In this document: positions 1 to 64,000 of the stretch, in pieces
How positions within the stretch are numbered: the stretch's first letter is position 1
How the letters are laid out: each line of letters starts with the position of its first letter
Assembly (NCBI GenBank): GCA_046290225.1
Contig: JBKAGE010000070.1
Coordinates: forward strand, 64,001 to 128,000
Direction: 5' to 3'
Source: Bradymonadia bacterium
GTDB lineage: Bacteria; Myxococcota_A; Bradymonadia; UBA7976; UBA1532
Length of the DNA stretch: 64,000 bases
Made by a program: the position numbers and the translations under genes
Notes under the pieces: generated by a model
Told to the model about the DNA's origin: nothing
The model's database searches: none
The model's input: only the letters and a program-made list of their open reading frames with translations

Positions 1-1
1 C

Positions 2-271
2 CAGGTGGACGAGCTCATCTCCGAGATCGCCTCGATGGCCTCGGATCAGGCCTCGAGCATCGAGCAGGTGAGTGCTGCGGTGGGGAACCTTGACGAGACG
101 GTGCAACAGAATGCAGCCCTCGTCGAAGAGACCAACGCCGCCAGCGAAGCCCTCGACGAGCAGGCTCAGGCGCTCATCGAGATGGTCTCCACCTTCAAGG
201 TGAACGAGGAGGCCGAAGAGGTCATCGAAGAGCCTCGCTGGCGTCAGCATCAGGCCTATCGCGGGCACTGA
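2..271 (+). CDS. Methyl-accepting chemotaxis protein, C-terminal fragment (5' truncated by window edge)
   Basis: ISEIASMASDQASSIEQVSAAVGNLDETVQQNAALVEETNAASEAL matches the MCP signalling/methylation helix (QQNAALVEE motif). Confidence 0.9.
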   Translation, partial: QVDELISEIASMASDQASSIEQVSAAVGNLDETVQQNAALVEETNAASEALDEQAQALIEMVSTFKVNEEAEEVIEEPRWRQHQAYRGH

Positions 272-283
272 TCGCGCTCTGCA

Positions 284-1903
284 TCACTTGTCCATGGTGC
301 GCCACTGCACACCAGCAGGCCAAGGGACGACCGACTCGATCTTCACCGCCTCGACCGCCTCTCCCCACACAGTGACCACGACCGCTCTGCGTTGATCCAC
401 CCTGAGCAGCGCAGCAGGACGCTGGCCAAGCCTCAACGTCGCCACTGCGCTCAACGGGATCTGTCTCCCACCTGCTACGGGCAGCATCAGCGTGCGCATG
501 GCGTCGATGTCGTCGAGCGCCTTGCCCATGTTCAGCCACAGGCTGCCTTGCCTGGTGCTTGGTCGACCCGAGTGCAGGCGGTGGCGTCCCGTGGACCACC
601 TGATCGTACGGGCGACCTCAGCCGCGCTGACCCCCAGACGCGCGGCGGCTTCCCGATCGAGGTCGATGTCGATCTGCACGTCGTGTGCCTCGGCGCCTTC
701 GAGCTCCACCAGGGTGAGCGCGCTCTGGCTCCATGCCCACTTACGCAGCGCGGCAAATGATTCTTCGGCGATGCGCCCCTCGGCACCGATCAGCAACCAT
801 CGTCGATATGGTAGCAGCGACCCATGAGGCTTGATCGTCACCTCGGGCATCTGGCGAGCGGCCTCGACCAGCGGTTTCATGGCGCTGAGCGCGTCGCCAG
901 GCGTCGTCGCCCACACCCGCACAGTCTGCCCTGTGGCGTGCATCAAGCACCCTGAGCAACGTCTTACAAGCTTCTGGCCGAGATCCCACCCTGACATCGC
1001 CTTCGACTCCACGGTGATCCCTGGCGCCCCCTCGGGCGCGTGGACAAATCGCACCTTCAGATCTGGTGGGAACGACGCGAGCAGGTCAGCGGGCAATGGT
1101 AGATCTGGGGCGGGATGCCGACTCGACTGAGGCACACACAGCGCCTCCACCCCCTCGAAACCACACCGACACCCTTCTGGGTCGAAGCTCTGCTCGATGG
1201 TGGCGAGATCGCTCACCCGCACCACAGACCCATTGGGCAGAGCGATTGTAAGCGCCCCGATGCTGGGTGCAGATCCAGATCCTGATAGAGCCGAGCCATT
1301 GCGCTCGATGTGCTCGACGAGCTGTCGGACAGTGAGGCCAAAGGCGGCGAGCCGACGAGCGTCGGGGCGCAGTTCGATCTGCGGCTCCGGAGTGCAGGCG
1401 ACGGCGGTGCCATACCCGCGGGTGCGCAGCGTGTCCAGCACACCTCGACGGCGCACATCGTCCCCTCCGGAGATGACGAGCCAGCCCCGTGGCGGGTGCT
1501 CGTCCACTCGAAAGATGACGGGGATCTCTACAGCCTCTGGCAACCTCGACGAGGCCTGGCGTACAGCGACGCGCAGCCTCGACATGGCCTCCTGGGTGGA
1601 GATCTCGTGCCCGAACCGCACGGTGATCTGCGCTCTGTCGGCTCGGCTCGTACTGGAGAGCTGCTCGACGCTGGTGATGGCGCTCACCGCCTCTTCGAGG
1701 GGCGCCGTGACGAGCTGCTCCACCTCTTCTGGTGCAAAGCCCGGCGCAGCGACAGAGATGCTGTATTGCAGCGCCTCTGTGGGCTTGAACACACGCTCGA
1801 ACCAGCCCACCTGCCCATGGGCAGGGCCACTGATACTGATGAGCAGCGGGATCAAAAGGCAGCATGAGATCAGCTGCCGCCACACGACTGCACTCGAAGG
1901 CAT
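284..1903 (-). CDS. AcrB/CusA-family (RND) periplasmic-domain-only protein with N-terminal signal peptide
   Basis: PN1 motif (PGFAPEEVEQLVTAPLEEAV...SSTS), docking-domain motifs (IELRPDARRLAAFGLTV; IDLDREAAARLGVS; GRQIPLSAVA). No internal TM helices seen. Start taken at ATG 1903 (ORF track 1942). Confidence 0.7.
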   Translation of the reverse strand: MPSSAVVWRQLISCCLLIPLLISISGPAHGQVGWFERVFKPTEALQYSISVAAPGFAPEEVEQLVTAPLEEAVSAITSVEQLSSTSRADRAQITVRFGHEISTQEAMSRLRVAVRQASSRLPEAVEIPVIFRVDEHPPRGWLVISGGDDVRRRGVLDTLRTRGYGTAVACTPEPQIELRPDARRLAAFGLTVRQLVEHIERNGSALSGSGSAPSIGALTIALPNGSVVRVSDLATIEQSFDPEGCRCGFEGVEALCVPQSSRHPAPDLPLPADLLASFPPDLKVRFVHAPEGAPGITVESKAMSGWDLGQKLVRRCSGCLMHATGQTVRVWATTPGDALSAMKPLVEAARQMPEVTIKPHGSLLPYRRWLLIGAEGRIAEESFAALRKWAWSQSALTLVELEGAEAHDVQIDIDLDREAAARLGVSAAEVARTIRWSTGRHRLHSGRPSTRQGSLWLNMGKALDDIDAMRTLMLPVAGGRQIPLSAVATLRLGQRPAALLRVDQRRAVVVTVWGEAVEAVKIESVVPWPAGVQWRTMDK

Positions 1904-1968
1904 GCACGTCTCCTGGAGAACGACCGCGTGACATCGCGCCACAGAGTACGCTGGGGTACAACCGCTCT

Positions 1969-3195
1969 ATGCACGACGCACCTCATCCCCAACCTCTCTC
2001 CGGCATCAAAGTGCTCGAACTCGGGCAGCTCGTCGCTGGCCCGATGGCCGGCACCTGGCTCGCCTGGCTCGGCGCCGACGTCATCAAGGTCGAGCCCCCA
2101 GGGGGCGATCCGATCCGTACATGGCGTGGTGTAGAAGATGGGGTGAGCCTCTGGTGGCGCACTCTCGGGCGAAACAAACGCTGCATCAGCCTCGACCTGC
2201 GCAGCGACGAAGGCCGCGCGATCGTGCGCCGCCTCGTTGCCGAGGTGGATGTGCTCGTGGAGAACTTCCGCCCGGGCACCCTCGAGCGTTGGGGCCTCGA
2301 CCCAGAGCAACTGCGCCGTGAACATCCACAGCTGGTGGTGGCGCGGGTGAGCGGCTTCGGCCAGAGCGGGCCGTATGCTCGGCGGCCGGGCTACGCCAGC
2401 GTCTGCGAGGCCATGGGAGGCTTGCGACACCTCACCGGACACCCCGGCGAGCCCCCTGTGCGCACCAACCTGAGTCTCGGCGACAGCCTCGCGGCGTTAC
2501 ACACAGCTCTGGGCATCATGACGGCCCTCTACCACCGGGACGCCCGGCACGGTGGTGGTCAAATCGTCGACTCCGCCATCGCCGAGGCGGTCATGACCAT
2601 GACCGAGTCGTTGATCCCCGAGCAGGATCGCCTCGGGCACACGCGAGGGCCCTCGGGGAGCACGATCACCGGGGTGGTGCCCAGCAACGCCTACCCCTGT
2701 GCCGACGGCAAGTGGCTGGTGATCGGGGCCAACGGCGAGAGCTTGTTCAAGCGCCTCTGTGGCGTCATCGAGCGGCCTGATCTCGCCACTGAGGCCTATG
2801 CCTCGAACACCCAACGGGTGGCGGCTCGGGATCTCATCGATGGTGCCATCGGTCAGTGGACTTCGGCCCGTACTCAAGCAGAGGCCATGGTGGCCCTCGC
2901 CGAGGCCGAGGTGCCCTTCGGACCCATCTACTCGTCGGCGGACATCGTCGCGGACCCCCACTATCAAGCCCGGCAGATCTTCGAATCGGTGCAGGTGAAC
3001 GGGCGGCCTCTGAAGCTGAGCCCTCTGGGCCCGAAACTCTCGGCGACCCCAGGGCGAACCCACTGGGCGGGGCCCACCGCCGTGGGGGCCCACACCGACG
3101 AGGTCCTCGGTGAGCTGCTGGGGCTTCCACTGGCCGAGCTGGAGGCCCTCGCCGAAGCCGGTGTCATCGTCCGCGGCGCCCCGGAGAGCCCCTGA
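1969..3195 (+). CDS. CoA transferase family III (CaiB/BaiF)
   Basis: PLSGIKVLELGQLVAGP, GADVIKVEPP, RNKRCISLDL, DVLVENFRPG, VSGFGQSGPY motifs. Confidence 0.95.
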   Translation: MHDAPHPQPLSGIKVLELGQLVAGPMAGTWLAWLGADVIKVEPPGGDPIRTWRGVEDGVSLWWRTLGRNKRCISLDLRSDEGRAIVRRLVAEVDVLVENFRPGTLERWGLDPEQLRREHPQLVVARVSGFGQSGPYARRPGYASVCEAMGGLRHLTGHPGEPPVRTNLSLGDSLAALHTALGIMTALYHRDARHGGGQIVDSAIAEAVMTMTESLIPEQDRLGHTRGPSGSTITGVVPSNAYPCADGKWLVIGANGESLFKRLCGVIERPDLATEAYASNTQRVAARDLIDGAIGQWTSARTQAEAMVALAEAEVPFGPIYSSADIVADPHYQARQIFESVQVNGRPLKLSPLGPKLSATPGRTHWAGPTAVGAHTDEVLGELLGLPLAELEALAEAGVIVRGAPESP

Positions 3196-3283
3196 CCAAC
3201 GATCTGGTCTGGTGGTGCACTTACACTCAAGTACATGGCGCTGCGCGCCGAACGTACAAGTTGATCCAGAAGGTCTTGCCCCC

Positions 3284-4450
3284 ATGCGCTACTGCACCCG
3301 CTGCATTCTGCCCGAGACACGCCCCGGCATCACGCTCGACGCCGAAGGGGTCTGTACGGCTTGCCGAGGGCACGACGACAAGGTGCGTCACATCGACTGG
3401 TCAGGCCGGGCAGATGCCCTGAAGGCGATTGTGGATCGAGCGAAGTCCCGATCCACGGGGTACGACTGTGTGGTGCCGGTGAGCGGCGGCAAGGACAGCT
3501 GGTATCAGGTGATCCAGTGCCAGCGTCTGGGCCTCAACCCTCTGGCGGTGACCTGGCGCACGCCCGGCCGCACCACCTTGGGCCAGCGGAACCTCGACGG
3601 GCTGATCCGTCACCTCGGTGTGGATCACATCGACTACACCCTCAACCCCGACGTCGAGCGCCGCTTCATGAAGAAGGCCTTCGAACGCGTCGGGGCCGTG
3701 GGGCTGCCCATGCACATGGCCCTCTTCGCCATCCCGCTGAAGATGGCCGTGCAGATGCGGATCCCTCTGGTGGTTTGGGGTGAGAACCCCCAGCTCGAGT
3801 ATGGCGGCGAGGAGGCAGAGCGCCAGGCCACCCGCCTCGATCAAGCCTGGCTCGCCCGCCACGGCTGCCTGATGGGCACCACGGTGGAGGATTGGATCGA
3901 CGAAGAGGCCACAGGTGACGACCGGCTCACCGCCCGGGAGCTCACCGCGTGGCGGGTGCCCACCTTCGAGGGGGCTCAGGCGGACTTCGTGCCCGAATCG
4001 ATCTTCCTCGGGGCCTTCATGCCTTGGGACAGCTTCGAGAACGTCAAGGCCGCCCAGGCCCACGGCTTCGAGTACGCCGAGTCCGATCGGCGCATGGGCA
4101 CGTGGAGCTTCGCGGACATCGACTGTGAGTTCATGTCGCTGCACCACTACCTGAAGTGGTTCAAGTTCGGCTTCACCCGGGCCTTCGACAACCTCTCGGT
4201 CCAGATCAGGCAGGGGCAGCTGACCCGTGACGAGGCCATCGAGCGCCTCTCGGCCCTGGGGCCTCAGCACCCCCACGCCGACATCGAGGCCTTCTGCGCC
4301 TTCGTCGGCGAGCCCGTGGAATGGTTTTATCGGGTCTGCGAGCGTTTTCGTGACCCCAAAGTCTGGCAACAGCGCGTTTTTCATACCTCTTCGGGGCCCA
4401 CTCAGCGGTGGGAGATCCCGGACTTTATCGTGGAGCCATGGTCATGGTGA
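3284..4450 (+). CDS. N-acetyl sugar amidotransferase (PseA/WbuX/WbpG-like)
   Basis: N-terminal YCTRC...GVCTAC, PP-loop VPVSGGKDS, WGEN, and YLKWFKFGF motifs. Confidence 0.9.
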   Translation: MRYCTRCILPETRPGITLDAEGVCTACRGHDDKVRHIDWSGRADALKAIVDRAKSRSTGYDCVVPVSGGKDSWYQVIQCQRLGLNPLAVTWRTPGRTTLGQRNLDGLIRHLGVDHIDYTLNPDVERRFMKKAFERVGAVGLPMHMALFAIPLKMAVQMRIPLVVWGENPQLEYGGEEAERQATRLDQAWLARHGCLMGTTVEDWIDEEATGDDRLTARELTAWRVPTFEGAQADFVPESIFLGAFMPWDSFENVKAAQAHGFEYAESDRRMGTWSFADIDCEFMSLHHYLKWFKFGFTRAFDNLSVQIRQGQLTRDEAIERLSALGPQHPHADIEAFCAFVGEPVEWFYRVCERFRDPKVWQQRVFHTSSGPTQRWEIPDFIVEPWSW

Positions 4451-5346
4451 TCACTCGCCTCGTCCCCAAAGGGCAGTCCCTGCCGACCCGTGATCCGGAG
4501 GCCGCTCCGCTGGCCTGTGGCATGTGCACTGGCCGCGGTTTCAGCCAGCTCGCCCGCTTCACGGCACCCCCTCAGGGCGAGACGCGGTTCGGCTTCGCCG
4601 ATTATGCCCGCACACTCTGGCGCTGTGACTGCTGTGGCCACGTGGTGAACCGCCACGGCCTCGATCTCGAGGCGCTCTATGTAGGGCAGTACCGCGACGC
4701 CACGTATGGCGATCGCCTCAAGAGCATCTACGACCGCATCATGGCGCTGCCGGAGGGTCGGTCGGACAACCGCGGCCGCGTACGCCGCATCGAAGCCTGG
4801 TGCCAGAGCCAGTCCCTCCCCTGCCCTGGTCGGCTGCTCGACGTCGGCGCCGGTTTGGGGGTTTTCCCGGCGGCGATGGCCGAGCGTGGCTGGCAGGTGG
4901 TGGCCCTCGATCCTGATCCGGTGGCCTGTGATCATCTGCGAGACGTGGTGGAGGTAGAGACCTGGTGCGGATCTTTCGATCCCCGGGACAACTTCACCGC
5001 GCCGAAAGCCCAGCGCTTCGATCTGATCACCTTCAACAAGGTGCTTGAGCACATCGTGCCCATGGTGGAGACCCTCGCCCGGGCCCACCGCTTCCTGGCC
5101 CCTGGGGGTCAGGTCTACGTCGAGCTCCCCGACGGTGAGGGCGCCCTGGCAGACGCCGGCCCGGACCGCGAGGAGTTCTTCGTCGAGCACCACTGTGCGT
5201 TCAGTTTGCCCTCTTTCTCGCTCCTGGCCCGCAGGGCGGGTTACCGTATCGAGATGTTGGAACGCGTGCGCGAGCCCAGCGGCAAGTTCACCTTGCGCGG
5301 CTTCCTCAGCCCCGACATCACCCCAGATCTCCTCAACGACGCTTGA
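4438..5346 (+). CDS. Class I SAM-dependent methyltransferase with N-terminal CxxC...CxxC
   Basis: LLDVGAGLG motif I, FDLITFNKVLEHI, LAPGGQVYVELP; overlaps upstream gene. Confidence 0.9.
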   Translation: MVMVITRLVPKGQSLPTRDPEAAPLACGMCTGRGFSQLARFTAPPQGETRFGFADYARTLWRCDCCGHVVNRHGLDLEALYVGQYRDATYGDRLKSIYDRIMALPEGRSDNRGRVRRIEAWCQSQSLPCPGRLLDVGAGLGVFPAAMAERGWQVVALDPDPVACDHLRDVVEVETWCGSFDPRDNFTAPKAQRFDLITFNKVLEHIVPMVETLARAHRFLAPGGQVYVELPDGEGALADAGPDREEFFVEHHCAFSLPSFSLLARRAGYRIEMLERVREPSGKFTLRGFLSPDITPDLLNDA

Positions 5347-5361
5347 TTTCAGAGGTTGACC

Positions 5362-6108
5362 ATGAGTGACACCACCACATTTGGCCCCTGGCGCGCCCAG
5401 GTAGAGCCCTTCGAGGCTGACTTCTTCGGCGGCCCGGTGTGGCGCCTCTCCCTCGAAGAGGCCGACGCCTCGGAAGAGGCCATCAAGCAAGGCATCGAAG
5501 AGGCGACGAAGGCCGCCCGAGCCGGCGGCGTACGGCTGATGGTCTCCCGAGTGCCCACCTCTGGTGCCGAGGCCACCGCAGCCCTCGCCTCTGCAGGCTT
5601 CAACGCCATCGAGACCCTCGTCACCTTCAAGCGCAGCCTCGAGGGCATCGAGGCCACCATGCCCGAGCGCGTGCGGCCCATCGCCGAAGGCGACGACCGC
5701 CCGCTGGTCCAGCTCGGCCGCGCGGCCTTCAACTACGACCGCTACCACGCAGATCCCATGATCATGGATCCCATCGCCGACGCGATTAAGGGGGCCTGGG
5801 TGGAGAACGGCATCAACGGCCGCGCCGACGTCACGCTCGTGGCCGAGCACGAGGGCCGCCCGGTGGGCTTCAACCTCTGCATGCTCCGAGGCGACACGGC
5901 CATCATCGACCTCATCGCGGTAGAGCGCCGCTGCCAGGGTCAGGGCCTGGGCACTGATCTGGTGAAGGGCGCCCTGGCCTGGTTCTCCGACAAGGCCACC
6001 ACGCTCTGTGTGGGCACCCAGACGAACAACGCCCCCTCGGTGAAGATGTACACCACCTGCGGCTTCGAGGTGGCTTCAGAGGTCAAGACCTTCCACTGGC
6101 ACCCTTGA
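5362..6108 (+). CDS. GNAT N-acetyltransferase, WecD/RffC (dTDP-fucosamine acetyltransferase)-like
   Basis: IDLIAV...QGQGLG acetyl-CoA loop, VGTQTNNAPSVKMY, YDRYHADP typical of WecD-like proteins. Confidence 0.85.
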   Translation: MSDTTTFGPWRAQVEPFEADFFGGPVWRLSLEEADASEEAIKQGIEEATKAARAGGVRLMVSRVPTSGAEATAALASAGFNAIETLVTFKRSLEGIEATMPERVRPIAEGDDRPLVQLGRAAFNYDRYHADPMIMDPIADAIKGAWVENGINGRADVTLVAEHEGRPVGFNLCMLRGDTAIIDLIAVERRCQGQGLGTDLVKGALAWFSDKATTLCVGTQTNNAPSVKMYTTCGFEVASEVKTFHWHP

Positions 6109-7124
6109 GTCGCCCCCTCAAAGCCGGGGTCATCGGCCTCGGCATCGGCGAGCGCCACATCGTCGGTTATCAGAGCATCCCCAATGTCGAAGTGAAGGCG
6201 GTCTGCGACATCAACCCGGCGCAGCTCGCCGAGGTGGCCGATCGCCGTGACATTCGGGATCGATACACCGACTGGCGGCCCCTGGTGGCGGACCCTGAGA
6301 TCGACGTGGTGAGCATCTGCAGCTACGACGACGCCCATGCCGAGCAGGTGGTCGGTGCCTTCCAGAACGGGAAGCATGTCTTCGTCGAGAAGCCGCTTGC
6401 TCTGCACCCGCGTGAATCAGAGGCCATCCTCGAAGCGTGGCAGGAGAGCGGCTCCACCCTGCAGATGTCGAGCAACCTGATCTTGAGGCGCAGCCCCCGC
6501 TTCATCGATCTCAAGGCCCGACTTCAGGCCGGTGCGTTCGGCCGGATAACCTACGTAGAGGGTGATTACCTGCATCAGATCCTGCACAAGATCACCGAGG
6601 GCTGGCGGGGCAAGATGCCCTTCTACTGTGTCACCTATGGCGGTGGGATCCACCTCATCGATCTGATGCGCTGGCTCATCGACGACGAGATCGTCGAGGT
6701 GTCGAGCATGGGCACCACGGTCCTGGCCCCGGAGAGCACGTACCGTTACCCCGACTTGATCGTGAGCCTGTTGCGCTTCGCCGGCGGCGCCCTGGGTAAG
6801 TCAGTGACGCACTTCGCCCCCACCCGGACGAAGTTCCACGCCCTGCGCCTCTATGGCACCGAGCGCACCTTCATCAACGATCTCCCCCACGGGCAGGAGT
6901 TCACGGGGGATGATCCCGAGCACGACGTGCACCAGAACACGGTGCCCTACCCGGCGATGGAGAAAGGGGATCTGCTCCCGGACTTCGTCGAAGCGCTGCA
7001 ACACGGCCGACCCCCTCTGGTGACGATGTCAGATGTCTTCCGGGTGATGGATGTCTGTTTTGCCTGCTGGTCGGCGACAGAGTCTGGCCGCACGACCCCC
7101 GTGCGCTATCTACTGCCTCCCTGA
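6105..7124 (+). CDS. Gfo/Idh/MocA family oxidoreductase
   Basis: GVIGLGIG, GKHVFVEKPL, GGIHLIDL; TTGA stop/start overlap with upstream gene. Confidence 0.93.
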   Translation: MSRPLKAGVIGLGIGERHIVGYQSIPNVEVKAVCDINPAQLAEVADRRDIRDRYTDWRPLVADPEIDVVSICSYDDAHAEQVVGAFQNGKHVFVEKPLALHPRESEAILEAWQESGSTLQMSSNLILRRSPRFIDLKARLQAGAFGRITYVEGDYLHQILHKITEGWRGKMPFYCVTYGGGIHLIDLMRWLIDDEIVEVSSMGTTVLAPESTYRYPDLIVSLLRFAGGALGKSVTHFAPTRTKFHALRLYGTERTFINDLPHGQEFTGDDPEHDVHQNTVPYPAMEKGDLLPDFVEALQHGRPPLVTMSDVFRVMDVCFACWSATESGRTTPVRYLLPP

Positions 7125-7298
7125 CGCCGAGCCCGAGTGATGCACGGCGCGACTCATCTCTTCGAGTGGTGATTGGGTGGTTGAAATGGTGCGCGAGTTC
7201 CGCTAAAAACGCCCGGTTCCAAATCCCGAGCATGCTATCTCGGGTCAGTTTCGACGTATCATGATCCCCAGCGCCTCAGCTGGGGCGGGAGCAGTCAG

Positions 7299-7532
7299 AT
7301 GAAGTCCGGCATCCACCCCGAGTACAACCCCGTCGTTTTCGTGGATGGGGAGCATGAGCTCATCTCCAAGTCCACGGCGAAGTCCAACGAGGTCCGCAAC
7401 ATCGACGGTGTCGATCACTTCGTGATCCGCGTCGACATCAGCGCCTTCACCCACCCCTTCTTCACGGGTCAGCAGCGCATCGTCGACACCCAAGGTCGCG
7501 TGGAGCGCTTCCGCAAGCGCTACAAGCGCTAA
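7299..7532 (+). CDS. rpmE2: 50S ribosomal protein L31 type B (zinc-free)
   Basis: MKSGIHPEYNPVVFVD...DISAFTHPFFTGQQRIVDTQGRVERFRKRY; no CxC/CxxC zinc ligands. Confidence 0.95.
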   Translation: MKSGIHPEYNPVVFVDGEHELISKSTAKSNEVRNIDGVDHFVIRVDISAFTHPFFTGQQRIVDTQGRVERFRKRYKR

Positions 7533-7550
7533 ACAGCTCCGGTGCTGCGG

Positions 7551-7573
7551 CGGCGTCAGCCGCCGTGACGCCG
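7551..7573 (+). terminator. GC-rich hairpin downstream of rpmE2
   Basis: cggcgtca-gccgccg-tgacgccg 8-bp stem; no U-tract. Confidence 0.35.
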
Positions 7574-7922
7574 GCGATCTCCCGCCCAGCTGCGACCTTT
7601 CCGTCCTCGACGCAGCGCTGGCAAAAGCCTTCGCTGCGCCTGCGGGTGAAAGCCCACATCTGGGCGAGACCTCACCGACCTCACGACGACTGCCACCACC
7701 TCCGCACCTCCGCGGGGCACGTGCATACCCTCGTTACAGCTTTGAGGGGGTCGCTGTAGTATGCGTTGGTCGCCTTGGAGATCTCGTGTTTGAGGGCTCG
7801 TCGACTCTGATTATGAGTGCTTCTGCAGCGCTTGTTGCCGCCCCGGGTTTTGGGGAACCTGCTGGGTGGGAGATGACTTTTTCTGTGTAGGTTGAACCTT
7901 TCCTGAGGCATTGGAGGGCTGT

Positions 7923-8309
7923 ATGGATGCCGCTACTCTTCGATACTTCCACGAGAAGCTGACCGCTCTGAAAGACGAATTGCTGGATCTGGGCAGCGTC
8001 GCTGCGCCGACCACCGTTCAGGGAGACGGCAAGCGCGACGATGACGCTCAACCCCTGAACGAGATGCACCAGTCCATCGCATCTACGCGGAACAAGAATC
8101 GGGCAGAGCTGCTCGAAAAGGTGGAGGAGGCCCTGGAGCTCATCGCCGATGCGCCGGACGAGTACGGGCTCTGCGAGGAGTGCGAGACAGAGATCCCCCA
8201 TGGACGCCTCGAGCTGATGCCCTACGCCACCTCGTGCGTCCGCTGCCAGAGCAAGCGCGAGAGTCCCCGTGGTCGCGGGCGCCGTCACCTGACGGACTAC
8301 AAACGCTGA
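7923..8309 (+). CDS. TraR/DksA family C4 zinc-finger protein
   Basis: YGLCEECETEIPHGRLELMPYATSCVRCQ; coiled-coil tip DDDAQ; GGAGG RBS before ATG 7923. Confidence 0.92.
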   Translation: MDAATLRYFHEKLTALKDELLDLGSVAAPTTVQGDGKRDDDAQPLNEMHQSIASTRNKNRAELLEKVEEALELIADAPDEYGLCEECETEIPHGRLELMPYATSCVRCQSKRESPRGRGRRHLTDYKR

Positions 8310-8372
8310 AGCCCACCAGCAGTATCAAAACTCTCTCAAAAAGCTACAGCACAGGCTGCCGGAGGCAGACTC

Positions 8373-8472
8373 GGCGTCCGCTACAGCTTTCGCCGAAGGC
8401 GAGGCGTCCGCTACAGACGGCGCGCAGCGCGGTCGTCCGCTACAGGCGGTGCGCAAGCACGGCCGTCCGCTC
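8373..8472. repeat. Array of four CGTCCGCT(ACAG) units at ~30-bp period (REP-like)
   Basis: cgtccgct starts at 8375, 8405, 8434, 8464; 17-18-nt spacers are different and partly self-complementary. Confidence 0.8.
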
Positions 8473-8613
8473 GCCTGTGACCTGACAAGCACATCAGCCA
8501 CCCCATGGGACGTCGAGGTCTCACGAGTCCGCGCCCTTCTCCATCCATTTCTGCCATGCCCGCCTTGGCCCCGCTTTTGCTGAAATGCAGTGCACACCAT
8601 GGAGGGAAACCAT

Positions 8614-10188
8614 ATGCGGGTGTTGCTCTGTTCAATCGTGATGATGGGCCTGGTGGCAGGGTGCAGTGAAGATCTCGGCGAGCCGGTGGGCGGCGCCGGT
8701 GATGACACCGCGACGCCGATCACAGGGCTGGACTACCTGACACACGACAACGCCGAAGATCTCGTCGAGACCACCGTGGGCTTCAAGAACCCCGTGCCGG
8801 GGATCCCCGAGCGCTTCGACCGAAACCGGGTGGTGGACGACAGCTTCTTCAACGCCTCCAACGCCGTGACCGCTGCCCAGGTGCAGGCCTTCCTGGAGCG
8901 CAACCCCTACGGCACCCGCACCTTCCTCGCTGACACCCGCATCAACGGGGTCCAGGCCTCGGAGGCCATCGTCACCGCCTCGAGGGCACACGGCATCAAC
9001 CCCATCATGATGATCGCCCGCATGCAGGTGGAGAAGAGCCTCATCTCCAAGACCCGGCGGCCTTCGTCGAGCTCGGTGGACTACGCCTTCGGATGCGGCT
9101 GCCCGGACGGCCGGGCCTGCAACGCGCGCTTCCGTGGCCTCGACAAGCAGATCGAGTGTGCCGCCAACACCCTGCGCCGTCGCTACGACGAGTCGGTACA
9201 GGGGAACGGCATCTGGAACCGTGGTGTCGGCAAGCGCTCCCTCGATCCGCTGCGCATCGTGCCGGCGACCCACGCCACAGCTTCTCTCTACGCGTATACC
9301 CCTTGGGTCCTCGAGGGCCGAGGCGGCAACTGGCTGGTGTGGAACATCACGCTGCGCTTTGCCCGGCACTTCGCCAGCCTCGGTGACGTGAACATCGATG
9401 ACGACGGCGGTGATGATGATGTCGGGGCCTCACTCTGGGTGGGCGATCTGTGCTCACCAGAGGCAGACGATCCCTGCAGCTACAGCAACGCCGGCACCGA
9501 GGGTCACTGTCAGCCGCTCTCTGCAGAGCAAGGTGTATGCTCCATCGCCTGCGAGGGCCTGTGCCCGGACCGCTCTGGCCGCACGTCGACCTTCTGCGTA
9601 GATGGCTCGCTCTTCGGGGCCGTGGGTGGTGGGGTGTGCACAGTGTACGCCACCTCGGCGAACAACGACTGCGCAGCTCTGGGCATGGTGGCCCGCTCGA
9701 CCCGCCGCTATGTAGGCGGCAGCGGGTCCCGGAACCGTACCGCCCGGGTGTGCGTGCCTTCGGAGCCCCCGGCGCTGGCGCCGCCCGTGGAGGAGCCCCC
9801 TGCTGAGGATCCCCCCGCAGAAGAGCCGCCGATGGAAGAGCCGCCCATGGAGGAGCCGCTCAACCCATGTGACCCTTCTGCGCCTGCTCAAGGCACGTGC
9901 AATGGCGAAGTCGTGAGCCGCTGCGTCAACGGCGCCCCAGTGACGCTGGACTGCGGTGCGATGCGACAGACCTGTGAGATCGGCCCGAGCGGGGCGGCTT
10001 GTCTGCCAGGCAAGGTGTCGGCGAGCGAGTCAGACCCCCGCTGCGGCGACACGCTGACCTTCGAGGGGGCCTGTGACGGCGATGTAGCCTTGTGGTGCTC
10101 CCGCGGCGACGTGTACGCGGTGGACTGCCGCTGGTACGGCCGCGGCTGCGGTTTCGGCAACGACGGCAATGGCTACTGGTGTCGCTAG
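8614..10188 (+). CDS. Secreted lipoprotein with putative lysozyme-like catalytic domain, Cys-rich modules and EEPP linker
   Basis: Lipobox LVAGC; GINPIMMIARMQVEKSLI...AFGCGCPD...ATASLYAYTP resembles lysozyme-like 'hemagglutinin-related' domains; EEPP(A/M) repeats ~9790-9858. Confidence 0.6.
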   Translation: MRVLLCSIVMMGLVAGCSEDLGEPVGGAGDDTATPITGLDYLTHDNAEDLVETTVGFKNPVPGIPERFDRNRVVDDSFFNASNAVTAAQVQAFLERNPYGTRTFLADTRINGVQASEAIVTASRAHGINPIMMIARMQVEKSLISKTRRPSSSSVDYAFGCGCPDGRACNARFRGLDKQIECAANTLRRRYDESVQGNGIWNRGVGKRSLDPLRIVPATHATASLYAYTPWVLEGRGGNWLVWNITLRFARHFASLGDVNIDDDGGDDDVGASLWVGDLCSPEADDPCSYSNAGTEGHCQPLSAEQGVCSIACEGLCPDRSGRTSTFCVDGSLFGAVGGGVCTVYATSANNDCAALGMVARSTRRYVGGSGSRNRTARVCVPSEPPALAPPVEEPPAEDPPAEEPPMEEPPMEEPLNPCDPSAPAQGTCNGEVVSRCVNGAPVTLDCGAMRQTCEIGPSGAACLPGKVSASESDPRCGDTLTFEGACDGDVALWCSRGDVYAVDCRWYGRGCGFGNDGNGYWCR

Positions 10189-10376
10189 GGGCTCCGGAGC
10201 TACGGTCACGTTCGCGGGCTCGGCCTGAGGGGGATTTGGGAGAGGAGTACGGAGCTTGGGGGAGGCGGATTTGGGGCTGGTGTGGTGTTTTTTGGGCGCG
10301 CTCACTATTTTGCCCCGCGTTGATCTGACGCGGGACTTGCCTTCTGAACGCTGATCATCCCCTCGAACCCTTTCTG

Positions 10377-11672
10377 TTGAGTCTGGCGGGCTTCTTGATG
10401 GAGCACGGCTGCCCCACACATCGCCTGGAGCAGGTGGTGGTGATGACGGCCGAGCTTCATGAAGTGCGGGCAGAGGTCTTCGCGGTGCCCACCGGGCTCT
10501 GGATGAGCCTGAATTTGCCCAATGGCGAGGTGAACACCCGCATGCTCCGCGTACACACGTGGACAGTGGATCTCGGAGCGCTCTCGGCGGCGGATGAAGT
10601 GTTCAACGAGGTGATGGATCGCAGGTTGTCTCTGCAGGCGGGCTGTGATCGCCTGGCTGAATTGCGAGCGGCCCGCCGCGGGCCTGGGCCCTGGGGTGCG
10701 GCGCTGGCGGGGTTGGTGGCCTCTGCTTCGGCCTCGCTGTTGTTCGGAGGCCGTTGGCTGGAGGCTCTCGCAGGTGGGGTGCTGGGCGGGACGGCCCTGG
10801 CCCTCGGCGCATGGCTGGGGCGCAATCGCTCGACGCGCTTGCTGATGGATTTCGCATTTGGAGCCCTGGCAGGCTTTGGCTCTGGAGGTGTGGTCCTGCT
10901 GGCGGAGTCTCTGAGCCTGCCGGTGGAGCCCAAGGCGGTGCTCTTGTCGGGGCTGATCGTCTTCGTGCCCGGCCTCACGCTGACGGCGGGCCTGTCGGAG
11001 CTGGCCCACAAGAACCTCGTGAGCGGGACGGCCCGCCTGCTGGACGCCATCGTGGTGCTGCTGTTGTTGCTGTCGGGGGTCGCAGGGGCTCTGGCGATTC
11101 TGCCGCCGGTGGGCGCGAGCGCGCTGCCGCACGCCCAGTTGGACCCGCTGATGCTGTTGGGGCTCCAGAGCGCTGCGATCCTCTGCGCAGGTGGGGGATT
11201 CCTGGCCCTCTTTGCGGTGCCCCGTGGGCAATGGGTGTGGGTGCTGCTGGGCTGCCTCCTTGCCTTCGGTGGAGAGCGCCTGGGCAGCACGCTGCTCAAG
11301 CACGCAGCAGCGGGTGCCTTTGCAGGCACGCTGTGTTTGGGGCTGTACGCCAACATGCTGGCCCGTATTCGGCAACGTCCAGCTCAGGTGTTTCTGGTGC
11401 CGGGGCTGGTGTTGCTGGTGCCCGGCGCCTTCGGCTTCATCAGCTTCGGACAGTTGCTCCGCGGTGAGGTGGCTGGTGGGGTATCGGGGGTGTTCACCAC
11501 GCTGGTGGTGGCCTCGGCCTTGGTGCTGGGCCTTCTGGTGGCGAACGCCGCGCTCCCCTCACGGAAAGTACCTCTGGCTGCCCGGCTGCGGCCGCCTGCG
11601 CCGCGATGCGCGGCGCAGGCGGCCGCGAACGTGACCTCCGCTCCTCCGCGGGCTCGGCCTGATGTGGGTTGA
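10377..11672 (+). CDS. Threonine/serine exporter family (ThrE) membrane protein
   Basis: GCPTHRLE, LIVFVPGLTLTAGLSEL...LVSGTARL, PGLVLLVPG motifs; about 10 hydrophobic segments; start uncertain. Confidence 0.9.
   Translation: MSLAGFLMEHGCPTHRLEQVVVMTAELHEVRAEVFAVPTGLWMSLNLPNGEVNTRMLRVHTWTVDLGALSAADEVFNEVMDRRLSLQAGCDRLAELRAARRGPGPWGAALAGLVASASASLLFGGRWLEALAGGVLGGTALALGAWLGRNRSTRLLMDFAFGALAGFGSGGVVLLAESLSLPVEPKAVLLSGLIVFVPGLTLTAGLSELAHKNLVSGTARLLDAIVVLLLLLSGVAGALAILPPVGASALPHAQLDPLMLLGLQSAAILCAGGGFLALFAVPRGQWVWVLLGCLLAFGGERLGSTLLKHAAAGAFAGTLCLGLYANMLARIRQRPAQVFLVPGLVLLVPGAFGFISFGQLLRGEVAGGVSGVFTTLVVASALVLGLLVANAALPSRKVPLAARLRPPAPRCAAQAAANVTSAPPRARPDVG
11588..11626. repeat. Perfect 18-bp palindrome (REP-like)
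   Basis: gcggccgcctgcgccgcg-atg-cgcggcgcaggcggccgc. Confidence 0.85.
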
Positions 11673-11673
11673 G
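11644..11673 (+). repeat. 30-bp inverted repeat, left copy
   Basis: ctccgcgggctcggcctgatgtgggttgag; 28/30 match to reverse complement of 12449-12478; 16-bp core also at 10213-10228. Confidence 0.85.
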
Positions 11674-11686
11674 GAGGGACAGTTTA

Positions 11687-12331
11687 TCAGGGCTGGCAGA
11701 AGACAGGGTTTTTGATGAAGTACTGGCCTGTGACGAGAGTGAACTCTCCTGTGACCACGACATCCTTGTTGCGCCCCTCGATGGGGTAGCAGACCTCGGT
11801 CTCGTCACCTCGGGCTTGGAATCGTTTGGGATTCTTCTCGTCGGTGAAAGCGAGGGTTTCCTGGCTGGTCTTGCTGCCGAGGACCATGTCGCCGCTGCAG
11901 GTGTTGCAACAGGGCATGTCACAGGCCATCTCGGTGCAGCCGGCGTTGGCCACCAGAGTGCCGCTGTAGATGACGGTCGAGCCGACCTTGGGCGGCTGGC
12001 GGAGATCGACGCCCGTGAATGGCTCCGCCTTGATGTCGGCAACACACTTGGCAACCTTCTCGGCAGCAGGGCAGCCCTTGTCCTTCTGGCACTGCACCTT
12101 GGGTGGCTCCGCCGCAGGGGCTGGCGCGTCGGCCTTTGCTGATGGGTTGGCTGTGGCCTGATCTGCTGGTGTGCTGGGCTTGGCCTTGTCGGCCGGGGTG
12201 TCTGCAGCCTTCTTGCCACCTGTGGCTTTGTTGTCTGCTGTCTTGTTATCAGCCGCTTTGTCGTCCTGGGCCTTCTTCCCACAAGCAAAGGTGCCAACAG
12301 ACAACAAAACGCATACGAGCAGAGTCTTCAT
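11687..12331 (-). CDS. Hypothetical lipoprotein (Lys/Ala-rich linker, Cys-rich C-terminal domain)
   Basis: MKTLLVCVLLSVGTFAC lipobox; CTEMACDMPCCNTC motif; ORF-track N-terminal extension runs through repeats and is rejected. Confidence 0.8.
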   Translation of the reverse strand: MKTLLVCVLLSVGTFACGKKAQDDKAADNKTADNKATGGKKAADTPADKAKPSTPADQATANPSAKADAPAPAAEPPKVQCQKDKGCPAAEKVAKCVADIKAEPFTGVDLRQPPKVGSTVIYSGTLVANAGCTEMACDMPCCNTCSGDMVLGSKTSQETLAFTDEKNPKRFQARGDETEVCYPIEGRNKDVVVTGEFTLVTGQYFIKNPVFCQP

Positions 12332-12448
12332 CTGAATCATGAAACGGGCTCCGAGTGGTGTACCGCGAGTTGCGCGCGCGGAGGTGAGAAGTTCTCCGAG
12401 AAAGAGACTCTCATCAACCCTCTTGCCATCTACATGTACCCAGCCTCT

Positions 12449-12478
12449 CTCAACCCACATCAGGCCCGGCCCGCGGAG
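12449..12478 (-). repeat. 30-bp inverted repeat, right copy
   Basis: ctcaacccacatcaggcccggcccgcggag is the reverse complement of 11644-11673 with 2 mismatches. Confidence 0.85.
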
Positions 12479-12577
12479 AGGCGCAGGCCTCGGTCTTCGG
12501 TGGCTGCGTCGTGAGGCGTGGTGGCTGAGTGGTGACTCAACCGCAGGCGCAGCTGCGCTGCGTCGAGGATTGCGGCG

Positions 12578-12700
12578 CCGCTCAGACGGCGCGTATCGCG
12601 ACGCAGACGCCGGAGAACGAGACCGGAGCCTCGGAGCCCCGCTCAGACGGCGCGCATCGCGGCGCAGACGCCGGAGAACGAGACCGGAGCCTCGGAGCCC
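12578..12700. repeat. 61-bp tandem duplication (2 copies), REP-like
   Basis: ctcagacggcgcg(t/c)atcgcg(a/g)cgcagacgccggagaacgagaccggagcctcggagccc at 12581 and 12642. Confidence 0.9.
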
Positions 12701-14202
12701 TACCAAAACACCCCCGACAACCGCCAAAAGCTATATCCGCCGATCCCCACACCCAGCAGATACACCCACCCAACGAACTTCAGCATGCCCAGCTCAGTCG
12801 AGCCTCTCCGGCGCCACCACACCGGCCCCACCAGCAGAAAGCCACCGAGCAGTACCCACCAGAACCCGATGCGATGTAGCCAGCCCATTCCGTAATAGAA
12901 GTCGCTGTTTCGCTTCGCGCGGTCCTCCACCATCGTGCGGCCCATACGGCCGAAGAATCCCAGCTCATCCGTGCGTTCGAAGTCGTCGTTCACGTGCACC
13001 ACAGCGTTGCCCAGGCCACCCATCAGCCAGTAGCCGCCCTGTGGTGAAGGCATCGCCTTGAAGCCCGTGTGCAGCCAGAAGCTGTTCGCGATCGGGGGCC
13101 CCGCCTCACCCTGCTCGAAGCGTGCATTCAGCAGCTGTGCGTAGAGATCTCGATGCGCGTTCCTGCTCAGCGCCACCCATTGCCCCTTCACTCGGACCAT
13201 GAAGGGCATCTCGAAGACGAACAGCTGCTCCAGCCCCGTGTCCGTCACCACATAGTCCGAGTTCGTCAGGAGCAGGCTCACCTCTGGGGGCAATGGTGGC
13301 TCCTGCCACTCGCCGTCGCGCAGGACCAGCGCAGGACGCGCCCCCCAGGACCTCGGCGGTGCGTAGACATCAGTCATGTCGAGCAGCGGATCTTCGAGAT
13401 GCACGAACGATGCGCTCAGTGCACGGGCCCGGGCGTGGTTTCGGCCCAGAGCATCCGTTTTGGGCGCAATGGGCAGGCGGAGCAGCTGGGTCGGAGCAGG
13501 CATCGTCTGCAGGGTCGATTCCATGAGCTGCACATCGAGTGTCTTGCCACCATCATATGTATTCGACCGTTGTGACCAGACGAAGCGCCAACCTTCATCT
13601 GTCCACCGACAGCCCTCGCCTTTGCTCGTGTAGCCCTTGGGTACAGGGATCTCGACCCCCTTCTCGTGGGTCCAGGAGAGTTCGTCCAGGCTCAACCGTG
13701 AGACTTGGGGTTGGTGCAGACCGCGCGTCCCCGCCATCTCGAGGGTGCGACCATCCAACCGGAGGCATTGTGTGAACAGGGCTGGCCCCTCAGCCAGCCG
13801 CTTCACCGATGACGAGGTGAGGTGCAGCACCTGCTGCTCTGCAACGACCAGCAGCCCACCGTCAGGATGTGGGATCACACCTGTGAGCGACCGAAAGTTG
13901 CCTTTGCCTTCAGGCGACTTCAACAGCGTCGCTGTGTGATTGGGCAAATCGAAGTGGGTGACGAACTCGGTGATCTGCTCACCACGGCGCTGCTCACACA
14001 GCTGCCAGGCATCCTCTCCCCAGGCGTACATCGGACCGTGGCAATGAATGCTCCAGCGATCGACCGGCGCCCCCGTGGCGTCGACGTAGTTGATCTGGTG
14101 TGCCGGTGAAGCTGTGGTGATCGTGCGCCAGATCAGACGGCCCCAGGCGAAGACCGTCATCACCACACATACCCAAAGCAGCGCCTTCAGCCCTTTGCTC
14201 AT
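12700..14202 (-). CDS. Hypothetical membrane-anchored protein
   Basis: 500-aa ORF, N-terminal TM, large soluble domain, two C-terminal TM segments. Confidence 0.75.
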   Translation of the reverse strand: MSKGLKALLWVCVVMTVFAWGRLIWRTITTASPAHQINYVDATGAPVDRWSIHCHGPMYAWGEDAWQLCEQRRGEQITEFVTHFDLPNHTATLLKSPEGKGNFRSLTGVIPHPDGGLLVVAEQQVLHLTSSSVKRLAEGPALFTQCLRLDGRTLEMAGTRGLHQPQVSRLSLDELSWTHEKGVEIPVPKGYTSKGEGCRWTDEGWRFVWSQRSNTYDGGKTLDVQLMESTLQTMPAPTQLLRLPIAPKTDALGRNHARARALSASFVHLEDPLLDMTDVYAPPRSWGARPALVLRDGEWQEPPLPPEVSLLLTNSDYVVTDTGLEQLFVFEMPFMVRVKGQWVALSRNAHRDLYAQLLNARFEQGEAGPPIANSFWLHTGFKAMPSPQGGYWLMGGLGNAVVHVNDDFERTDELGFFGRMGRTMVEDRAKRNSDFYYGMGWLHRIGFWWVLLGGFLLVGPVWWRRRGSTELGMLKFVGWVYLLGVGIGGYSFWRLSGVFW

Positions 14203-14821
14203 CTTGCACTCCCACGTAACTTCACGGCTCTCACGTGTGTATCACGACAACCGAGGAACGTCCGACATGCCACATGATGCGGAGTGGCAGGTGGCCATGC
14301 ATGGTTTTGATGCTCTGTCCCTCGCTGAACGTGCCGATGTGACGGCGCGTATCGAGGCGGTGAGGCACCATGTTGACGGCGGAGAGCGATCTCGACGCCC
14401 TCGAAGCGGCGGCTGAAGGTCCCATCATCTGGGGCAACCAGGACGCCCTTGAGACCACACTCGCTCACCAGTTTGGCCACGAGATCGACATCGTGACGTG
14501 GTTTGAAGATGTAGGGAAATGAATGGGGCAACGCACACAGGTGCGCACAAAAATACGCACCCATAACCTTTCGTTTTCTCAGCGCTTCCTCTCAGTGCCA
14601 CCTCGAATACTCACGCCCTTGACCCTCATGTCACCCCCGCGACATCGAAAATGGCGGCATGTGCATATGGTTTTTCGCACCTGAATCATCATTCAGTACC
14701 TCTTGAGGCCTCGCACCACACCCATACCTTTGTTTTTATAACGTTTACTCGCCACACTGCGCCGCCGGCATGATTCCAGCATGAGGCCGGGCCTTCATCT
14801 GAGTGCATATGCGAGGCGTGC

Positions 14822-17800
14822 ATGATCCCCCCAGCAGCGAGCACCTCCCAAAACACCCTCTTCACTGTGTTGCCCACTCTGGGCGCCTGGCAAGACCGGG
14901 CCGTGAGCACCCTCGCCACCGGCGCCGCCGTCGTGCTCGACCTCGGTGATCGCCCTGTGGATGTCGCCGCCGCCCCGACCCACGCGTCGCTGTGGTGGCG
15001 CGTAGGCAGTCATCGCAGCGCCGACCTCGCCGCGTTGCTCGACCGTGGCGGCCGCGCTGAGGGGCTGTGGATTGCAGCGGGTCATCGCTTCGAGGATGTA
15101 CAGGTGGCCGTGGCGCAGCTGAAGCGCCGTGCCCCGAGCCGGCCCATCGCCGTGGAGGTCCTCTCCCGTCAGGAGGCAGAGGCTGCGATGGCCGCCGGGG
15201 CCACCATGGTGGTCTGCAAGGGCCTCGAGGCCGGCGGCTTCATCGGCGAAGAGAGCATCTCCGTGCTCACCCGAGCCTGCGCCGAGGTGGCCCCCATGGT
15301 GGTGGCCTGGGGTGGCGCTGGCCCTGATAGCGTCGCCGCCTTGAAGGCGCTCGGTGCATGTGGGGCGGTCCTCGCAGACGCCCTGATGCTCGCCTCGGAT
15401 GCCCCCACCGGCGAGGCCCTGCGCAAGATTCTGCATCGCTTCGACCCTCGAGACACCCGCACACTCGGCCGACAGTTCAACCGCCGCCTCGGGGTCTTCG
15501 CACAGCTGGGCACCCGGCCTGTACGGGCGCTCGAAGCTGAAGCCGCAAGCCTCTTCAAGGGCCACGAGGCGCAAGGGGCTGAGCAGTTCTGGGGCCAGGT
15601 CCGTGACACCCTCGCCGACGATGTGTCGACCTGGAACCCGAAGACGCACGTGCTCGCCCTTGGTCAGGAGGCCGCCCTCGCCCGCCACCTGATGGCCGCC
15701 GTGGGCGCCGAGGGCACCACCGCCGATCTGGTGAGCCATGTGCAGCGCGTCACCGCGGAGATCGAGGCCGGCGTCGCCGCCGACTTCCCGCTCCAGGCAG
15801 GCGCAGGCATCTGCCGCACCAACGGCACCGTCCTGCCGATTCATCAGGGCCCCATGGCCCAGACCAGCGACGTGCCGGCCTTCGCCGAAGCCGTGGCCCG
15901 TGCCGGCGCCATGCCCTGGCTGGCCCTGGCGAACATGCCCACCCACGTCGCCGAGAAGCTCATGGTGGAGACCGCGGCCCGCCTCGGCGATCTGCCCTGG
16001 GGTGCCGGCATCATCGGCCTCGAGGCCAACCCCTACCGCGACGCCCACATCGAGCTGATCAAGAAGTACCGGCCTCAGAGCGCCCTCGTCGCAGCGGGCA
16101 CCACGGAGCAGGCGCAGCAGATCGAGAACTTCGGGGTGCCCAGCTGGCTGCACACCCCGACGCCGAACCTGGTCCAGGGGGCCCTGGCCGCCGGGGCCAC
16201 CCGATTGATTCTGGAGGGCAGCGAGGCGGGCGGCCACGTGGGCACCCTCGGCGGGCTGCTGCTCTGGCAGCTCGGCGCTCTGGAGATGATGGCCGCCATC
16301 GACGAGGGCGTTGCTCAGGCCGACGCCCTCGCCGTGACCCCCGCAGGGGGCATCGGCGACGCTCGATCTGCAGCGGCGGCCGCCACGGTGATGTGGCGTC
16401 TGCATCGCCGCGGCGTGGCTGTGGGCGTGCAGATGGGCACCGCCTACCTCATGACCGAGGAGATCGTCTCCACCGGCGCCCTCACGGCGTACTACCAGAC
16501 CGCCGCCATGCAGGTGGGGCAGACCGTGCTCATGGGCGAGTCGGTGCGCACGCCCACCCGCGTGCTCGACACGCCTCAGGCCACTCGGGTGCTCGCCCGA
16601 GAGGTGGCCCGCGAGGTGGCTCGGGCGCCCCTGGGCGAGCGCAAGTCGGCCTATGAGCACGACAACCTCGGCGGCCTCCGCGCCGCGGCGAAGGGCCAGA
16701 AGATCGACAAGATCATCCCAGGCCAGGGGGCGCTGTTCTGTCCGATCCCCATCGATGAGCAGCAGGACACCGGGCTGTTCCACATCGGCCAGGGTGTGGC
16801 CCTCGTGAAGGGCACCACCACCATGGCCGCCCTGCACCACGACGTCACCGAGGGTGCCCGGGCCGTGATGGCCGGCGAGGCCCCTCGACAGCAGCGGAGC
16901 GTCCCCACCGAGCATGCGGCGCCTTCTGCTCTGGCAGCGAGCGCGCCCGAGGGAGCCATCGCCATCGTCGGCGTCGGCTGCTGCCTGCCCGATGCCCTCA
17001 CCGTGGAGCAGTTCTGGCGCAACCTCATCGAGGGCCACAGCGCCATCGGCGAGGTCCCCGAGTCACGGTGGTCCACTGATCTGTTCTACAACGCAGATCC
17101 CAAGGCTGAAGATCGCACCTACAGCCGCATCGGCGGCTTTGTGCGGGACTTCAAGTTCGACCGCAAGGCCTTCCGCCTCCCGCCGAAGGTGGTCTCCCGC
17201 ATCGACGTGGGGCAGCAGTGGGCCCTCGAGGCCACTCGGCAGGCCCTCACCGACGCCGGGCTCTATGGCGACGACGCCAAGGCCTTCGACCGCAGTCGCT
17301 GCGCAGTCATCCTCGGCAACGCCATGGGGGGTGATACCCGCGACCTCACGAACTTCCGCTTGAACATGCCAAGGTTCCTGCAGGCCCTCGACGGGGTGCT
17401 CACCGAGGTGGATCCGGAGCTGGGTCGCCGGCTGCAGGCCATGAAGTCCGATCTCGAGGCCCGCTTGAAGGTGGGGCAGCTGGTGGTGGACGAAGACGCC
17501 ATGCCCGGGGAGCTGTCGAACATCGTCGCCGGTCGCGTGGCCCAGGTCTTCGATCTGCATGGCCCCAACTTCACCACCGACGCCGCCTGCGCCAGCAGCA
17601 TGGCTGCCCTGCAGGGGGCCATCGAGGGTCTGCGCAGCAAGCGCTTCGACATCGCCGTCTCTGGTGGCGTCGACAGCAGCATGGGCATGCCTGCCTATGT
17701 GAAGTTCTCGAAGATCGGCGCCCTCTCGGCCACGGGCTCGCGGCCCTTCGACGCCGGCGCCGATGGCTTTGTGATGGGTGAGGGCGCCGCGGTCCTGGTG

Positions 17801-20800
17801 CTCAAGCGCCTCGACGACGCCATCACTGATGGCGATCAGATCTACGCGGTCATCCGCGGCATCGGCGGCTCGAGTGACGGCAAGGGCAAGGGCATCACCG
17901 CGCCGAACCCTCGCGGCCAGGCCCTGGCGCTGCGCAACGCCTCGGAAGACGCCGGGGTGAGCCTCGGCACCCTACAGATGGTGGAAGCCCACGGGACCTC
18001 CACCCGGGTGGGGGATCGCACCGAGGTGGAGGTGCTCACGCAAGCGTTCACCGAGGCCAAAGACGCAGTGGCTCCCGGCTCGGTGGCTCTGGGCTCGGTG
18101 AAGTCGATGCTCGGCCACCTGAAGGGGGCCGCCGGCGCCGCAGGGGTGCTCAAGACCGCCCTGGCGCTGTATCACGAGACGATCCCCCCGTCGCTCAATT
18201 TCGAGCGCCCCAACGAAGCGCTGCTCACAGAAGGCAACCCCTTCTCCGTACCCACGTCGCCCAAGGCCTGGGCTGCCGCTGGCACGCCGCGCCGTGCCGG
18301 CGTGAGCGCCTTCGGCTTCGGCGGCACCAACTTCCACGTAATCCTGGAAGAAGCGCCGAGGGCGGGCGTCTACACCGATGGTGACGCAGTGCCCTCCACC
18401 CATGATTTCGCCACCCCTTCGGCACCGGCCTCCATGGCCGCCGCCGAAGCCTCAGCGCCAGCCGTCACGCACGCAGCCGCGCCTGCTCAGAAAGAATCGA
18501 TCTCCATGACCAGCGCTCAGACCCCCGCCGCCGATCACGAGGCCATCTACGCTCGCATCCTCGAGGTGCTGTGCACGCGGACGGGCTACGACGCCGACGA
18601 GATCGAGCCCGACTTCGAACTCGAGGCCGATCTGGGCATCGACACCGTCAAGCAGGCGGAGATCATGGCCGAGGTCCGCAAGGTCTACGGTCTGCCCCGT
18701 GACGAGACCTTCAAGCTCGCTGATTACCCCACGCTCCAAGCCATGACTCAGTACGTGGTCAAGATGACCGGCGGTGTTGCACCTGCTTCGGAGCTGGCTG
18801 CAGCGCCGACAGCACCCGCAACGCCTGCAGCGCCCGTCACAACGCCTGTGGTGGCCACGCCGGCCGCACCAGAGGCACCTGTGGCAGCGGACCCTGTTGC
18901 AGCAAACCCTGTTGCAGCGAACCCTGCTGCGGACAACGAGGCCATCTACGCTCGCATCCTCGAGGTGCTGTGCACGCGGACGGGCTACGACGCCGACGAG
19001 ATCGAGCCCGACTTCGAACTCGAGGCCGATCTGGGCATCGACACCGTCAAGCAGGCGGAGATCATGGCCGAGGTCCGCAAGGTCTACGGTCTGCCCCGTG
19101 ACGAGACCTTCAAGCTCGCTGACTACCCCACGCTCCAGGCCATGACTCAGTACGTGGTCAAGATGACCGGCGGTGCTGCACCTGCCGCGGAGGCTTCTTC
19201 TGCCCCCGCAGCAACAGCAGCGCCTGTGACGGAAGCGCCCTCAGCAGCTCCTGCTGCGCGTCCGGCGTGGTGGGGCTACCTGCCTGTCACCGTCACCGCT
19301 GATCGCCCCGAGGCCCTCGACCGGGCCATTGCTGATCTGCTCACCGCCCTTGGTGCCCGCGGCGAAGCCGCTCTGGAAGACGCCCGACGCCCTGCCCTGG
19401 ACGCCACGGCGCTCCGGGCCCAGTGCCGACTGACCTGCCCCGTGCCCCCCGGTGATGTCGCTGGTGCCACCAAGGCCCTCGACAGCGCCCTCAACACGCT
19501 GCGGACCGGCAAGGGCAAGCGCGTGCTCGAGGCTCGGGGCATCAGCCTGCGTCTCACCGCCCCCAGCGGAGCCAGGACCGCGTTCCTGTTCCCTGGGCAG
19601 GGCTCGCAATACACCGGCATGCTCTCCGATCTTCGGGGGGACTTCCCGGTCATCGACGAGGTCCTCGCCGAGGCCGACAAGATCATGGTCCCCCTGTTGG
19701 GCCACAAGCTGTCGACCTACTTCGATCCTCAGCAGCCCGAGCTGGTCATCGCCGGGGAACGCCGCAGCGCCGACGAGGCTCTGCGCCAGACCCAGATCAC
19801 CCAGCCCGCCATGCTCACCGCCGACATCGCCATGTTGCGCGTGATCGAAGGCTTCGGCCTCGCCCCCGACGTGGTGGCCGGGCACTCCCTGGGCGAGTAT
19901 GCCGCCTGCGTCGCCGCGGGCATGCTCGCCCTCGCCGACGGCCTGCAGACCGTGTCCACCCGGGGCACCGCCATGGCCCAGGCCACCCCCATGGGCGGCG
20001 ACTGTGGCCTCATGGCTGCCATCCCCGCCGGGGTGACCCAGATCCAGGGCATCCTGGACGCGTGCAGCGGCTATGTCATCGCCGCCAACAAGAACAGCCC
20101 CGCCCAGACGGTCATCGCCGGCAGCACCGAGGGCGTGCAGGAGGCCCTGGCAAAGCTCGCCGAGGCGGGCTTCGACGGCATGCTCATCCCCGTGAGCCAT
20201 GCCTTCCACTCCGAGGTGGTGGCCAGCGCCTCGGTGCCCCTCACCGCCCACCTGAAGTCCATCGACGTGAAGGCTCCGGCGATCCCCGTGCTGAGCAACG
20301 TCACCGCAGAGTACTTCCCGAGCAACCGAGCGCAGATCATCGATCTGCTCGGGGTGCAGGTGGCCCGCCCGGTGGAGTTCATCGGCATGGTGGAGCGCAT
20401 GTACGCCGACGGCGTGCGCACCTTCGTGGAGATCGGCCCCAAGCGGGCTCAGACGGGCTTCGTGAACAGCATCCTCGGTGATCGCCCCCACCGGGCCCTG
20501 TGCACCAACCACCCCAAGTTCGGCGGCCCCACCACGCTGCGGACCGCCCTCGCCGGCGCCGTGGCCGAGGGCATCGCCCTGCAGCCCTGGTCTGCAGATC
20601 GCCGCGCCATCAAGCTCAACGCAACCGCGGCAGCCTCTGTGGCCCCTGCGCCCATGGCGGCAGCGCCTGCGCCGAGCGCACCCGCAGTGACCGCCTCGCA
20701 GCCCACCGTCGGTGAGCCCGTGGTGGTGAGCGGCCTCACCGCTGCCCTCCCAGGCCGCGAGCGGCTCTTCACCGACGAAGACCCCTTCGAGCGGATCCTC

Positions 20801-23800
20801 AACGGCGAGAACCTCATCTCGGAGATCCCCGAGGCCGCCCGCCGCAACATGGCCAACAAGGCCATCACCCGCCTGGTGAAGAACAAGGACGGCGGCGGCG
20901 AGCTCGTGCCCGTGGACAACCCCGACGAGATGATCCACCTCGCCGGCCAGCTCGGCGATTACGATCTCATCGAGGACTTCGGGGTGCCCGCCGATCTGGT
21001 GAAGGCCCTCGACCGCGCCACGGGCGCCGCTTTGGGTTGCGGCCTCGACGTGCTCCGCGACGCCGGCCTGCCCATGATCCCCCACGAGCGGGTGACCCGG
21101 AGTGGCCGCAAGCTCAAGGTGGGCTGGCGACTGCCGGAGGTCATCGGTGATCGCACCGGCGTGATCTTCGCCTCGGCCTTCGCCGGTGAAGATGTGATGA
21201 TGGACGAGCTGAGCCGCCACATGGAGGCCCAGTTCGCCACCCGCACCGAGGCCGCCCGGGCCACCCTCGCCGAGCGCATGCTGCAGGCCCTGCCCGACGC
21301 TGAGAGCCGCGCCCGCATGCAGGCCCTCATCGACGAGGCCATCCCTGCTCAGGATCCGGCGGAGCTGTTCCAGTTCAACCGCCAGTACCTCGTGCAGATC
21401 CTCGGCCTCGGGGCCAGCCGCTTCGCGGAGTTCGTCGGCGCCCGCGGGCCCAACCTGCACATGAACATCGCCTGCGCCTCCACCACCGGGGCCGTGGCCA
21501 TCGCCAACGACTGGATCGCCCAGGGCCGCGCCGATCGCGTGGTGATCCTCGGCGCCGACGACGTCACCCGCGGGCACCTGCTCGAGTGGGTGGGCTCCGG
21601 CTTCCTCGCCGTGGGCGCCGCCACCAACGTCAAGGATGTCGCCGAGGGTGCCCTGCCCTTCGATGCCCGTCGCAACGGCATGATCGTCGGCGGCGGCGCA
21701 GTGGCTCTGCTGGTGGAGAAGGAGTCCGAGGTCCGAGCCCGAGGCATGTGCCCCGTGGCCGAGGTGGTGGCGACGCATCTGGTGAACAGCGCCATGCACC
21801 CCACCCGCCTCGACGTGGATCACGTGGCCCGGGAGGTGGGCGCCCTGATGACCGCCGCTGAGGCCAGGAAGCCCGGCCTCGATCGCCACGAGATCGCCTC
21901 GAAGACGGTCTTCATGAGCCACGAGACCTACACCCCCGCCCGAGGGGGCAGCGCCGCAGCGGAGATCGAGGCCCTGCGCCGCACCTTCGGCGACGCAGCC
22001 AACAGCGTGGTCATCGCCAACACCAAGGGCTTCTCGGGCCACCCCATGGGGGCGGGCATCGAAGACGCCGTGGTGCTCAAGGGCATGCAGCGCCAGAAGC
22101 TGCCCCCCATCGCCAACTTCAAGGTGCCTGATCCCACTCTGGGCGATCTCCGGCTCAGCCAGGGCGGCCCCCACGAGCTGCAGTACGCCCTGCGCCTCGC
22201 CGCGGGCTTCGGTTCTCAGCTCGCGCTGGTGCTCTACCGGGCCATGAGCACGATCCACACGCACCCCAACGAGGACCGCGTGGACGATCGGGCCCTGTAC
22301 CGCCGCTGGGTGGGCAGCCTCATCGGCGCCGACCAGGCTGAGGTCGAGGTGGTGAAGCGCGTGCTCCGGGTGCTGCCGATGAAGGCCGCCCAGCCCGAGG
22401 CCCCGGCCCCCACCACGGTGACGCCCGGAGTCCCTGCGCCTCAGCAGGTGATCCAGCCTGTAGCGGCGGCCCCTGCGGCCACCGCTCAGGGTGAGGCGGC
22501 GATCTACGGCACGCTGCTCGAGGTGCTCTGTGAGCGCACCGGCTACGACGCTGACGAGGTGGAGCCGGAGTTCGAGCTCGAGGCCGACTTGGGCATCGAC
22601 ACCGTCAAGCAGGCGGAGATCATGGCCGAGGTCCGCAAGGTCTACGGCCTGCCCCGCGACGAGTCCTTCAAGCTCGCCGACTACCCCACGCTCAAGGCCA
22701 TGACCGCTTACGTCATCAAGATGACTGGCGGTGCAAAGGCTGCAGCGCCAGCCGTCGAGGCGGCCCCGGCAGCACCTGCGCCCAAGGCCCCTGTGGCCAG
22801 GGTGCAGCTGGCTCAGGCCCCCGCTCCTGCCCCCGTCAAGGCTCAGCCTCCCATCGTCGAGGTGAACCCCGTAGCCGATCCCCGCGTGGTGGAGGCCCCT
22901 ACGGTCGAGACGCCTGCAGTGCTGGAGCCCAAGGGCATCGAGCGCCGTCTGGTCACCGTGAACGAGGGCCCGGGCATCGCCCCTGATCCTCAGCGGCTGC
23001 GCCAGCAGGTCGCTGGCCGCACCGTGGCCCTCGTCGGCGGCCCCGAAGGTCTCACCGAGACCCTCGCCAAAGCCCTCGCCGAGGCCGGCGCCCGCACGGT
23101 GACTCTCCCCCTCCCCACGGGGGGCGACATCGACGCCTGGACCGCCCACTTCGAGGGCGTGCTCTCCGGCGTCACCGGCGTCATCCAGATGCTGGGCTAC
23201 AGCCCTGTGGATGGCCCCGAGGGCGTCTACCGCCAGGGCGCCCTCACCTTCGCTCTGGCCAAGGCCCTGCGTCGGCAGCAGCCTGCAGGGGGCTTCTTCA
23301 TCACCCTCACCAGCATGGGCGGCCGCTTGGGCTTCGGTCAGGGGAACGGCACCCTGCCCCTCGGCGGCGCCGTGGCCGGTGTCACCAAGAGCCTGAGCCG
23401 CGAGTGGGCCGAGGCCCGCGTTCGCGTCATCGACCTCGAGCCTGGAGTGGTGTTCCACGGCCTGGGTGAGCTGGTGCTCGCCGAGGCGTTCTCCGACCGC
23501 CACGAGGTAGAGGTGGGCATCCGCGGCGGCCAGCGCTTCACCGTGCGGGAGACCGCGCTCTCGGTGAGCGGGCCCTCCCCCATGGGCGTGCGCCTCAACC
23601 CCACCTCGGTGATCCTCATCACTGGGGGCGCCGGGGGCATCACCGCCCGCATCGCCGGCGACATCGCCCGGCGCACTGGGGCCCGGCTGGCCCTCGTGGG
23701 CCGCACCGCCCTCACCCACGCCGATCCGCGTAGCATCGACCTCGAGCAGGAGAAGGCCCGTATCAAGGCTGATCTCAAGGCCCGCGGCGAGCGCGCCACG

Positions 23801-26392
23801 CCCATGGCGGTGCAGAAGGCCATCCGCCCTCTGGCTCGCCAGCAGGAGATCGCCGGGATCATCGACGCCCTCAAGGCCGAAGGGGCCGCCGACGTGGCCT
23901 ACTTCAGCGCCGACACCTCCGATGGGGCCGCCCTCGAGACCGTGGTCCGAGAGGTGCGTCAGCGCTTCGGCCGCATCGACGGGGTCATCCACGGCGCCGG
24001 TGTGGAGATCAGTCGCCGCATCGAGGAGAAGCCCGGGGCGGAGTTCGACCGCGTGTTCCGGGGCAAGGCCCTCGGCGGGCTGCACCTGTGGCGCCTCACT
24101 GGTGAGCAGCGGATCGCAGGCGAGGGCCCATTGTCGTTCTTCGTCACCTTCAGCTCCGTCGCTGGCCGCTACGGCAACGCCGGCCAGGCGGACTACAGCG
24201 CCGCCAACGAGGTGCTCAACAAGCTCGTGGCCCAGGTGAACGCCGGGGGCAAGGCCCAGATCGCCTTGTCGCTGGACTGGACCGCCTGGGACGAGGTAGG
24301 CATGGCGGTGCACGGCTCGATGAAGCAGATCCTCACCGCCGCAGGGGTGGAGCTGCTGCCCCCTGAGGTGGGCGCCCCCATGGTGGGTGACCTGCTCGAG
24401 TCGGGCATCTGGGGTGAGGTGGTCATCGCCGGCCGCCTCGGCCAGCTCGGGGGCAAGACCCCCGTGGCCCCGCCGGTGGCCTTGCCCGATCTCAGCCGCA
24501 GCCCCTTCCTCGATGCCATCGTCCGGTACACCCCGGGCCAGAGCCTCGAGGCGAGCCGCACCCTCGACCTGACCCGCGATCACTGCCTGCGGGGCCACAT
24601 CTACGACGGCGTGGCCCTGGTGCCCGGGGTCATCGGCATGGAGATGATGGCCGAGGCCGCTCGGGCGCTGTTCCCGCGCCTGGCCTTCATCGGGGTGGAC
24701 GATCTCGACTTCGCCGCCGCCCTCAAGCTGCACCGGGGCGAGCCTGTGGAGGTCCGCGTCGACGTCGAGGCTCTGCCCGCCGTCGAGGGTGAGGCCGCTC
24801 AGCTCGTGAAGGCCTCGGTCCGTTCGGTGCGCACCAACCGCGCCGGTCGCACCCTCGAGGCAGAGCACTTCCGCTCCATCGTGCGCCTCGGCGGTCTCGC
24901 CGACCCCGCGCCGGAGCCGTTGCCTTTCGACACCGAGGATGCCTTCCGGGTGGGCCCTGATCAGCACGTGCTCTACCAGCGCATGTTCCACAGCGGGGTC
25001 TTCGAGGTCATCACCGACATCCCCTTCGTGGGCGACAAGGCGGTCATCTGCCGCGGCCGGCTCCCCGGCGCAGCCCTCACCGAGGGTGGCCTCGATGACG
25101 ACGCCATCACTGATCCGCTGGTCCGGGAGATGGCCTTCCAGACTGCTGGCCTGTGGGGGATCATCTGGCACAAGCGCCAGTACCTGCCCCTCAAGGCACG
25201 CCAGATCCGGCAGTACCAGCGCCACCTGCCCGAGGGCGGGGAGCTGGTCATCCGGGCCCGTCTCATCGAGGGCGGCCCGGAGAAGGCCGTGCTCGACGTG
25301 GAGGTGGTCACCCTCGACGGCCGGCTGATCCAACGCCTGCACGGCCTGGAGATGATCGGCCACCGTCCCCTGGCGGAGCACGAGATCCTCAACGTGGGCC
25401 CTCAGCGCCCGGTCATCGGCCGCACCCTCGAGGTCGAAGACATCCGCGTGTGGATGGGTGGCCTGGGCAAGATCATCGACGACACCCTCACCCCCGAGGA
25501 GCGCGCCGAGTGGGCCCGTCTGCGGCACCCTGATCGTCGTATGGACTGGCTCGCAGGCCGGATGGCGGCCAAGTCCCTCGTCTGTGACTACGTACGGGAC
25601 TTCATGGGCCAGGGCATCGACCCCGAGCGGGTGCAGATCACTCGGACCGAGGCGGGGCAACCCGTGGTGCGGTTCCACCCGCCGGAGAAGGCCCCCGGCC
25701 GACCCCCGGCCCTCACCATCAGCCACTCCAGCGGCACCGCCCTCGCCGTGCTCGCCCTGTCGCCCAACCTACGACCTGGGGTGGACATCGAGCGGGTGCA
25801 GCCCCGGAGCGAGGCCTTCATCGCCGACTACTTCACCGAGGCCGAGGCCGCTCTCGAGATCCCCGGGGCCATCAGCCGCGACGAGCGCATCACCGCGCTC
25901 TGGGCCCTCAAAGAGGCAGTGACCAAGGCCCTGGGCACCGGTCTCGCGGTGAGCACCTCGGACATCACCATCGAGTCCATCACCCCCACCCGAGAGGGCA
26001 ACACCCTCGAGGGTCAGGCTCAGATCAGCCTGAAGGGCGACGCGCTGAGGGCATACGACGCGCTGGAAGGCCAGGCCCTCACCGCCACGGTCACCCTCGT
26101 GGGGGCCTTTGCCCGGGCGCTGGTCTGCCTCACCAGCGAGCTGCCCCTCGACCCGCCGGCGGCGCAGGTTGCCCCTGTGGAGCCTGTCGCCGATGTACCC
26201 GTCGGTGAGCCCACCGCCGAGCCCGCCCCGGCCCCCATCGCTGATCGCCACGTGGAGCGCGCCACCCACGCCGAGGGGCAGACCCTCGCCGTGCGGCCTG
26301 CGCTCGACGACAACCTCAAGGCGGCCATCGCCGCCCTCTTGTTCGACCGCGGCCTGTTGAGCCACGGCCTGCGCCCCGGGAGCAAACGATGA
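14822..26392 (+). CDS. Single-chain iterative type I PKS / PUFA-synthase-like megasynthase: ER*(degenerate)-ER(FabK/PfaD-type)-KS-ACP-ACP-AT-KS-ACP-KR-DH-PPTase
   Basis: ER: PIHQGPM, EGSEAGGHVG, GVQMGTAYL. KS1: DAACASS/EAHGTST/GHLKGAAG. ACPs: ELEADLGIDTVKQAE x3. AT: FPGQGSQ, GHSLG, HAFHS. KS2: NIACAST/SHETYT/GHPMG. KR: TGGAGGI, YSAANE. DH: HIYDGVALVP. PPTase: ISHS, GVDIE, WALKEAVTKALGTG. Confidence 0.95.
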   Translation: MIPPAASTSQNTLFTVLPTLGAWQDRAVSTLATGAAVVLDLGDRPVDVAAAPTHASLWWRVGSHRSADLAALLDRGGRAEGLWIAAGHRFEDVQVAVAQLKRRAPSRPIAVEVLSRQEAEAAMAAGATMVVCKGLEAGGFIGEESISVLTRACAEVAPMVVAWGGAGPDSVAALKALGACGAVLADALMLASDAPTGEALRKILHRFDPRDTRTLGRQFNRRLGVFAQLGTRPVRALEAEAASLFKGHEAQGAEQFWGQVRDTLADDVSTWNPKTHVLALGQEAALARHLMAAVGAEGTTADLVSHVQRVTAEIEAGVAADFPLQAGAGICRTNGTVLPIHQGPMAQTSDVPAFAEAVARAGAMPWLALANMPTHVAEKLMVETAARLGDLPWGAGIIGLEANPYRDAHIELIKKYRPQSALVAAGTTEQAQQIENFGVPSWLHTPTPNLVQGALAAGATRLILEGSEAGGHVGTLGGLLLWQLGALEMMAAIDEGVAQADALAVTPAGGIGDARSAAAAATVMWRLHRRGVAVGVQMGTAYLMTEEIVSTGALTAYYQTAAMQVGQTVLMGESVRTPTRVLDTPQATRVLAREVAREVARAPLGERKSAYEHDNLGGLRAAAKGQKIDKIIPGQGALFCPIPIDEQQDTGLFHIGQGVALVKGTTTMAALHHDVTEGARAVMAGEAPRQQRSVPTEHAAPSALAASAPEGAIAIVGVGCCLPDALTVEQFWRNLIEGHSAIGEVPESRWSTDLFYNADPKAEDRTYSRIGGFVRDFKFDRKAFRLPPKVVSRIDVGQQWALEATRQALTDAGLYGDDAKAFDRSRCAVILGNAMGGDTRDLTNFRLNMPRFLQALDGVLTEVDPELGRRLQAMKSDLEARLKVGQLVVDEDAMPGELSNIVAGRVAQVFDLHGPNFTTDAACASSMAALQGAIEGLRSKRFDIAVSGGVDSSMGMPAYVKFSKIGALSATGSRPFDAGADGFVMGEGAAVLVLKRLDDAITDGDQIYAVIRGIGGSSDGKGKGITAPNPRGQALALRNASEDAGVSLGTLQMVEAHGTSTRVGDRTEVEVLTQAFTEAKDAVAPGSVALGSVKSMLGHLKGAAGAAGVLKTALALYHETIPPSLNFERPNEALLTEGNPFSVPTSPKAWAAAGTPRRAGVSAFGFGGTNFHVILEEAPRAGVYTDGDAVPSTHDFATPSAPASMAAAEASAPAVTHAAAPAQKESISMTSAQTPAADHEAIYARILEVLCTRTGYDADEIEPDFELEADLGIDTVKQAEIMAEVRKVYGLPRDETFKLADYPTLQAMTQYVVKMTGGVAPASELAAAPTAPATPAAPVTTPVVATPAAPEAPVAADPVAANPVAANPAADNEAIYARILEVLCTRTGYDADEIEPDFELEADLGIDTVKQAEIMAEVRKVYGLPRDETFKLADYPTLQAMTQYVVKMTGGAAPAAEASSAPAATAAPVTEAPSAAPAARPAWWGYLPVTVTADRPEALDRAIADLLTALGARGEAALEDARRPALDATALRAQCRLTCPVPPGDVAGATKALDSALNTLRTGKGKRVLEARGISLRLTAPSGARTAFLFPGQGSQYTGMLSDLRGDFPVIDEVLAEADKIMVPLLGHKLSTYFDPQQPELVIAGERRSADEALRQTQITQPAMLTADIAMLRVIEGFGLAPDVVAGHSLGEYAACVAAGMLALADGLQTVSTRGTAMAQATPMGGDCGLMAAIPAGVTQIQGILDACSGYVIAANKNSPAQTVIAGSTEGVQEALAKLAEAGFDGMLIPVSHAFHSEVVASASVPLTAHLKSIDVKAPAIPVLSNVTAEYFPSNRAQIIDLLGVQVARPVEFIGMVERMYADGVRTFVEIGPKRAQTGFVNSILGDRPHRALCTNHPKFGGPTTLRTALAGAVAEGIALQPWSADRRAIKLNATAAASVAPAPMAAAPAPSAPAVTASQPTVGEPVVVSGLTAALPGRERLFTDEDPFERILNGENLISEIPEAARRNMANKAITRLVKNKDGGGELVPVDNPDEMIHLAGQLGDYDLIEDFGVPADLVKALDRATGAALGCGLDVLRDAGLPMIPHERVTRSGRKLKVGWRLPEVIGDRTGVIFASAFAGEDVMMDELSRHMEAQFATRTEAARATLAERMLQALPDAESRARMQALIDEAIPAQDPAELFQFNRQYLVQILGLGASRFAEFVGARGPNLHMNIACASTTGAVAIANDWIAQGRADRVVILGADDVTRGHLLEWVGSGFLAVGAATNVKDVAEGALPFDARRNGMIVGGGAVALLVEKESEVRARGMCPVAEVVATHLVNSAMHPTRLDVDHVAREVGALMTAAEARKPGLDRHEIASKTVFMSHETYTPARGGSAAAEIEALRRTFGDAANSVVIANTKGFSGHPMGAGIEDAVVLKGMQRQKLPPIANFKVPDPTLGDLRLSQGGPHELQYALRLAAGFGSQLALVLYRAMSTIHTHPNEDRVDDRALYRRWVGSLIGADQAEVEVVKRVLRVLPMKAAQPEAPAPTTVTPGVPAPQQVIQPVAAAPAATAQGEAAIYGTLLEVLCERTGYDADEVEPEFELEADLGIDTVKQAEIMAEVRKVYGLPRDESFKLADYPTLKAMTAYVIKMTGGAKAAAPAVEAAPAAPAPKAPVARVQLAQAPAPAPVKAQPPIVEVNPVADPRVVEAPTVETPAVLEPKGIERRLVTVNEGPGIAPDPQRLRQQVAGRTVALVGGPEGLTETLAKALAEAGARTVTLPLPTGGDIDAWTAHFEGVLSGVTGVIQMLGYSPVDGPEGVYRQGALTFALAKALRRQQPAGGFFITLTSMGGRLGFGQGNGTLPLGGAVAGVTKSLSREWAEARVRVIDLEPGVVFHGLGELVLAEAFSDRHEVEVGIRGGQRFTVRETALSVSGPSPMGVRLNPTSVILITGGAGGITARIAGDIARRTGARLALVGRTALTHADPRSIDLEQEKARIKADLKARGERATPMAVQKAIRPLARQQEIAGIIDALKAEGAADVAYFSADTSDGAALETVVREVRQRFGRIDGVIHGAGVEISRRIEEKPGAEFDRVFRGKALGGLHLWRLTGEQRIAGEGPLSFFVTFSSVAGRYGNAGQADYSAANEVLNKLVAQVNAGGKAQIALSLDWTAWDEVGMAVHGSMKQILTAAGVELLPPEVGAPMVGDLLESGIWGEVVIAGRLGQLGGKTPVAPPVALPDLSRSPFLDAIVRYTPGQSLEASRTLDLTRDHCLRGHIYDGVALVPGVIGMEMMAEAARALFPRLAFIGVDDLDFAAALKLHRGEPVEVRVDVEALPAVEGEAAQLVKASVRSVRTNRAGRTLEAEHFRSIVRLGGLADPAPEPLPFDTEDAFRVGPDQHVLYQRMFHSGVFEVITDIPFVGDKAVICRGRLPGAALTEGGLDDDAITDPLVREMAFQTAGLWGIIWHKRQYLPLKARQIRQYQRHLPEGGELVIRARLIEGGPEKAVLDVEVVTLDGRLIQRLHGLEMIGHRPLAEHEILNVGPQRPVIGRTLEVEDIRVWMGGLGKIIDDTLTPEERAEWARLRHPDRRMDWLAGRMAAKSLVCDYVRDFMGQGIDPERVQITRTEAGQPVVRFHPPEKAPGRPPALTISHSSGTALAVLALSPNLRPGVDIERVQPRSEAFIADYFTEAEAALEIPGAISRDERITALWALKEAVTKALGTGLAVSTSDITIESITPTREGNTLEGQAQISLKGDALRAYDALEGQALTATVTLVGAFARALVCLTSELPLDPPAAQVAPVEPVADVPVGEPTAEPAPAPIADRHVERATHAEGQTLAVRPALDDNLKAAIAALLFDRGLLSHGLRPGSKR
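18537..19174 (+). repeat. Near-identical tandem ACP-coding duplication (399-bp offset)
   Basis: 18537-18775 vs 18936-19174 differ at only two synonymous positions that I could see (gat/gac; caa/cag). Confidence 0.9.
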
Positions 26393-26895
26393 GTCGTTAT
26401 GTGGTCAAGATGCCCGGGGGTCAGCCGATCCCCGTCCGTCTCACTGCGGGGCCCCGGGGCTGGTCTGCAGAGGTGGAAGACGGCGCCCACTGGCTGAAGC
26501 TGGTGCACTTCGACGGACAGGACGCGGTGTGTGTGGAGATCGACGGCGATCGATACGAGCTGTCGCTGAGCCGCGACTTCGGCGATGTGGAGATCGCCCC
26601 GGCGACGCTGCCCCCCACCACCCACAAGCCCCGGCCCAAGGCCATCGCGGCCCCTGGGGACTTCACCAGCACCATCACCGGCGCGGTGCTGGAGATCTGC
26701 GTGGGCCCCGGCGATCACGTGCAGCCCGGTGATCCCCTGGTGGTCATCGAGGCCATGAAGATGGAGAACACGCTGTGCGCCCCCCGAGCGGGCACCATCG
26801 TGGCGATCTCTGCCCGTCAGGGCGACACTGTCCGCAAGGGCGAAACCCTGCTGGTCCTGGGGCCCCCGCCCCTCGACCCCCCCACCATGCACTGA
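26389..26895 (+). CDS. Biotin carboxyl carrier protein (biotinyl domain)
   Basis: IEAMKMEN biotinylation motif; ATGA overlap with PKS stop. Confidence 0.93.
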   Translation: MSRYVVKMPGGQPIPVRLTAGPRGWSAEVEDGAHWLKLVHFDGQDAVCVEIDGDRYELSLSRDFGDVEIAPATLPPTTHKPRPKAIAAPGDFTSTITGAVLEICVGPGDHVQPGDPLVVIEAMKMENTLCAPRAGTIVAISARQGDTVRKGETLLVLGPPPLDPPTMH

Positions 26896-26909
26896 GCCGA
26901 GGAGCGACC

Positions 26910-28469
26910 ATGTCAGTGAGTGAAGATCCCCGACTCAAGGCGGCCCACAGCGAGGGCCTGCAGACGCCGAAGGCCCCTCAAGGCACGGCACAGGCCCCTC
27001 AGACCAAGGCGCGCCCCGAGGCCCGGGCCATGCACCGCCTGATCCGGCTGTTCGATCCCGGCACCTTCGAGGAGATCGGATCACAGGTGACCCACCGGTG
27101 CACCGATTACGGCCTCGAGAAGAAGCAGCACCCCGGCGATGGCGTGATCACCGGCTTCGGTGAGATCGACGGCCGCACGGTCTGCGCCTACGCCCAAGAT
27201 CGCACCGTGCTCGGTGGCTCTCTCGGCGAAGCCCACGCCCAGAAGATCACCGCCCTGCAGGACATGGCCCTGCGCATCGGCGCCCCTCTGGTGGCCCTGA
27301 ACGATTCTGGCGGCGCCCGTATCCAAGAGGGCGTGAACAGCCTCGGAGGCTACGGCGAGATCTTCCGCCGCCACGTGGCGGCCTCGGGCGTGATCCCACA
27401 GATCGCCCTGGTCCTGGGCCCCTGCGCCGGCGGCGCGGTGTATGCCCCGGCCCTGATGGACTTCGTGGGCATGGTGGATCACGGCGCCTACATGTTCCTC
27501 ACCGGCCCTCGGGTGGTGAAGACGGTGACCTTCGAAGACGTGACCCCCGAGGCCCTCGGCGGTGGCGAGGTCCACGCCACCCAGACCGGCGTGTCGCACT
27601 TTCTGTTCCCCGACGAAGAGGCAGCCATCGATCACGTACGGCAGCTGCTGAGCTACCTGCCGGGCCGTCAGGGCGATCCGTTGCCTGATCACGAGCCCAC
27701 TGATCCAGTGAACCGTATCAGCGCTGATCTCGAGTCACTCGTGCCCGCAGATCCGCGTCAGCCGTACGACGTGCGCCTGGTCATCGACGAGATCCTCGAC
27801 CGCGACAGCTTCCTCGAGGTGCACCCCCTCTGGGCCCAGAACGTGGTGGTGGGCTTCGCCCGCCTCGGCGGCAAGGTGGTGGGGGTCATCGCCAACCAGC
27901 CCCTGCACCTCGCCGGCGTGCTCGACATCGACTCCAGCCGCAAGGCCGCCCGCTTCATTCGCACCTGCAACGCCTTCGGGGTACCCCTGGTGAGCCTCGT
28001 GGACGTACCCGGGTTCCTGCCCGGCGTAGATCAGGAGCACGGCGCGGTCATCGATCACGGCGCCAAGCTGCTCTACGCATACTGCGAGGCCACGGTGCCC
28101 AAGCTGAGTGTGGTGCTGCGCAAGGCCTACGGCGGCGCATACATCGTCATGAGTTCGAAGCACGTAGGCGGTGACGCCAACCTGTCCTGGCCTCAGGCGG
28201 AGCTGGCGGTGATGGGCGCCCCCGGCGCGGTGCAGATCCTGAACCGCAGGGAGCTCGCCGCTCACCCTGAGCCTGCCACCCGTCAGAAGGAGCTGGAGGA
28301 GGAGTACAAGGATATGTACTTGTCACCGGCTCGGGCAGCCTCTCGTGGCTACCTCGACGAGATCATCGACCCGGCTCAGACACGGCGGAAGCTGTACCGC
28401 TATCTGAAGGCGCTGGGCTCGAAGCAAGAGTCTCTGCCTGCGAAGCGCAACGGGAACGCACCTCTCTGA
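26910..28469 (+). CDS. Acyl-CoA carboxylase carboxyltransferase subunit (PccB/AccD family)
   Basis: GDGVITGFG, DSGGARIQEG, GPCAGGAVY, DVPGFLPG, RKAYGGAY, KRNGNAPL; GAGGAG RBS before ATG 26910. Confidence 0.95.
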   Translation: MSVSEDPRLKAAHSEGLQTPKAPQGTAQAPQTKARPEARAMHRLIRLFDPGTFEEIGSQVTHRCTDYGLEKKQHPGDGVITGFGEIDGRTVCAYAQDRTVLGGSLGEAHAQKITALQDMALRIGAPLVALNDSGGARIQEGVNSLGGYGEIFRRHVAASGVIPQIALVLGPCAGGAVYAPALMDFVGMVDHGAYMFLTGPRVVKTVTFEDVTPEALGGGEVHATQTGVSHFLFPDEEAAIDHVRQLLSYLPGRQGDPLPDHEPTDPVNRISADLESLVPADPRQPYDVRLVIDEILDRDSFLEVHPLWAQNVVVGFARLGGKVVGVIANQPLHLAGVLDIDSSRKAARFIRTCNAFGVPLVSLVDVPGFLPGVDQEHGAVIDHGAKLLYAYCEATVPKLSVVLRKAYGGAYIVMSSKHVGGDANLSWPQAELAVMGAPGAVQILNRRELAAHPEPATRQKELEEEYKDMYLSPARAASRGYLDEIIDPAQTRRKLYRYLKALGSKQESLPAKRNGNAPL

Positions 28470-28597
28470 GGGCACTCAGCCTCTCTTACAAGACCTCTCC
28501 CAAGTCTTGCTCTTCATGTCTCTCCACGGCCTCGTTGGTGCATCCTCCCTGATGCGTCTACGCTCCATTCAGTGAGCGACTACAGGGTGTCTTCAAC

Positions 28598-28897
28598 ATG
28601 AACTGGTTCAGCGCCAAACTCCTGTTTGCTGCCTTCATCGATGGTCGTCTCAACTCTGACGCTCTAGTGGAAGAGAGCATCATCATCTTCAGGGCGACAA
28701 CCGCAGCAGCAGCATCTATTCAAGCTGATGAATTGGGTCAAAAGGCAACGCACTCATACAAAAATGAGGTCAATGAAGAAGTTGAATGGAGATACATTAG
28801 ATTGCTGGAGATACAAGACCTCGGTGAAACAACACTTGATGATGGCGTAGAGGTGTTTTCCACTATGCGCAGGCGATCCCCTGAGGACGAGTTGTAG
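28598..28897 (+). CDS. DUF4288-like small protein (low-GC)
   Basis: WFSAKLLF...EESIIIFRA...YKNEVNEEVEW...DGVEVFS pattern; AT-rich codons. Confidence 0.7.
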   Translation: MNWFSAKLLFAAFIDGRLNSDALVEESIIIFRATTAAAASIQADELGQKATHSYKNEVNEEVEWRYIRLLEIQDLGETTLDDGVEVFSTMRRRSPEDEL

Positions 28898-28927
28898 TGA
28901 GCATGTAGAAGATGTCTCTACACTGAC

Positions 28928-29206
28928 ATGACGCTGGCGCGTTTTTCTCGAACCGCCAAGGAGGTCTTCTCTCAAATGCTGAGCGACGTAAAAATCACCG
29001 AGCCTTTCTCCGACGAGTACAAGGCCATCGTTCAAGACGCCCGAGTCGACAATTCTCGACAGACGCTCAAGAAACAGATGCGCCTCAAGTTTCAGGGCCT
29101 CTCCGCAGACCACGAGGCCATCATCGACGCCGCCGACGCTGCTGCGCTCGACAAAGCTCTTGAGCTCATTCTCTCAGCCGACACACCCGACGAAGTCTTG
29201 AGCTGA
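28928..29206 (+). pseudogene. Probable remnant resembling the C-terminal tail of Rpn/PD-(D/E)XK (DUF4351-like) proteins
   Basis: LKKQMRLKFQGLS...IDAADAAALDKALELILSADTPDEVL tail with no catalytic N-terminal domain. Confidence 0.4.
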
Positions 29207-29308
29207 GAGCAAGCGCAGCCGGCTCTCAGGCTGATGCTCTGGGGCCAAGACGCCCATCACTGATGTCGGGCTGGTAGGTGCCTGCCCGATTTCTGTATCC
29301 TGCCGGCC

Positions 29309-30997
29309 ATGCAATCCCCCCGCCCTCTCGTGTGTCTGCTCGCCCTCGGTCTCGGTGCCTGCGCTGGTGACGACGCGCGAGATCGGGTGCCCTCCGAGCG
29401 CCCCCAGGATCAGCCCCTCTCACCACCAGACGCGGCCCTCCCCCCAGGGCCGGCGCCGAGGTTGTTGATCACCCCCGAGTCCAAGGATTGGGGTGAGATC
29501 GCCACGGGGGTCTCGTGGTGGCACGTCTTCAACATCGGTAACCTCGGCGACGAGCCCCTCGACTTCAGCAGCGCCACCCTCGTGGGCCTCGACGACTTCA
29601 CCATCCAGATCGACGGCGTCGAGCTGCTCGACGCCCCCGAGCTGCTCCTGGATCCCGATCAGGACGGCACGCCCGGGCTCTCGCCGGGGACCAGCTTCGA
29701 AGTCCGGCTGTACTTCGAGCCCCAGCGCTCCGGGCTCTACGAGGGATTTCTGCGCCTCGTGAGCAACGATCTGCGACAGCCCATTCTCGATGTGCCCGTC
29801 TCTGGCGTCGGCGTCGCGTCGCCCCCGTGTGCCCTCGTGGACCCAAGCGTGGCCGATTTCCCCGACACCGTCTCCGGCCTCGACAACACCATCGAAGTGG
29901 TGGTGCGAAATTGCGACGAGGGGCCGCTCGAGATCACCGACCTGGTCATTGAAGGCGACGCGTACGGCCTCGGCGTCGTGGGGCGTCTGCCCATCCGTAT
30001 CCCGGCGCCTGCAGACTCGTCTGATCAACCAGGGGCAGTGATCCCTGTACGCTTCAGGCCTCAAGAAGAAGGCCGCGCCCAGGGCACGCTGCGCGTCGTC
30101 ACCGACAACCCGGATTTCCCAGAGCGTCTGGTCCCTCTGCAGGGTACAGGCACCGAAAACCTGTGCCCCACCGCTGCGGTGGCCCAGAGCCGCCTGCGTC
30201 GGCCTGTGGGATCCACCGTGGAGCTCGACTCCAGCCCTTCGAGTGATCCCGAGGAGGGCCGCCTTGATTACATCTGGACCATCATCGAGCGCCCTGAGGG
30301 CTCTCGGGCTCAGGTACGAGAGTCCTTCCGAGCGGGTCAGGGCTTCATCGCCGACCGGGAGGAGACCGCCAACGCGGTGCTGATCCCCGATGTGGTGGGC
30401 CGGTACACCCTCAGCCTCGACGTCGTCGATCCTACGGGAAACCGCGCCGCGGACTGTGACGGCCCGGCGCTGCTGGAGGTTGAGGCTCAGCCCGTGGCCG
30501 ATGGCCTCACTGCGGTGCTCACCTGGTCTTCCGAGGCCGACGCTGATCCCACAGACAGCGAGGGACCCGATCTCGATCTGCACATGAGGCGTCCTGGTGG
30601 CCTGCTCTGGTTTGACACCGAGACCGACTGCTACCCCGGCGCTCTCAGCCCCGACTGGGGGGTGCCGGGTCGCCTCGAAGACAACCCCGCACTGGTGGTG
30701 GGCAACCACAATGACGGCGGGCCGGAGATCATCCGCCTCGAGGTGCCAGAGAGTACCGGGGGCGCCGCCTTCAGGGTGGCTGCCCACTACTTCAGGGCTC
30801 AATCGGGTGGCGTCGATTACGGGCCTGCCATGGCCCGGCTACAGCTCTACACCGCTCAGGGCCTGATCTGGGACTCTGATCCTCTGGGCGTCAGCCGACC
30901 GCTGCTCGATCTCAACCACTTCTGGGAGATCGTCGACATCAGCTGGCCCAACGCCTCAGTGCAAATCGTCGATCGCTACTTCGACCAGCGTCCATAG
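29309..30997 (+). CDS. Secreted lipoprotein with ASH/choice-of-anchor-D Ig-like, PKD-like and C-terminal DLDLH domains
   Basis: Lipobox LGAC; NIGNLGDEPL, LVSND, VELDSSPSSDPE..YIW, PDLDLHM motifs. Confidence 0.8.
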   Translation: MQSPRPLVCLLALGLGACAGDDARDRVPSERPQDQPLSPPDAALPPGPAPRLLITPESKDWGEIATGVSWWHVFNIGNLGDEPLDFSSATLVGLDDFTIQIDGVELLDAPELLLDPDQDGTPGLSPGTSFEVRLYFEPQRSGLYEGFLRLVSNDLRQPILDVPVSGVGVASPPCALVDPSVADFPDTVSGLDNTIEVVVRNCDEGPLEITDLVIEGDAYGLGVVGRLPIRIPAPADSSDQPGAVIPVRFRPQEEGRAQGTLRVVTDNPDFPERLVPLQGTGTENLCPTAAVAQSRLRRPVGSTVELDSSPSSDPEEGRLDYIWTIIERPEGSRAQVRESFRAGQGFIADREETANAVLIPDVVGRYTLSLDVVDPTGNRAADCDGPALLEVEAQPVADGLTAVLTWSSEADADPTDSEGPDLDLHMRRPGGLLWFDTETDCYPGALSPDWGVPGRLEDNPALVVGNHNDGGPEIIRLEVPESTGGAAFRVAAHYFRAQSGGVDYGPAMARLQLYTAQGLIWDSDPLGVSRPLLDLNHFWEIVDISWPNASVQIVDRYFDQRP

Positions 30998-31033
30998 GCA
31001 GGGGGGCACGTGGGTATATTCCACCGAAACAAG

Positions 31034-32701
31034 ATGGTCTCCACACCTGTCATCACAGCGCTGTGTGCCACAGCTTTCACAGGCTGCCTCGACTCAGGTG
31101 GCAGCAACAGCACCAGCCTGCCCCCCTGGGAAGGGGGCGGCGGGGTGCCGCTGCCGGCCATCTCGGTGAGCGTGGGGCGCCTCGACTTCGGCGGGGTGCA
31201 GGCGGGGCAGAGCCGCAGCCGCACCTTCAGCATCACCAACCCGGGGATCGATCCGCTCGTCATCGACGATCTCACCTTCGACGGTGTCTCCGACTTCGAC
31301 CTCACCATCAACGGCGTGCGCCTGCAGGATGAGCCAGAGCGCCTCGGTGATCTCGACGGTGATGGGATCCCTGGCCTCGCCTCCGGTGAGCAGGTGGAGC
31401 TTCGGCTCACCTTCACCGCCGGCGAGCTGGGGCAACAGCTGGGGCTGATGGTCATCGACAGCAACGCGCGGCTGACCCCTCGGGTGGAGATCGACCTCGT
31501 GGCCCGGGCGATCCCGCCGACCTGCCTCACTGTGACTCCGCCGGCTCTGGACTTCGGCACAGTGCCCGTGCAACAGGCGGTAGAGCAGGAGATCGTCCTC
31601 GACACCTGCACTTCGGGGCTGGTGCAGGTGGAGAGCACCCGCCTTGATCCCGGCAGCTCGGAGGCCTTCGAGATCATCCCCCTCGCCACCCCGGCCCGGG
31701 TGAAGCCGGAGCGCCGCTTTTCGGTGCGCTTCCAGCCCCAGGCCATCGGCCCAGTGAACGGCACCGCCGTGGTCGTCAGCGACGATCCCAACACGCCCAC
31801 CTGGAACATCCCCATCACGGGCTCAGGTGAAGGCAACCAGTGTCCTGTGGCCAGTGTCCCCGCCTTCGAACAGGTGGTCCTCGCCGAAGAGCCCTTGTTC
31901 CTCGACGGCAGCCTGGCCTTCGACCCTGACGGGGTGGATGGCCTGCCTCAACGCTGGCGCTGGCGCATGCTCACGGCCTCACGTGACGCCGACGCCATCA
32001 TCTCGGAAGATCCCGAAGGCCTCGAGCCTGACGATCTGAGCACCCCAGGGGCCTGGGCAGTGTTCCCCGAGGCGGCCCGCTATCGCATGGTGCTCGAGGT
32101 TTTCGACGAGGAGAGCGGGCCTCCAGTGGACTTCTTCAACGGCCCTGACGATCCCTTGGGCACCTGGGTTGTGTGTGACTCTGCTCAGGCCAATCTCATC
32201 GTGCTCGCGCAGCCCAACCCACTCCCCGGCCTCGGGGTCGAGGTGACCTGGGCCACTCCAGGCCTGCCGGACATCCGCCGCCCCAACGGGACGGTGGTCG
32301 ACTTGCACCTCAGGCGCCCAGGGGCCACAGAGTGGTTCCAGGGATCAGGCACCTGTCGGCCGGACAGCTGTGAGCATGACTGGGGGGCGCCGGGCTTCGA
32401 GTTGGATGATCCGACGATCAGGCAGGGGATGCAGACGGCGTTTCAATACATCGAGATCATCGAGCCCGAGACCACGCCCTTCGGGCAATCCTTCGACGTC
32501 GGGCTACGCTACCGCCGTCGCTTCGACGACGATGGCTACGACTTCGGGCCGACGTACGCGGCGATCACTGTCTCGTTCAGAGGGTTCCCGGTCTGGTCTT
32601 CTCTCGACACCTTCGGGCCCATCGAGCTGGTGGACGAAGGCGACTTCGTACCGCTGATCGAGATCACGTGGCCCTCGCAGCTGATCCGGCCCTTCGAGTA
32701 G
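31034..32701 (+). CDS. Paralogous secreted lipoprotein with ASH/Ig-like domains
   Basis: Lipobox FTGC; colinear with upstream gene (LDFG, TNPG, VVSDD, LDGSLAFDPDG, VDLHLRRPG, DWG.PG). Confidence 0.8.
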   Translation: MVSTPVITALCATAFTGCLDSGGSNSTSLPPWEGGGGVPLPAISVSVGRLDFGGVQAGQSRSRTFSITNPGIDPLVIDDLTFDGVSDFDLTINGVRLQDEPERLGDLDGDGIPGLASGEQVELRLTFTAGELGQQLGLMVIDSNARLTPRVEIDLVARAIPPTCLTVTPPALDFGTVPVQQAVEQEIVLDTCTSGLVQVESTRLDPGSSEAFEIIPLATPARVKPERRFSVRFQPQAIGPVNGTAVVVSDDPNTPTWNIPITGSGEGNQCPVASVPAFEQVVLAEEPLFLDGSLAFDPDGVDGLPQRWRWRMLTASRDADAIISEDPEGLEPDDLSTPGAWAVFPEAARYRMVLEVFDEESGPPVDFFNGPDDPLGTWVVCDSAQANLIVLAQPNPLPGLGVEVTWATPGLPDIRRPNGTVVDLHLRRPGATEWFQGSGTCRPDSCEHDWGAPGFELDDPTIRQGMQTAFQYIEIIEPETTPFGQSFDVGLRYRRRFDDDGYDFGPTYAAITVSFRGFPVWSSLDTFGPIELVDEGDFVPLIEITWPSQLIRPFE

Positions 32702-32720
32702 TCGAGCGGCGCTTCGCTTT

Positions 32721-32757
32721 GAGCGGACGGCCGTGCCTTCGGCACCGCCGTCCGCTC
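32721..32757. terminator. REP-like hairpin between convergent genes (possible bidirectional terminator)
   Basis: gagcggacggccgtgcc-ttc-ggcaccgccgtccgctc, 17-bp stem with one mismatch; arm matches 8457-8472. Confidence 0.7.
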
Positions 32758-32766
32758 CAACCAACG

Positions 32767-34110
32767 TCACTCGCAGGCGCCCGCCACAGCAGCGTCCACA
32801 CCAGCGGCGTGCGCGAAGCACTCATTGTCGTACGTGATCCCGTTGCACCCGCAAACAGGGGAGAAGATCTCACCGCAGGCCTCAGGGCGGGGCTGACAGG
32901 TACCCGTAGCGTCGGCGAAGTCGCAGAAGTCGCCGGCGAAGTCGCAGAACTCATTGTCCTCACAGGTGTTGCCGAGACGGGCACCGCAGGCGCGGCCCGG
33001 GGGCGGAGGGGGGGGCAGGTCGAAATCGCAGCGCTGCTGGCAAGCCTCCAGGCTGTCGAAACGGTTCTCGTTGCCCATGCAGCCGCCGTAGAGGAACTCT
33101 TCGCAGTTGTTCGTCTCTGCGTTGTAGAACCAGGCCTGAATCGCCGCCTCGCAAGGGCCCGAGTCCGCCGGGAGCTGGCAAATGTCTACGGGGGGGCACT
33201 GGCGGATGACCCAGCCACAGGCGCCGGTCTCAGTGTAGTCACACACCGGGCCGCCGATGCTGCCGTCCGGGCACTCGAAGTTCGGGGCGCCGGGGGCGGG
33301 ACCGCACATCTCCGGCGTGCACTCTTCGGGCTGCTCGCACTCCCCCTCGAACTGCACGTCCATGCCGCTGGCGTGTGCGTCACACTCGTTGCCGTAGGTG
33401 TTGCCGTCGCAGCCACAAACCGGGGCGTAGATGTCGGGGCATGCCTCGGGGCGAGGCTGGCACGTACCACCGCCATCGGCGAAGCCACAGCCACCGTCGA
33501 TGTAATCGCAGTAGGCATCAACGCCACACATCAGGCCGCCGAATCCACCACACTCCACCGGGGGCTCTTCACACTGGCCGATGGTCCAGCCACATGCGCC
33601 GTCGGCTTGGGGCTCACAGGCGATGTCGGGGCCCTCGCCATCAGGGCAGGGCGCCACAGGAGGGAGCTCGCCACACTCTTCTGGCGAGCACACAATGGGC
33701 TCACAGCCGCCGCCCTGCCACTCGCAGGTGCCCACGGGCGTCGCGTCACAGACAAAGGGCATCGGCATCGTGTCGGGGGGGCATTGCGCCTGGTCGGGCA
33801 TCGGGCCACAGTCTTCGTCGCTGCACATGCCGCCCGCGCCGCCAGCACCACCGGGCTCACCGCCCATGCCTGCGGCACCACCAGCGCCGCCACCGCCCAT
33901 GCCTGCCTCACCGCCAGCGCCACCGATGTTGCCGCCCATACCGGCCTCACCGCCAGCACCGCCACCGCCCATACCGGCTTCGCCACCGGCGCCACCGCCG
34001 CCCATGCCCGCTTCACCACCGGCACCACCGGTACCGGTGTCAGTGTCTTCTTGATCACAGGCCGCCAGGGCCAGGGCACACCCCAAAACCATCCACAGAT
34101 GCTTGCTCAT
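32767..34110 (-). CDS. Lipoprotein with two Kazal-type and one Kunitz/BPTI protease-inhibitor domains
   Basis: Lipobox LAAC; Kazal CPDIYAPVCGCDGNTYGNEC and CGEIFSPVCGCNGITYDNEC; Kunitz CQLPADSGPCEA...FYNAETNNCEEFLYGGCMGNENRF...C...C. Confidence 0.92.
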   Translation of the reverse strand: MSKHLWMVLGCALALAACDQEDTDTGTGGAGGEAGMGGGGAGGEAGMGGGGAGGEAGMGGNIGGAGGEAGMGGGGAGGAAGMGGEPGGAGGAGGMCSDEDCGPMPDQAQCPPDTMPMPFVCDATPVGTCEWQGGGCEPIVCSPEECGELPPVAPCPDGEGPDIACEPQADGACGWTIGQCEEPPVECGGFGGLMCGVDAYCDYIDGGCGFADGGGTCQPRPEACPDIYAPVCGCDGNTYGNECDAHASGMDVQFEGECEQPEECTPEMCGPAPGAPNFECPDGSIGGPVCDYTETGACGWVIRQCPPVDICQLPADSGPCEAAIQAWFYNAETNNCEEFLYGGCMGNENRFDSLEACQQRCDFDLPPPPPPGRACGARLGNTCEDNEFCDFAGDFCDFADATGTCQPRPEACGEIFSPVCGCNGITYDNECFAHAAGVDAAVAGACE

Positions 34111-34288
34111 CGCGTCTCTCCCGCGCTCAGTTCATCGTCGGCGATGCTCCTGTGCACCATCGATGCCAATGCAGTCAATCACCGTGACCCCTGAATTCTT
34201 GGGTGAGATGGCCTCTTCGACACGTGAAAATCTGAGCCTGTGATGTGGGGATCCGTTGAAAACCCGAGGCTCGGTGTACATTGCCCCC

Positions 34289-35113
34289 ATGCGACACGTG
34301 GCCCTCCTCTGTCTGATCTGCACCCTGACCTCGTGGCACCCCGCCAGGGCCGAGGTCGAGGTGATGCCGCGGCTGACCACCTTCGCCGAAGCGGCCCACA
34401 CGGTGGCGCTCTCGGACGACATCAGGGGGGTGGTGGCCACGGGCATCGACGCTCAAGTGCTGCGGGGCCCGCGGTGGAGCCTGGAGATCTTCACCACATT
34501 CCGCAGCTACGTGCGCTACAACCGCGAAGGTGAAGGGGTCGTGCGTATCTCACCTCGGCAGATTCACTTCCCTGTAGGCGCCCGGGTACGCTTCCCCATC
34601 GACGCCGAGACCCTCGCCGCGTCGAAATATAGCTGGGGCCTTCAAGCGTTCCACCAGTCCAACCACGACATCGACGAGAACGATCCGGTGCTCAATCGAG
34701 AGACCATCTCCTACGAGGTCTATGGCGTGACCTGGTGGAGCCCCCATCTCAAGGCCCTCGCCGGGGTCTACTACGACCGGGGCACCACCCGGGCCGGCAA
34801 GCATCAGACCTTGCCCTTCGACTACTACCTCGCCGGGGCTCAACTCGATGGCTGGTACCCTCTCAGCGCTCGTATCTACGGGCGCATGGCCTTCGAGGGC
34901 ATCGTGCACACCAACGGCGAGCGCGCGCCGGGGCACCTCAACGTCAACATCACCACCGATCTGGGCCTGCGCTGGCCCGGCGCATCGGGTGAGATCAGGA
35001 CCTTCCTCAGAGGGCAGCGCCTGGAGGACTATCGGTTCCTCGGCGACACGAGCCAGCACATGCTGATGGTGGGGTTGACCTTGCAAGGGCTCGATTTGGG
35101 TACGCCACAGTGA
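34289..35113 (+). CDS. Hypothetical exported protein, probable outer-membrane beta-barrel
   Basis: Signal peptide (ARA|E), alternating aromatic/hydrophobic strands, FHQSNHD motif. Confidence 0.65.
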   Translation: MRHVALLCLICTLTSWHPARAEVEVMPRLTTFAEAAHTVALSDDIRGVVATGIDAQVLRGPRWSLEIFTTFRSYVRYNREGEGVVRISPRQIHFPVGARVRFPIDAETLAASKYSWGLQAFHQSNHDIDENDPVLNRETISYEVYGVTWWSPHLKALAGVYYDRGTTRAGKHQTLPFDYYLAGAQLDGWYPLSARIYGRMAFEGIVHTNGERAPGHLNVNITTDLGLRWPGASGEIRTFLRGQRLEDYRFLGDTSQHMLMVGLTLQGLDLGTPQ

Positions 35114-36369
35114 GAGCCCTGATCTGCGTGGCGCTGATCTCGATGATGTGTGGGGGCTGCGGGCACCGCCCGTGGCCCATGACGTGGTCCTCCGAGAGAG
35201 AGGCGGTGGAGATCCCCCTGGTGCAGGCCTGGGGGGCTGACCGGCCCATCATCGAGGCCCGCATCAACGGCCGGGGGCCCTACCTCTTCGCTGTCGACGC
35301 CGCCGTTCCGGGGATCACCCTCAGCCGACGCTTCGGTGAAATCGTCGACTTGGCCTGGAGACACCCCACCTATGGCCCCCCCGTAACCACCCTGGAGCAG
35401 CTTCACCTCGGCGATCCCCAGGGTGGCATCACGTTGACTTCGGTGGAGAGCACCATCTTCGACTCGGAGTCCTTCGGCGAGTTCGAGGGCCGACCGGTGG
35501 TGGGGATTCTTGGGGCTTCGCTCTTCGAGCGCTGGGCAGTGGAGCTCGATCTCGCCGCAGGGCGCCTCCGGCTCTGGCGCGGGACACCTACGCCCCCACC
35601 ACCTGGGCACTTCGAACATCCACTCGAGCCTCTGGGGCACAACCGCGGATGGTCCCTGACCCTCGACCTCGACGCCACCGAGACAGATCGCGAAGACAGC
35701 TCGCCCAAAGCGGTGGTGTGGCAACTGGCCCTCGGACGGCCGGTGAGCACGGTGAGCCCGCAAGTCGCTGAGGCTCTGCGCCTCACGCCCTCTCCCAAAC
35801 CACCACTTCAATGGGCCGCCGAGCTCCACCTGGGGGCTGAGCCGAGTCCGGTGACGCTGAGCCCGCTCGAACAGCAAGCATCGGGCACCGAGGGGCAACT
35901 GCACCATGGCGCCTTCGGGCCTCGCACAATCATGCGTACGCTGCCTTCAGGCACACTGCAGTGGTGGCAGCGGCCCACGCCACACGCGCCGGTGGGTCGA
36001 TACCCAGATCGGCTGCCCTGTGACGCGCGCCCGCGGGCCTGCCCCACCACCAGGCTTGTGGGCAGTCGAGGCGAGCGGGTTTTCGTAGAGGTGCAGGTCG
36101 CCGAGCCACCCGCTCACCCGCGTTACTGGTGGCGCATCAACCTGGGCACTGCTGATCACCCGGTGACACCATTGCTCTGGGCACACCCTCAGGCGGCCAC
36201 CCCCATCACCGCCTTGATCGAGCTGCCCCGTGGTGCATTCGAACATTTGAGGCCGCTCGACACACCCCTGCCCGTGCTCGACGTTGTACCTGTGGGGGCG
36301 CCCTGCGCCGGGAAACTCTGCGTAATCTGGCCCAATCAGCCGCTTTGGAGGCCGCAAGCGCAAGATTGA
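35110..36369 (+). CDS. Lipoprotein with retropepsin-like (aspartyl protease fold) domain, degenerate active site
   Basis: IEARINGRGPYLFAVDAA and VVGILGASLF...VELDLAAGRL; GTGA overlap with upstream gene. Confidence 0.65.
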   Translation: MRALICVALISMMCGGCGHRPWPMTWSSEREAVEIPLVQAWGADRPIIEARINGRGPYLFAVDAAVPGITLSRRFGEIVDLAWRHPTYGPPVTTLEQLHLGDPQGGITLTSVESTIFDSESFGEFEGRPVVGILGASLFERWAVELDLAAGRLRLWRGTPTPPPPGHFEHPLEPLGHNRGWSLTLDLDATETDREDSSPKAVVWQLALGRPVSTVSPQVAEALRLTPSPKPPLQWAAELHLGAEPSPVTLSPLEQQASGTEGQLHHGAFGPRTIMRTLPSGTLQWWQRPTPHAPVGRYPDRLPCDARPRACPTTRLVGSRGERVFVEVQVAEPPAHPRYWWRINLGTADHPVTPLLWAHPQAATPITALIELPRGAFEHLRPLDTPLPVLDVVPVGAPCAGKLCVIWPNQPLWRPQAQD

Positions 36370-36443
36370 TAGAAATGACTTGAAGGCCTGACCTGCGGTA
36401 AGGGGTCAAAGGGTTGTTTGACTCAGCTGAAAGGTTTCCAGAC

Positions 36444-37232
36444 ATGCGTCGTGTTTCTTTTGCCCTCCTCGCCGGCCTCACCGCCCTGCCTTCCCTCGCC
36501 TCCGCCGACATCTTCAACCTGTATGCAGCAGCCAAAACCGACTACGTGAGCGGCAGCGGCGAAGTCTTCGAAGCCTTCGATGCTTCTATGGGGTATGGCC
36601 TCGAGGCCGGTGTCGAGGTGCTCGGCATCGACCTCTGGGGTGAATTCCTCGCCATGGGCGACAGCCAGTTCCTCGCCTCGGCGAACCTGGGCTTCGATCT
36701 CACCGTCGGCGGCGACACCCGGTTCACCCTGGGGGCCTATACCGGCCCGATGTTCTTCTGGATCCCTGACGGCAAGTTCTCCTCGGGGGTGAACTTCGAC
36801 AGCCTCAGCGCAGCGGAGCAGCAACAGCTCGACGATGGGCTCTCCCAGGTGGGCCTGAGCCGCAGCGACGTGGAGCAGCAGTTCGCCGAAGCCGCCGGTC
36901 AGATCGGCAACGCAGAAGACGTCGCCTTCGGCTGGAACATCGCCCGCGTGCGCCTCACCCTCGATCACAAGCTGGCACCGGGCCTCTACATCGGCGCCCA
37001 GGGCTCCGCCGGCTACCACGTGATCGTCAGCGGCGAAGACGCTGTGGCCGAGGGTAAAGATCGGGCCATCGACGAGTTCGCCGGCACGGATGAGGGCATG
37101 GTGTACGCCAACGCCGATCCGGGTCTCGATCTGCTGCGCAAGGCCGCCGGCGCCGAGAGCATCGCCGATCAGAACCTCTCGGGGATGAACTACCAGATGG
37201 GTGTGTTCCTGAAACTCGAGCTGGGTCTGTAA
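36444..37232 (+). CDS. Hypothetical exported protein, probable outer-membrane beta-barrel
   Basis: Signal peptide (ASA|D); beta-strand pattern ending YQMGVFLKLELGL. Confidence 0.7.
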   Translation: MRRVSFALLAGLTALPSLASADIFNLYAAAKTDYVSGSGEVFEAFDASMGYGLEAGVEVLGIDLWGEFLAMGDSQFLASANLGFDLTVGGDTRFTLGAYTGPMFFWIPDGKFSSGVNFDSLSAAEQQQLDDGLSQVGLSRSDVEQQFAEAAGQIGNAEDVAFGWNIARVRLTLDHKLAPGLYIGAQGSAGYHVIVSGEDAVAEGKDRAIDEFAGTDEGMVYANADPGLDLLRKAAGAESIADQNLSGMNYQMGVFLKLELGL

Positions 37233-37330
37233 GAGACCCTCACACAGCGCCCTGAAACATCGTCCGCGTTGCACCGTACCCCTACTCGCGGCATCCTCCC
37301 TCAGAATCTGAACCACCCCACAGAGGTCCG

Positions 37331-37663
37331 ATGAGCACGTACTACAAGCCCGAGCACCTGCCCCAGTTCTCCGAGATCGCCGAAGGCAACCCCGATCTGG
37401 CGAAGAAATTCTTCGACTACTACGGCTCGGTCTTCGCCGATGGTGCGCTCTCCAAGCGGGAGAAGGCCCTCATCGCCCTCGCCGTGGCCCACGCGGTCCA
37501 GTGCCCGTACTGCATCGACGCCTACTCCAAAGAAAGCCTCGAGGCCGGCTCTGATCTTGAGCAGATGACCGAGGCGGTCCACGTGGCCACGGCCATCCGC
37601 GGCGGCGCCTCCCTCGTGCACGGGGTGCAGATGCTCGAGCACGTGCGCAAGATGGAGATGTGA
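37331..37663 (+). CDS. AhpD/CMD-family peroxidase-like protein associated with ArsS-type radical SAM
   Basis: LSKREKALIALAVAHAVQCPYCIDAY; IRGGASLVHGVQM. Confidence 0.9.
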   Translation: MSTYYKPEHLPQFSEIAEGNPDLAKKFFDYYGSVFADGALSKREKALIALAVAHAVQCPYCIDAYSKESLEAGSDLEQMTEAVHVATAIRGGASLVHGVQMLEHVRKMEM

Positions 37664-38799
37664 TGTCGGATCTCTACCAAATCGAAGATCCCACCACAGG
37701 GGTCACCGAAGAGGTCGATCTCGAAGGCACCGAGGCGGGGCCCAAGCGAGCCACCAGCCTGCACCGCCGCCGAGATCCGCTCATGCATCCTCAGCGCCAG
37801 CTCGAGGCCCTCGGACACGTCGAGCTTCCGAGCCATCACCTCGACTTCGAGCGCGCCCTCACCGAGTCGAACATCGACGGCTTGCGGCCCACGAAGCTCG
37901 ACATCTTCCAGATCAACATCGGCAAGCTGTGCAACATGACCTGCCGGCACTGCCATGTGGACTCAGGGCCCGATCGCACTGAGGAGAACATGGATCGGGC
38001 CACCGTCGATGCGTGCCTCGCGGCCCTCAACGCCTCCGGCGCCCACACGGTAGACATCACCGGCGGCGCCCCGGAGCTGAACCCGCACTTCCGGTACCTC
38101 GTCGACGAGTGCGTCAAGCGTGGCCTGCACGTCATCGATCGGTGCAACCTCACCGTGTTGCTGATCCCCAGCCTGCGAGATCTGCCCGCCTGGCTCGCCG
38201 AGCGCGGCGTGGAGGTGGTGTGCTCACTGCCTCACTACCGCAAGCGGAACACCGACGCGCAACGGGGTGACGGCACCTATGAGAAGTCTCTCCGAGCACT
38301 GAGACGCCTCAACGAAGTGGGGTACGGCACCGGGGACCCCAAGCGGATGCTCACCCTCATGTCGAACCCCGCGGGATCGTTCCTCGCCGGTGACCAGAGC
38401 TCGATGGAGCGTGAATGGAAGGTAAACCTGCAGGCCAACCACGGGGTCACCTTCGATCGGCTGTTGTGCCTCAACAACATGCCCATCTCGAGATACCTTG
38501 AGTGGTTGCTCGAGAAGGGTCGCCTCGACGAGTACATGGCCCGGCTCACCGCGGCCTTCAACCCTGGTGCAGTCTCGGGCCTCATGTGCCTCAACACGAT
38601 CTCGATCTCCTGGGACGGCCGCATCTTCGACTGCGACTTCAACCAGATGCTCGATCTCGAGTCGGTCATGGGCGATCGGGCCCCCAACATCCGCGACTTC
38701 GACCTGAACGCCTTCCTCGACCGCCGGGTGGTCACCGATCGGCACTGCTTCGGGTGCACCGCCGGTCAGGGCAGCTCTTGTGGGGGCGCCACCGCCTGA
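37663..38799 (+). CDS. arsS: Radical SAM/Cys-rich protein, ArsS (arsenosugar biosynthesis)-like with DUF3641-type tail
   Basis: CNMTCRHC radical SAM motif, DITGGAPELNP, DRCNLT, YDCDFNQML-like FDCDFNQML, HCFGCTAGQGSSCGG. Confidence 0.85.
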   Translation: MSDLYQIEDPTTGVTEEVDLEGTEAGPKRATSLHRRRDPLMHPQRQLEALGHVELPSHHLDFERALTESNIDGLRPTKLDIFQINIGKLCNMTCRHCHVDSGPDRTEENMDRATVDACLAALNASGAHTVDITGGAPELNPHFRYLVDECVKRGLHVIDRCNLTVLLIPSLRDLPAWLAERGVEVVCSLPHYRKRNTDAQRGDGTYEKSLRALRRLNEVGYGTGDPKRMLTLMSNPAGSFLAGDQSSMEREWKVNLQANHGVTFDRLLCLNNMPISRYLEWLLEKGRLDEYMARLTAAFNPGAVSGLMCLNTISISWDGRIFDCDFNQMLDLESVMGDRAPNIRDFDLNAFLDRRVVTDRHCFGCTAGQGSSCGGATA

Positions 38800-38875
38800 A
38801 ACCCAGCTTTCAGGACTTTGGCACACAGAGTGCTACACCCAGATCACCACAGCACCTCTGCCTGCTCGGTGATCT

Positions 38876-39643
38876 ATGAACCCGCATCAGAAAAAACCCA
38901 CAGAGTATCCAGCCTATTTGTCTGATCCGATGTCGGACTGGACTGCCGAAAACCACCCCATTCAGCGTGTGTTGTCGAGCAGCCAGCTGGTCTTCGAGGG
39001 CGCAGGCCTGGCGCCGAACGGCGTGCCTGAGGGGACCATCTGGGCAGGGCAGGGCTGGGTCGACACCGAGTTCTCGGCCCAGTTCCATTTTCAAGGCCTC
39101 GCCTACGCGGCTCCGGAAGTGGGCTCGGTGATGGTCGCACCCTCCACCCTGGTCACGTCCACGGGGAAGGGCTGTCTCATGATACAGGACGAAGTGACAA
39201 AACTGTCTCAGGGAGACACCTGTGTGGGACAACTCTGTTTTGAGTCGTCTACCCCGGGATTGCACCTGATGGAGCTGGTCTTCGACTACCTGAGCCTGCC
39301 GCCCTTTCCGGCCCAGAAACACTTCAAGGTGGCTGTACTCCTGCACACACAGCACCCACCGGAACCCTTCGATCTGCTCGATCCCGTTTCCGCACATCAT
39401 CACGGTCAGCTGCGCTGGCAACCCGCACGGGGGGCGGATCAGTACGAGGTGATCGCCCGACACACCCCCATGGCCGGTGGAGAGGTCCAGATCTTCAACC
39501 TCGCCGTGCTCCCTGGCCACCTCCACGCCCTCGACATCGGGCGTTTACGTCTGCCACCTGGGACCTATGACTGGTTCGTACTGGCCCGAAACCGGCATGG
39601 GATCACCACCAGCTCACAGATCAAACGCTTTACCGAGCGGTGA
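38876..39643 (+). CDS. Hypothetical protein (C-terminal FN3-like segment)
   Basis: 255-aa ORF filling the gap; LRWQP..GADQYEV...GTYDWFVLARN. Confidence 0.55.
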   Translation: MNPHQKKPTEYPAYLSDPMSDWTAENHPIQRVLSSSQLVFEGAGLAPNGVPEGTIWAGQGWVDTEFSAQFHFQGLAYAAPEVGSVMVAPSTLVTSTGKGCLMIQDEVTKLSQGDTCVGQLCFESSTPGLHLMELVFDYLSLPPFPAQKHFKVAVLLHTQHPPEPFDLLDPVSAHHHGQLRWQPARGADQYEVIARHTPMAGGEVQIFNLAVLPGHLHALDIGRLRLPPGTYDWFVLARNRHGITTSSQIKRFTER

Positions 39644-39727
39644 TGTCTCCCCGAAGAGATCTCTGGTGAGATCCCCGGTGAGATCCTCTGCACTCGACAC
39701 AGGCCAGCCCCTCTGTTGAATTGAGGC

Positions 39728-42265
39728 ATGGCTTCATTCTCAGAAGAGCGTCGCGTGACTCGATCCGTCTTTCTGCTCGCTTGCTGTCTCCTCGCCTGTG
39801 AGACGCAACCCCCCGCCCCTGCCCTCTCCTCAGGCACTCAGGCCGTGATCTATGGCGAAGACGATCGTCAAGATGTCTACGCCGTAGATGCCGGCCTGTG
39901 GACGGAGCGGGTTCAGCGCTCAGTGGTGGTCCTCGTTGCGCCCAACCGCCTAGAGATCGACGGGGAGGACGTCACGCTCGGCGGGGCGCTGCTCGGTGAG
40001 TCTCTCGAATTGTGTGAAGGGGCCCGCTTTGAAGAGCAGCGACGCACCTCTCGCTGCTCTGGAGTGCTCATCGATGACGATCTCGTGCTCACGGCAGGGC
40101 ACTGCGTCGACGATCTCGAAGAGTGTCAGGGCACACGTTTCATGTTCGACCACTTCCTCGTGGGCCCCGAGATGCACGCCCCCGTGACCCCTGATGATCT
40201 CTTCGACTGTGCTGAGCTGGTGGTACGCGTCGACAATGGCGATCTCGACTTCGCTGTCGTGCGCCTCGATCGCCCGGTGGGCCCCGACCGGACCCCTGCG
40301 CCGGTGCGACTCGACGACACAGCCCTCGAGGCAGGTGCACCGGTGACCCTGCTCGGCGCCCCCAACGGGATCCCGGTGAAGATCGCCCAGGGTGGAGAAG
40401 TGATCACCCCTCGGGCTGATCTGCTCGACTACTTCGAGGCCACAGTGGATGCCTTCGGGGGCAACTCGGGCTCTGGGGTCTTCAACGCCCTCGGCGAGGT
40501 GGTGGGCGTGCTGGTCCGTGGAGAGCGCGACTATATGGAGACCGAGATGGGCTGTGATCTGCCCAACGTGCTCCCCCAGGATCGAAGCCCGGAAGAAGGC
40601 GCAGAAGATGTGACCTATGTGGCTCGGGCCATCGAGGCCCTGTGTGCTCAAGGCTCTGCCGAGGCCCCTGTCAGCGCCCGCCTGTGTGCTGGCGGTGATC
40701 GCGGGTGGTGTTTCCCCTGCGCAGCCGACGAAGACTGCCGCCCGGACTGGCGCTGCGCTCAGTGGCCTGACCGGCCCGATGTCAGCTTCTGCGCGGCGCC
40801 CTGTGAGGGCGATGAGGACTGCCGGGCTGATCACACCTGCGAAGACACATTCTGCGTGCCTCGTCGCACACGCCGCTGTGACAACGCCGATGTCTGGGTA
40901 CAGGATGCCTGCGCGCACCGCCTCGCCGAGCTCGACGGCTGCGCCGACGACGAGCGCTGTCACGGTGGTGTCTGCGCCACCGAGCAACCAGGAGATCGCT
41001 GCCTCACCGCCGAGCCTCTCGAACCCGTGAACCAGGTGGTGATGGCGGAGCTCGACGCCACCTATGTCCGCGACACTGAAGGCAGCTGTGGGGGTGATGG
41101 GGTGGATCGTGTCTACGCCCTCGACATGCAGGCTTCGCGACCGGTGACGATCACCACCGAGGGCTTCGACACGGTGATCTACCTGCGCCGGGGCTGTGAG
41201 GGCCCCGAGCTGGGCTGCGCAGACGATACCGAGCCCCCTGGTGATCGGGGCTCACAGATCCAGACAGTGCTTCACCCTGGTGCCCACCACATCTTCATCG
41301 ACGCGTTCCGCAACCGCACCGGCGCGTACACCCTCACCCTCGAGCTCGGAGAGCTGTGCGAGGCGCAGTGCGCCGCAGACACCGTACGCTGTGGTGACGC
41401 TGGCCCCGAGCGCTGTGTGGTGCGTCCTGGTGAATGCCCCACCTGGGTGGCTGCGACGCCTTGTGACGCCGCCTCTCGATGTGATGCAGGTCGCTGCGTG
41501 CCGGCGCCTCCAGGAGATCTCTGCTCGATGCCAACACCGCTCGCCTTCGACACCCTCATCGAGGGTGCCCGTCTCGGAGCAGATGACGAGGGTGGATACA
41601 TGGCTTCGGGCATGGGCGCCTGTGACAGTGATGATCCCGATCGGTATTTCGCCCTCGATCTCACCGGGCGCGGTGCCTGGCAGTTGCAGCTGAGCCTCGA
41701 AGAGGGCGCCACAGGGGCCGCTGTTCTGTCTGATTGTGATGCAGAGGCAGAGCAGAGCCAGTGCGACACAGAGATGGCCCTCGATACGACCCTTGATGAG
41801 GGCGTCTGGCTCATCGCGCTCTATGGTGAGACACCCACCGCACAGGCCCAGCTGACGCCATTGTGTGATGTCGACTGCGTGTTGGGCACTCGCCGCTGTG
41901 CCCCGGACGACGATGCTCTGGTCCAGCAGTGCACCCCCGACTTTCGCGGGTGCCCGTCCTGGTCTCAGGCGGTGCGTTGCCTGACCGGCGACACCTGCAC
42001 GGTGGTGGACGATTTGCCCATCTGTCAGACGCCACCAGCGCCGGACATGGGCCCGGCCTTCGACGCTGAGCCAGAAGATGCTGACGCCCATCTACTCGAT
42101 GCCGGGATGCTCGACGGATCCCCTGCTCCTGGAGACGAGAGCTCCGGCTCTGGAGGGGGCTGCAGCTCGACCTCGGGGCGCCACGGCATACTTTGGCTCT
42201 GGGTGCTGTTGTGGGCTGTATGGCGCAGACAGATTGGACAAAGGATCAACAATTCACCAAATTAG
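39728..42265 (+). CDS. Trypsin-like (S1) serine protease lipoprotein with Cys-rich repeats, PPC-like domains and MYXO-CTERM-like tail
   Basis: LTAGHC, DFAVVRL, GGNSGS triad; tail GGGCSST..ILWLWVLLWAVWRR. Confidence 0.9.
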   Translation: MASFSEERRVTRSVFLLACCLLACETQPPAPALSSGTQAVIYGEDDRQDVYAVDAGLWTERVQRSVVVLVAPNRLEIDGEDVTLGGALLGESLELCEGARFEEQRRTSRCSGVLIDDDLVLTAGHCVDDLEECQGTRFMFDHFLVGPEMHAPVTPDDLFDCAELVVRVDNGDLDFAVVRLDRPVGPDRTPAPVRLDDTALEAGAPVTLLGAPNGIPVKIAQGGEVITPRADLLDYFEATVDAFGGNSGSGVFNALGEVVGVLVRGERDYMETEMGCDLPNVLPQDRSPEEGAEDVTYVARAIEALCAQGSAEAPVSARLCAGGDRGWCFPCAADEDCRPDWRCAQWPDRPDVSFCAAPCEGDEDCRADHTCEDTFCVPRRTRRCDNADVWVQDACAHRLAELDGCADDERCHGGVCATEQPGDRCLTAEPLEPVNQVVMAELDATYVRDTEGSCGGDGVDRVYALDMQASRPVTITTEGFDTVIYLRRGCEGPELGCADDTEPPGDRGSQIQTVLHPGAHHIFIDAFRNRTGAYTLTLELGELCEAQCAADTVRCGDAGPERCVVRPGECPTWVAATPCDAASRCDAGRCVPAPPGDLCSMPTPLAFDTLIEGARLGADDEGGYMASGMGACDSDDPDRYFALDLTGRGAWQLQLSLEEGATGAAVLSDCDAEAEQSQCDTEMALDTTLDEGVWLIALYGETPTAQAQLTPLCDVDCVLGTRRCAPDDDALVQQCTPDFRGCPSWSQAVRCLTGDTCTVVDDLPICQTPPAPDMGPAFDAEPEDADAHLLDAGMLDGSPAPGDESSGSGGGCSSTSGRHGILWLWVLLWAVWRRQIGQRINNSPN

Positions 42266-42379
42266 GGCATGAAAACATAACTACAATCCGTAATGGTCGG
42301 CACTCTTCGAGAGCATGCCAATGTGTTCAGGCCTGTGTTCACACAACATACGCCTGAAGTGGGGTACGTGAGGCGCAGC

Positions 42380-42769
42380 ATGAGTTTGCTCAGCATTCTG
42401 GTGGCCGATGACGATCCGCAAGTCCGTCAGTACCTGCAGATCACCCTGAGGCATCTGGGCCACCGCATTCAAACCGTCGCCGACGGGGCCGAGGCCATCT
42501 CGTGTATCCGCGCCCGCCACTTCGACGTGGTGCTGATGGACTGCCACATGCCCACAGTGGACGGCCTCACCGCCACCCAGGTCATTCGCTCGGAGCCCCT
42601 CACACGTCAGCCTGTCATCCTGGCCTTGAGCGCCGACGTACGCTCACCGAACCGACAGGCCTGCCTCGATGCTGGTATGGACGGCTTCATCAGCAAGCCA
42701 GTCCGTCGTCGTGATCTCGAGATGGCCCTGCAGGGCCTTCAACGGCCACACCACAGTCCGACTCCATAA
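42380..42769 (+). CDS. Single-domain response regulator (receiver)
   Basis: ILVADDD, VLMDCHMP, ISKP canonical receiver residues. Confidence 0.9.
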   Translation: MSLLSILVADDDPQVRQYLQITLRHLGHRIQTVADGAEAISCIRARHFDVVLMDCHMPTVDGLTATQVIRSEPLTRQPVILALSADVRSPNRQACLDAGMDGFISKPVRRRDLEMALQGLQRPHHSPTP

Positions 42770-42775
42770 GCGCCC

Positions 42776-43117
42776 TCATGGCCAGCCCAGCCACGCCCTG
42801 CAACCAAGGCCCAGGGCGGCGCTGAGTACATTGGCGAAGGTGGCCCACGCCACGGCCATGTGTACCCCATGACGCCCCAGCCACCACGCCTCCCCAGCGA
42901 TGGCGAAAGCCTCTGCTGTGAGCAACCCCGACAGCGCGCTCCCTGGCCACCATGCAGGCCACGCGAAATACACCCACGGGTGTGTGAGCGTACTGGCCAT
43001 CACAGCGACTACAATGGGACACCTTGACCCATTTCGACTCAAAGCCTTGCAATAGAGAGGCACCTCGATGAGTTGTGTGAATACATAGGCCGACAGCCAC
43101 CCCCATGGCTCATTCAT
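42776..43117 (-). CDS. Small integral membrane protein
   Basis: FTQLIEVPLY, ASTLTHP, AEAFA..GE, ANVLS pattern; four hydrophobic segments. Confidence 0.75.
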   Translation of the reverse strand: MNEPWGWLSAYVFTQLIEVPLYCKALSRNGSRCPIVVAVMASTLTHPWVYFAWPAWWPGSALSGLLTAEAFAIAGEAWWLGRHGVHMAVAWATFANVLSAALGLGCRAWLGWP

Positions 43118-43129
43118 CGTGTTGTGCTT

Positions 43130-45334
43130 TCAAGGACTCAGAGGCACGACGAAGAGCCCTCGATCACACCGATAGACGACATAGCCTCGACGCGGGCTCA
43201 GCCGCGCCTCGACCACACCATCGGCCCATGGCACGCCAAGGCCCGTATCGGTGTCGATGTCGAACAGCCGGCCGCCGAGGTCATAGCCGAGCACCTGCCC
43301 CTGATTCACATTGACGATGCGCTCGACGTCCTCCTCGAAAGGGATGGCCTCAGCTCGCCCTGGCGGCAAGGGGATCTTCACCAGGCCGTCAGCGGACCGG
43401 GTGATGACCGCAAGCTCGCCGATGGGCGACAACCTCACCGCTGCGGGAGCCCCTTCGACGAGGGCGGTGATCTCCCCCTCTCCTCCAGGATCGGGCAGCC
43501 ACCACAGCGTGCCTGTGTCGGCATCAAAGGCAGTGAGGCCGCTCGGCGCCCGCCTCAGCTGACCACCGATGAGCGGCCCCACGTTGACGGGCTGTGCATT
43601 CTCCGGGCGATGGGTCCAGACTTCGCCCTCGATGAGGGCGGTGATCCCGCCGCCGGCGACCACCATCTCATCTACGGCACCTTCGATGATGGGGGCCATC
43701 TGGATCCCGTCGAGATCGCCGAAGTAGAGATCGGATACAGCGCCGACGCCATAGAGCGCTCTGCCCAGAGAGCGCACGCTTCCAGGCCTCAGCCCTGCCC
43801 CGAGCAGTCGGGATGCTTCACCGTCATAGAAGAGATAATCCCCACTCTCGGCCCCTTCCATAGGATCGCCCTGCTGCCAGTAGAGCGCCTGAAACACCCC
43901 AAGGCCCGTGGGCCGGGGGCTCACCAGCACCTGCTGGGCGATGTCTTCTGGTGGGCTGTCTCCGGTCCATCGCCACAACGCACCGTCAGGGCTGGTCCAG
44001 AGCAGCCCTCGGCGACCGCTGGTCGTGGTGAGGAAGGCGCCGTCTGCGGGCCCTTCTTCGAAGCTCACCACCTGAGCATCGCGACCCAGGGTGTCGGCCT
44101 GGATCACGTCGAAGGCGCCATCTTCACGCTGCTGGGTCCACGACACGCGGCCGTCGATCATCTGACTGACCTGTAGCCAGGGCACCCCGACGCCCAAGAG
44201 GACGCGATCATCTCCTTGCAGGTTGTTGGAGACCAGGCTGGACAAGGCATCTACCGTGTCCACCATGGCCAGGGCCCGATCGTCGATCCACCTGATCCAG
44301 GGCTGGGCACGCTGGAACACCCGCGTCGCGGGGCTGCCGTCTACAGGCAGACTCCAGATGTCACCGGCTTCGCCCTGGTCACCTCGTACGCGCACGGTGA
44401 CGGCGCCGTTGTCCGGGGTGTATCCCAAGTAGACCTCGTATCCGTCGGGCAGCAACAGCCGATCCTCGGGGGCATCGATGGCGCTGGCCCACACCGACTC
44501 GCCCTCGATCCAGGCCACGGTGACCTCGTCGGGACTGATGAGCAGTCGCTCGGCCTGCCTGCTGGAGATGCGTCGCCCTCGGTAGAGCACGATGGGCGCT
44601 TCGATGGCCACCTCGCCGACCTCAGGGACGATCACCTCCACACGCTCAGTCTGGTGCCCTGGGGCACTCACCACGACCTGTACGGGCCCTGGGGGCAATG
44701 CGCCGATTTGGAAGAACCCGCCGATGTCGAGCCGAATGGTGCGCTCACCTGCGGTGACGGTGACGGGGCTTTCATTGTCGATGGCCGATGCTCGCCCGAT
44801 GATGAGGCCCATCGCCGGCGGCGTATCACCATCTGGTGCGCCCATGTCGACGACGCCCTCATCAGGCAGCTCGGCATCAGGCAGCTCGCCGTCGGGCACC
44901 TCGACGTCGGGCACCAGGGCATCTACGAGTCCGTCATCAGGCAGCTCGCCGTCTGGCCCACTGGCGTCGACACCACCATCCTCGAGCGATGCATCCTGGA
45001 TATCTGCGTCCTGGATATGTGCGTCTGCGAGCCCCCCGGCGTCACCACCAGCGCCTTCGTCGGCCACATCACCGTCTACAGCGAAGCTACCATCTTCAAT
45101 GCGCCCGCCGTCTGATGCGGTCGCGTCTCCGAGCACCTGCCCATCGACAACAGGCCCTGCATCCACCACAACACGGCTGTCCGGAGTGTCACTGGCATCA
45201 CGCTCGAACACGCTGGCGTCACCGGGCCCCGAATCTGCGGCAAAGAACTCTTCGGGATCACGCTGCCGCCGATCTTCGATGCACCCCCAACAGAGCAACA
45301 GCGACAACAGGCCCAAGGTGAGCTTGGCGATCAT
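43130..45334 (-). CDS. Lipoprotein with Asp-rich linker, carboxypeptidase-regulatory-like domain and probable beta-propeller
   Basis: Lipobox CWGC; DA/DG-rich low-complexity linker; GFFQIGALPPGPVQVVVSAPGH. Confidence 0.75.
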   Translation of the reverse strand: MIAKLTLGLLSLLLCWGCIEDRRQRDPEEFFAADSGPGDASVFERDASDTPDSRVVVDAGPVVDGQVLGDATASDGGRIEDGSFAVDGDVADEGAGGDAGGLADAHIQDADIQDASLEDGGVDASGPDGELPDDGLVDALVPDVEVPDGELPDAELPDEGVVDMGAPDGDTPPAMGLIIGRASAIDNESPVTVTAGERTIRLDIGGFFQIGALPPGPVQVVVSAPGHQTERVEVIVPEVGEVAIEAPIVLYRGRRISSRQAERLLISPDEVTVAWIEGESVWASAIDAPEDRLLLPDGYEVYLGYTPDNGAVTVRVRGDQGEAGDIWSLPVDGSPATRVFQRAQPWIRWIDDRALAMVDTVDALSSLVSNNLQGDDRVLLGVGVPWLQVSQMIDGRVSWTQQREDGAFDVIQADTLGRDAQVVSFEEGPADGAFLTTTSGRRGLLWTSPDGALWRWTGDSPPEDIAQQVLVSPRPTGLGVFQALYWQQGDPMEGAESGDYLFYDGEASRLLGAGLRPGSVRSLGRALYGVGAVSDLYFGDLDGIQMAPIIEGAVDEMVVAGGGITALIEGEVWTHRPENAQPVNVGPLIGGQLRRAPSGLTAFDADTGTLWWLPDPGGEGEITALVEGAPAAVRLSPIGELAVITRSADGLVKIPLPPGRAEAIPFEEDVERIVNVNQGQVLGYDLGGRLFDIDTDTGLGVPWADGVVEARLSPRRGYVVYRCDRGLFVVPLSP

Positions 45335-45500
45335 GATCCCTCGTGGTTGGTCGGTGAGCGGGTATACGGTAATCGTTCTGTGGTGGTCGATGCACTCGCT
45401 CTGTGCGTCGGCCTATCATGACAGCCTCCACCTCGACGGCATCACCTTCGAGATGGAGGGCCTCTGAGACTGAAGCGAGACCTCTGGTAATATCTGCGCC

Positions 45501-46394
45501 ATGCGCCTCTTTCTTTCCCTCATGCTCTTCTTGAGTGGCTGTCAGTTCGACGATGGCCGCCTGAGTGAGCGCTGCGACGAGATGACCCCCTGCCCTTCAG
45601 GTACGCAGTGTGAGCAGGGGTTGTGTCGTACCGTCGTGCCTCTGCCCCCGAGCAATGATGGTGCAGTAGACGCTGCAGTGCTCGATGGCGCCCTCATGGG
45701 CGATGCTGAGCCTCCACGGCCCGTGCCGCCGGACAGAGGCCCGCCGCCAGGGCCACCAGATTTCGGCCTGCCCGACGCCAAGGTGCAGCCCCCTGACGCG
45801 GCATTGCCACCCGACGCGATGCCGCCAGAGGATGCAGAGCCACCCCCGCCTCCTGATGCTGAGCTCCCACCTGAAGAGCTGGTGCGGGATCCGACGGACG
45901 ACACCTTCGTGAGCTCGATCTTCGAGAACCAGCCTGTGGGCGCTCGGGAGAACACGCTCTTCGTGCGGGCAGGCGTCGGCGGCCGCACAGAGGCCTTCTT
46001 TCGTTTTCCTCTGGACTTCGCACCACCTCAGGGGGCACGGATCCGGGCGAGGTTGTCGATCAAAGTGCGGCAGTCTCCGGTCAACCTGCAGGAAGAGGCG
46101 CGCCTTCGGCTCTCTCAGGTCGAGTCGGACTGGTCGGAAGACACCCTCACCTGGCAGATCCGGCCGTCGGTGATCCGCACCTATGCCGACGACACGGATC
46201 AACGGCCGGAGAGTGGCCAGTGGGCCCGCTGGGAGGTGGGCCCCGAGGTGGCCGACGGGCTGCGGATGGGCGCGACCCACATCGCCTTCGGGCTGAGGGC
46301 ACCCTCTGGTGAAGAAGGGCTGAGTCAATGGACCCTGTACAGCAAAGAGACCCCCAGGGCAGAGGATCGACCCCTGCTGGAGCTGTCGTGGTGA
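45501..46394 (+). CDS. Lipoprotein with Pro-rich linker and DNRLRE/CBM96-like C-terminal domain
   Basis: Lipobox LSGC; DDTFVSS, AFFRFPL, WSEDTLTW, YSKE...RPLL. Confidence 0.75.
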   Translation: MRLFLSLMLFLSGCQFDDGRLSERCDEMTPCPSGTQCEQGLCRTVVPLPPSNDGAVDAAVLDGALMGDAEPPRPVPPDRGPPPGPPDFGLPDAKVQPPDAALPPDAMPPEDAEPPPPPDAELPPEELVRDPTDDTFVSSIFENQPVGARENTLFVRAGVGGRTEAFFRFPLDFAPPQGARIRARLSIKVRQSPVNLQEEARLRLSQVESDWSEDTLTWQIRPSVIRTYADDTDQRPESGQWARWEVGPEVADGLRMGATHIAFGLRAPSGEEGLSQWTLYSKETPRAEDRPLLELSW

Positions 46395-47332
46395 CGCTCT
46401 GCAGGATCCTGATACCGCTCCTCTGTCTATGGGCGAGCGCCGCTGTGGCGCAGTCTACTCGGCGGGTGGCCCTGCTGACCCCCCAGGCGGAGGATCCCGA
46501 CAGCACCGATGCAGCTGCGGAGCTCGGTCTGGCCCTGGAGCGGGCACTGCGCCGCACAGATCAAGTGGCTCAGGTGGGCCGTTCGATGTCCCCCGACGAG
46601 TTGCTGGCGGCCTTCGGCTGTCTGGAGATCGATCGCCAATGTGCACAGCAGGTGGGCCGCTCCATGAAGGCCACCGAGGTGATCCGGGCCACGGTGCGCA
46701 GCCGCCGCCGTGGCTTCGAGGTCGATCTCTGGCGCCTGTCCACCTCTTCAGGGGCGTCGATTCAAGAGATGCGCTGGCGGGTCGAGGGCGAGGAGAGCGT
46801 CGGTCAGCGAGATGACGTGCTCTCGCCCGTGAGCTCTGCCCTGGCCCGCTGGATCATCCACGACGATATGACCCGTGACGCTGCGCTGCTGCCCCTGAGC
46901 CCAGATCGCGCCCCGGCACAGCTCGATGGCCGCCCGGTGCCTTCGGGTCAGCTGGCGGCGGTCTCACCGGGTCGTCATGAGGTGGCGGCCATCGGCCGAC
47001 CCTCCATGATGCTCGACCTCGCCCCAGGAGAGATCAAGGTGGTCGATCTGCCTGTCTCTCTCGGCGAGGTCGAAGTGCCCAAGCGCGGCCTCACCGGTCG
47101 TCGACTCGGCGCCTGGCTTACCCTCGGCCTCGGCGTCGTCGCGGGCCTCGGTGCCAGTTGGGCGGCCCTCGAGATGGGCAGCACCCAGGACGACTTCAAT
47201 CAGGCCAACGATCGCACCACCCTGGAAGAGCTCGCCGCTCGGGGGAACAACCTCGAGAACACCGCCAACGGCCTCATGGTGCTCACGGTGATCTCTCTGG
47301 GCACCTCCACCTGGCTGTTCCTCGACGATTGA
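46391..47332 (+). CDS. Exported protein with PEGA-like segment and C-terminal membrane helices
   Basis: GTGA overlap; signal peptide; AQLDGRPV...VSPGRHEV; hydrophobic C-terminus. Confidence 0.65.
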   Translation: MTLCRILIPLLCLWASAAVAQSTRRVALLTPQAEDPDSTDAAAELGLALERALRRTDQVAQVGRSMSPDELLAAFGCLEIDRQCAQQVGRSMKATEVIRATVRSRRRGFEVDLWRLSTSSGASIQEMRWRVEGEESVGQRDDVLSPVSSALARWIIHDDMTRDAALLPLSPDRAPAQLDGRPVPSGQLAAVSPGRHEVAAIGRPSMMLDLAPGEIKVVDLPVSLGEVEVPKRGLTGRRLGAWLTLGLGVVAGLGASWAALEMGSTQDDFNQANDRTTLEELAARGNNLENTANGLMVLTVISLGTSTWLFLDD

Positions 47333-48387
47333 TGCTCTCACCCACCCTCTTGTTGTTCATCGGCGCCCTTGGCGCTTTCGATCCGGCCCCGGCTCTCAGA
47401 GCGCTGGAGCACAGCGAAGGCCGCTGGGCGGCGATGTCGCAGATCCTGGGCCTGGGGCCAGTCGATCTCCAAGCAGCGCGGGACAATGATCGCCTGCTCG
47501 AGGCGGTGGCCCGAGTGCTCGACGATCCGATCCTGCCCGTGAGCCACCGGATCATCGCCGCCCGCACCCTCGCCCGCCTGCGCGGCGGCGCCGAGACGTG
47601 CGCTCGACAGCTGACTCGCGGCGCCGACACGCCCGAGGGGATCGTCGTGGCACGGGCCGCAGCGGTGACGCTGCGACAACTCGACACGGCCCCCGCCCGA
47701 AAGCTGCTGCGCGTCGGCCTGGCGCACCCGGATCCCGAGGTTCGAGCCACGGCAGCTGCAGCAGGGCCCGATGTGGGCCTCGTGTGCACGGTGCTGCAGA
47801 GCGATCGCTGGCCTCAGGTCAGGGCCCGAGCCGCTGAGGGGCTCGCCATGGCAGATGCCCAGAGCGAGGCGCCGGCCTGCCTCGTAAAGGCCCTGAGCGA
47901 TGGTGCCCCCACTGTTCAACGGGCCGCAGCGGCGAGCCTCGTCCGGCTCGCCCCGACCGCGGCAAAGCAGCCTCTGCTCACACTGGCGGCCAACCCCAAG
48001 GGCGATCTCGCCGCCCGATCGGAGGCCCTCGCCGCCCTCGGCGCTCTCGGCGTGCTGGACCCGGCAAAGCAAGTCCTGGAGACCCACCTGAGCAAAGGTG
48101 GCATCGAACCCCTCGCCCTCGGCGCGACGCGGGGGCTCGCGCTCAGCGACTCAGACGAAGCGCTCCCATTGTTGAGAGCGGCGCTCTCGTCCGGTCACCC
48201 ACCTGTCTGGCGCATGGCTGCAGAGGCTCTCGTGGCCCGTAAAGACCCCGAGACGCTCCCCCTCCTGAAGGCGAAGCTGAGCAAGGCGACAGCCCGTGAG
48301 CGCGCGGTGTTACAGCCACTCGTGCAATTGCTGGAGACGGTGGATACGCCCCCTGAAGACGAAGCCCTCGAGGACGAAGACCTGTAG
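47332..48387 (+). CDS. HEAT-repeat protein
   Basis: TGATG overlap; repeated D...VR..AA..L units. Confidence 0.8.
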   Translation: MLSPTLLLFIGALGAFDPAPALRALEHSEGRWAAMSQILGLGPVDLQAARDNDRLLEAVARVLDDPILPVSHRIIAARTLARLRGGAETCARQLTRGADTPEGIVVARAAAVTLRQLDTAPARKLLRVGLAHPDPEVRATAAAAGPDVGLVCTVLQSDRWPQVRARAAEGLAMADAQSEAPACLVKALSDGAPTVQRAAAASLVRLAPTAAKQPLLTLAANPKGDLAARSEALAALGALGVLDPAKQVLETHLSKGGIEPLALGATRGLALSDSDEALPLLRAALSSGHPPVWRMAAEALVARKDPETLPLLKAKLSKATARERAVLQPLVQLLETVDTPPEDEALEDEDL

Positions 48388-48392
48388 AAATC

Positions 48393-49481
48393 TCAGGGGT
48401 TCGTGATGCAGAGGCCCACGCCTCGCACCCGGCCTCCGCCGGTGGCGAGGGCTTCGACGCAGGCCTGATTTGCCGGGCACGGATCGATGTAGGCCCCAGT
48501 GTCACAGAGCGTGCGGCACACCATGTTGCCCCCCTGGTTCCCGATGCACAGCAACCCAGGCGCGCAATCGTCACCGCCCTCGGGGAACAGCTGACAGGGC
48601 TCGCCATCTGCAGCCTCACCGGTCACTGGGCGGCACGATCCCACGATGCGGCCATCTTGTCGGATGGCGTAGGTGCACTTCTGATCGGCCTCGCAGCCCT
48701 CATTGGTCAGGAAGCTACACGCAGGGGGGTTGCACAGCCCCATGGGTACGGCCACAGCCTCGGAGATGTCGTCGCATCGATCATTGTCGGGACACATGGG
48801 GGCACTGGGATCACACACTGGGGTGCACACGCTGAAGTTGCACACCAGCCCCTCGGCACAAGGCTGAGGCAGGCGGTCATCTTCCGAACAACGCTCCCCC
48901 GCCTGGAGTGCCCCCGCCGCTGTGCACACGGTGGCGCCGCCTTGCAAATGACAGTACGGCCGATCGCCAGGGCAGTCACCCGCTCCAGGAGTACACGCGT
49001 CTCCTGGCTCGCACTGTCCCTGGTAGATTTCGCCGCCGGGAATGGGCCGGCAGAACTGCCCGGGCGGGCACGCCGCTGCAGCAAGGCGCGGATCGCAATC
49101 GGGGTTGATGTTGGGATCTCCTCCCATGGGCATGCCACCCATCGGGGCGCCACCTGCGCCGCCCATCGGTACACCCCCGGCGCCGCCGTCACCTCCTGCG
49201 CCTCCTTCAGGCACGCCGCCCATGGGCATGCCCCCCATCGGGACGCCTCCAGCTCCGCCTTCTGGAGCACCTCCCATGGGGCTGCCACCCATCGGGCTAC
49301 CCCCCATCGGACTGCCACCCATCGGGGCTTCACCCCCCATGCCCCCGCTGGTCATGGGGGGCGGGAGCACCGCCGCGTCGAAGATCATCGTCGGGCCAGG
49401 GCCCGAGGCGGCCTCGTCGTCACACCCAGGCACACAGAGGCCAGCGACGAGCAGCACGAGGCTGTGGTGAGCGAAGCGCAT
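48393..49481 (-). CDS. Cys-rich lipoprotein with GGxPM repeat linker
   Basis: Lipobox VPGC; (GG[S/A/M/V]P[M/E]) repeats; multiple disulfide modules. Confidence 0.8.
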   Translation of the reverse strand: MRFAHHSLVLLVAGLCVPGCDDEAASGPGPTMIFDAAVLPPPMTSGGMGGEAPMGGSPMGGSPMGGSPMGGAPEGGAGGVPMGGMPMGGVPEGGAGGDGGAGGVPMGGAGGAPMGGMPMGGDPNINPDCDPRLAAAACPPGQFCRPIPGGEIYQGQCEPGDACTPGAGDCPGDRPYCHLQGGATVCTAAGALQAGERCSEDDRLPQPCAEGLVCNFSVCTPVCDPSAPMCPDNDRCDDISEAVAVPMGLCNPPACSFLTNEGCEADQKCTYAIRQDGRIVGSCRPVTGEAADGEPCQLFPEGGDDCAPGLLCIGNQGGNMVCRTLCDTGAYIDPCPANQACVEALATGGGRVRGVGLCITNP

Positions 49482-49596
49482 CGCGATCCTTTCCAGAGGG
49501 GGGTCTCCTCGAGGGGCTGGGGCCGGCGGCCCCGGTGACGAACGGCCTCAGCATAACCCAACCATGTGGTATACACACCCCGCCTTGAACGAGCCC

Positions 49597-50613
49597 ATGG
49601 AGCCCACAGTGTCTGCCAGCGTCCACTCCGGCATCACCCTCACTCAGCACATCTTGCGCAAACAGGACGAGCACCCCGAAGCCCGGGGCCAGCTCTCGGT
49701 GCTGCTCACTCAGATCGGCGTCGCCTGCAAACTCATCTCCGCTCAGGTTCGCCGGGCGGGTCTCGTCGAAGTGTGGGGCAGCACCGGCGAGATCAATGTG
49801 CAGGGCGAGACTGTGCAGAAGCTCGACCGCATCGCCAACGACACCCTCGTCGAGGTGCTGTCGCGCTCTGGCTGCGTCGCCGCGATGGCCAGTGAGGAAG
49901 AGCACAAGATCATCGAGGTGACCCCGGAGCAGGCGGGGGATTACGTGGTGACCTTCGACCCCCTCGACGGCTCGTCCAACATCGACGTGAACGTGTCCAT
50001 CGGCACCATCTTCTCGATCTACAAGCGCAAGAACCCCGAAGAGGTGCTGCAGAGCGATGTGCTCCGCCCAGGTCGGGAGCAGGTGGCGGCGGGCTACGTG
50101 ATCTATGGCTCGAGCACGGCCCTGGTCTACACCGACGGCCTCAGCGTCGATGCTTTCACCCTCGATCCGAGCTGCGGCGAGTTCTTCTTGACCCGGGCCA
50201 ACATCAAGATGCCCAAGAAGACCAAGCTGCTGTCGATCAACGAGTGCAACGAGCCCTACTGGGCCCCCTGGGTGGACAAGCTGCTGGCCGAGATCAAAGG
50301 CCGCAACGATCTGGAGAAGCGCCGCATCAGCGCCCGCCACATCGGCAGCCTGGTCTCCGACTTTCACCGCAACCTGATCAAGGGCGGGCTGTACCTCTAC
50401 CCGGTGAACTCGCACACGGGCCGCGGGAAGCTGCGGGTGTCGTATGAGTGCAACCCCCTGGCCTTCATCGCTGAGGTGGCCGGCGGGGCGGCGATTGGGG
50501 AGCACGGGCCGATCCTCGACATCGTGCCCACAGGCCTGCACGACCGCACGGGGCTGGTGATCGGCCCCGCTGACGATGTGGCTCTGGCTCAGCGATTGCT
50601 CGAAGAGGGCTGA
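49597..50613 (+). CDS. fbp: Class 1 fructose-1,6-bisphosphatase
   Basis: NVQGETVQKLD, ASEE, FDPLDGSSNIDVNVSIGTIF, GKLRVSYECNP; start 49597 or GTG 49609. Confidence 0.96.
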   Translation: MEPTVSASVHSGITLTQHILRKQDEHPEARGQLSVLLTQIGVACKLISAQVRRAGLVEVWGSTGEINVQGETVQKLDRIANDTLVEVLSRSGCVAAMASEEEHKIIEVTPEQAGDYVVTFDPLDGSSNIDVNVSIGTIFSIYKRKNPEEVLQSDVLRPGREQVAAGYVIYGSSTALVYTDGLSVDAFTLDPSCGEFFLTRANIKMPKKTKLLSINECNEPYWAPWVDKLLAEIKGRNDLEKRRISARHIGSLVSDFHRNLIKGGLYLYPVNSHTGRGKLRVSYECNPLAFIAEVAGGAAIGEHGPILDIVPTGLHDRTGLVIGPADDVALAQRLLEEG

Positions 50614-50689
50614 GCGCACAGCTCACATCAAGCCCAAGCCCTCCACTGCCGATGTTTCTGGGGTAGCGCTCATCGCCCTGGAGCCCCCG

Positions 50690-52846
50690 ATGGATCGTGC
50701 CCCTCGTCTGCTCGTGGTTCATGAAGACGCCACCGAGCTCTTGTCCCTGGCCCGCGTGTGCTCGGAGCATGGTTTCGACGTGATCAACGCGCGCACCGTC
50801 GATCAGGCAAAGAGCAAACTCGAGGCCGAGGGGGACAGCTTCGAGGTCTTACTGATGCACTGGCAGCTGCCTCGGGCCGGGGCCATGCACCTCACCCTCA
50901 CGGCTCACGAGCTGGGTCAGAGCGCCCCCCGATTCGTGATGGTCTTCTGTGGCTCCTGGCAGCGGCAGGACCTCCGCAAGGGACTACAGCTCGGCATCGA
51001 CGCGTTTCTGACCAACCCCATCTCGCCGGAGACCCTCGACACCGAGCTGTCGATGCTGCACAGCACCGGCTCCAGCCTCACCCGCAGCCGCATTCTGGAA
51101 GACGCTGGCACTGCAGGGCTGACCTACGATCCGCGCCTCTGGGCCGGAGAGCTCACGCGCCGTGAAGATGAAGCGCTGGCCCATCACGCTCAGGACCAGC
51201 TGGAGCGTCTGGCTCTGCGTCGCCGACAACGCCTCGAGATGCTCAAGGGCGATCTCGCCCGGCTCTCTGGAGGCGAGCCTGACCCATTGATCTTGCAGGC
51301 GCTGCAAGAGGTCCTGCAGAGCGACACCCCGGAGATTGGCGCCGTGGCGCAAAGCTGGGGTGTAGACGGCGATCTGCTCAGCCAGCTGTACTCGCTGTTG
51401 CAAGACCCGCACGAGTCGCCGGTCATCCGTCAGGTCAGACGCCCTGAGCACCTGTGGCTCGCCGAGGCGCTGCTCCGACGGGCCGTGGCTCGCCGACGAG
51501 CGGGTGAGTCGGACGCTGAAGACAGCACCCTCGCCCGGCTCGCAGTCCGGGGCCTCAGCGCAGAGGCGCAGGCCAGCGACACCCAGGCGCTGATTCAGGC
51601 CCTCAGCGATCGCTTCTTACTCCCGACCTCCATCGTCAACGAGCTCGACGACGATGATCTGGCCTATGTGGCCCGCCGCCTCGCAGCCCGTGGGGTGCCC
51701 GAAGAAGAGCACCCTCTCGATGCCGCCCGGGTGCGGCTGTGCTTGCTGGGTTATCTCATGGTGCATCTCGAGCCCTGGGGCCCGGATCCGGATTTGATCC
51801 CGGGGCTCAACGCCCTCTTGAGCGGCGTTGAGGACGACATCAAGACAGCGGCGGCTGAGATCGAGCCAGATCGGCCCAAGGGGCCCGAGGAGCTGGCACC
51901 GCTGTCCGCACTCTCGGACAGCCTGCTCCAAATGATGGATCAGGAGATCCATGTTGCTGGGGTGAACCTTGCAGATCTCTCGACCATGTGCCGAGCCCTC
52001 GGTGACGCCGAGCTGCCAGGGGGTGAGCTCGAGAGCCGCCGTATCGAGGCACTCGTCGAGGCGCTGAACGCCGGGCCGGTGCAAGCGCTGCCCCGAGCGA
52101 CGGCTGCGGCGCTCGCTCAATGGCTCTCCACCGCTCGGGAGCCGGATCTGGATCCGGCGCCTTCGTGGCTCACGGGCCTCTTCGACAAAGGACCCTGGGA
52201 CCCGAAGCGTCTCTCACAGCTGACGCAGATCCTCGAGGGGGTACAAATCCCTCAGGGAGATCCGCCGGTGTGGGTGGACGATCTACGGGCTGATCTGGGT
52301 GCGCCGCCCCTGGAGATCCCCAAGGCGTCTCCGCCGGTTCAGCCAACAGAGCTGCTTCCAGAGTCTCCCACCCCTGGCACGATGCCCCACTGGGTCCGGA
52401 CCAACAGCCACCGCCCGGAGATCATCCTCGGGCGCCTGGTGGAGTTGAGCCGCTCCGGTGATGTCCAAGGCATCCGCGCCTTGCGGGCGGCGCTCTCTCT
52501 GGGCCCTGGCCCTGCACAGGTGGACGACGTCTTGAGGCTGCTCGACGAGTCTGCTCTGAGCGGGGCCTATGTGGCCCTGGCAGACTTGCCGGAGAGCCAC
52601 CCACGGCTCGGGCCAGTGTGCAACACGGTGGCCCTGGCCCTCGGCGTGAGCGGCTGCTACGCCGCGGCGACGACGGTGTATCGAAGGGCCCTGAAGCGGC
52701 ACCCGGACCGGGCCTACCTCTGGTTCAACTACGCGCGTTTGCTGGTCGAGCAGGGTCGAAAGGGAGAGGCGAGGCCTCTGTTGGAAGAGGCCTGCCGGCT
52801 GGCACCGGATCTGGTCTCGGCCCAGCGACTGTTGGAGAGGCTCTAG
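50690..52846 (+). CDS. Atypical receiver-domain protein with C-terminal TPR
   Basis: N-terminal receiver fold (LLVVHED...VLLMHWQLP...FLTNP); TPR (YRRALKRHPD..LWFNYARLL...EEACRLAPD). Confidence 0.75.
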   Translation: MDRAPRLLVVHEDATELLSLARVCSEHGFDVINARTVDQAKSKLEAEGDSFEVLLMHWQLPRAGAMHLTLTAHELGQSAPRFVMVFCGSWQRQDLRKGLQLGIDAFLTNPISPETLDTELSMLHSTGSSLTRSRILEDAGTAGLTYDPRLWAGELTRREDEALAHHAQDQLERLALRRRQRLEMLKGDLARLSGGEPDPLILQALQEVLQSDTPEIGAVAQSWGVDGDLLSQLYSLLQDPHESPVIRQVRRPEHLWLAEALLRRAVARRRAGESDAEDSTLARLAVRGLSAEAQASDTQALIQALSDRFLLPTSIVNELDDDDLAYVARRLAARGVPEEEHPLDAARVRLCLLGYLMVHLEPWGPDPDLIPGLNALLSGVEDDIKTAAAEIEPDRPKGPEELAPLSALSDSLLQMMDQEIHVAGVNLADLSTMCRALGDAELPGGELESRRIEALVEALNAGPVQALPRATAAALAQWLSTAREPDLDPAPSWLTGLFDKGPWDPKRLSQLTQILEGVQIPQGDPPVWVDDLRADLGAPPLEIPKASPPVQPTELLPESPTPGTMPHWVRTNSHRPEIILGRLVELSRSGDVQGIRALRAALSLGPGPAQVDDVLRLLDESALSGAYVALADLPESHPRLGPVCNTVALALGVSGCYAAATTVYRRALKRHPDRAYLWFNYARLLVEQGRKGEARPLLEEACRLAPDLVSAQRLLERL

Positions 52847-52868
52847 CGACCGCTGGCTGAAACCTGCC

Positions 52869-54197
52869 TCAGAGTGAAGACAGGGCCTTCTCGATCTTCT
52901 TGAGCACGTGGGCGTCCTGCTTCTCGGCGCCCTTGTAGGACTTCTTCAGCTTCTCGAAGACCTTCTTGTCCCCCCCGAGATCCTTGAGGGTGTCCACGGC
53001 ACCGGTTCGCGCCATCCAGTTGGTCTTCCGGTCCACGATGATGTCGTTGAGCACCTTGTGCACGTCGGCGGCCTTGTACCAGGGCGCCGCCTCCTGGAAC
53101 TTGGGCTTCTTGGCCCAGCGCAGGCGGGAGAAGACCGTCCACGGGGGGTTCTTCTCATCGCGGTGGGCCTTGTCTTTGAGCAGGGCCAGCGTATGGGTGT
53201 AGGCCGCCTTGCTCGGGGCCTTGTGAGGCACCGGCGCAGACCACATGGCGATGATGCCCTCGAAGCACGAGGCGAACATGCGCGGATCTTTCAGGTTCTC
53301 GGCCTGCTTGGCGTCGGTCATCTTCTTGAGCAGGGGCAGCGCCCGCTCGTCGCCGCGCTCGCCGAGGCGCTTGCAGGCGAACCGCCGCACGTCTTCGGAA
53401 GTGTCGGACTTGACGATGTCCATGGCCTTCTCGAGGGTGCCCTCGGTGCCCTGAGCCCAGGAAGAGGTCAACCAGCTGACCACCTCGATGCGCACCTTCT
53501 CGTCGGCGTGCTGGGCCGTCTCGAGCAGCAGAGCCCGAACCCCCTCGTTCTTGCCCACCGAAGAGCCCATGGCCCGAATCATGGCCCGCAACACACGGGC
53601 GTCTTTCTCGGCCTTGGCGGCGGCCACGAGGGCCTGCTGGCTGTCTTCCGAGGCACCAAAGATCGAGCTCATCATGCTCGCCGACTGCAGCCGCACCGCA
53701 GGGTGTTCGTGGCTGATGTGCTTCTTGCCCAGGCTGGCGTACAGGCCGCCGAGGTTCTTCATCGCAGCCTTGCGCCCGGCCTTGCGGGCGGCATCGTAGG
53801 CCTTCCAGGCATCGCACTTGCGATCGATGTCCCGCTCGGTGACCTCACAGGCGGTGAGGCCCAGGAGCAGCGCCTCGAACTGCTCGGGGGTCGGCGCTTC
53901 GCCGGGCTTGAGCATGGCGGCGGCGGTCTTCTTGGCGTCTGCGGCGGCCTCGAGGGCCCCTTGAGCGCCCTTGGCCACATCACCAGCGGCCTTCTCGGCC
54001 CCGGCCTTTGCCGCGTCACCGGCGGTCTTGGCCACCTCGGTGGCTTTGTCGCCGGCCGCTTTGGCCTTGTCGCTGGCGGCCTTCTGAGCGGTCTCGCCGG
54101 TCTTGGTGTCCTTCTTGGGGGTGTCGCTCTTCTGGCCACAGCCCCCGAGCGCCAAGAGCGAGGTGGCCAGGGCCACAGTGATCAGCCTGCGCTTCAT
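52869..54197 (-). CDS. HEAT-repeat lipoprotein
   Basis: MKRRLITVALATSLLALGGC lipobox; Ala/Lys linker; HEAT units (HPAVR, DEKVR, SEDVRR). Confidence 0.82.
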   Translation of the reverse strand: MKRRLITVALATSLLALGGCGQKSDTPKKDTKTGETAQKAASDKAKAAGDKATEVAKTAGDAAKAGAEKAAGDVAKGAQGALEAAADAKKTAAAMLKPGEAPTPEQFEALLLGLTACEVTERDIDRKCDAWKAYDAARKAGRKAAMKNLGGLYASLGKKHISHEHPAVRLQSASMMSSIFGASEDSQQALVAAAKAEKDARVLRAMIRAMGSSVGKNEGVRALLLETAQHADEKVRIEVVSWLTSSWAQGTEGTLEKAMDIVKSDTSEDVRRFACKRLGERGDERALPLLKKMTDAKQAENLKDPRMFASCFEGIIAMWSAPVPHKAPSKAAYTHTLALLKDKAHRDEKNPPWTVFSRLRWAKKPKFQEAAPWYKAADVHKVLNDIIVDRKTNWMARTGAVDTLKDLGGDKKVFEKLKKSYKGAEKQDAHVLKKIEKALSSL

Positions 54198-54287
54198 AAT
54201 CTTCAGCTTCCTCTCATGGATCGTGACAGGGATGATTGGCGACGGCAGCGCAGGTGTCAATGCAACCGCAGCCTTTGCCCTTCGAGG

Positions 54288-55445
54288 TCAACGCTGTGCG
54301 AGGGCCGCGGAGATGGCGCTGTCGAGGGCCCGGGCCATCTGATCCAGGGTGATGTCGTCGCGCATCAACTGCCGACCGCGCGCGGAGACGCGCTGGCGAC
54401 CCTCGTCGTCGGCACACACCCTGGCCACCACGTCGACGAGGGCAGGTACGTCACCTCGGCGGTAGCGCCACCCCGTCTCTTCATGGCGCACGATCTCGGC
54501 GTCAGCCCCACGCTCGTCGGCGATGATGGTGGGGGTGCCAAAGGCCATCGACTGGTTGATCGACAACCCCACGGCCCCCGGGAAGATGGCCATGTGAGCC
54601 GCCGAGAGCCACGCATAGTCGTCTCCCTCGGGCACCCGCCCCGTGACGATGATGTCGCGCCCCTCAGGATCGAGCACCTGCGCCTGTGAACGCCTCAGCT
54701 CGAGATCCGGGCCGCCACCGACGAGCACCAGAGCCAGGGTCGGATCGATGGCTTTGAGCGCAGGCCACGCCGCGAGCAGGTCGCCCTGTCGCTTATCGGT
54801 GAACATACGCCCTACGCACACGATGGCCTTGCGGCCCTCGAGGCCTGCCTCTTCGAGCAGCCGCTGGCCTCGGGCGGCGATGGCGTCGCCATCGGTGAAG
54901 ATACGATCGGTGTCGATGGTGTTGTGGGCCACGTGAATGCGGTCTTCGGCGAAACCGAGCTGCATCAGCTCTGCCCGGGAGGCGTCGCCGTACACGATGG
55001 CACGAGCATACTGTCGATACAGCCCCCACTTGCTCGCTCCGGTGACAAAGCCTGGCAGCCCCGAGAAGCTGTGCACCTTGGACCAGCACACCGGCACCGT
55101 GCCCACCTTGCGACACACCGATGGCAGGCGCCACGCGCTCAAGCACCGTGGGCTGGCCCCCACGATGAGCACATCGGGTTGCCCCCGGCTGACCCGGGCC
55201 TCGGCGCCGGGCCACCAGCTCACCGTCTGCCCCGCCACGGCGCGGGTCACATAGGGCTGATGATTGAACCACGGCCGCCGCACGCCGCCCGTCCCTGCGC
55301 CATCGACGAGGGGCCCGAAGATTTGCAGGTCGTACCGCCCGTCGGCGAGCACGCGCACTGCATCGAAGATGGGGGCGCGGTAGTGCTCTACGGTGGGCTG
55401 GAAGATCCAGACGTTCGCGGGGGCAGAGGGCTCAGATGCGTGCAT
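54288..55445 (-). CDS. Glycosyltransferase family 4
   Basis: VGRMFTDK, VLVGGGP, GLSINQSMAFGTP, AEIVRHEETG. Confidence 0.9.
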   Translation of the reverse strand: MHASEPSAPANVWIFQPTVEHYRAPIFDAVRVLADGRYDLQIFGPLVDGAGTGGVRRPWFNHQPYVTRAVAGQTVSWWPGAEARVSRGQPDVLIVGASPRCLSAWRLPSVCRKVGTVPVCWSKVHSFSGLPGFVTGASKWGLYRQYARAIVYGDASRAELMQLGFAEDRIHVAHNTIDTDRIFTDGDAIAARGQRLLEEAGLEGRKAIVCVGRMFTDKRQGDLLAAWPALKAIDPTLALVLVGGGPDLELRRSQAQVLDPEGRDIIVTGRVPEGDDYAWLSAAHMAIFPGAVGLSINQSMAFGTPTIIADERGADAEIVRHEETGWRYRRGDVPALVDVVARVCADDEGRQRVSARGRQLMRDDITLDQMARALDSAISAALAQR

Positions 55446-55682
55446 GCCGATCTCGAAGGGTGCTGGGGATGCTCAGAGGTGCTGTCGGTGGGACAGTATC
55501 ATCAGCGCTGTGTCAGTAGACCCTGCAAGGGCCCAAACTATCCGCTCGATGTGTGCTCACACGATCGACTGGGGGCGAGGTCCAGTCTCGAGCTAGAAAT
55601 CACTTCTCCTCATCAGTGTCCAGTGAGAAACCTGGGCGCAGACGCAGCATCCACACCTGGACATCATCACTGGAGCACCCTC

Positions 55683-56345
55683 ATGGGCACCATCGTCATC
55701 ACCGGCGCCAACCGGGGCATCGGCCTCTCCCTCGCGCAACAACTCAACGCTCGGGGTGACTCGATCATCGCCGTGGTCCGCAACAGCAGCCCTGAGCTCG
55801 ACGCTCTGGGCGTACGTGTGGAGGCGGGCATCGACGTCTCCGAAGCTGGTGATGTCGCCGAGCTCGCCCGACGCCTCGAAGGCACCGCCATCGATGTCTT
55901 GATCAACAACGCCGGCATTCTGCGCAGCACCCCCCTCGACGATCTCGACTTCGAAGCCATCGAGGCTCAGTTCAAGGTGAACAGCGTGGGGCCTCTTCGA
56001 GTGACGCATGCTCTGCGTGGCAACCTCGGCGCCGGGAGCAAGGTGGGCATCGTTACCAGCCGCATGGGATCCCTCTCCGACAACACCTCTGGTGGTGCCT
56101 ATGGCTACCGTATGTCGAAGGCCGCGGTGAACATGGCGGGGGTGAGCCTGGCCCACGACCTCAAGGAGGCCGGCGTGGCGGTGGTGTTGCTGCACCCTGG
56201 CTGGGTGCGTACCGACATGACCGGAGGCAACGGCCTCATCGACGCCGAGGCGTCTGCCCGGGGCATGATCGCCCGCCTCGATCAGCTCGATCTCGAGAGC
56301 ACAGGCACCTTCTGGCACACCAACGGAGAGCAGCTGAGCTGGTAA
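55683..56345 (+). CDS. SDR oxidoreductase, CsgA (C-factor)-like
   Basis: ITGANRGIG, LINNAG, SRMGS, YRMSKAA, LHPGWVRTDM. Confidence 0.93.
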   Translation: MGTIVITGANRGIGLSLAQQLNARGDSIIAVVRNSSPELDALGVRVEAGIDVSEAGDVAELARRLEGTAIDVLINNAGILRSTPLDDLDFEAIEAQFKVNSVGPLRVTHALRGNLGAGSKVGIVTSRMGSLSDNTSGGAYGYRMSKAAVNMAGVSLAHDLKEAGVAVVLLHPGWVRTDMTGGNGLIDAEASARGMIARLDQLDLESTGTFWHTNGEQLSW

Positions 56346-56478
56346 GCCCTCGTCGCCTCGCCACCCCCACATCGATGAAAGCCATTTTCAGACAGAAGAA
56401 TCGCGACAAAATTGACGTCAATGGAGCGACCGCATGTTTATGCGGTGTATCTGATATGTGAACCACACAGGAGATGCC

Positions 56479-57357
56479 ATGCGTCGGTTGCTGCCCTTTC
56501 TATGCTGTCTGTGCCTCGCCCCTGGTCTCATCAATTGCGCCACGATCCAACCCGGAGAGCGCGGCGTCAAACGCACGCTCGGTGATCTGGACACCGAGGT
56601 CCACGAACCCGGCCTCGTCTGGTTCAACTTCTTCGTGACCAGCATCGTCCGTATGCCCGTGCGCACTCAAAACCTCGAGGTGAACCTGCCGCTCCCCAGT
56701 AAAGAAGGGCTCACCGTCCAGTCCGAGATCTCCATCCTCTACCGCATCAAGCCCGAGTCGGTGCCCGCAGTCATCGAAGAGATCGGCGAGCGTTACGAGA
56801 AATCATTGGTGCTGCCCACCTTCCGCTCAGCTGCCGCTGACATCTCCTCGCGTCACAACGCCAAGGAGATGCACAGCAAGGAGCGCAAAGCCATCGAGCT
56901 CGAGATCACCGAGCGCCTGCGCGAAGAACTCGAACCACGTGGCTTCGAGATCGAGCGCGTACTCATGAAGTCCATCTCGCTCCCCACAGGCCTCTCCCAG
57001 GCCATCGAGCAAAAACTCGCCGCCGAGCAGGAGGCGCAGCGCATGGCCTTCGTGCTCGATCGCGAGCGTCGCGAGGCGGAGCGCCGTCGGGTCGAGGCCG
57101 AGGGCATCAAGGACGCACAGCTGATCATCGACGGTGGCCTGACGCCGATGCTGATTCAGTACCGCTCCCTCGAAGCCTTCCGAGAGCTGGCCAAGAGCCC
57201 CAACGCCAAGGTGATCATCACCAATGGCCAGGCGCCCATGCTCATCGGTGGTCAGGGTGAGGTGATGACGATGACCCCTTCTGCGGCTCCAGCGCCACAG
57301 ACCCCCACGCGAAAGCGCACCCCGCTCAAGCCCGAGAAGACCGCCCGCACACGGTGA
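56479..57357 (+). CDS. SPFH/prohibitin (band 7) family protein
   Basis: IQPGERGV, SKEGL, AIEQKLAAEQ, EAERRRVEAEG. Confidence 0.92.
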   Translation: MRRLLPFLCCLCLAPGLINCATIQPGERGVKRTLGDLDTEVHEPGLVWFNFFVTSIVRMPVRTQNLEVNLPLPSKEGLTVQSEISILYRIKPESVPAVIEEIGERYEKSLVLPTFRSAAADISSRHNAKEMHSKERKAIELEITERLREELEPRGFEIERVLMKSISLPTGLSQAIEQKLAAEQEAQRMAFVLDRERREAERRRVEAEGIKDAQLIIDGGLTPMLIQYRSLEAFRELAKSPNAKVIITNGQAPMLIGGQGEVMTMTPSAAPAPQTPTRKRTPLKPEKTARTR

Positions 57358-57522
57358 ACCATCGCCCCTCGAGGGGCACGCACCATTGAGCCCTCCCGAA
57401 AAAAATCCCTCCACGAAAAAAGACTCCGCTCTCCCTCAGTAAGACGACTGTGAGCAGCCCGCTGCGGCTGATTCGCCCAACAACACTGCTGATGTGTGCT
57501 GTTGCACAGAAGAGAGGAAGAG

Positions 57523-59451
57523 ATGTCTTTTGCTTCGATACGTACGCTTGCGCCCGTTGCCATGCTTGCCCTGCTGTCCGGGGCCGCTCACGCACAGTTC
57601 AACATCGATTTGGGGATCAACCCCATCGGCCCCTTCAACAACTGTGGCGATGACTGGATCAGCTATGATCGCGAGGCGGCGAGCCCCGGTGAGTACTTCA
57701 GCGTCAGCCCGGAAAAATGCAACCTGGTGCCCTCCACCGGGGTGAGATGGACCATCGATCCGCCCCTCCCCTCGGGGTTGTGGATCCACAGCCGCAGCGG
57801 CAGGGTGTACGGCACCCCTCCGGCCAACAGCGCCGATCATCAGGTGCGCTACACAGATCGCCTCGGCTACACACGCACCGCGTACCCCTTCAGCCCTCGC
57901 ACGGTGACCGCCACCTGGACGGGCCCGACCGGGCATCCGGTCAGCAAGACGACCATCTTCAAATACGACTTCGTCGATCCCAGCCCTCTGCGCACCTCCA
58001 GCTACGGCGCGATCCGCTTTCGGGAGGGTGATGGTGTGCAGCGCCGTGCGGCGCAGGTCTTCGGCGGTACTCAGCCCTACCGGTTTCAGCTCCAGGGGAG
58101 CCTGCCCGCGGGCTATCGCCTCGAATCGGACGGCGATCTGGTGGGCATGCCCGACAACCCCCACGCTGACTGTGTGAACGGCTGCCGGGAGTACGTGCAG
58201 GTGACCGACGCCAAGGGTCGCACCGCGCAGCTCTTTGCCCTGGTGACCAACATGGAGAAGTACAGCGACGTCGATCGGGTCTGCTATGTGCTGGTCCACG
58301 GACACGGCCCGCACAAGGGCAACCGCGCTGATCAGCTCGCCAAGGCCCGGGCGTACTGGTCCGAGAACAAGATCGGCAGCTTCGATCCTGATCCCGACGA
58401 TGGCTCCAGCTCTGCAGGGGCGCTGCGACCAGATGCCCGCAGCTTTGTGAGCACCCTCACCGCTGATGGCGACAAGGTGTTCTACGTGGGCTACGACTCG
58501 TACCAGCACCTCCGCCAGAGCGCCATCGACGTCGCTGGCCAGCTCGAATGGGCCATTCAGAGCACGCACAGCAGCCCCAGCCCCACCTACCAATCCGTCA
58601 TCGGCGGTGACGGCTGCCGCGGGACCGACGAGATCATCGTCATCGGCCACAGCATGGGCGGGCTGGTGATGGACTACATCCTGGGCAACGCCGACGTGAG
58701 CCGCCGCAACCACCACCCGAGCTTCTGGACCACCGCTTACAGCGTGGAGCAGGTCGTCACCATCCAGACCCCCCACCGAGGCTCCGAGCTCGCCGACGCC
58801 AAGTGTGACTTCGAGTGGTCTGATCTCGTGCAGCCTCTGGTACTCGCCACCTACATCTTTGGCGGCGAGTGCGACGACGGCTCTTGGGATCTGCAAACCT
58901 CGGAAGAGGTCCGACGCCACATCGGCCCCCTGGCGAGCCCCACCTGGGCCATCGGCAGCCACCAGGGCATGTGCCAGAACACCGACACGGCGCAGCGACT
59001 GTGCAGGGGCTTCGCAGACTCGTTCGGCCCCTTCAACCCCGCCCGATACGCGATCCGCGAGATGTGCCCTCTCATCGGCGATCTCATGTGCTCCAACCTC
59101 TTCTTCGACGAGCAGAACGACGGGGCGGTGGAGTACACGAGCGCCTTCGCCTGCACTGGGGAGAACCCCAACGACACCGAGGGTGAAGGCTTCGGTGACA
59201 GCAGCACCGATGTGTGCGGCAACAACCAAAAGGTCATCACCGGGGTGTTCAACTTCGACGTCAGCGAGGAGAACCACGACACCGGCCGCAACGCCCAGCA
59301 CCCCGACGCGCGCCGCTCCATGTGGATCCGCGACAGCATCTGGTCTGCCCTCCCCCGCGAGTTTGTGCCTGGCACCAGCCGCATGAGCTCCGCCGAGGCG
59401 ATTCACCGCGTCTTCGGTGACGGCGCCTGGCTGCACCTCGACGACCGCTGA
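57523..59451 (+). CDS. Secreted alpha/beta hydrolase (lipase-like) with N-terminal putative Ig (He_PIG-like) domains
   Basis: Signal peptide AHA|Q; LPSGLWI..SGRVYGTP; VLVHG, GHSMGG, TPHRGSELAD, NDGAV, ENH. Confidence 0.85.
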   Translation: MSFASIRTLAPVAMLALLSGAAHAQFNIDLGINPIGPFNNCGDDWISYDREAASPGEYFSVSPEKCNLVPSTGVRWTIDPPLPSGLWIHSRSGRVYGTPPANSADHQVRYTDRLGYTRTAYPFSPRTVTATWTGPTGHPVSKTTIFKYDFVDPSPLRTSSYGAIRFREGDGVQRRAAQVFGGTQPYRFQLQGSLPAGYRLESDGDLVGMPDNPHADCVNGCREYVQVTDAKGRTAQLFALVTNMEKYSDVDRVCYVLVHGHGPHKGNRADQLAKARAYWSENKIGSFDPDPDDGSSSAGALRPDARSFVSTLTADGDKVFYVGYDSYQHLRQSAIDVAGQLEWAIQSTHSSPSPTYQSVIGGDGCRGTDEIIVIGHSMGGLVMDYILGNADVSRRNHHPSFWTTAYSVEQVVTIQTPHRGSELADAKCDFEWSDLVQPLVLATYIFGGECDDGSWDLQTSEEVRRHIGPLASPTWAIGSHQGMCQNTDTAQRLCRGFADSFGPFNPARYAIREMCPLIGDLMCSNLFFDEQNDGAVEYTSAFACTGENPNDTEGEGFGDSSTDVCGNNQKVITGVFNFDVSEENHDTGRNAQHPDARRSMWIRDSIWSALPREFVPGTSRMSSAEAIHRVFGDGAWLHLDDR

Positions 59452-59507
59452 GCTCACCCACGCACTCTCCGCCCGCCTCATTCCCCTGCCTTCATCAGGA
59501 GCCTGTC

Positions 59508-60566
59508 ATGCGTCTTCAGCTCACCGCCCTCGTAACCTGCGCCCTTGCGTTGATCGCCTTGATCCTCGATGGGCCCCCCGATGCCCCGAGCCCTCATCAC
59601 CACGACATCGAGCGTGGAGAATCCGCCTCGACCACTGGTGTGGACCAGGCATCAATCCCCACGCGGACTGCCATCACCAAGATGCCAGCCCTGAGCGCCA
59701 TCGAGGCTCGGACCGCGGCCCCCGCACCTCGGCCCGTCGTCCACGGCGCAGTGGCCATGCGGGCTGCCCGGCGACGCTATGGCACCGCGAGCAGGCCTCT
59801 GGGCGCACAGGATCCGATCCTGCTGGAGAGCGAGCCCGAGCTGCAGCGGGCCACCCTCACCGAGAGCGGAGAGACGATCTTCTCCCAGGCGAGCAGCCGC
59901 ACACTTCGAGTGGGAGATCCCATCACGGTGGAAGCGTGGACGGCTGAAGGCGATACGCCGGTGGTGGCACGCATCGTGGCCCGTCGAGCAGGGCAGACCG
60001 TCGTGCTCGCCGAGAGCCGAGGGCTCGCCCGTGCAGATGCTGCCACGGCCCTCGAGCTGCCCACCGACGGTGTCGAGGCTGACGATCGGCTGTCGCTGAA
60101 GGTGCATTATGACGGCGAAGACAGTGAAAGCACCGCCCGCGCGCTTCACCCACTCGATCATGGCGCTGACGGCGTGCAGGCCACAGGGGAGGTGTTCGAC
60201 ACCCTCGCCGAAGGGCACCTGCGGCTGGGGGTGATGGTGCGCGCCGAGCAGCCGCGCACGGTGCACGTCGCCGCGACGCTCTACACGTCGTCAGGGGCGC
60301 CGGTGGCGTACGTGGAGCACCGCACGGGGATCCTTGCCGGCGTACACGAGATCCCCTTGCTGGTGGCCGGCACGGTGTTGTGTGACGCCAAGGTGCAGGG
60401 CCCCCTGGTGGTTCGCCATGTTCAGGTGACCGACGTCACCGACAGCCACCCACGCTTCGCCCCTCGGCTCGATCTCGCGTACACCACCGAGTCGTACGAT
60501 GCCGCAGGGTGGTCATGTGACGATGTGGCCGATCAGCCAGAGGCCTTCGCCCTCGGCGTTCAGTGA
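59508..60566 (+). CDS. Exported accessory protein, hypothetical
   Basis: N-terminal hydrophobic anchor, AGGAG RBS, beta-rich C-terminal half; immediately downstream of the hydrolase. Confidence 0.7.
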   Translation: MRLQLTALVTCALALIALILDGPPDAPSPHHHDIERGESASTTGVDQASIPTRTAITKMPALSAIEARTAAPAPRPVVHGAVAMRAARRRYGTASRPLGAQDPILLESEPELQRATLTESGETIFSQASSRTLRVGDPITVEAWTAEGDTPVVARIVARRAGQTVVLAESRGLARADAATALELPTDGVEADDRLSLKVHYDGEDSESTARALHPLDHGADGVQATGEVFDTLAEGHLRLGVMVRAEQPRTVHVAATLYTSSGAPVAYVEHRTGILAGVHEIPLLVAGTVLCDAKVQGPLVVRHVQVTDVTDSHPRFAPRLDLAYTTESYDAAGWSCDDVADQPEAFALGVQ

Positions 60567-60579
60567 CTCGGAGAGTGCA

Positions 60580-61389
60580 TCAGCGCGCTTCTTCGAGCAG
60601 ATCTCGAATCGCCTGCCAGTACTCTGTGTTGAGCGGGCAATCTCCATGCTTGCACGTGCGGGCCATCAGCCGCCCCTGGGGGGCCATCTCCGCCAGACGC
60701 TCACCGTGTGAGAACGGCACCACGTTGTCGTCACGGCCGTGGATCACCAGCACCGGCACATCGAGGGTGGACACGACCTCTCTGCTGCGGAACTGATCCT
60801 TCACCAGAAACCCTGGGATGCCATAACGCCACGTCAGCTGGTCGATGCCGGTGTACGTCGACTGCAGCACCAGCGCCTTCGGGGGCCGATGGCGGGCCAG
60901 GGCCACCACAGCGCCTCCGCCCATGGAGAAGCCGTGATAGTGCACCCGGGCGGCGTCTACCTCGGGCCGCTTCACCGCCGCGTCGAGGAACCAGACGAAG
61001 TCTTCGGTGATGGCAGGCTCCGAGGGGCTGCCTGCAGAGCGGCCATACCCTCTGAACTCCGGCATCAACACGCTGATGCCCATACGCGTGTAGGTCCGCA
61101 GGGCCGGCCACCAGCCATCGATGAGATCGCCGTTGCCGTGACCGAAGACCACCAGGGGCCCTGGCCGCTCGGCGGTGCAGCCCTCACCAGGGATGAACCA
61201 CGCCTCCACGGGGCCCTGGGGGCTCTCTCGCCACAATGACTCGACCCCTGCTGGGGCCTGAAGCAGCGGCTGCGCCGTCCAGCGCCGTGGGAACAGGACC
61301 TCTCTCTGAAAGACATAGGCCAGCGTCAGGCCCAACACATAGAGACCCAACAACACCAACGCGATCTTGAACACCCGTCGTCTCGTCAT
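60580..61389 (-). CDS. Alpha/beta hydrolase (ABHD13/17, BEM46-like)
   Basis: HGNG, EFRGYGRS.GSPSE, GFSMGG, IHGRDDNVVP, KH. Confidence 0.92.
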   Translation of the reverse strand: MTRRRVFKIALVLLGLYVLGLTLAYVFQREVLFPRRWTAQPLLQAPAGVESLWRESPQGPVEAWFIPGEGCTAERPGPLVVFGHGNGDLIDGWWPALRTYTRMGISVLMPEFRGYGRSAGSPSEPAITEDFVWFLDAAVKRPEVDAARVHYHGFSMGGGAVVALARHRPPKALVLQSTYTGIDQLTWRYGIPGFLVKDQFRSREVVSTLDVPVLVIHGRDDNVVPFSHGERLAEMAPQGRLMARTCKHGDCPLNTEYWQAIRDLLEEAR

Positions 61390-61492
61390 CACTTACTCTG
61401 GCGCATCGCCATTCTTGTAACCACCACCCCATCTGTCACACACTCCGCACGTTTGTCATACAACATGGCTCTGACACCAGGAGGAACAGGAT

Positions 61493-63703
61493 ATGAGGTG
61501 GTGGCTCGCTGCGGCGCTGATCGGTCTGCCGATGTGGGGGTGCGATGACGACGGTGGTGACGGCACCACTGCAGGCGCTGGTGGTGAAGCGGGCATGGGT
61601 GGTGCCGGCGGCGTGGCCGGCGCTGGCGGTATGGGTGGCGAAGCGGGCATGGGCGGCGAAGCGGGTATGGGCGGTGCCGGCGGCATGGCCGGTGCCGGCG
61701 GCATGGGCGGCTCCGGCCGTAACCTCGACGTGGCGCCGCCACCTGCAGACTGCGACGCCCTCGATCCCGACACCTGCGCCTTCCCTTGGCCCTCGAACCT
61801 CTACCTCGTCGAGGACGACACTCGAGGCAGTGGCTATGTGCTCAGCTTCGGAGAGACCTCTCTGCCGGCGAACCGGATGGGCGTGCACATCGGCCCCGGG
61901 CCCTTCCACCGCATGGACGGCTACCCTCTGAGCAGCCAGATCCTGGTGCGGTTCCCCAACGTCGACCACAGCATGATGGCCAAGAAGGGCAACATCGCCG
62001 ACTCCACCGCCGTGGATGCTCAGATCATGCTCTTCGAGGTCACCGACGAGGGCCTCAAGCGGCAGCCCTACTTCGTGGAGCCCGACGCCCGGGTGCCCGA
62101 AGGCGAAGCTGACAGCCCCGTGCTCTTCATCCGCCCGGCGGTGCACCTTCGGGAGAACACCCGCTACATCGTGGCGATCCAGGGCCTCACCGACACCGAC
62201 GGTACGCTGATCCCCCGCAGCCCCGCCTTCGACGCCCTGCTCAGCGGCAACACAGACGATGACGCCGTGCTCCAAGCCCGGCAGCCCCGCTTCGACGAGA
62301 TCTTCGGTCAGCTCGAGGGTGAGGGGATCGATCTCATGGGCCTCACCCTCGCCTGGGACTTCCACACGGCGAGCACAGATGGCCTGCACAGCTACATGCT
62401 GCACATGCGGAACGAAGCCTACGAGACCGTCGGCGCCGAGGGCCCCGAGCTGCGGGTCGAGTCCGTGGAAGAGGTCATGACCGACGATGTCGGCAGCGAT
62501 CGACCCGGTGACGCGCTGCGGGTGACCTACATCAAGGGCAAGTTCACCATCCCCAACTATCTGTTCTCCGAGGTGGACGAGTTCGGGATCCCCGGCTTCA
62601 CCCTGAACCTGGGCCCTGACGGGATGCCCGAGCAGATGGGCACCCGAGAGGCCGACTTCTGGCTCGCGATCCCCGAGGGGGCCTTCGGCGGCGAGCCGCA
62701 CAGCCTCGTGCAATACGGTCACGGCCTCTTCGGATCCGGCGAGGAGGTGCTCTACTCCAGCTGGACCCGCTTGTGTGGGCGCTTCGACGACCGCCCCTGT
62801 GGCTGGTTCAACATGCGGGCCGCCCGCGATCACAACCTCATCTACTTCGGCGCTGATCTCACCGGCATGGCCGAGGTGGATCGCGACGAGCGCGCTCTGG
62901 CCCTGCTGGCCGATCTCAACAAATTCCCCTGGATCGCGGATCGGCTGCACCAGGGGCTGATGGAGTGGCTGCTGCTCACGCGCTCGATGAAGGCCCAGTT
63001 CCAGAGCCTCGAGGGCGTCGCCGACGCAGGCATCACCCTCACCGACGACATCTACTACTCCGGCATCAGCCAGGGGGGCATCTTCGGCGGCGCCTTCGTG
63101 GCCCTGAGCCCGGAGATCACCCGGGCGCACCTCGGCGTGCCCGGGGTGGGCTACAATCGCTTCCTCGAGCGGTCCACGGGCTTCAGTGAGTTCTTCGTGG
63201 GGCTGGCCAACTTCTACCCTGAGCGCGTCGATCAGACGATCCTGCTCGAGGTGATCCAGGCCCTGTGGGACGGCACGGAGAACTCCGGCTACATGTGGCG
63301 CCTCAACCACAGCCCCTTCGAGGGCCAGGCGGCCACTCATATCCTCGCCGCCCCCACTAAGGGCGACTACCTCGTGCCCCCCGTGAGCTACGAGACCGTG
63401 GGGCGCACCTGTGATCTGGGCATCGGCTTCATGACCCCCTACGACGCTGAGCGCACCCCGGCCTTCGCCTGTGAGCAGAGCTACCCCCACACCGGCTCGG
63501 GCATCGTGCATTGGGATCTGGGCAACCCCTGGGCCACCGAGGGCAACATGCCTCCTCCGGAGCATCCCCTCGGGGACCCCCACGAGGACGTGCGTCAGCT
63601 CAACGCCCACCAACAGCAGATGGCCGACTTCTGGCGCACCGGCGACATCACCGATGTGTGCGAGGGCGGCCCGTGTCAGGTGATCCCCGGGGGGAGTGAC
63701 TGA
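61493..63703 (+). CDS. Lipoprotein alpha/beta hydrolase with Gly-rich linker
   Basis: Lipobox MWGC; GGEAGM repeats; FPWPSN, YGHGLFG, GISQGG nucleophile elbow, DPH. Confidence 0.85.
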   Translation: MRWWLAAALIGLPMWGCDDDGGDGTTAGAGGEAGMGGAGGVAGAGGMGGEAGMGGEAGMGGAGGMAGAGGMGGSGRNLDVAPPPADCDALDPDTCAFPWPSNLYLVEDDTRGSGYVLSFGETSLPANRMGVHIGPGPFHRMDGYPLSSQILVRFPNVDHSMMAKKGNIADSTAVDAQIMLFEVTDEGLKRQPYFVEPDARVPEGEADSPVLFIRPAVHLRENTRYIVAIQGLTDTDGTLIPRSPAFDALLSGNTDDDAVLQARQPRFDEIFGQLEGEGIDLMGLTLAWDFHTASTDGLHSYMLHMRNEAYETVGAEGPELRVESVEEVMTDDVGSDRPGDALRVTYIKGKFTIPNYLFSEVDEFGIPGFTLNLGPDGMPEQMGTREADFWLAIPEGAFGGEPHSLVQYGHGLFGSGEEVLYSSWTRLCGRFDDRPCGWFNMRAARDHNLIYFGADLTGMAEVDRDERALALLADLNKFPWIADRLHQGLMEWLLLTRSMKAQFQSLEGVADAGITLTDDIYYSGISQGGIFGGAFVALSPEITRAHLGVPGVGYNRFLERSTGFSEFFVGLANFYPERVDQTILLEVIQALWDGTENSGYMWRLNHSPFEGQAATHILAAPTKGDYLVPPVSYETVGRTCDLGIGFMTPYDAERTPAFACEQSYPHTGSGIVHWDLGNPWATEGNMPPPEHPLGDPHEDVRQLNAHQQQMADFWRTGDITDVCEGGPCQVIPGGSD

Positions 63704-64000
63704 TGCGCGCCTTCATCCTCGCCATCGTGGCCCTGCTCTTGCCCAGCGTCGCCTCTGCAGAGAACGAGCGGCCCACCTGGACGCTGCAGGTAGATCCGCT
63801 CACCACGGTCATCGGGCTGGTGCACCTGCAGGTCGAAGGCACGATCAACGATCACTGGTCCATCTATGCCGGGCCCAGCCTGCGGTTCTTCGACAGCCCC
63901 CTCACCGATGATCCCGCCCCGGACGGCTTTGGCCTCGAGGCGGGCGTGCGCTACTACTTCTCCGGCACTGCGCCGGAGGGTTGGTGGGGCTTGATCCGCG
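63703..64000 (+). CDS. Exported protein, probable outer-membrane beta-barrel (3' truncated; not in ORF track)
   Basis: TGATG overlap; MRAFILAIVALLLPSVASA signal then VDPL...GLEAGVRYYFSGTAPEGWW. Confidence 0.7.
   Translation, partial: MRAFILAIVALLLPSVASAENERPTWTLQVDPLTTVIGLVHLQVEGTINDHWSIYAGPSLRFFDSPLTDDPAPDGFGLEAGVRYYFSGTAPEGWWGLIR

Follow-up and report, generated by a model that had tools for sequence, protein, structure and literature searches.

Serine is regarded as the invariant phosphopantetheine acceptor in the synthesis of fatty acids, polyketides and non-ribosomal peptides, and to our knowledge it holds the cofactor in all textbook carrier domains. Annotation rules, and the calls of "inactive ACP" made with them, depend on this invariance. 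The window (the whole stretch of 64,000 nucleotides of Bradymonadia DNA analysed here) encodes a megasynthase whose three ACP domains all carry threonine at this site. We asked whether such domains can be carriers, and which enzyme would modify them.

Threonine at the phosphopantetheine site of three ACP domains

The synthase and the two genes that follow it are laid out as below.

14822..26392, + strand: megasynthase ORF, 3856 aa, ER-KS-ACP-ACP-AT-KS-ACP-KR-DH-PPTase
15827..16714, + strand: N-terminal ER region, nitronate-monooxygenase/FabK-like (aa 336-631); PF03060 50.6 bits; TIGR03151 FabK 67.7 bits, below its cut-off
16955..18205, + strand: KS1 (aa 712-1128); PF00109/PF02801; Cys-His-His motifs read
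18554..18757, + strand: ACP1; PF00550; Thr1275 (ACC, 18644-18646) at the phosphopantetheine position
18953..19156, + strand: ACP2; PF00550; Thr1408 (ACC, 19043-19045) at the phosphopantetheine position
19583..20440, + strand: AT (aa 1588-1873) with GHSLG and HAFH motifs; PF00698 137 bits; TIGR00128 FabD 204.7 bits, below its cut-off
20774..22291, + strand: second KS, in the "CLF" position of Type R, with Cys (IACAST) and GHPMG retained; second PF00109/PF02801 stretch in the domain search
22511..22714, + strand: ACP3; PF00550; Thr2594 (ACC, 22601-22603) at the phosphopantetheine position
23609..24295, + strand: KR (aa 2930-3158); PF08659 122 bits
24503..25354, + strand: DH, PKS-type (aa 3228-3511); PF21089 and PF14765
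25499..26191, + strand: fused Sfp-type PPTase domain (Pfam core aa 3653-3725); PF01648 51.1 bits, cut-off 25
26389..26895, + strand: biotin-carrier-like protein adjoining the 3' end of the synthase; PF00364 63 bits
26901..28469, + strand: carboxyltransferase (ORF start possibly as early as 26775); PF01039 589.6 bits; TIGR01117 661 bits (cut-off 998.8)

The megasynthase matched PF00550 in three stretches with 79.7 bits (cut-off 20.8), and each stretch scored 32-35 bits in the profile search of the genome. All three ACPs read EADLGIDTVKQAE at the site and ELEADLGIDTVKQAEIM over a longer span, the hallmark Ser of PF00550 at the start of helix II being replaced by Thr in each. In phmmer alignments to solved ACPs (PigH 5y08, DLGIDSV; 4dxe, DLGADSL; AcpM 7bvc, DLDIDSL), the Thr fell exactly on the modified Ser. 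Translation, codons and alignment therefore confirmed the threonine that a sequence-only reading had reported in all three domains. ACP1 and ACP2 are the same in protein sequence and contain no Ser; ACP3, which that reading had called diverged, is 82% identical to ACP1 and has Thr as well.

The catalytic motifs of the other domains, whose definitions we take from general knowledge, could all be read in the translation: DAACASS, EAHGTST and GHLKGAAG in KS1, GHSLGE and HAFHS in AT, IACAST and GHPMG in the second KS, YSAAN in KR, HIYDGVALVP in DH, and ISHS, GVDIE and WALKEAVTKALG in the PPTase, the last three all aligning to Sfp (4mrt) and human AASDHPPT. The earlier statement that these motifs are intact was thus borne out.

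The synthase belongs to the Type R family

Set against the part of the published account of "Type R" secondary lipid synthases available to us (Shulse & Allen 2011, PLoS One 6:e20146; PMC3098273), the protein is a member of this family. Type R synthases are described there from Koribacter, Solibacter, Elusimicrobium and Roseiflexus as a single pfaA homologue, KS-MAT-CLF-ACP(3-6)-KR, in clusters whose PPTase is of the non-PUFA "P1b-prime" (hShxH) type; an acetyl-CoA carboxylase gene is given for Koribacter only. The window synthase has all five domain kinds, with three ACPs, but in the permuted order KS-ACP-ACP-AT-KS-ACP-KR, two ACPs lying between KS1 and AT, and with DH added and ER and PPTase fused into the chain. 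Its relatives P0029 and P0032 show the canonical Type R order. The next two genes of the window encode a biotin carrier and a carboxyltransferase, the latter a probable supplier of malonyl-CoA for the synthase, in parallel with a relative locus (L030) where a multidomain ACC gene stands between synthase and PPTase in a Type R-like cassette, ETF-ETF-ACAD-synthase-ACC-PPTase.

PfaA of the EPA/DHA synthases of marine Gammaproteobacteria (TIGR02813) was the best NCBIfam match for both the whole protein and the ACP alone. The two share tandem ACPs with a TGY...LEADLGID-x-[IV]K helix II motif, a KS-AT-ACPn-KR order and a dedicated PPTase (PfaE in the Pfa systems), but PfaA ACPs read LGIDSIKRVEIL, with Ser, and Pfa systems have KS-CLF, DH and ER on separate proteins (according to the same portion of PMC3098273). 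A classical PfaA was rejected as the identity of the window protein, which scored 892.2 bits against the curated TIGR02813 cut-off of 1010.1.

The fused PPTase retains the His, Asp/Glu and WxxKExxxK residues of Sfp-PCP (4mrt) and human AASDHPPT (2cg5), but its only in-cis substrates carry Thr, whereas the characterised substrates of Sfp-type PPTases, so far as we know, all carry Ser. Enediyne PKSE is likewise an iterative type I synthase (KS-AT-ACP-KR-DH-PPTase) that ends in KR-DH and a C-terminal in-cis PPTase; unlike the window synthase it has one KS, one Ser-type ACP and no ER. The family is already catalogued. Attachment of the cofactor to Thr was found described nowhere in the literature searched, and PMC3098273 does not report the Thr site, since neither "threonine" nor "serine" occurs in that paper.

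Threonine is a trait of the family

A majority of Ser-type homologues, by which the sequence-only reading would have fallen, did not emerge. Among 265 homologues the acceptor site was Thr in 862 cases, Ser in 121, and Asp and Ala in one each; the Ser cases were mostly classical PUFA ACPs of the PfaA type, and the Asp and Ala cases were visibly degenerate copies (the third ACP of P0150 and the seventh of P0156). Nearly all variation at the site is thus between Thr and Ser, and a hydroxyl is kept. Thr occupied 401/401 ACP cores of the 120 best full-length homologues. A KS-AT query blind to the ACP added 119 proteins, with Thr in 408/408 cores, and 79 genome loci, which represent at least nine phyla and were retrieved with a pattern admitting T or S at the site, had it in 242/242. 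These counts do not come from independent samples, many of the proteins being close kin and several lists consisting of best matches to a Thr-type query. Sequencing error as the source of the Thr is excluded because it holds family-wide (401/401 and 242/242 cores). The observation itself therefore stands, but as a trait of a very large family spread over many bacterial groups, and not as something peculiar to one gene.

The 242 cores of the 79 loci used ACG 134 times, ACC 94, ACA 8 and ACT 6, with more than one Thr codon in 27 of the loci. A search of 401 genomes from the window's phylum for the motif DLG[IV]D-x-VKQAE gave Thr at the site in 97 genomes and Ser (TCN or AGY) in none; the reversed pattern, used as a control, gave 0 matches. 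Two Ser-type proteins, P0208 and P0167, share the Thr-type architecture, fused PPTase included, and in the KS tree each lies inside starred clades of Thr-type proteins (3 rows at 95*/98*; 12 rows at 100*/97*). P0264 has one Ser ACP and two Thr ACPs in a single chain. Within the family, then, Ser and Thr are exchanged for one another.

A conserved PPTase accompanies the Thr-type synthases

The PPTase domain of the window has the His, Asp and Glu as well as the WxxKExxxK residues. Across 122 fused PPTase domains the seven catalytic residues (His, Asp, Glu, Trp, Lys, Glu and Lys) show 97-100% conservation; in a set of 21 sequences, 20 of them free-standing, the same residues are invariant or at least 90% conserved. 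Tabulating S and T at the site against the fused PPTase, a check proposed earlier, upheld the dominance of Thr but not a tie between Thr and fusion: in proteins of at least 2500 aa, the PPTase was fused in 113 of 161 Thr-type chains and absent from the chain in 48, and in the Ser type it was fused in 2 and unfused in 8. Downstream of unfused Thr-type synthases lies a homologous PPTase gene. In the loci reaching at least 1 kb past KR/DH, the PPTase was fused or downstream on the same strand in 56 of 57. The window PPTase has LTISH, its second residue being Thr, and its free-standing relatives have LSISH or LSLSH. No conserved column of the fused PPTases differed in both Ser-type proteins, a comparison that has only two Ser-type sequences; no signature of Thr specificity emerged from it.

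A complex of PPTase, ACP, CoA and Mg was modelled, with the ACP helix II predicted to dock at the active site as in Sfp-PCP. The model scored 0.83 in three runs against 0.49 for the best control, passing a mark reached by 116/157 solved complexes and 2/215 mismatched pairs, but the modelling is blind to the difference between Thr and Ser, and the pass may merely reflect likeness to Sfp-PCP complexes, since these have already been solved. The runs had at least 93% of contacts in common, with partner pLDDT of at least 88, and in the model ACP residues 40-42 (Asp-Thr-Val) contact PPTase residues 98 (the Glu of GVDIE), 135 and 139 (Trp and Glu of WxxKE).

In the genome of the window (99.4% complete), a profile search gave two PPTase matches only, the fused domain and AcpS. 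A Ser-type AcpP and a FabF are also encoded in this genome, and its ElbD-like protein, FAAL-ACP and PKS have Ser carriers of kinds that usually need an Sfp-type enzyme. In the 79 loci, a Ser carrier domain outside the synthase was found in only one and a free-standing ACP in none.

Carriers or not

Considering these results, Thr is probably the phosphopantetheine acceptor, and the system probably relies on its own PPTase for this: Thr stands at the cofactor site, so the built-in enzyme probably attaches the cofactor to it. The sequence-only reading had left two branches, modification of Thr by a dedicated PPTase and non-carrier domains. The comparative evidence favours the first and speaks against the second, because the site is almost only Thr or Ser, a conserved PPTase is present in 56/57 loci, and no alternative Ser or trans ACP was found; among 824 distinct Thr-ACP segments no column exceeds 22% Ser, and 174 segments are free of Ser. 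If the Thr-ACPs were unmodified scaffold or docking domains, with intermediates bound to CoA or to a Ser-type ACP from another locus, the Ser-type AcpP and the other Ser carriers of the genome could fill that role. Also in favour of this reading, phosphopantetheinylation fails on ACP S36T of E. coli, which is unable to replace AcpP (PMC3340395, available in part); from this it follows that at least one PPTase class rejects Thr. Yet the site stays Thr or reverts to Ser without drifting, true decay within the family taking the form of Ala or motif loss (P0156, P0150); the helix II docking motif is invariant among the Thr-ACP segments; and catalytically intact PPTases are conserved in or beside synthases that have Thr-type carriers only. 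The ACPs also stand in tandem arrays (1-7 domains among the 120 best full-length homologues) like those that raise throughput in PUFA synthases (PMC3098273, same portion). Together with the lack of a conserved trans ACP in the 79 loci, this makes non-carrier domains unlikely.

A PPTase that tolerates both residues would modify Thr as well, but Thr would then be near-neutral and historically fixed, with no insulating role. A single PPTase clade common to Ser-type and Thr-type synthases, with no distinguishing column, and the Ser revertants inside Thr clades fit such an enzyme, and the fused PPTase may also serve Ser carriers, because several exist in a genome whose only other PPTase match is AcpS. 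A neutral site should be mixed, however, whereas Thr was present in 97/97 motif-bearing genomes of one phylum and Ser in 0; this fixation, and the retention of Thr through synonymous codon change, points to selection for Thr itself, and we give neutrality only a small chance. That Thr carries something else, for instance an acyl group in direct oxoester linkage or some other phospho-linked cofactor, has nothing direct in its favour and is highly improbable, given that the PPTase found with the synthase is of the canonical Sfp type and has all CoA/Mg-binding residues, and that KS, AT, KR and DH, which in type I FAS and PKS act on pantetheine thioesters, are the enzyme types present.

If Thr is the acceptor, the gene would encode a self-contained iterative megasynthase of the fatty-acid/polyketide type within Type R, with three working carriers. 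The C-terminal fused PPTase would place the 4'-phosphopantetheine arm on Thr1275, Thr1408 and Thr2594; in relatives without the fusion, the homologous PPTase encoded just downstream would do so. The later chemistry would be ordinary: the pantetheine thiol would receive malonyl units from the AT, with the adjacent carboxylase genes as their probable source, and the two KS domains together with KR, DH and ER would turn these into a reduced acyl chain. As a likely consequence, the housekeeping AcpS could not serve the Thr-ACPs, and the pathway would be insulated from primary fatty acid synthesis. Orthogonality to the host pools is plausible, and insulation from AcpS possible, because the genome has its own Ser-type AcpP, FabF and AcpS and E. 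coli ACP S36T goes unmodified (PMC3340395, in the same partial source).

A modified Thr would mean a new protein modification and a PPTase capable of making it, and a naturally orthogonal ACP/PPTase pair of use for labelling and pathway engineering. Thousands of synthases would have been misjudged by automated tools. On a broader reading, which we put forward tentatively as possible but short of probable, the lipid megasynthases of an entire, phylogenetically wide family use O-(4'-phosphopantetheinyl)-threonine, an undescribed modification put on by a dedicated PPTase lineage; Thr would have been selected to hide the carriers from AcpS, and perhaps from ACP phosphodiesterase, and the private carrier pool would allow a second fatty-acid factory beside, and in some lineages instead of, the type II FAS. 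The orphan Type R family would also gain a defining biochemical mark if its Thr is modified. As to distribution, the family occurs in about a quarter of the sampled genomes of the window's phylum, and also in Acidobacteriota, Chloroflexota and others.

Threonine at the acceptor site of the three ACPs

The megasynthase is encoded by a single ORF, for which a domain-by-domain search gave the order ER-KS-ACP-ACP-AT-KS-ACP-KR-DH-PPTase. The ORF, its second ketosynthase and the genes downstream are as follows.

14822-26392, + strand: megasynthase, single ORF of 3856 residues
20774-22291: second ketosynthase, at the CLF position of the Type R synthases, with the active-site Cys (IACAST) and the GHPMG His motif retained
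26389-26895: biotin-carrier-like ORF, directly downstream of the synthase
ending at 28469: mmdA-like carboxyltransferase, downstream of the synthase with the biotin-carrier-like ORF

Besides two ketosynthases and three PP-binding domains, Pfam matched an acyltransferase, a KR, a PKS-type DH, a phosphopantetheinyl transferase (PF01648) and, for enoyl reduction, an NMO/FabK-like region. The second ketosynthase may be a working KS and not a chain-length factor. The top NCBIfam model was the PUFA synthase PfaA (892 bits, under the cut-off of 1010), and NCBIfam had no model specific to these Thr-ACPs.

All three ACPs carry the motif ELEADLGIDTVKQAEIM. Thr at the phosphopantetheine site of each, as the sequence-only reading had claimed, was confirmed, and the three codons named are ACC. 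When the ACPs were aligned by phmmer with solved structures, this Thr fell on the modified Ser of PigH, of a Staphylococcus ACP and of mycobacterial AcpM. ACP1 and ACP2 have the same protein sequence; ACP3, which had been described as diverged, indeed shares 82% identity with ACP1. A sequencing error or a pseudogene as the cause of Thr was ruled out by the family-wide conservation of Thr and by codon usage.

Spread of Thr across homologues and genomes

The whole-length search gave 1809 matches among 2151 scored candidates; a Heimdallarchaeota MAG is named among them, and so are the cultured Persicimonas caeni, Bradymonas sediminis, Lujinxingia species and Microvenator marinus. In the best 120 of these 1809 homologues, the 401 ACP cores that could be recognised all match DLG[IV]DTV[KR][QL]AE, and Ser occurred in none. 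The query with ACP1 only, run against 1.84 billion representatives, returned 4334 matches at E ≤1e-3. At the aligned site of 265 pooled proteins, we counted 862 Thr, 121 Ser, one Asp and one Ala; by type, 242 proteins were Thr-only, 19 Ser-only, two mixed Ser/Thr, and two had Thr with one degenerate copy (Asp or Ala). Classical PfaA-type synthases (LGIDSIKRVEIL) made up most of the Ser-only proteins. With a KS-AT query, which is blind to the ACPs, a further 119 proteins were gained, all Acidobacterial, and Thr stood at 408 of their 408 sites.

Species-representative genomes were scanned with the peptide pattern [LM]EA[DE]LGID[TS], and more than 606 stretches matched. The best 79 loci had Thr at 242 of 242 sites (codons ACG 134, ACC 94, ACA 8 and ACT 6) and came from Acidobacteriota, Myxococcota, Chloroflexota, Elusimicrobiota, Gemmatimonadota, Actinomycetota, Thermodesulfobacteriota and Rhodothermales, together with two archaeal MAGs. 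Since the homologue and locus lists are ordered by similarity to a Thr-type query, the exact motif patterns were also counted in 401 sampled genomes of the window's phylum. The Thr form was present in 97 of them and the reversed-pattern control in 0, and neither Ser form (TCN or AGY) was found in any of the 401. The distribution was patchy: of 35 sampled genomes in a class-mate family, 26 carry the Thr motif, whereas in the window's own family the other 17 genomes sampled all lack it. The window's lineage may owe its synthase gene to horizontal transfer. Taken together, the Thr site is real and ancient in a large family of lipid megasynthases that is widespread and otherwise looks ordinary, and the evidence points to selection on Thr at this site.

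Thr-type synthases with a fused PPTase were also seen on contigs (L038, L045, L022 and L023) labelled as Thermoplasmata archaeon, Methanobacteriota archaeon and Enterobacteriaceae/Enterobacterales MAGs; for these, as for the Heimdallarchaeota MAG, the explanation is horizontal transfer or else an error of binning. Locus L039 lies on the closed chromosome of a Myxococcales MAG. Its 1073-aa ORF (9257-12475) combines a KR with two Thr-ACPs, and no match to KS, AT or PPTase was found within 20 kb of it; the system may be split here.

The accompanying PPTase

The PPTase is fused to the synthase in 113 of 161 long Thr-type proteins. The expected tie between Thr and a fused PPTase did not hold, as the fused domain is absent from the other 48, which have a PPTase gene downstream instead. 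Across the loci, a PPTase was present in 57 of 79 overall and in 56 of the 57 that extend at least 1 kb beyond the KR/DH; these 56 were detected by phmmer in 54 cases and by profile in two (L032 and L038). The exception is locus L024, where no PPTase was found on a contig that stops 5.9 kb past the DH. The catalytic residues of the PPTase are 97-100% conserved within the family and align with those of Sfp and human AASDHPPT.

A complex of PPTase, ACP, CoA and Mg was modelled. It reached 0.83 in three runs, against 0.49 for the best control. Of 157 solved complexes, 116 attained that mark, as did two of the 215 mismatches. The result is to be read as a likeness, not as proof, because Sfp-PCP complexes have already been solved. 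Contact agreement was at least 93% and partner pLDDT at least 88. In the model, the Glu of GVDIE and the Trp and Glu of WxxKE in the PPTase touch Asp-Thr-Val of the ACP. Overall, the model supports a predicted docking of the ACP on the PPTase.

Thr as probable acceptor and the competing explanations

The likeliest mechanism, judged from sequence comparison, is that the system's own Sfp-type PPTase attaches phosphopantetheine to the ACP Thr; we consider this probable. We count in favour of Thr as the acceptor the PPTase that accompanies the synthase and the exchange of Ser and Thr within the family. Two Ser-type synthases, P0208 (EADLGIDSVKQAE) and P0167, are built like the Thr-type ones, fused PPTase included, and were placed within starred Thr clades of a KS tree of 179 rows. 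On this FastTree tree, in which the placement of long rows is unsure, the Ser/Thr label requires six changes, at least three of them via starred branches. A further homologue, P0264, has Ser, Thr and Thr within one chain. That the PPTase is instead tolerant and Thr near-neutral is unlikely in our estimate. No PPTase column separated Thr-type from Ser-type synthases, a result counted against the Thr-acceptor reading, with only two Ser-type sequences compared.

The Thr-ACPs could also be non-carrier domains, which we regard as quite improbable. In favour of Thr as the acceptor, the site keeps its hydroxyl: other than Thr and Ser, it holds Asp once and Ala once, each time in a copy that has lost the rest of its motif to decay. 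No alternative Ser emerged: no column exceeded 22% Ser among 824 distinct Thr-ACP segments, and Ser is wholly absent from 174 of these, as it is from ACP1 and ACP2 of the window. Nor was a conserved trans ACP present in the synthase clusters, in which one true Ser carrier was seen (at locus L063); the regex used was loose, and its matches in N-terminal parts of ordinary Thr-ACPs were discounted as artefacts. That Thr bears some other adduct seems very improbable. Searches confined to the open literature turned up no report of Thr-linked phosphopantetheine or of this motif; PMC8436480 and the preprint 10.64898/2026.05.19.726425 proved to have no bearing on it.

Carrier systems elsewhere in the genome

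The genome of the window (8.58 Mb, 99.4% complete) encodes a Ser-type AcpP (DLGADSLD) adjoining a FabF that scored above its cut-off, FabH-like and FabZ-like matches under theirs, and a 140-aa AcpS. PMC3340395 describes E. coli ACP S36T as unmodified and as no substitute for AcpP, which was counted against the Thr-acceptor reading. Given this result and the presence of a Ser-type AcpP with AcpS, it is plausible that Thr keeps AcpS off the Thr-type carriers. AcpS and the fused domain were the genome's only PPTase matches, yet Ser carriers are present (an ElbD-like protein, a FAAL-ACP and a PKS); the fused PPTase may therefore accept Ser too, so that any insulation would be one-sided. The ElbD-like protein is located as follows.

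C60:4052-8749 of the window's genome (locus L093): ElbD-like protein with reductase, AMP-binding, PP-binding (Ser carrier) and acyltransferase domains

Its domain order is similar to that of the myxobacterial ether-lipid enzyme ElbD.

Relation to the Type R synthases

The family was catalogued already in 2011. The article of Shulse & Allen (2011, PMC3098273) describes Type R as one pfaA homologue with the order KS-MAT-CLF-ACP(3-6)-KR and a PPTase downstream, an acetyl-CoA carboxylase gene lying in between in Koribacter; the hosts are Acidobacteria, Elusimicrobium and Roseiflexus, and the product is given as unknown. The words "threonine" and "serine" are absent from that article. Unfused relatives match the Type R layout exactly. 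The window's gene is a fused, permuted member. At the Acidobacterial locus L030, the gene order is ETF-beta, ETF-alpha, acyl-CoA dehydrogenase, a 2959-aa synthase, a multidomain ACC and a 255-aa PPTase. ArsA/ArsD of Azotobacter, of Type P, are biochemically characterised.

A carboxylase module lies 3' of the synthase both in the window (26389-28469) and at L030 (13191-18863), where it is a eukaryote-style multidomain ACC of 1890 aa. No biotin carboxylase was found among the 21 window ORFs scanned. ACP placement is permuted among close relatives (window 18554-22714, compared with proteins P0001-P0040): the order is KS-ACP-ACP-AT-KS-ACP-KR in the window, AT-ACPn-KS in P0004 and P0017, and KS-ACPn-KR in P0029 and P0032, and the ACP arrays are split in P0036 and P0037.

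Other ORFs of the window

At 32767-34110 on the - strand, a 447-aa ORF pairs a protease-inhibitor domain of the Kunitz/BPTI type with two of the Kazal type; the mix is animal-like and unusual in bacteria. The + strand at 37331-38799 holds an ORF of the carboxymuconolactone-decarboxylase family and, next after it, a radical SAM protein with DUF3641.
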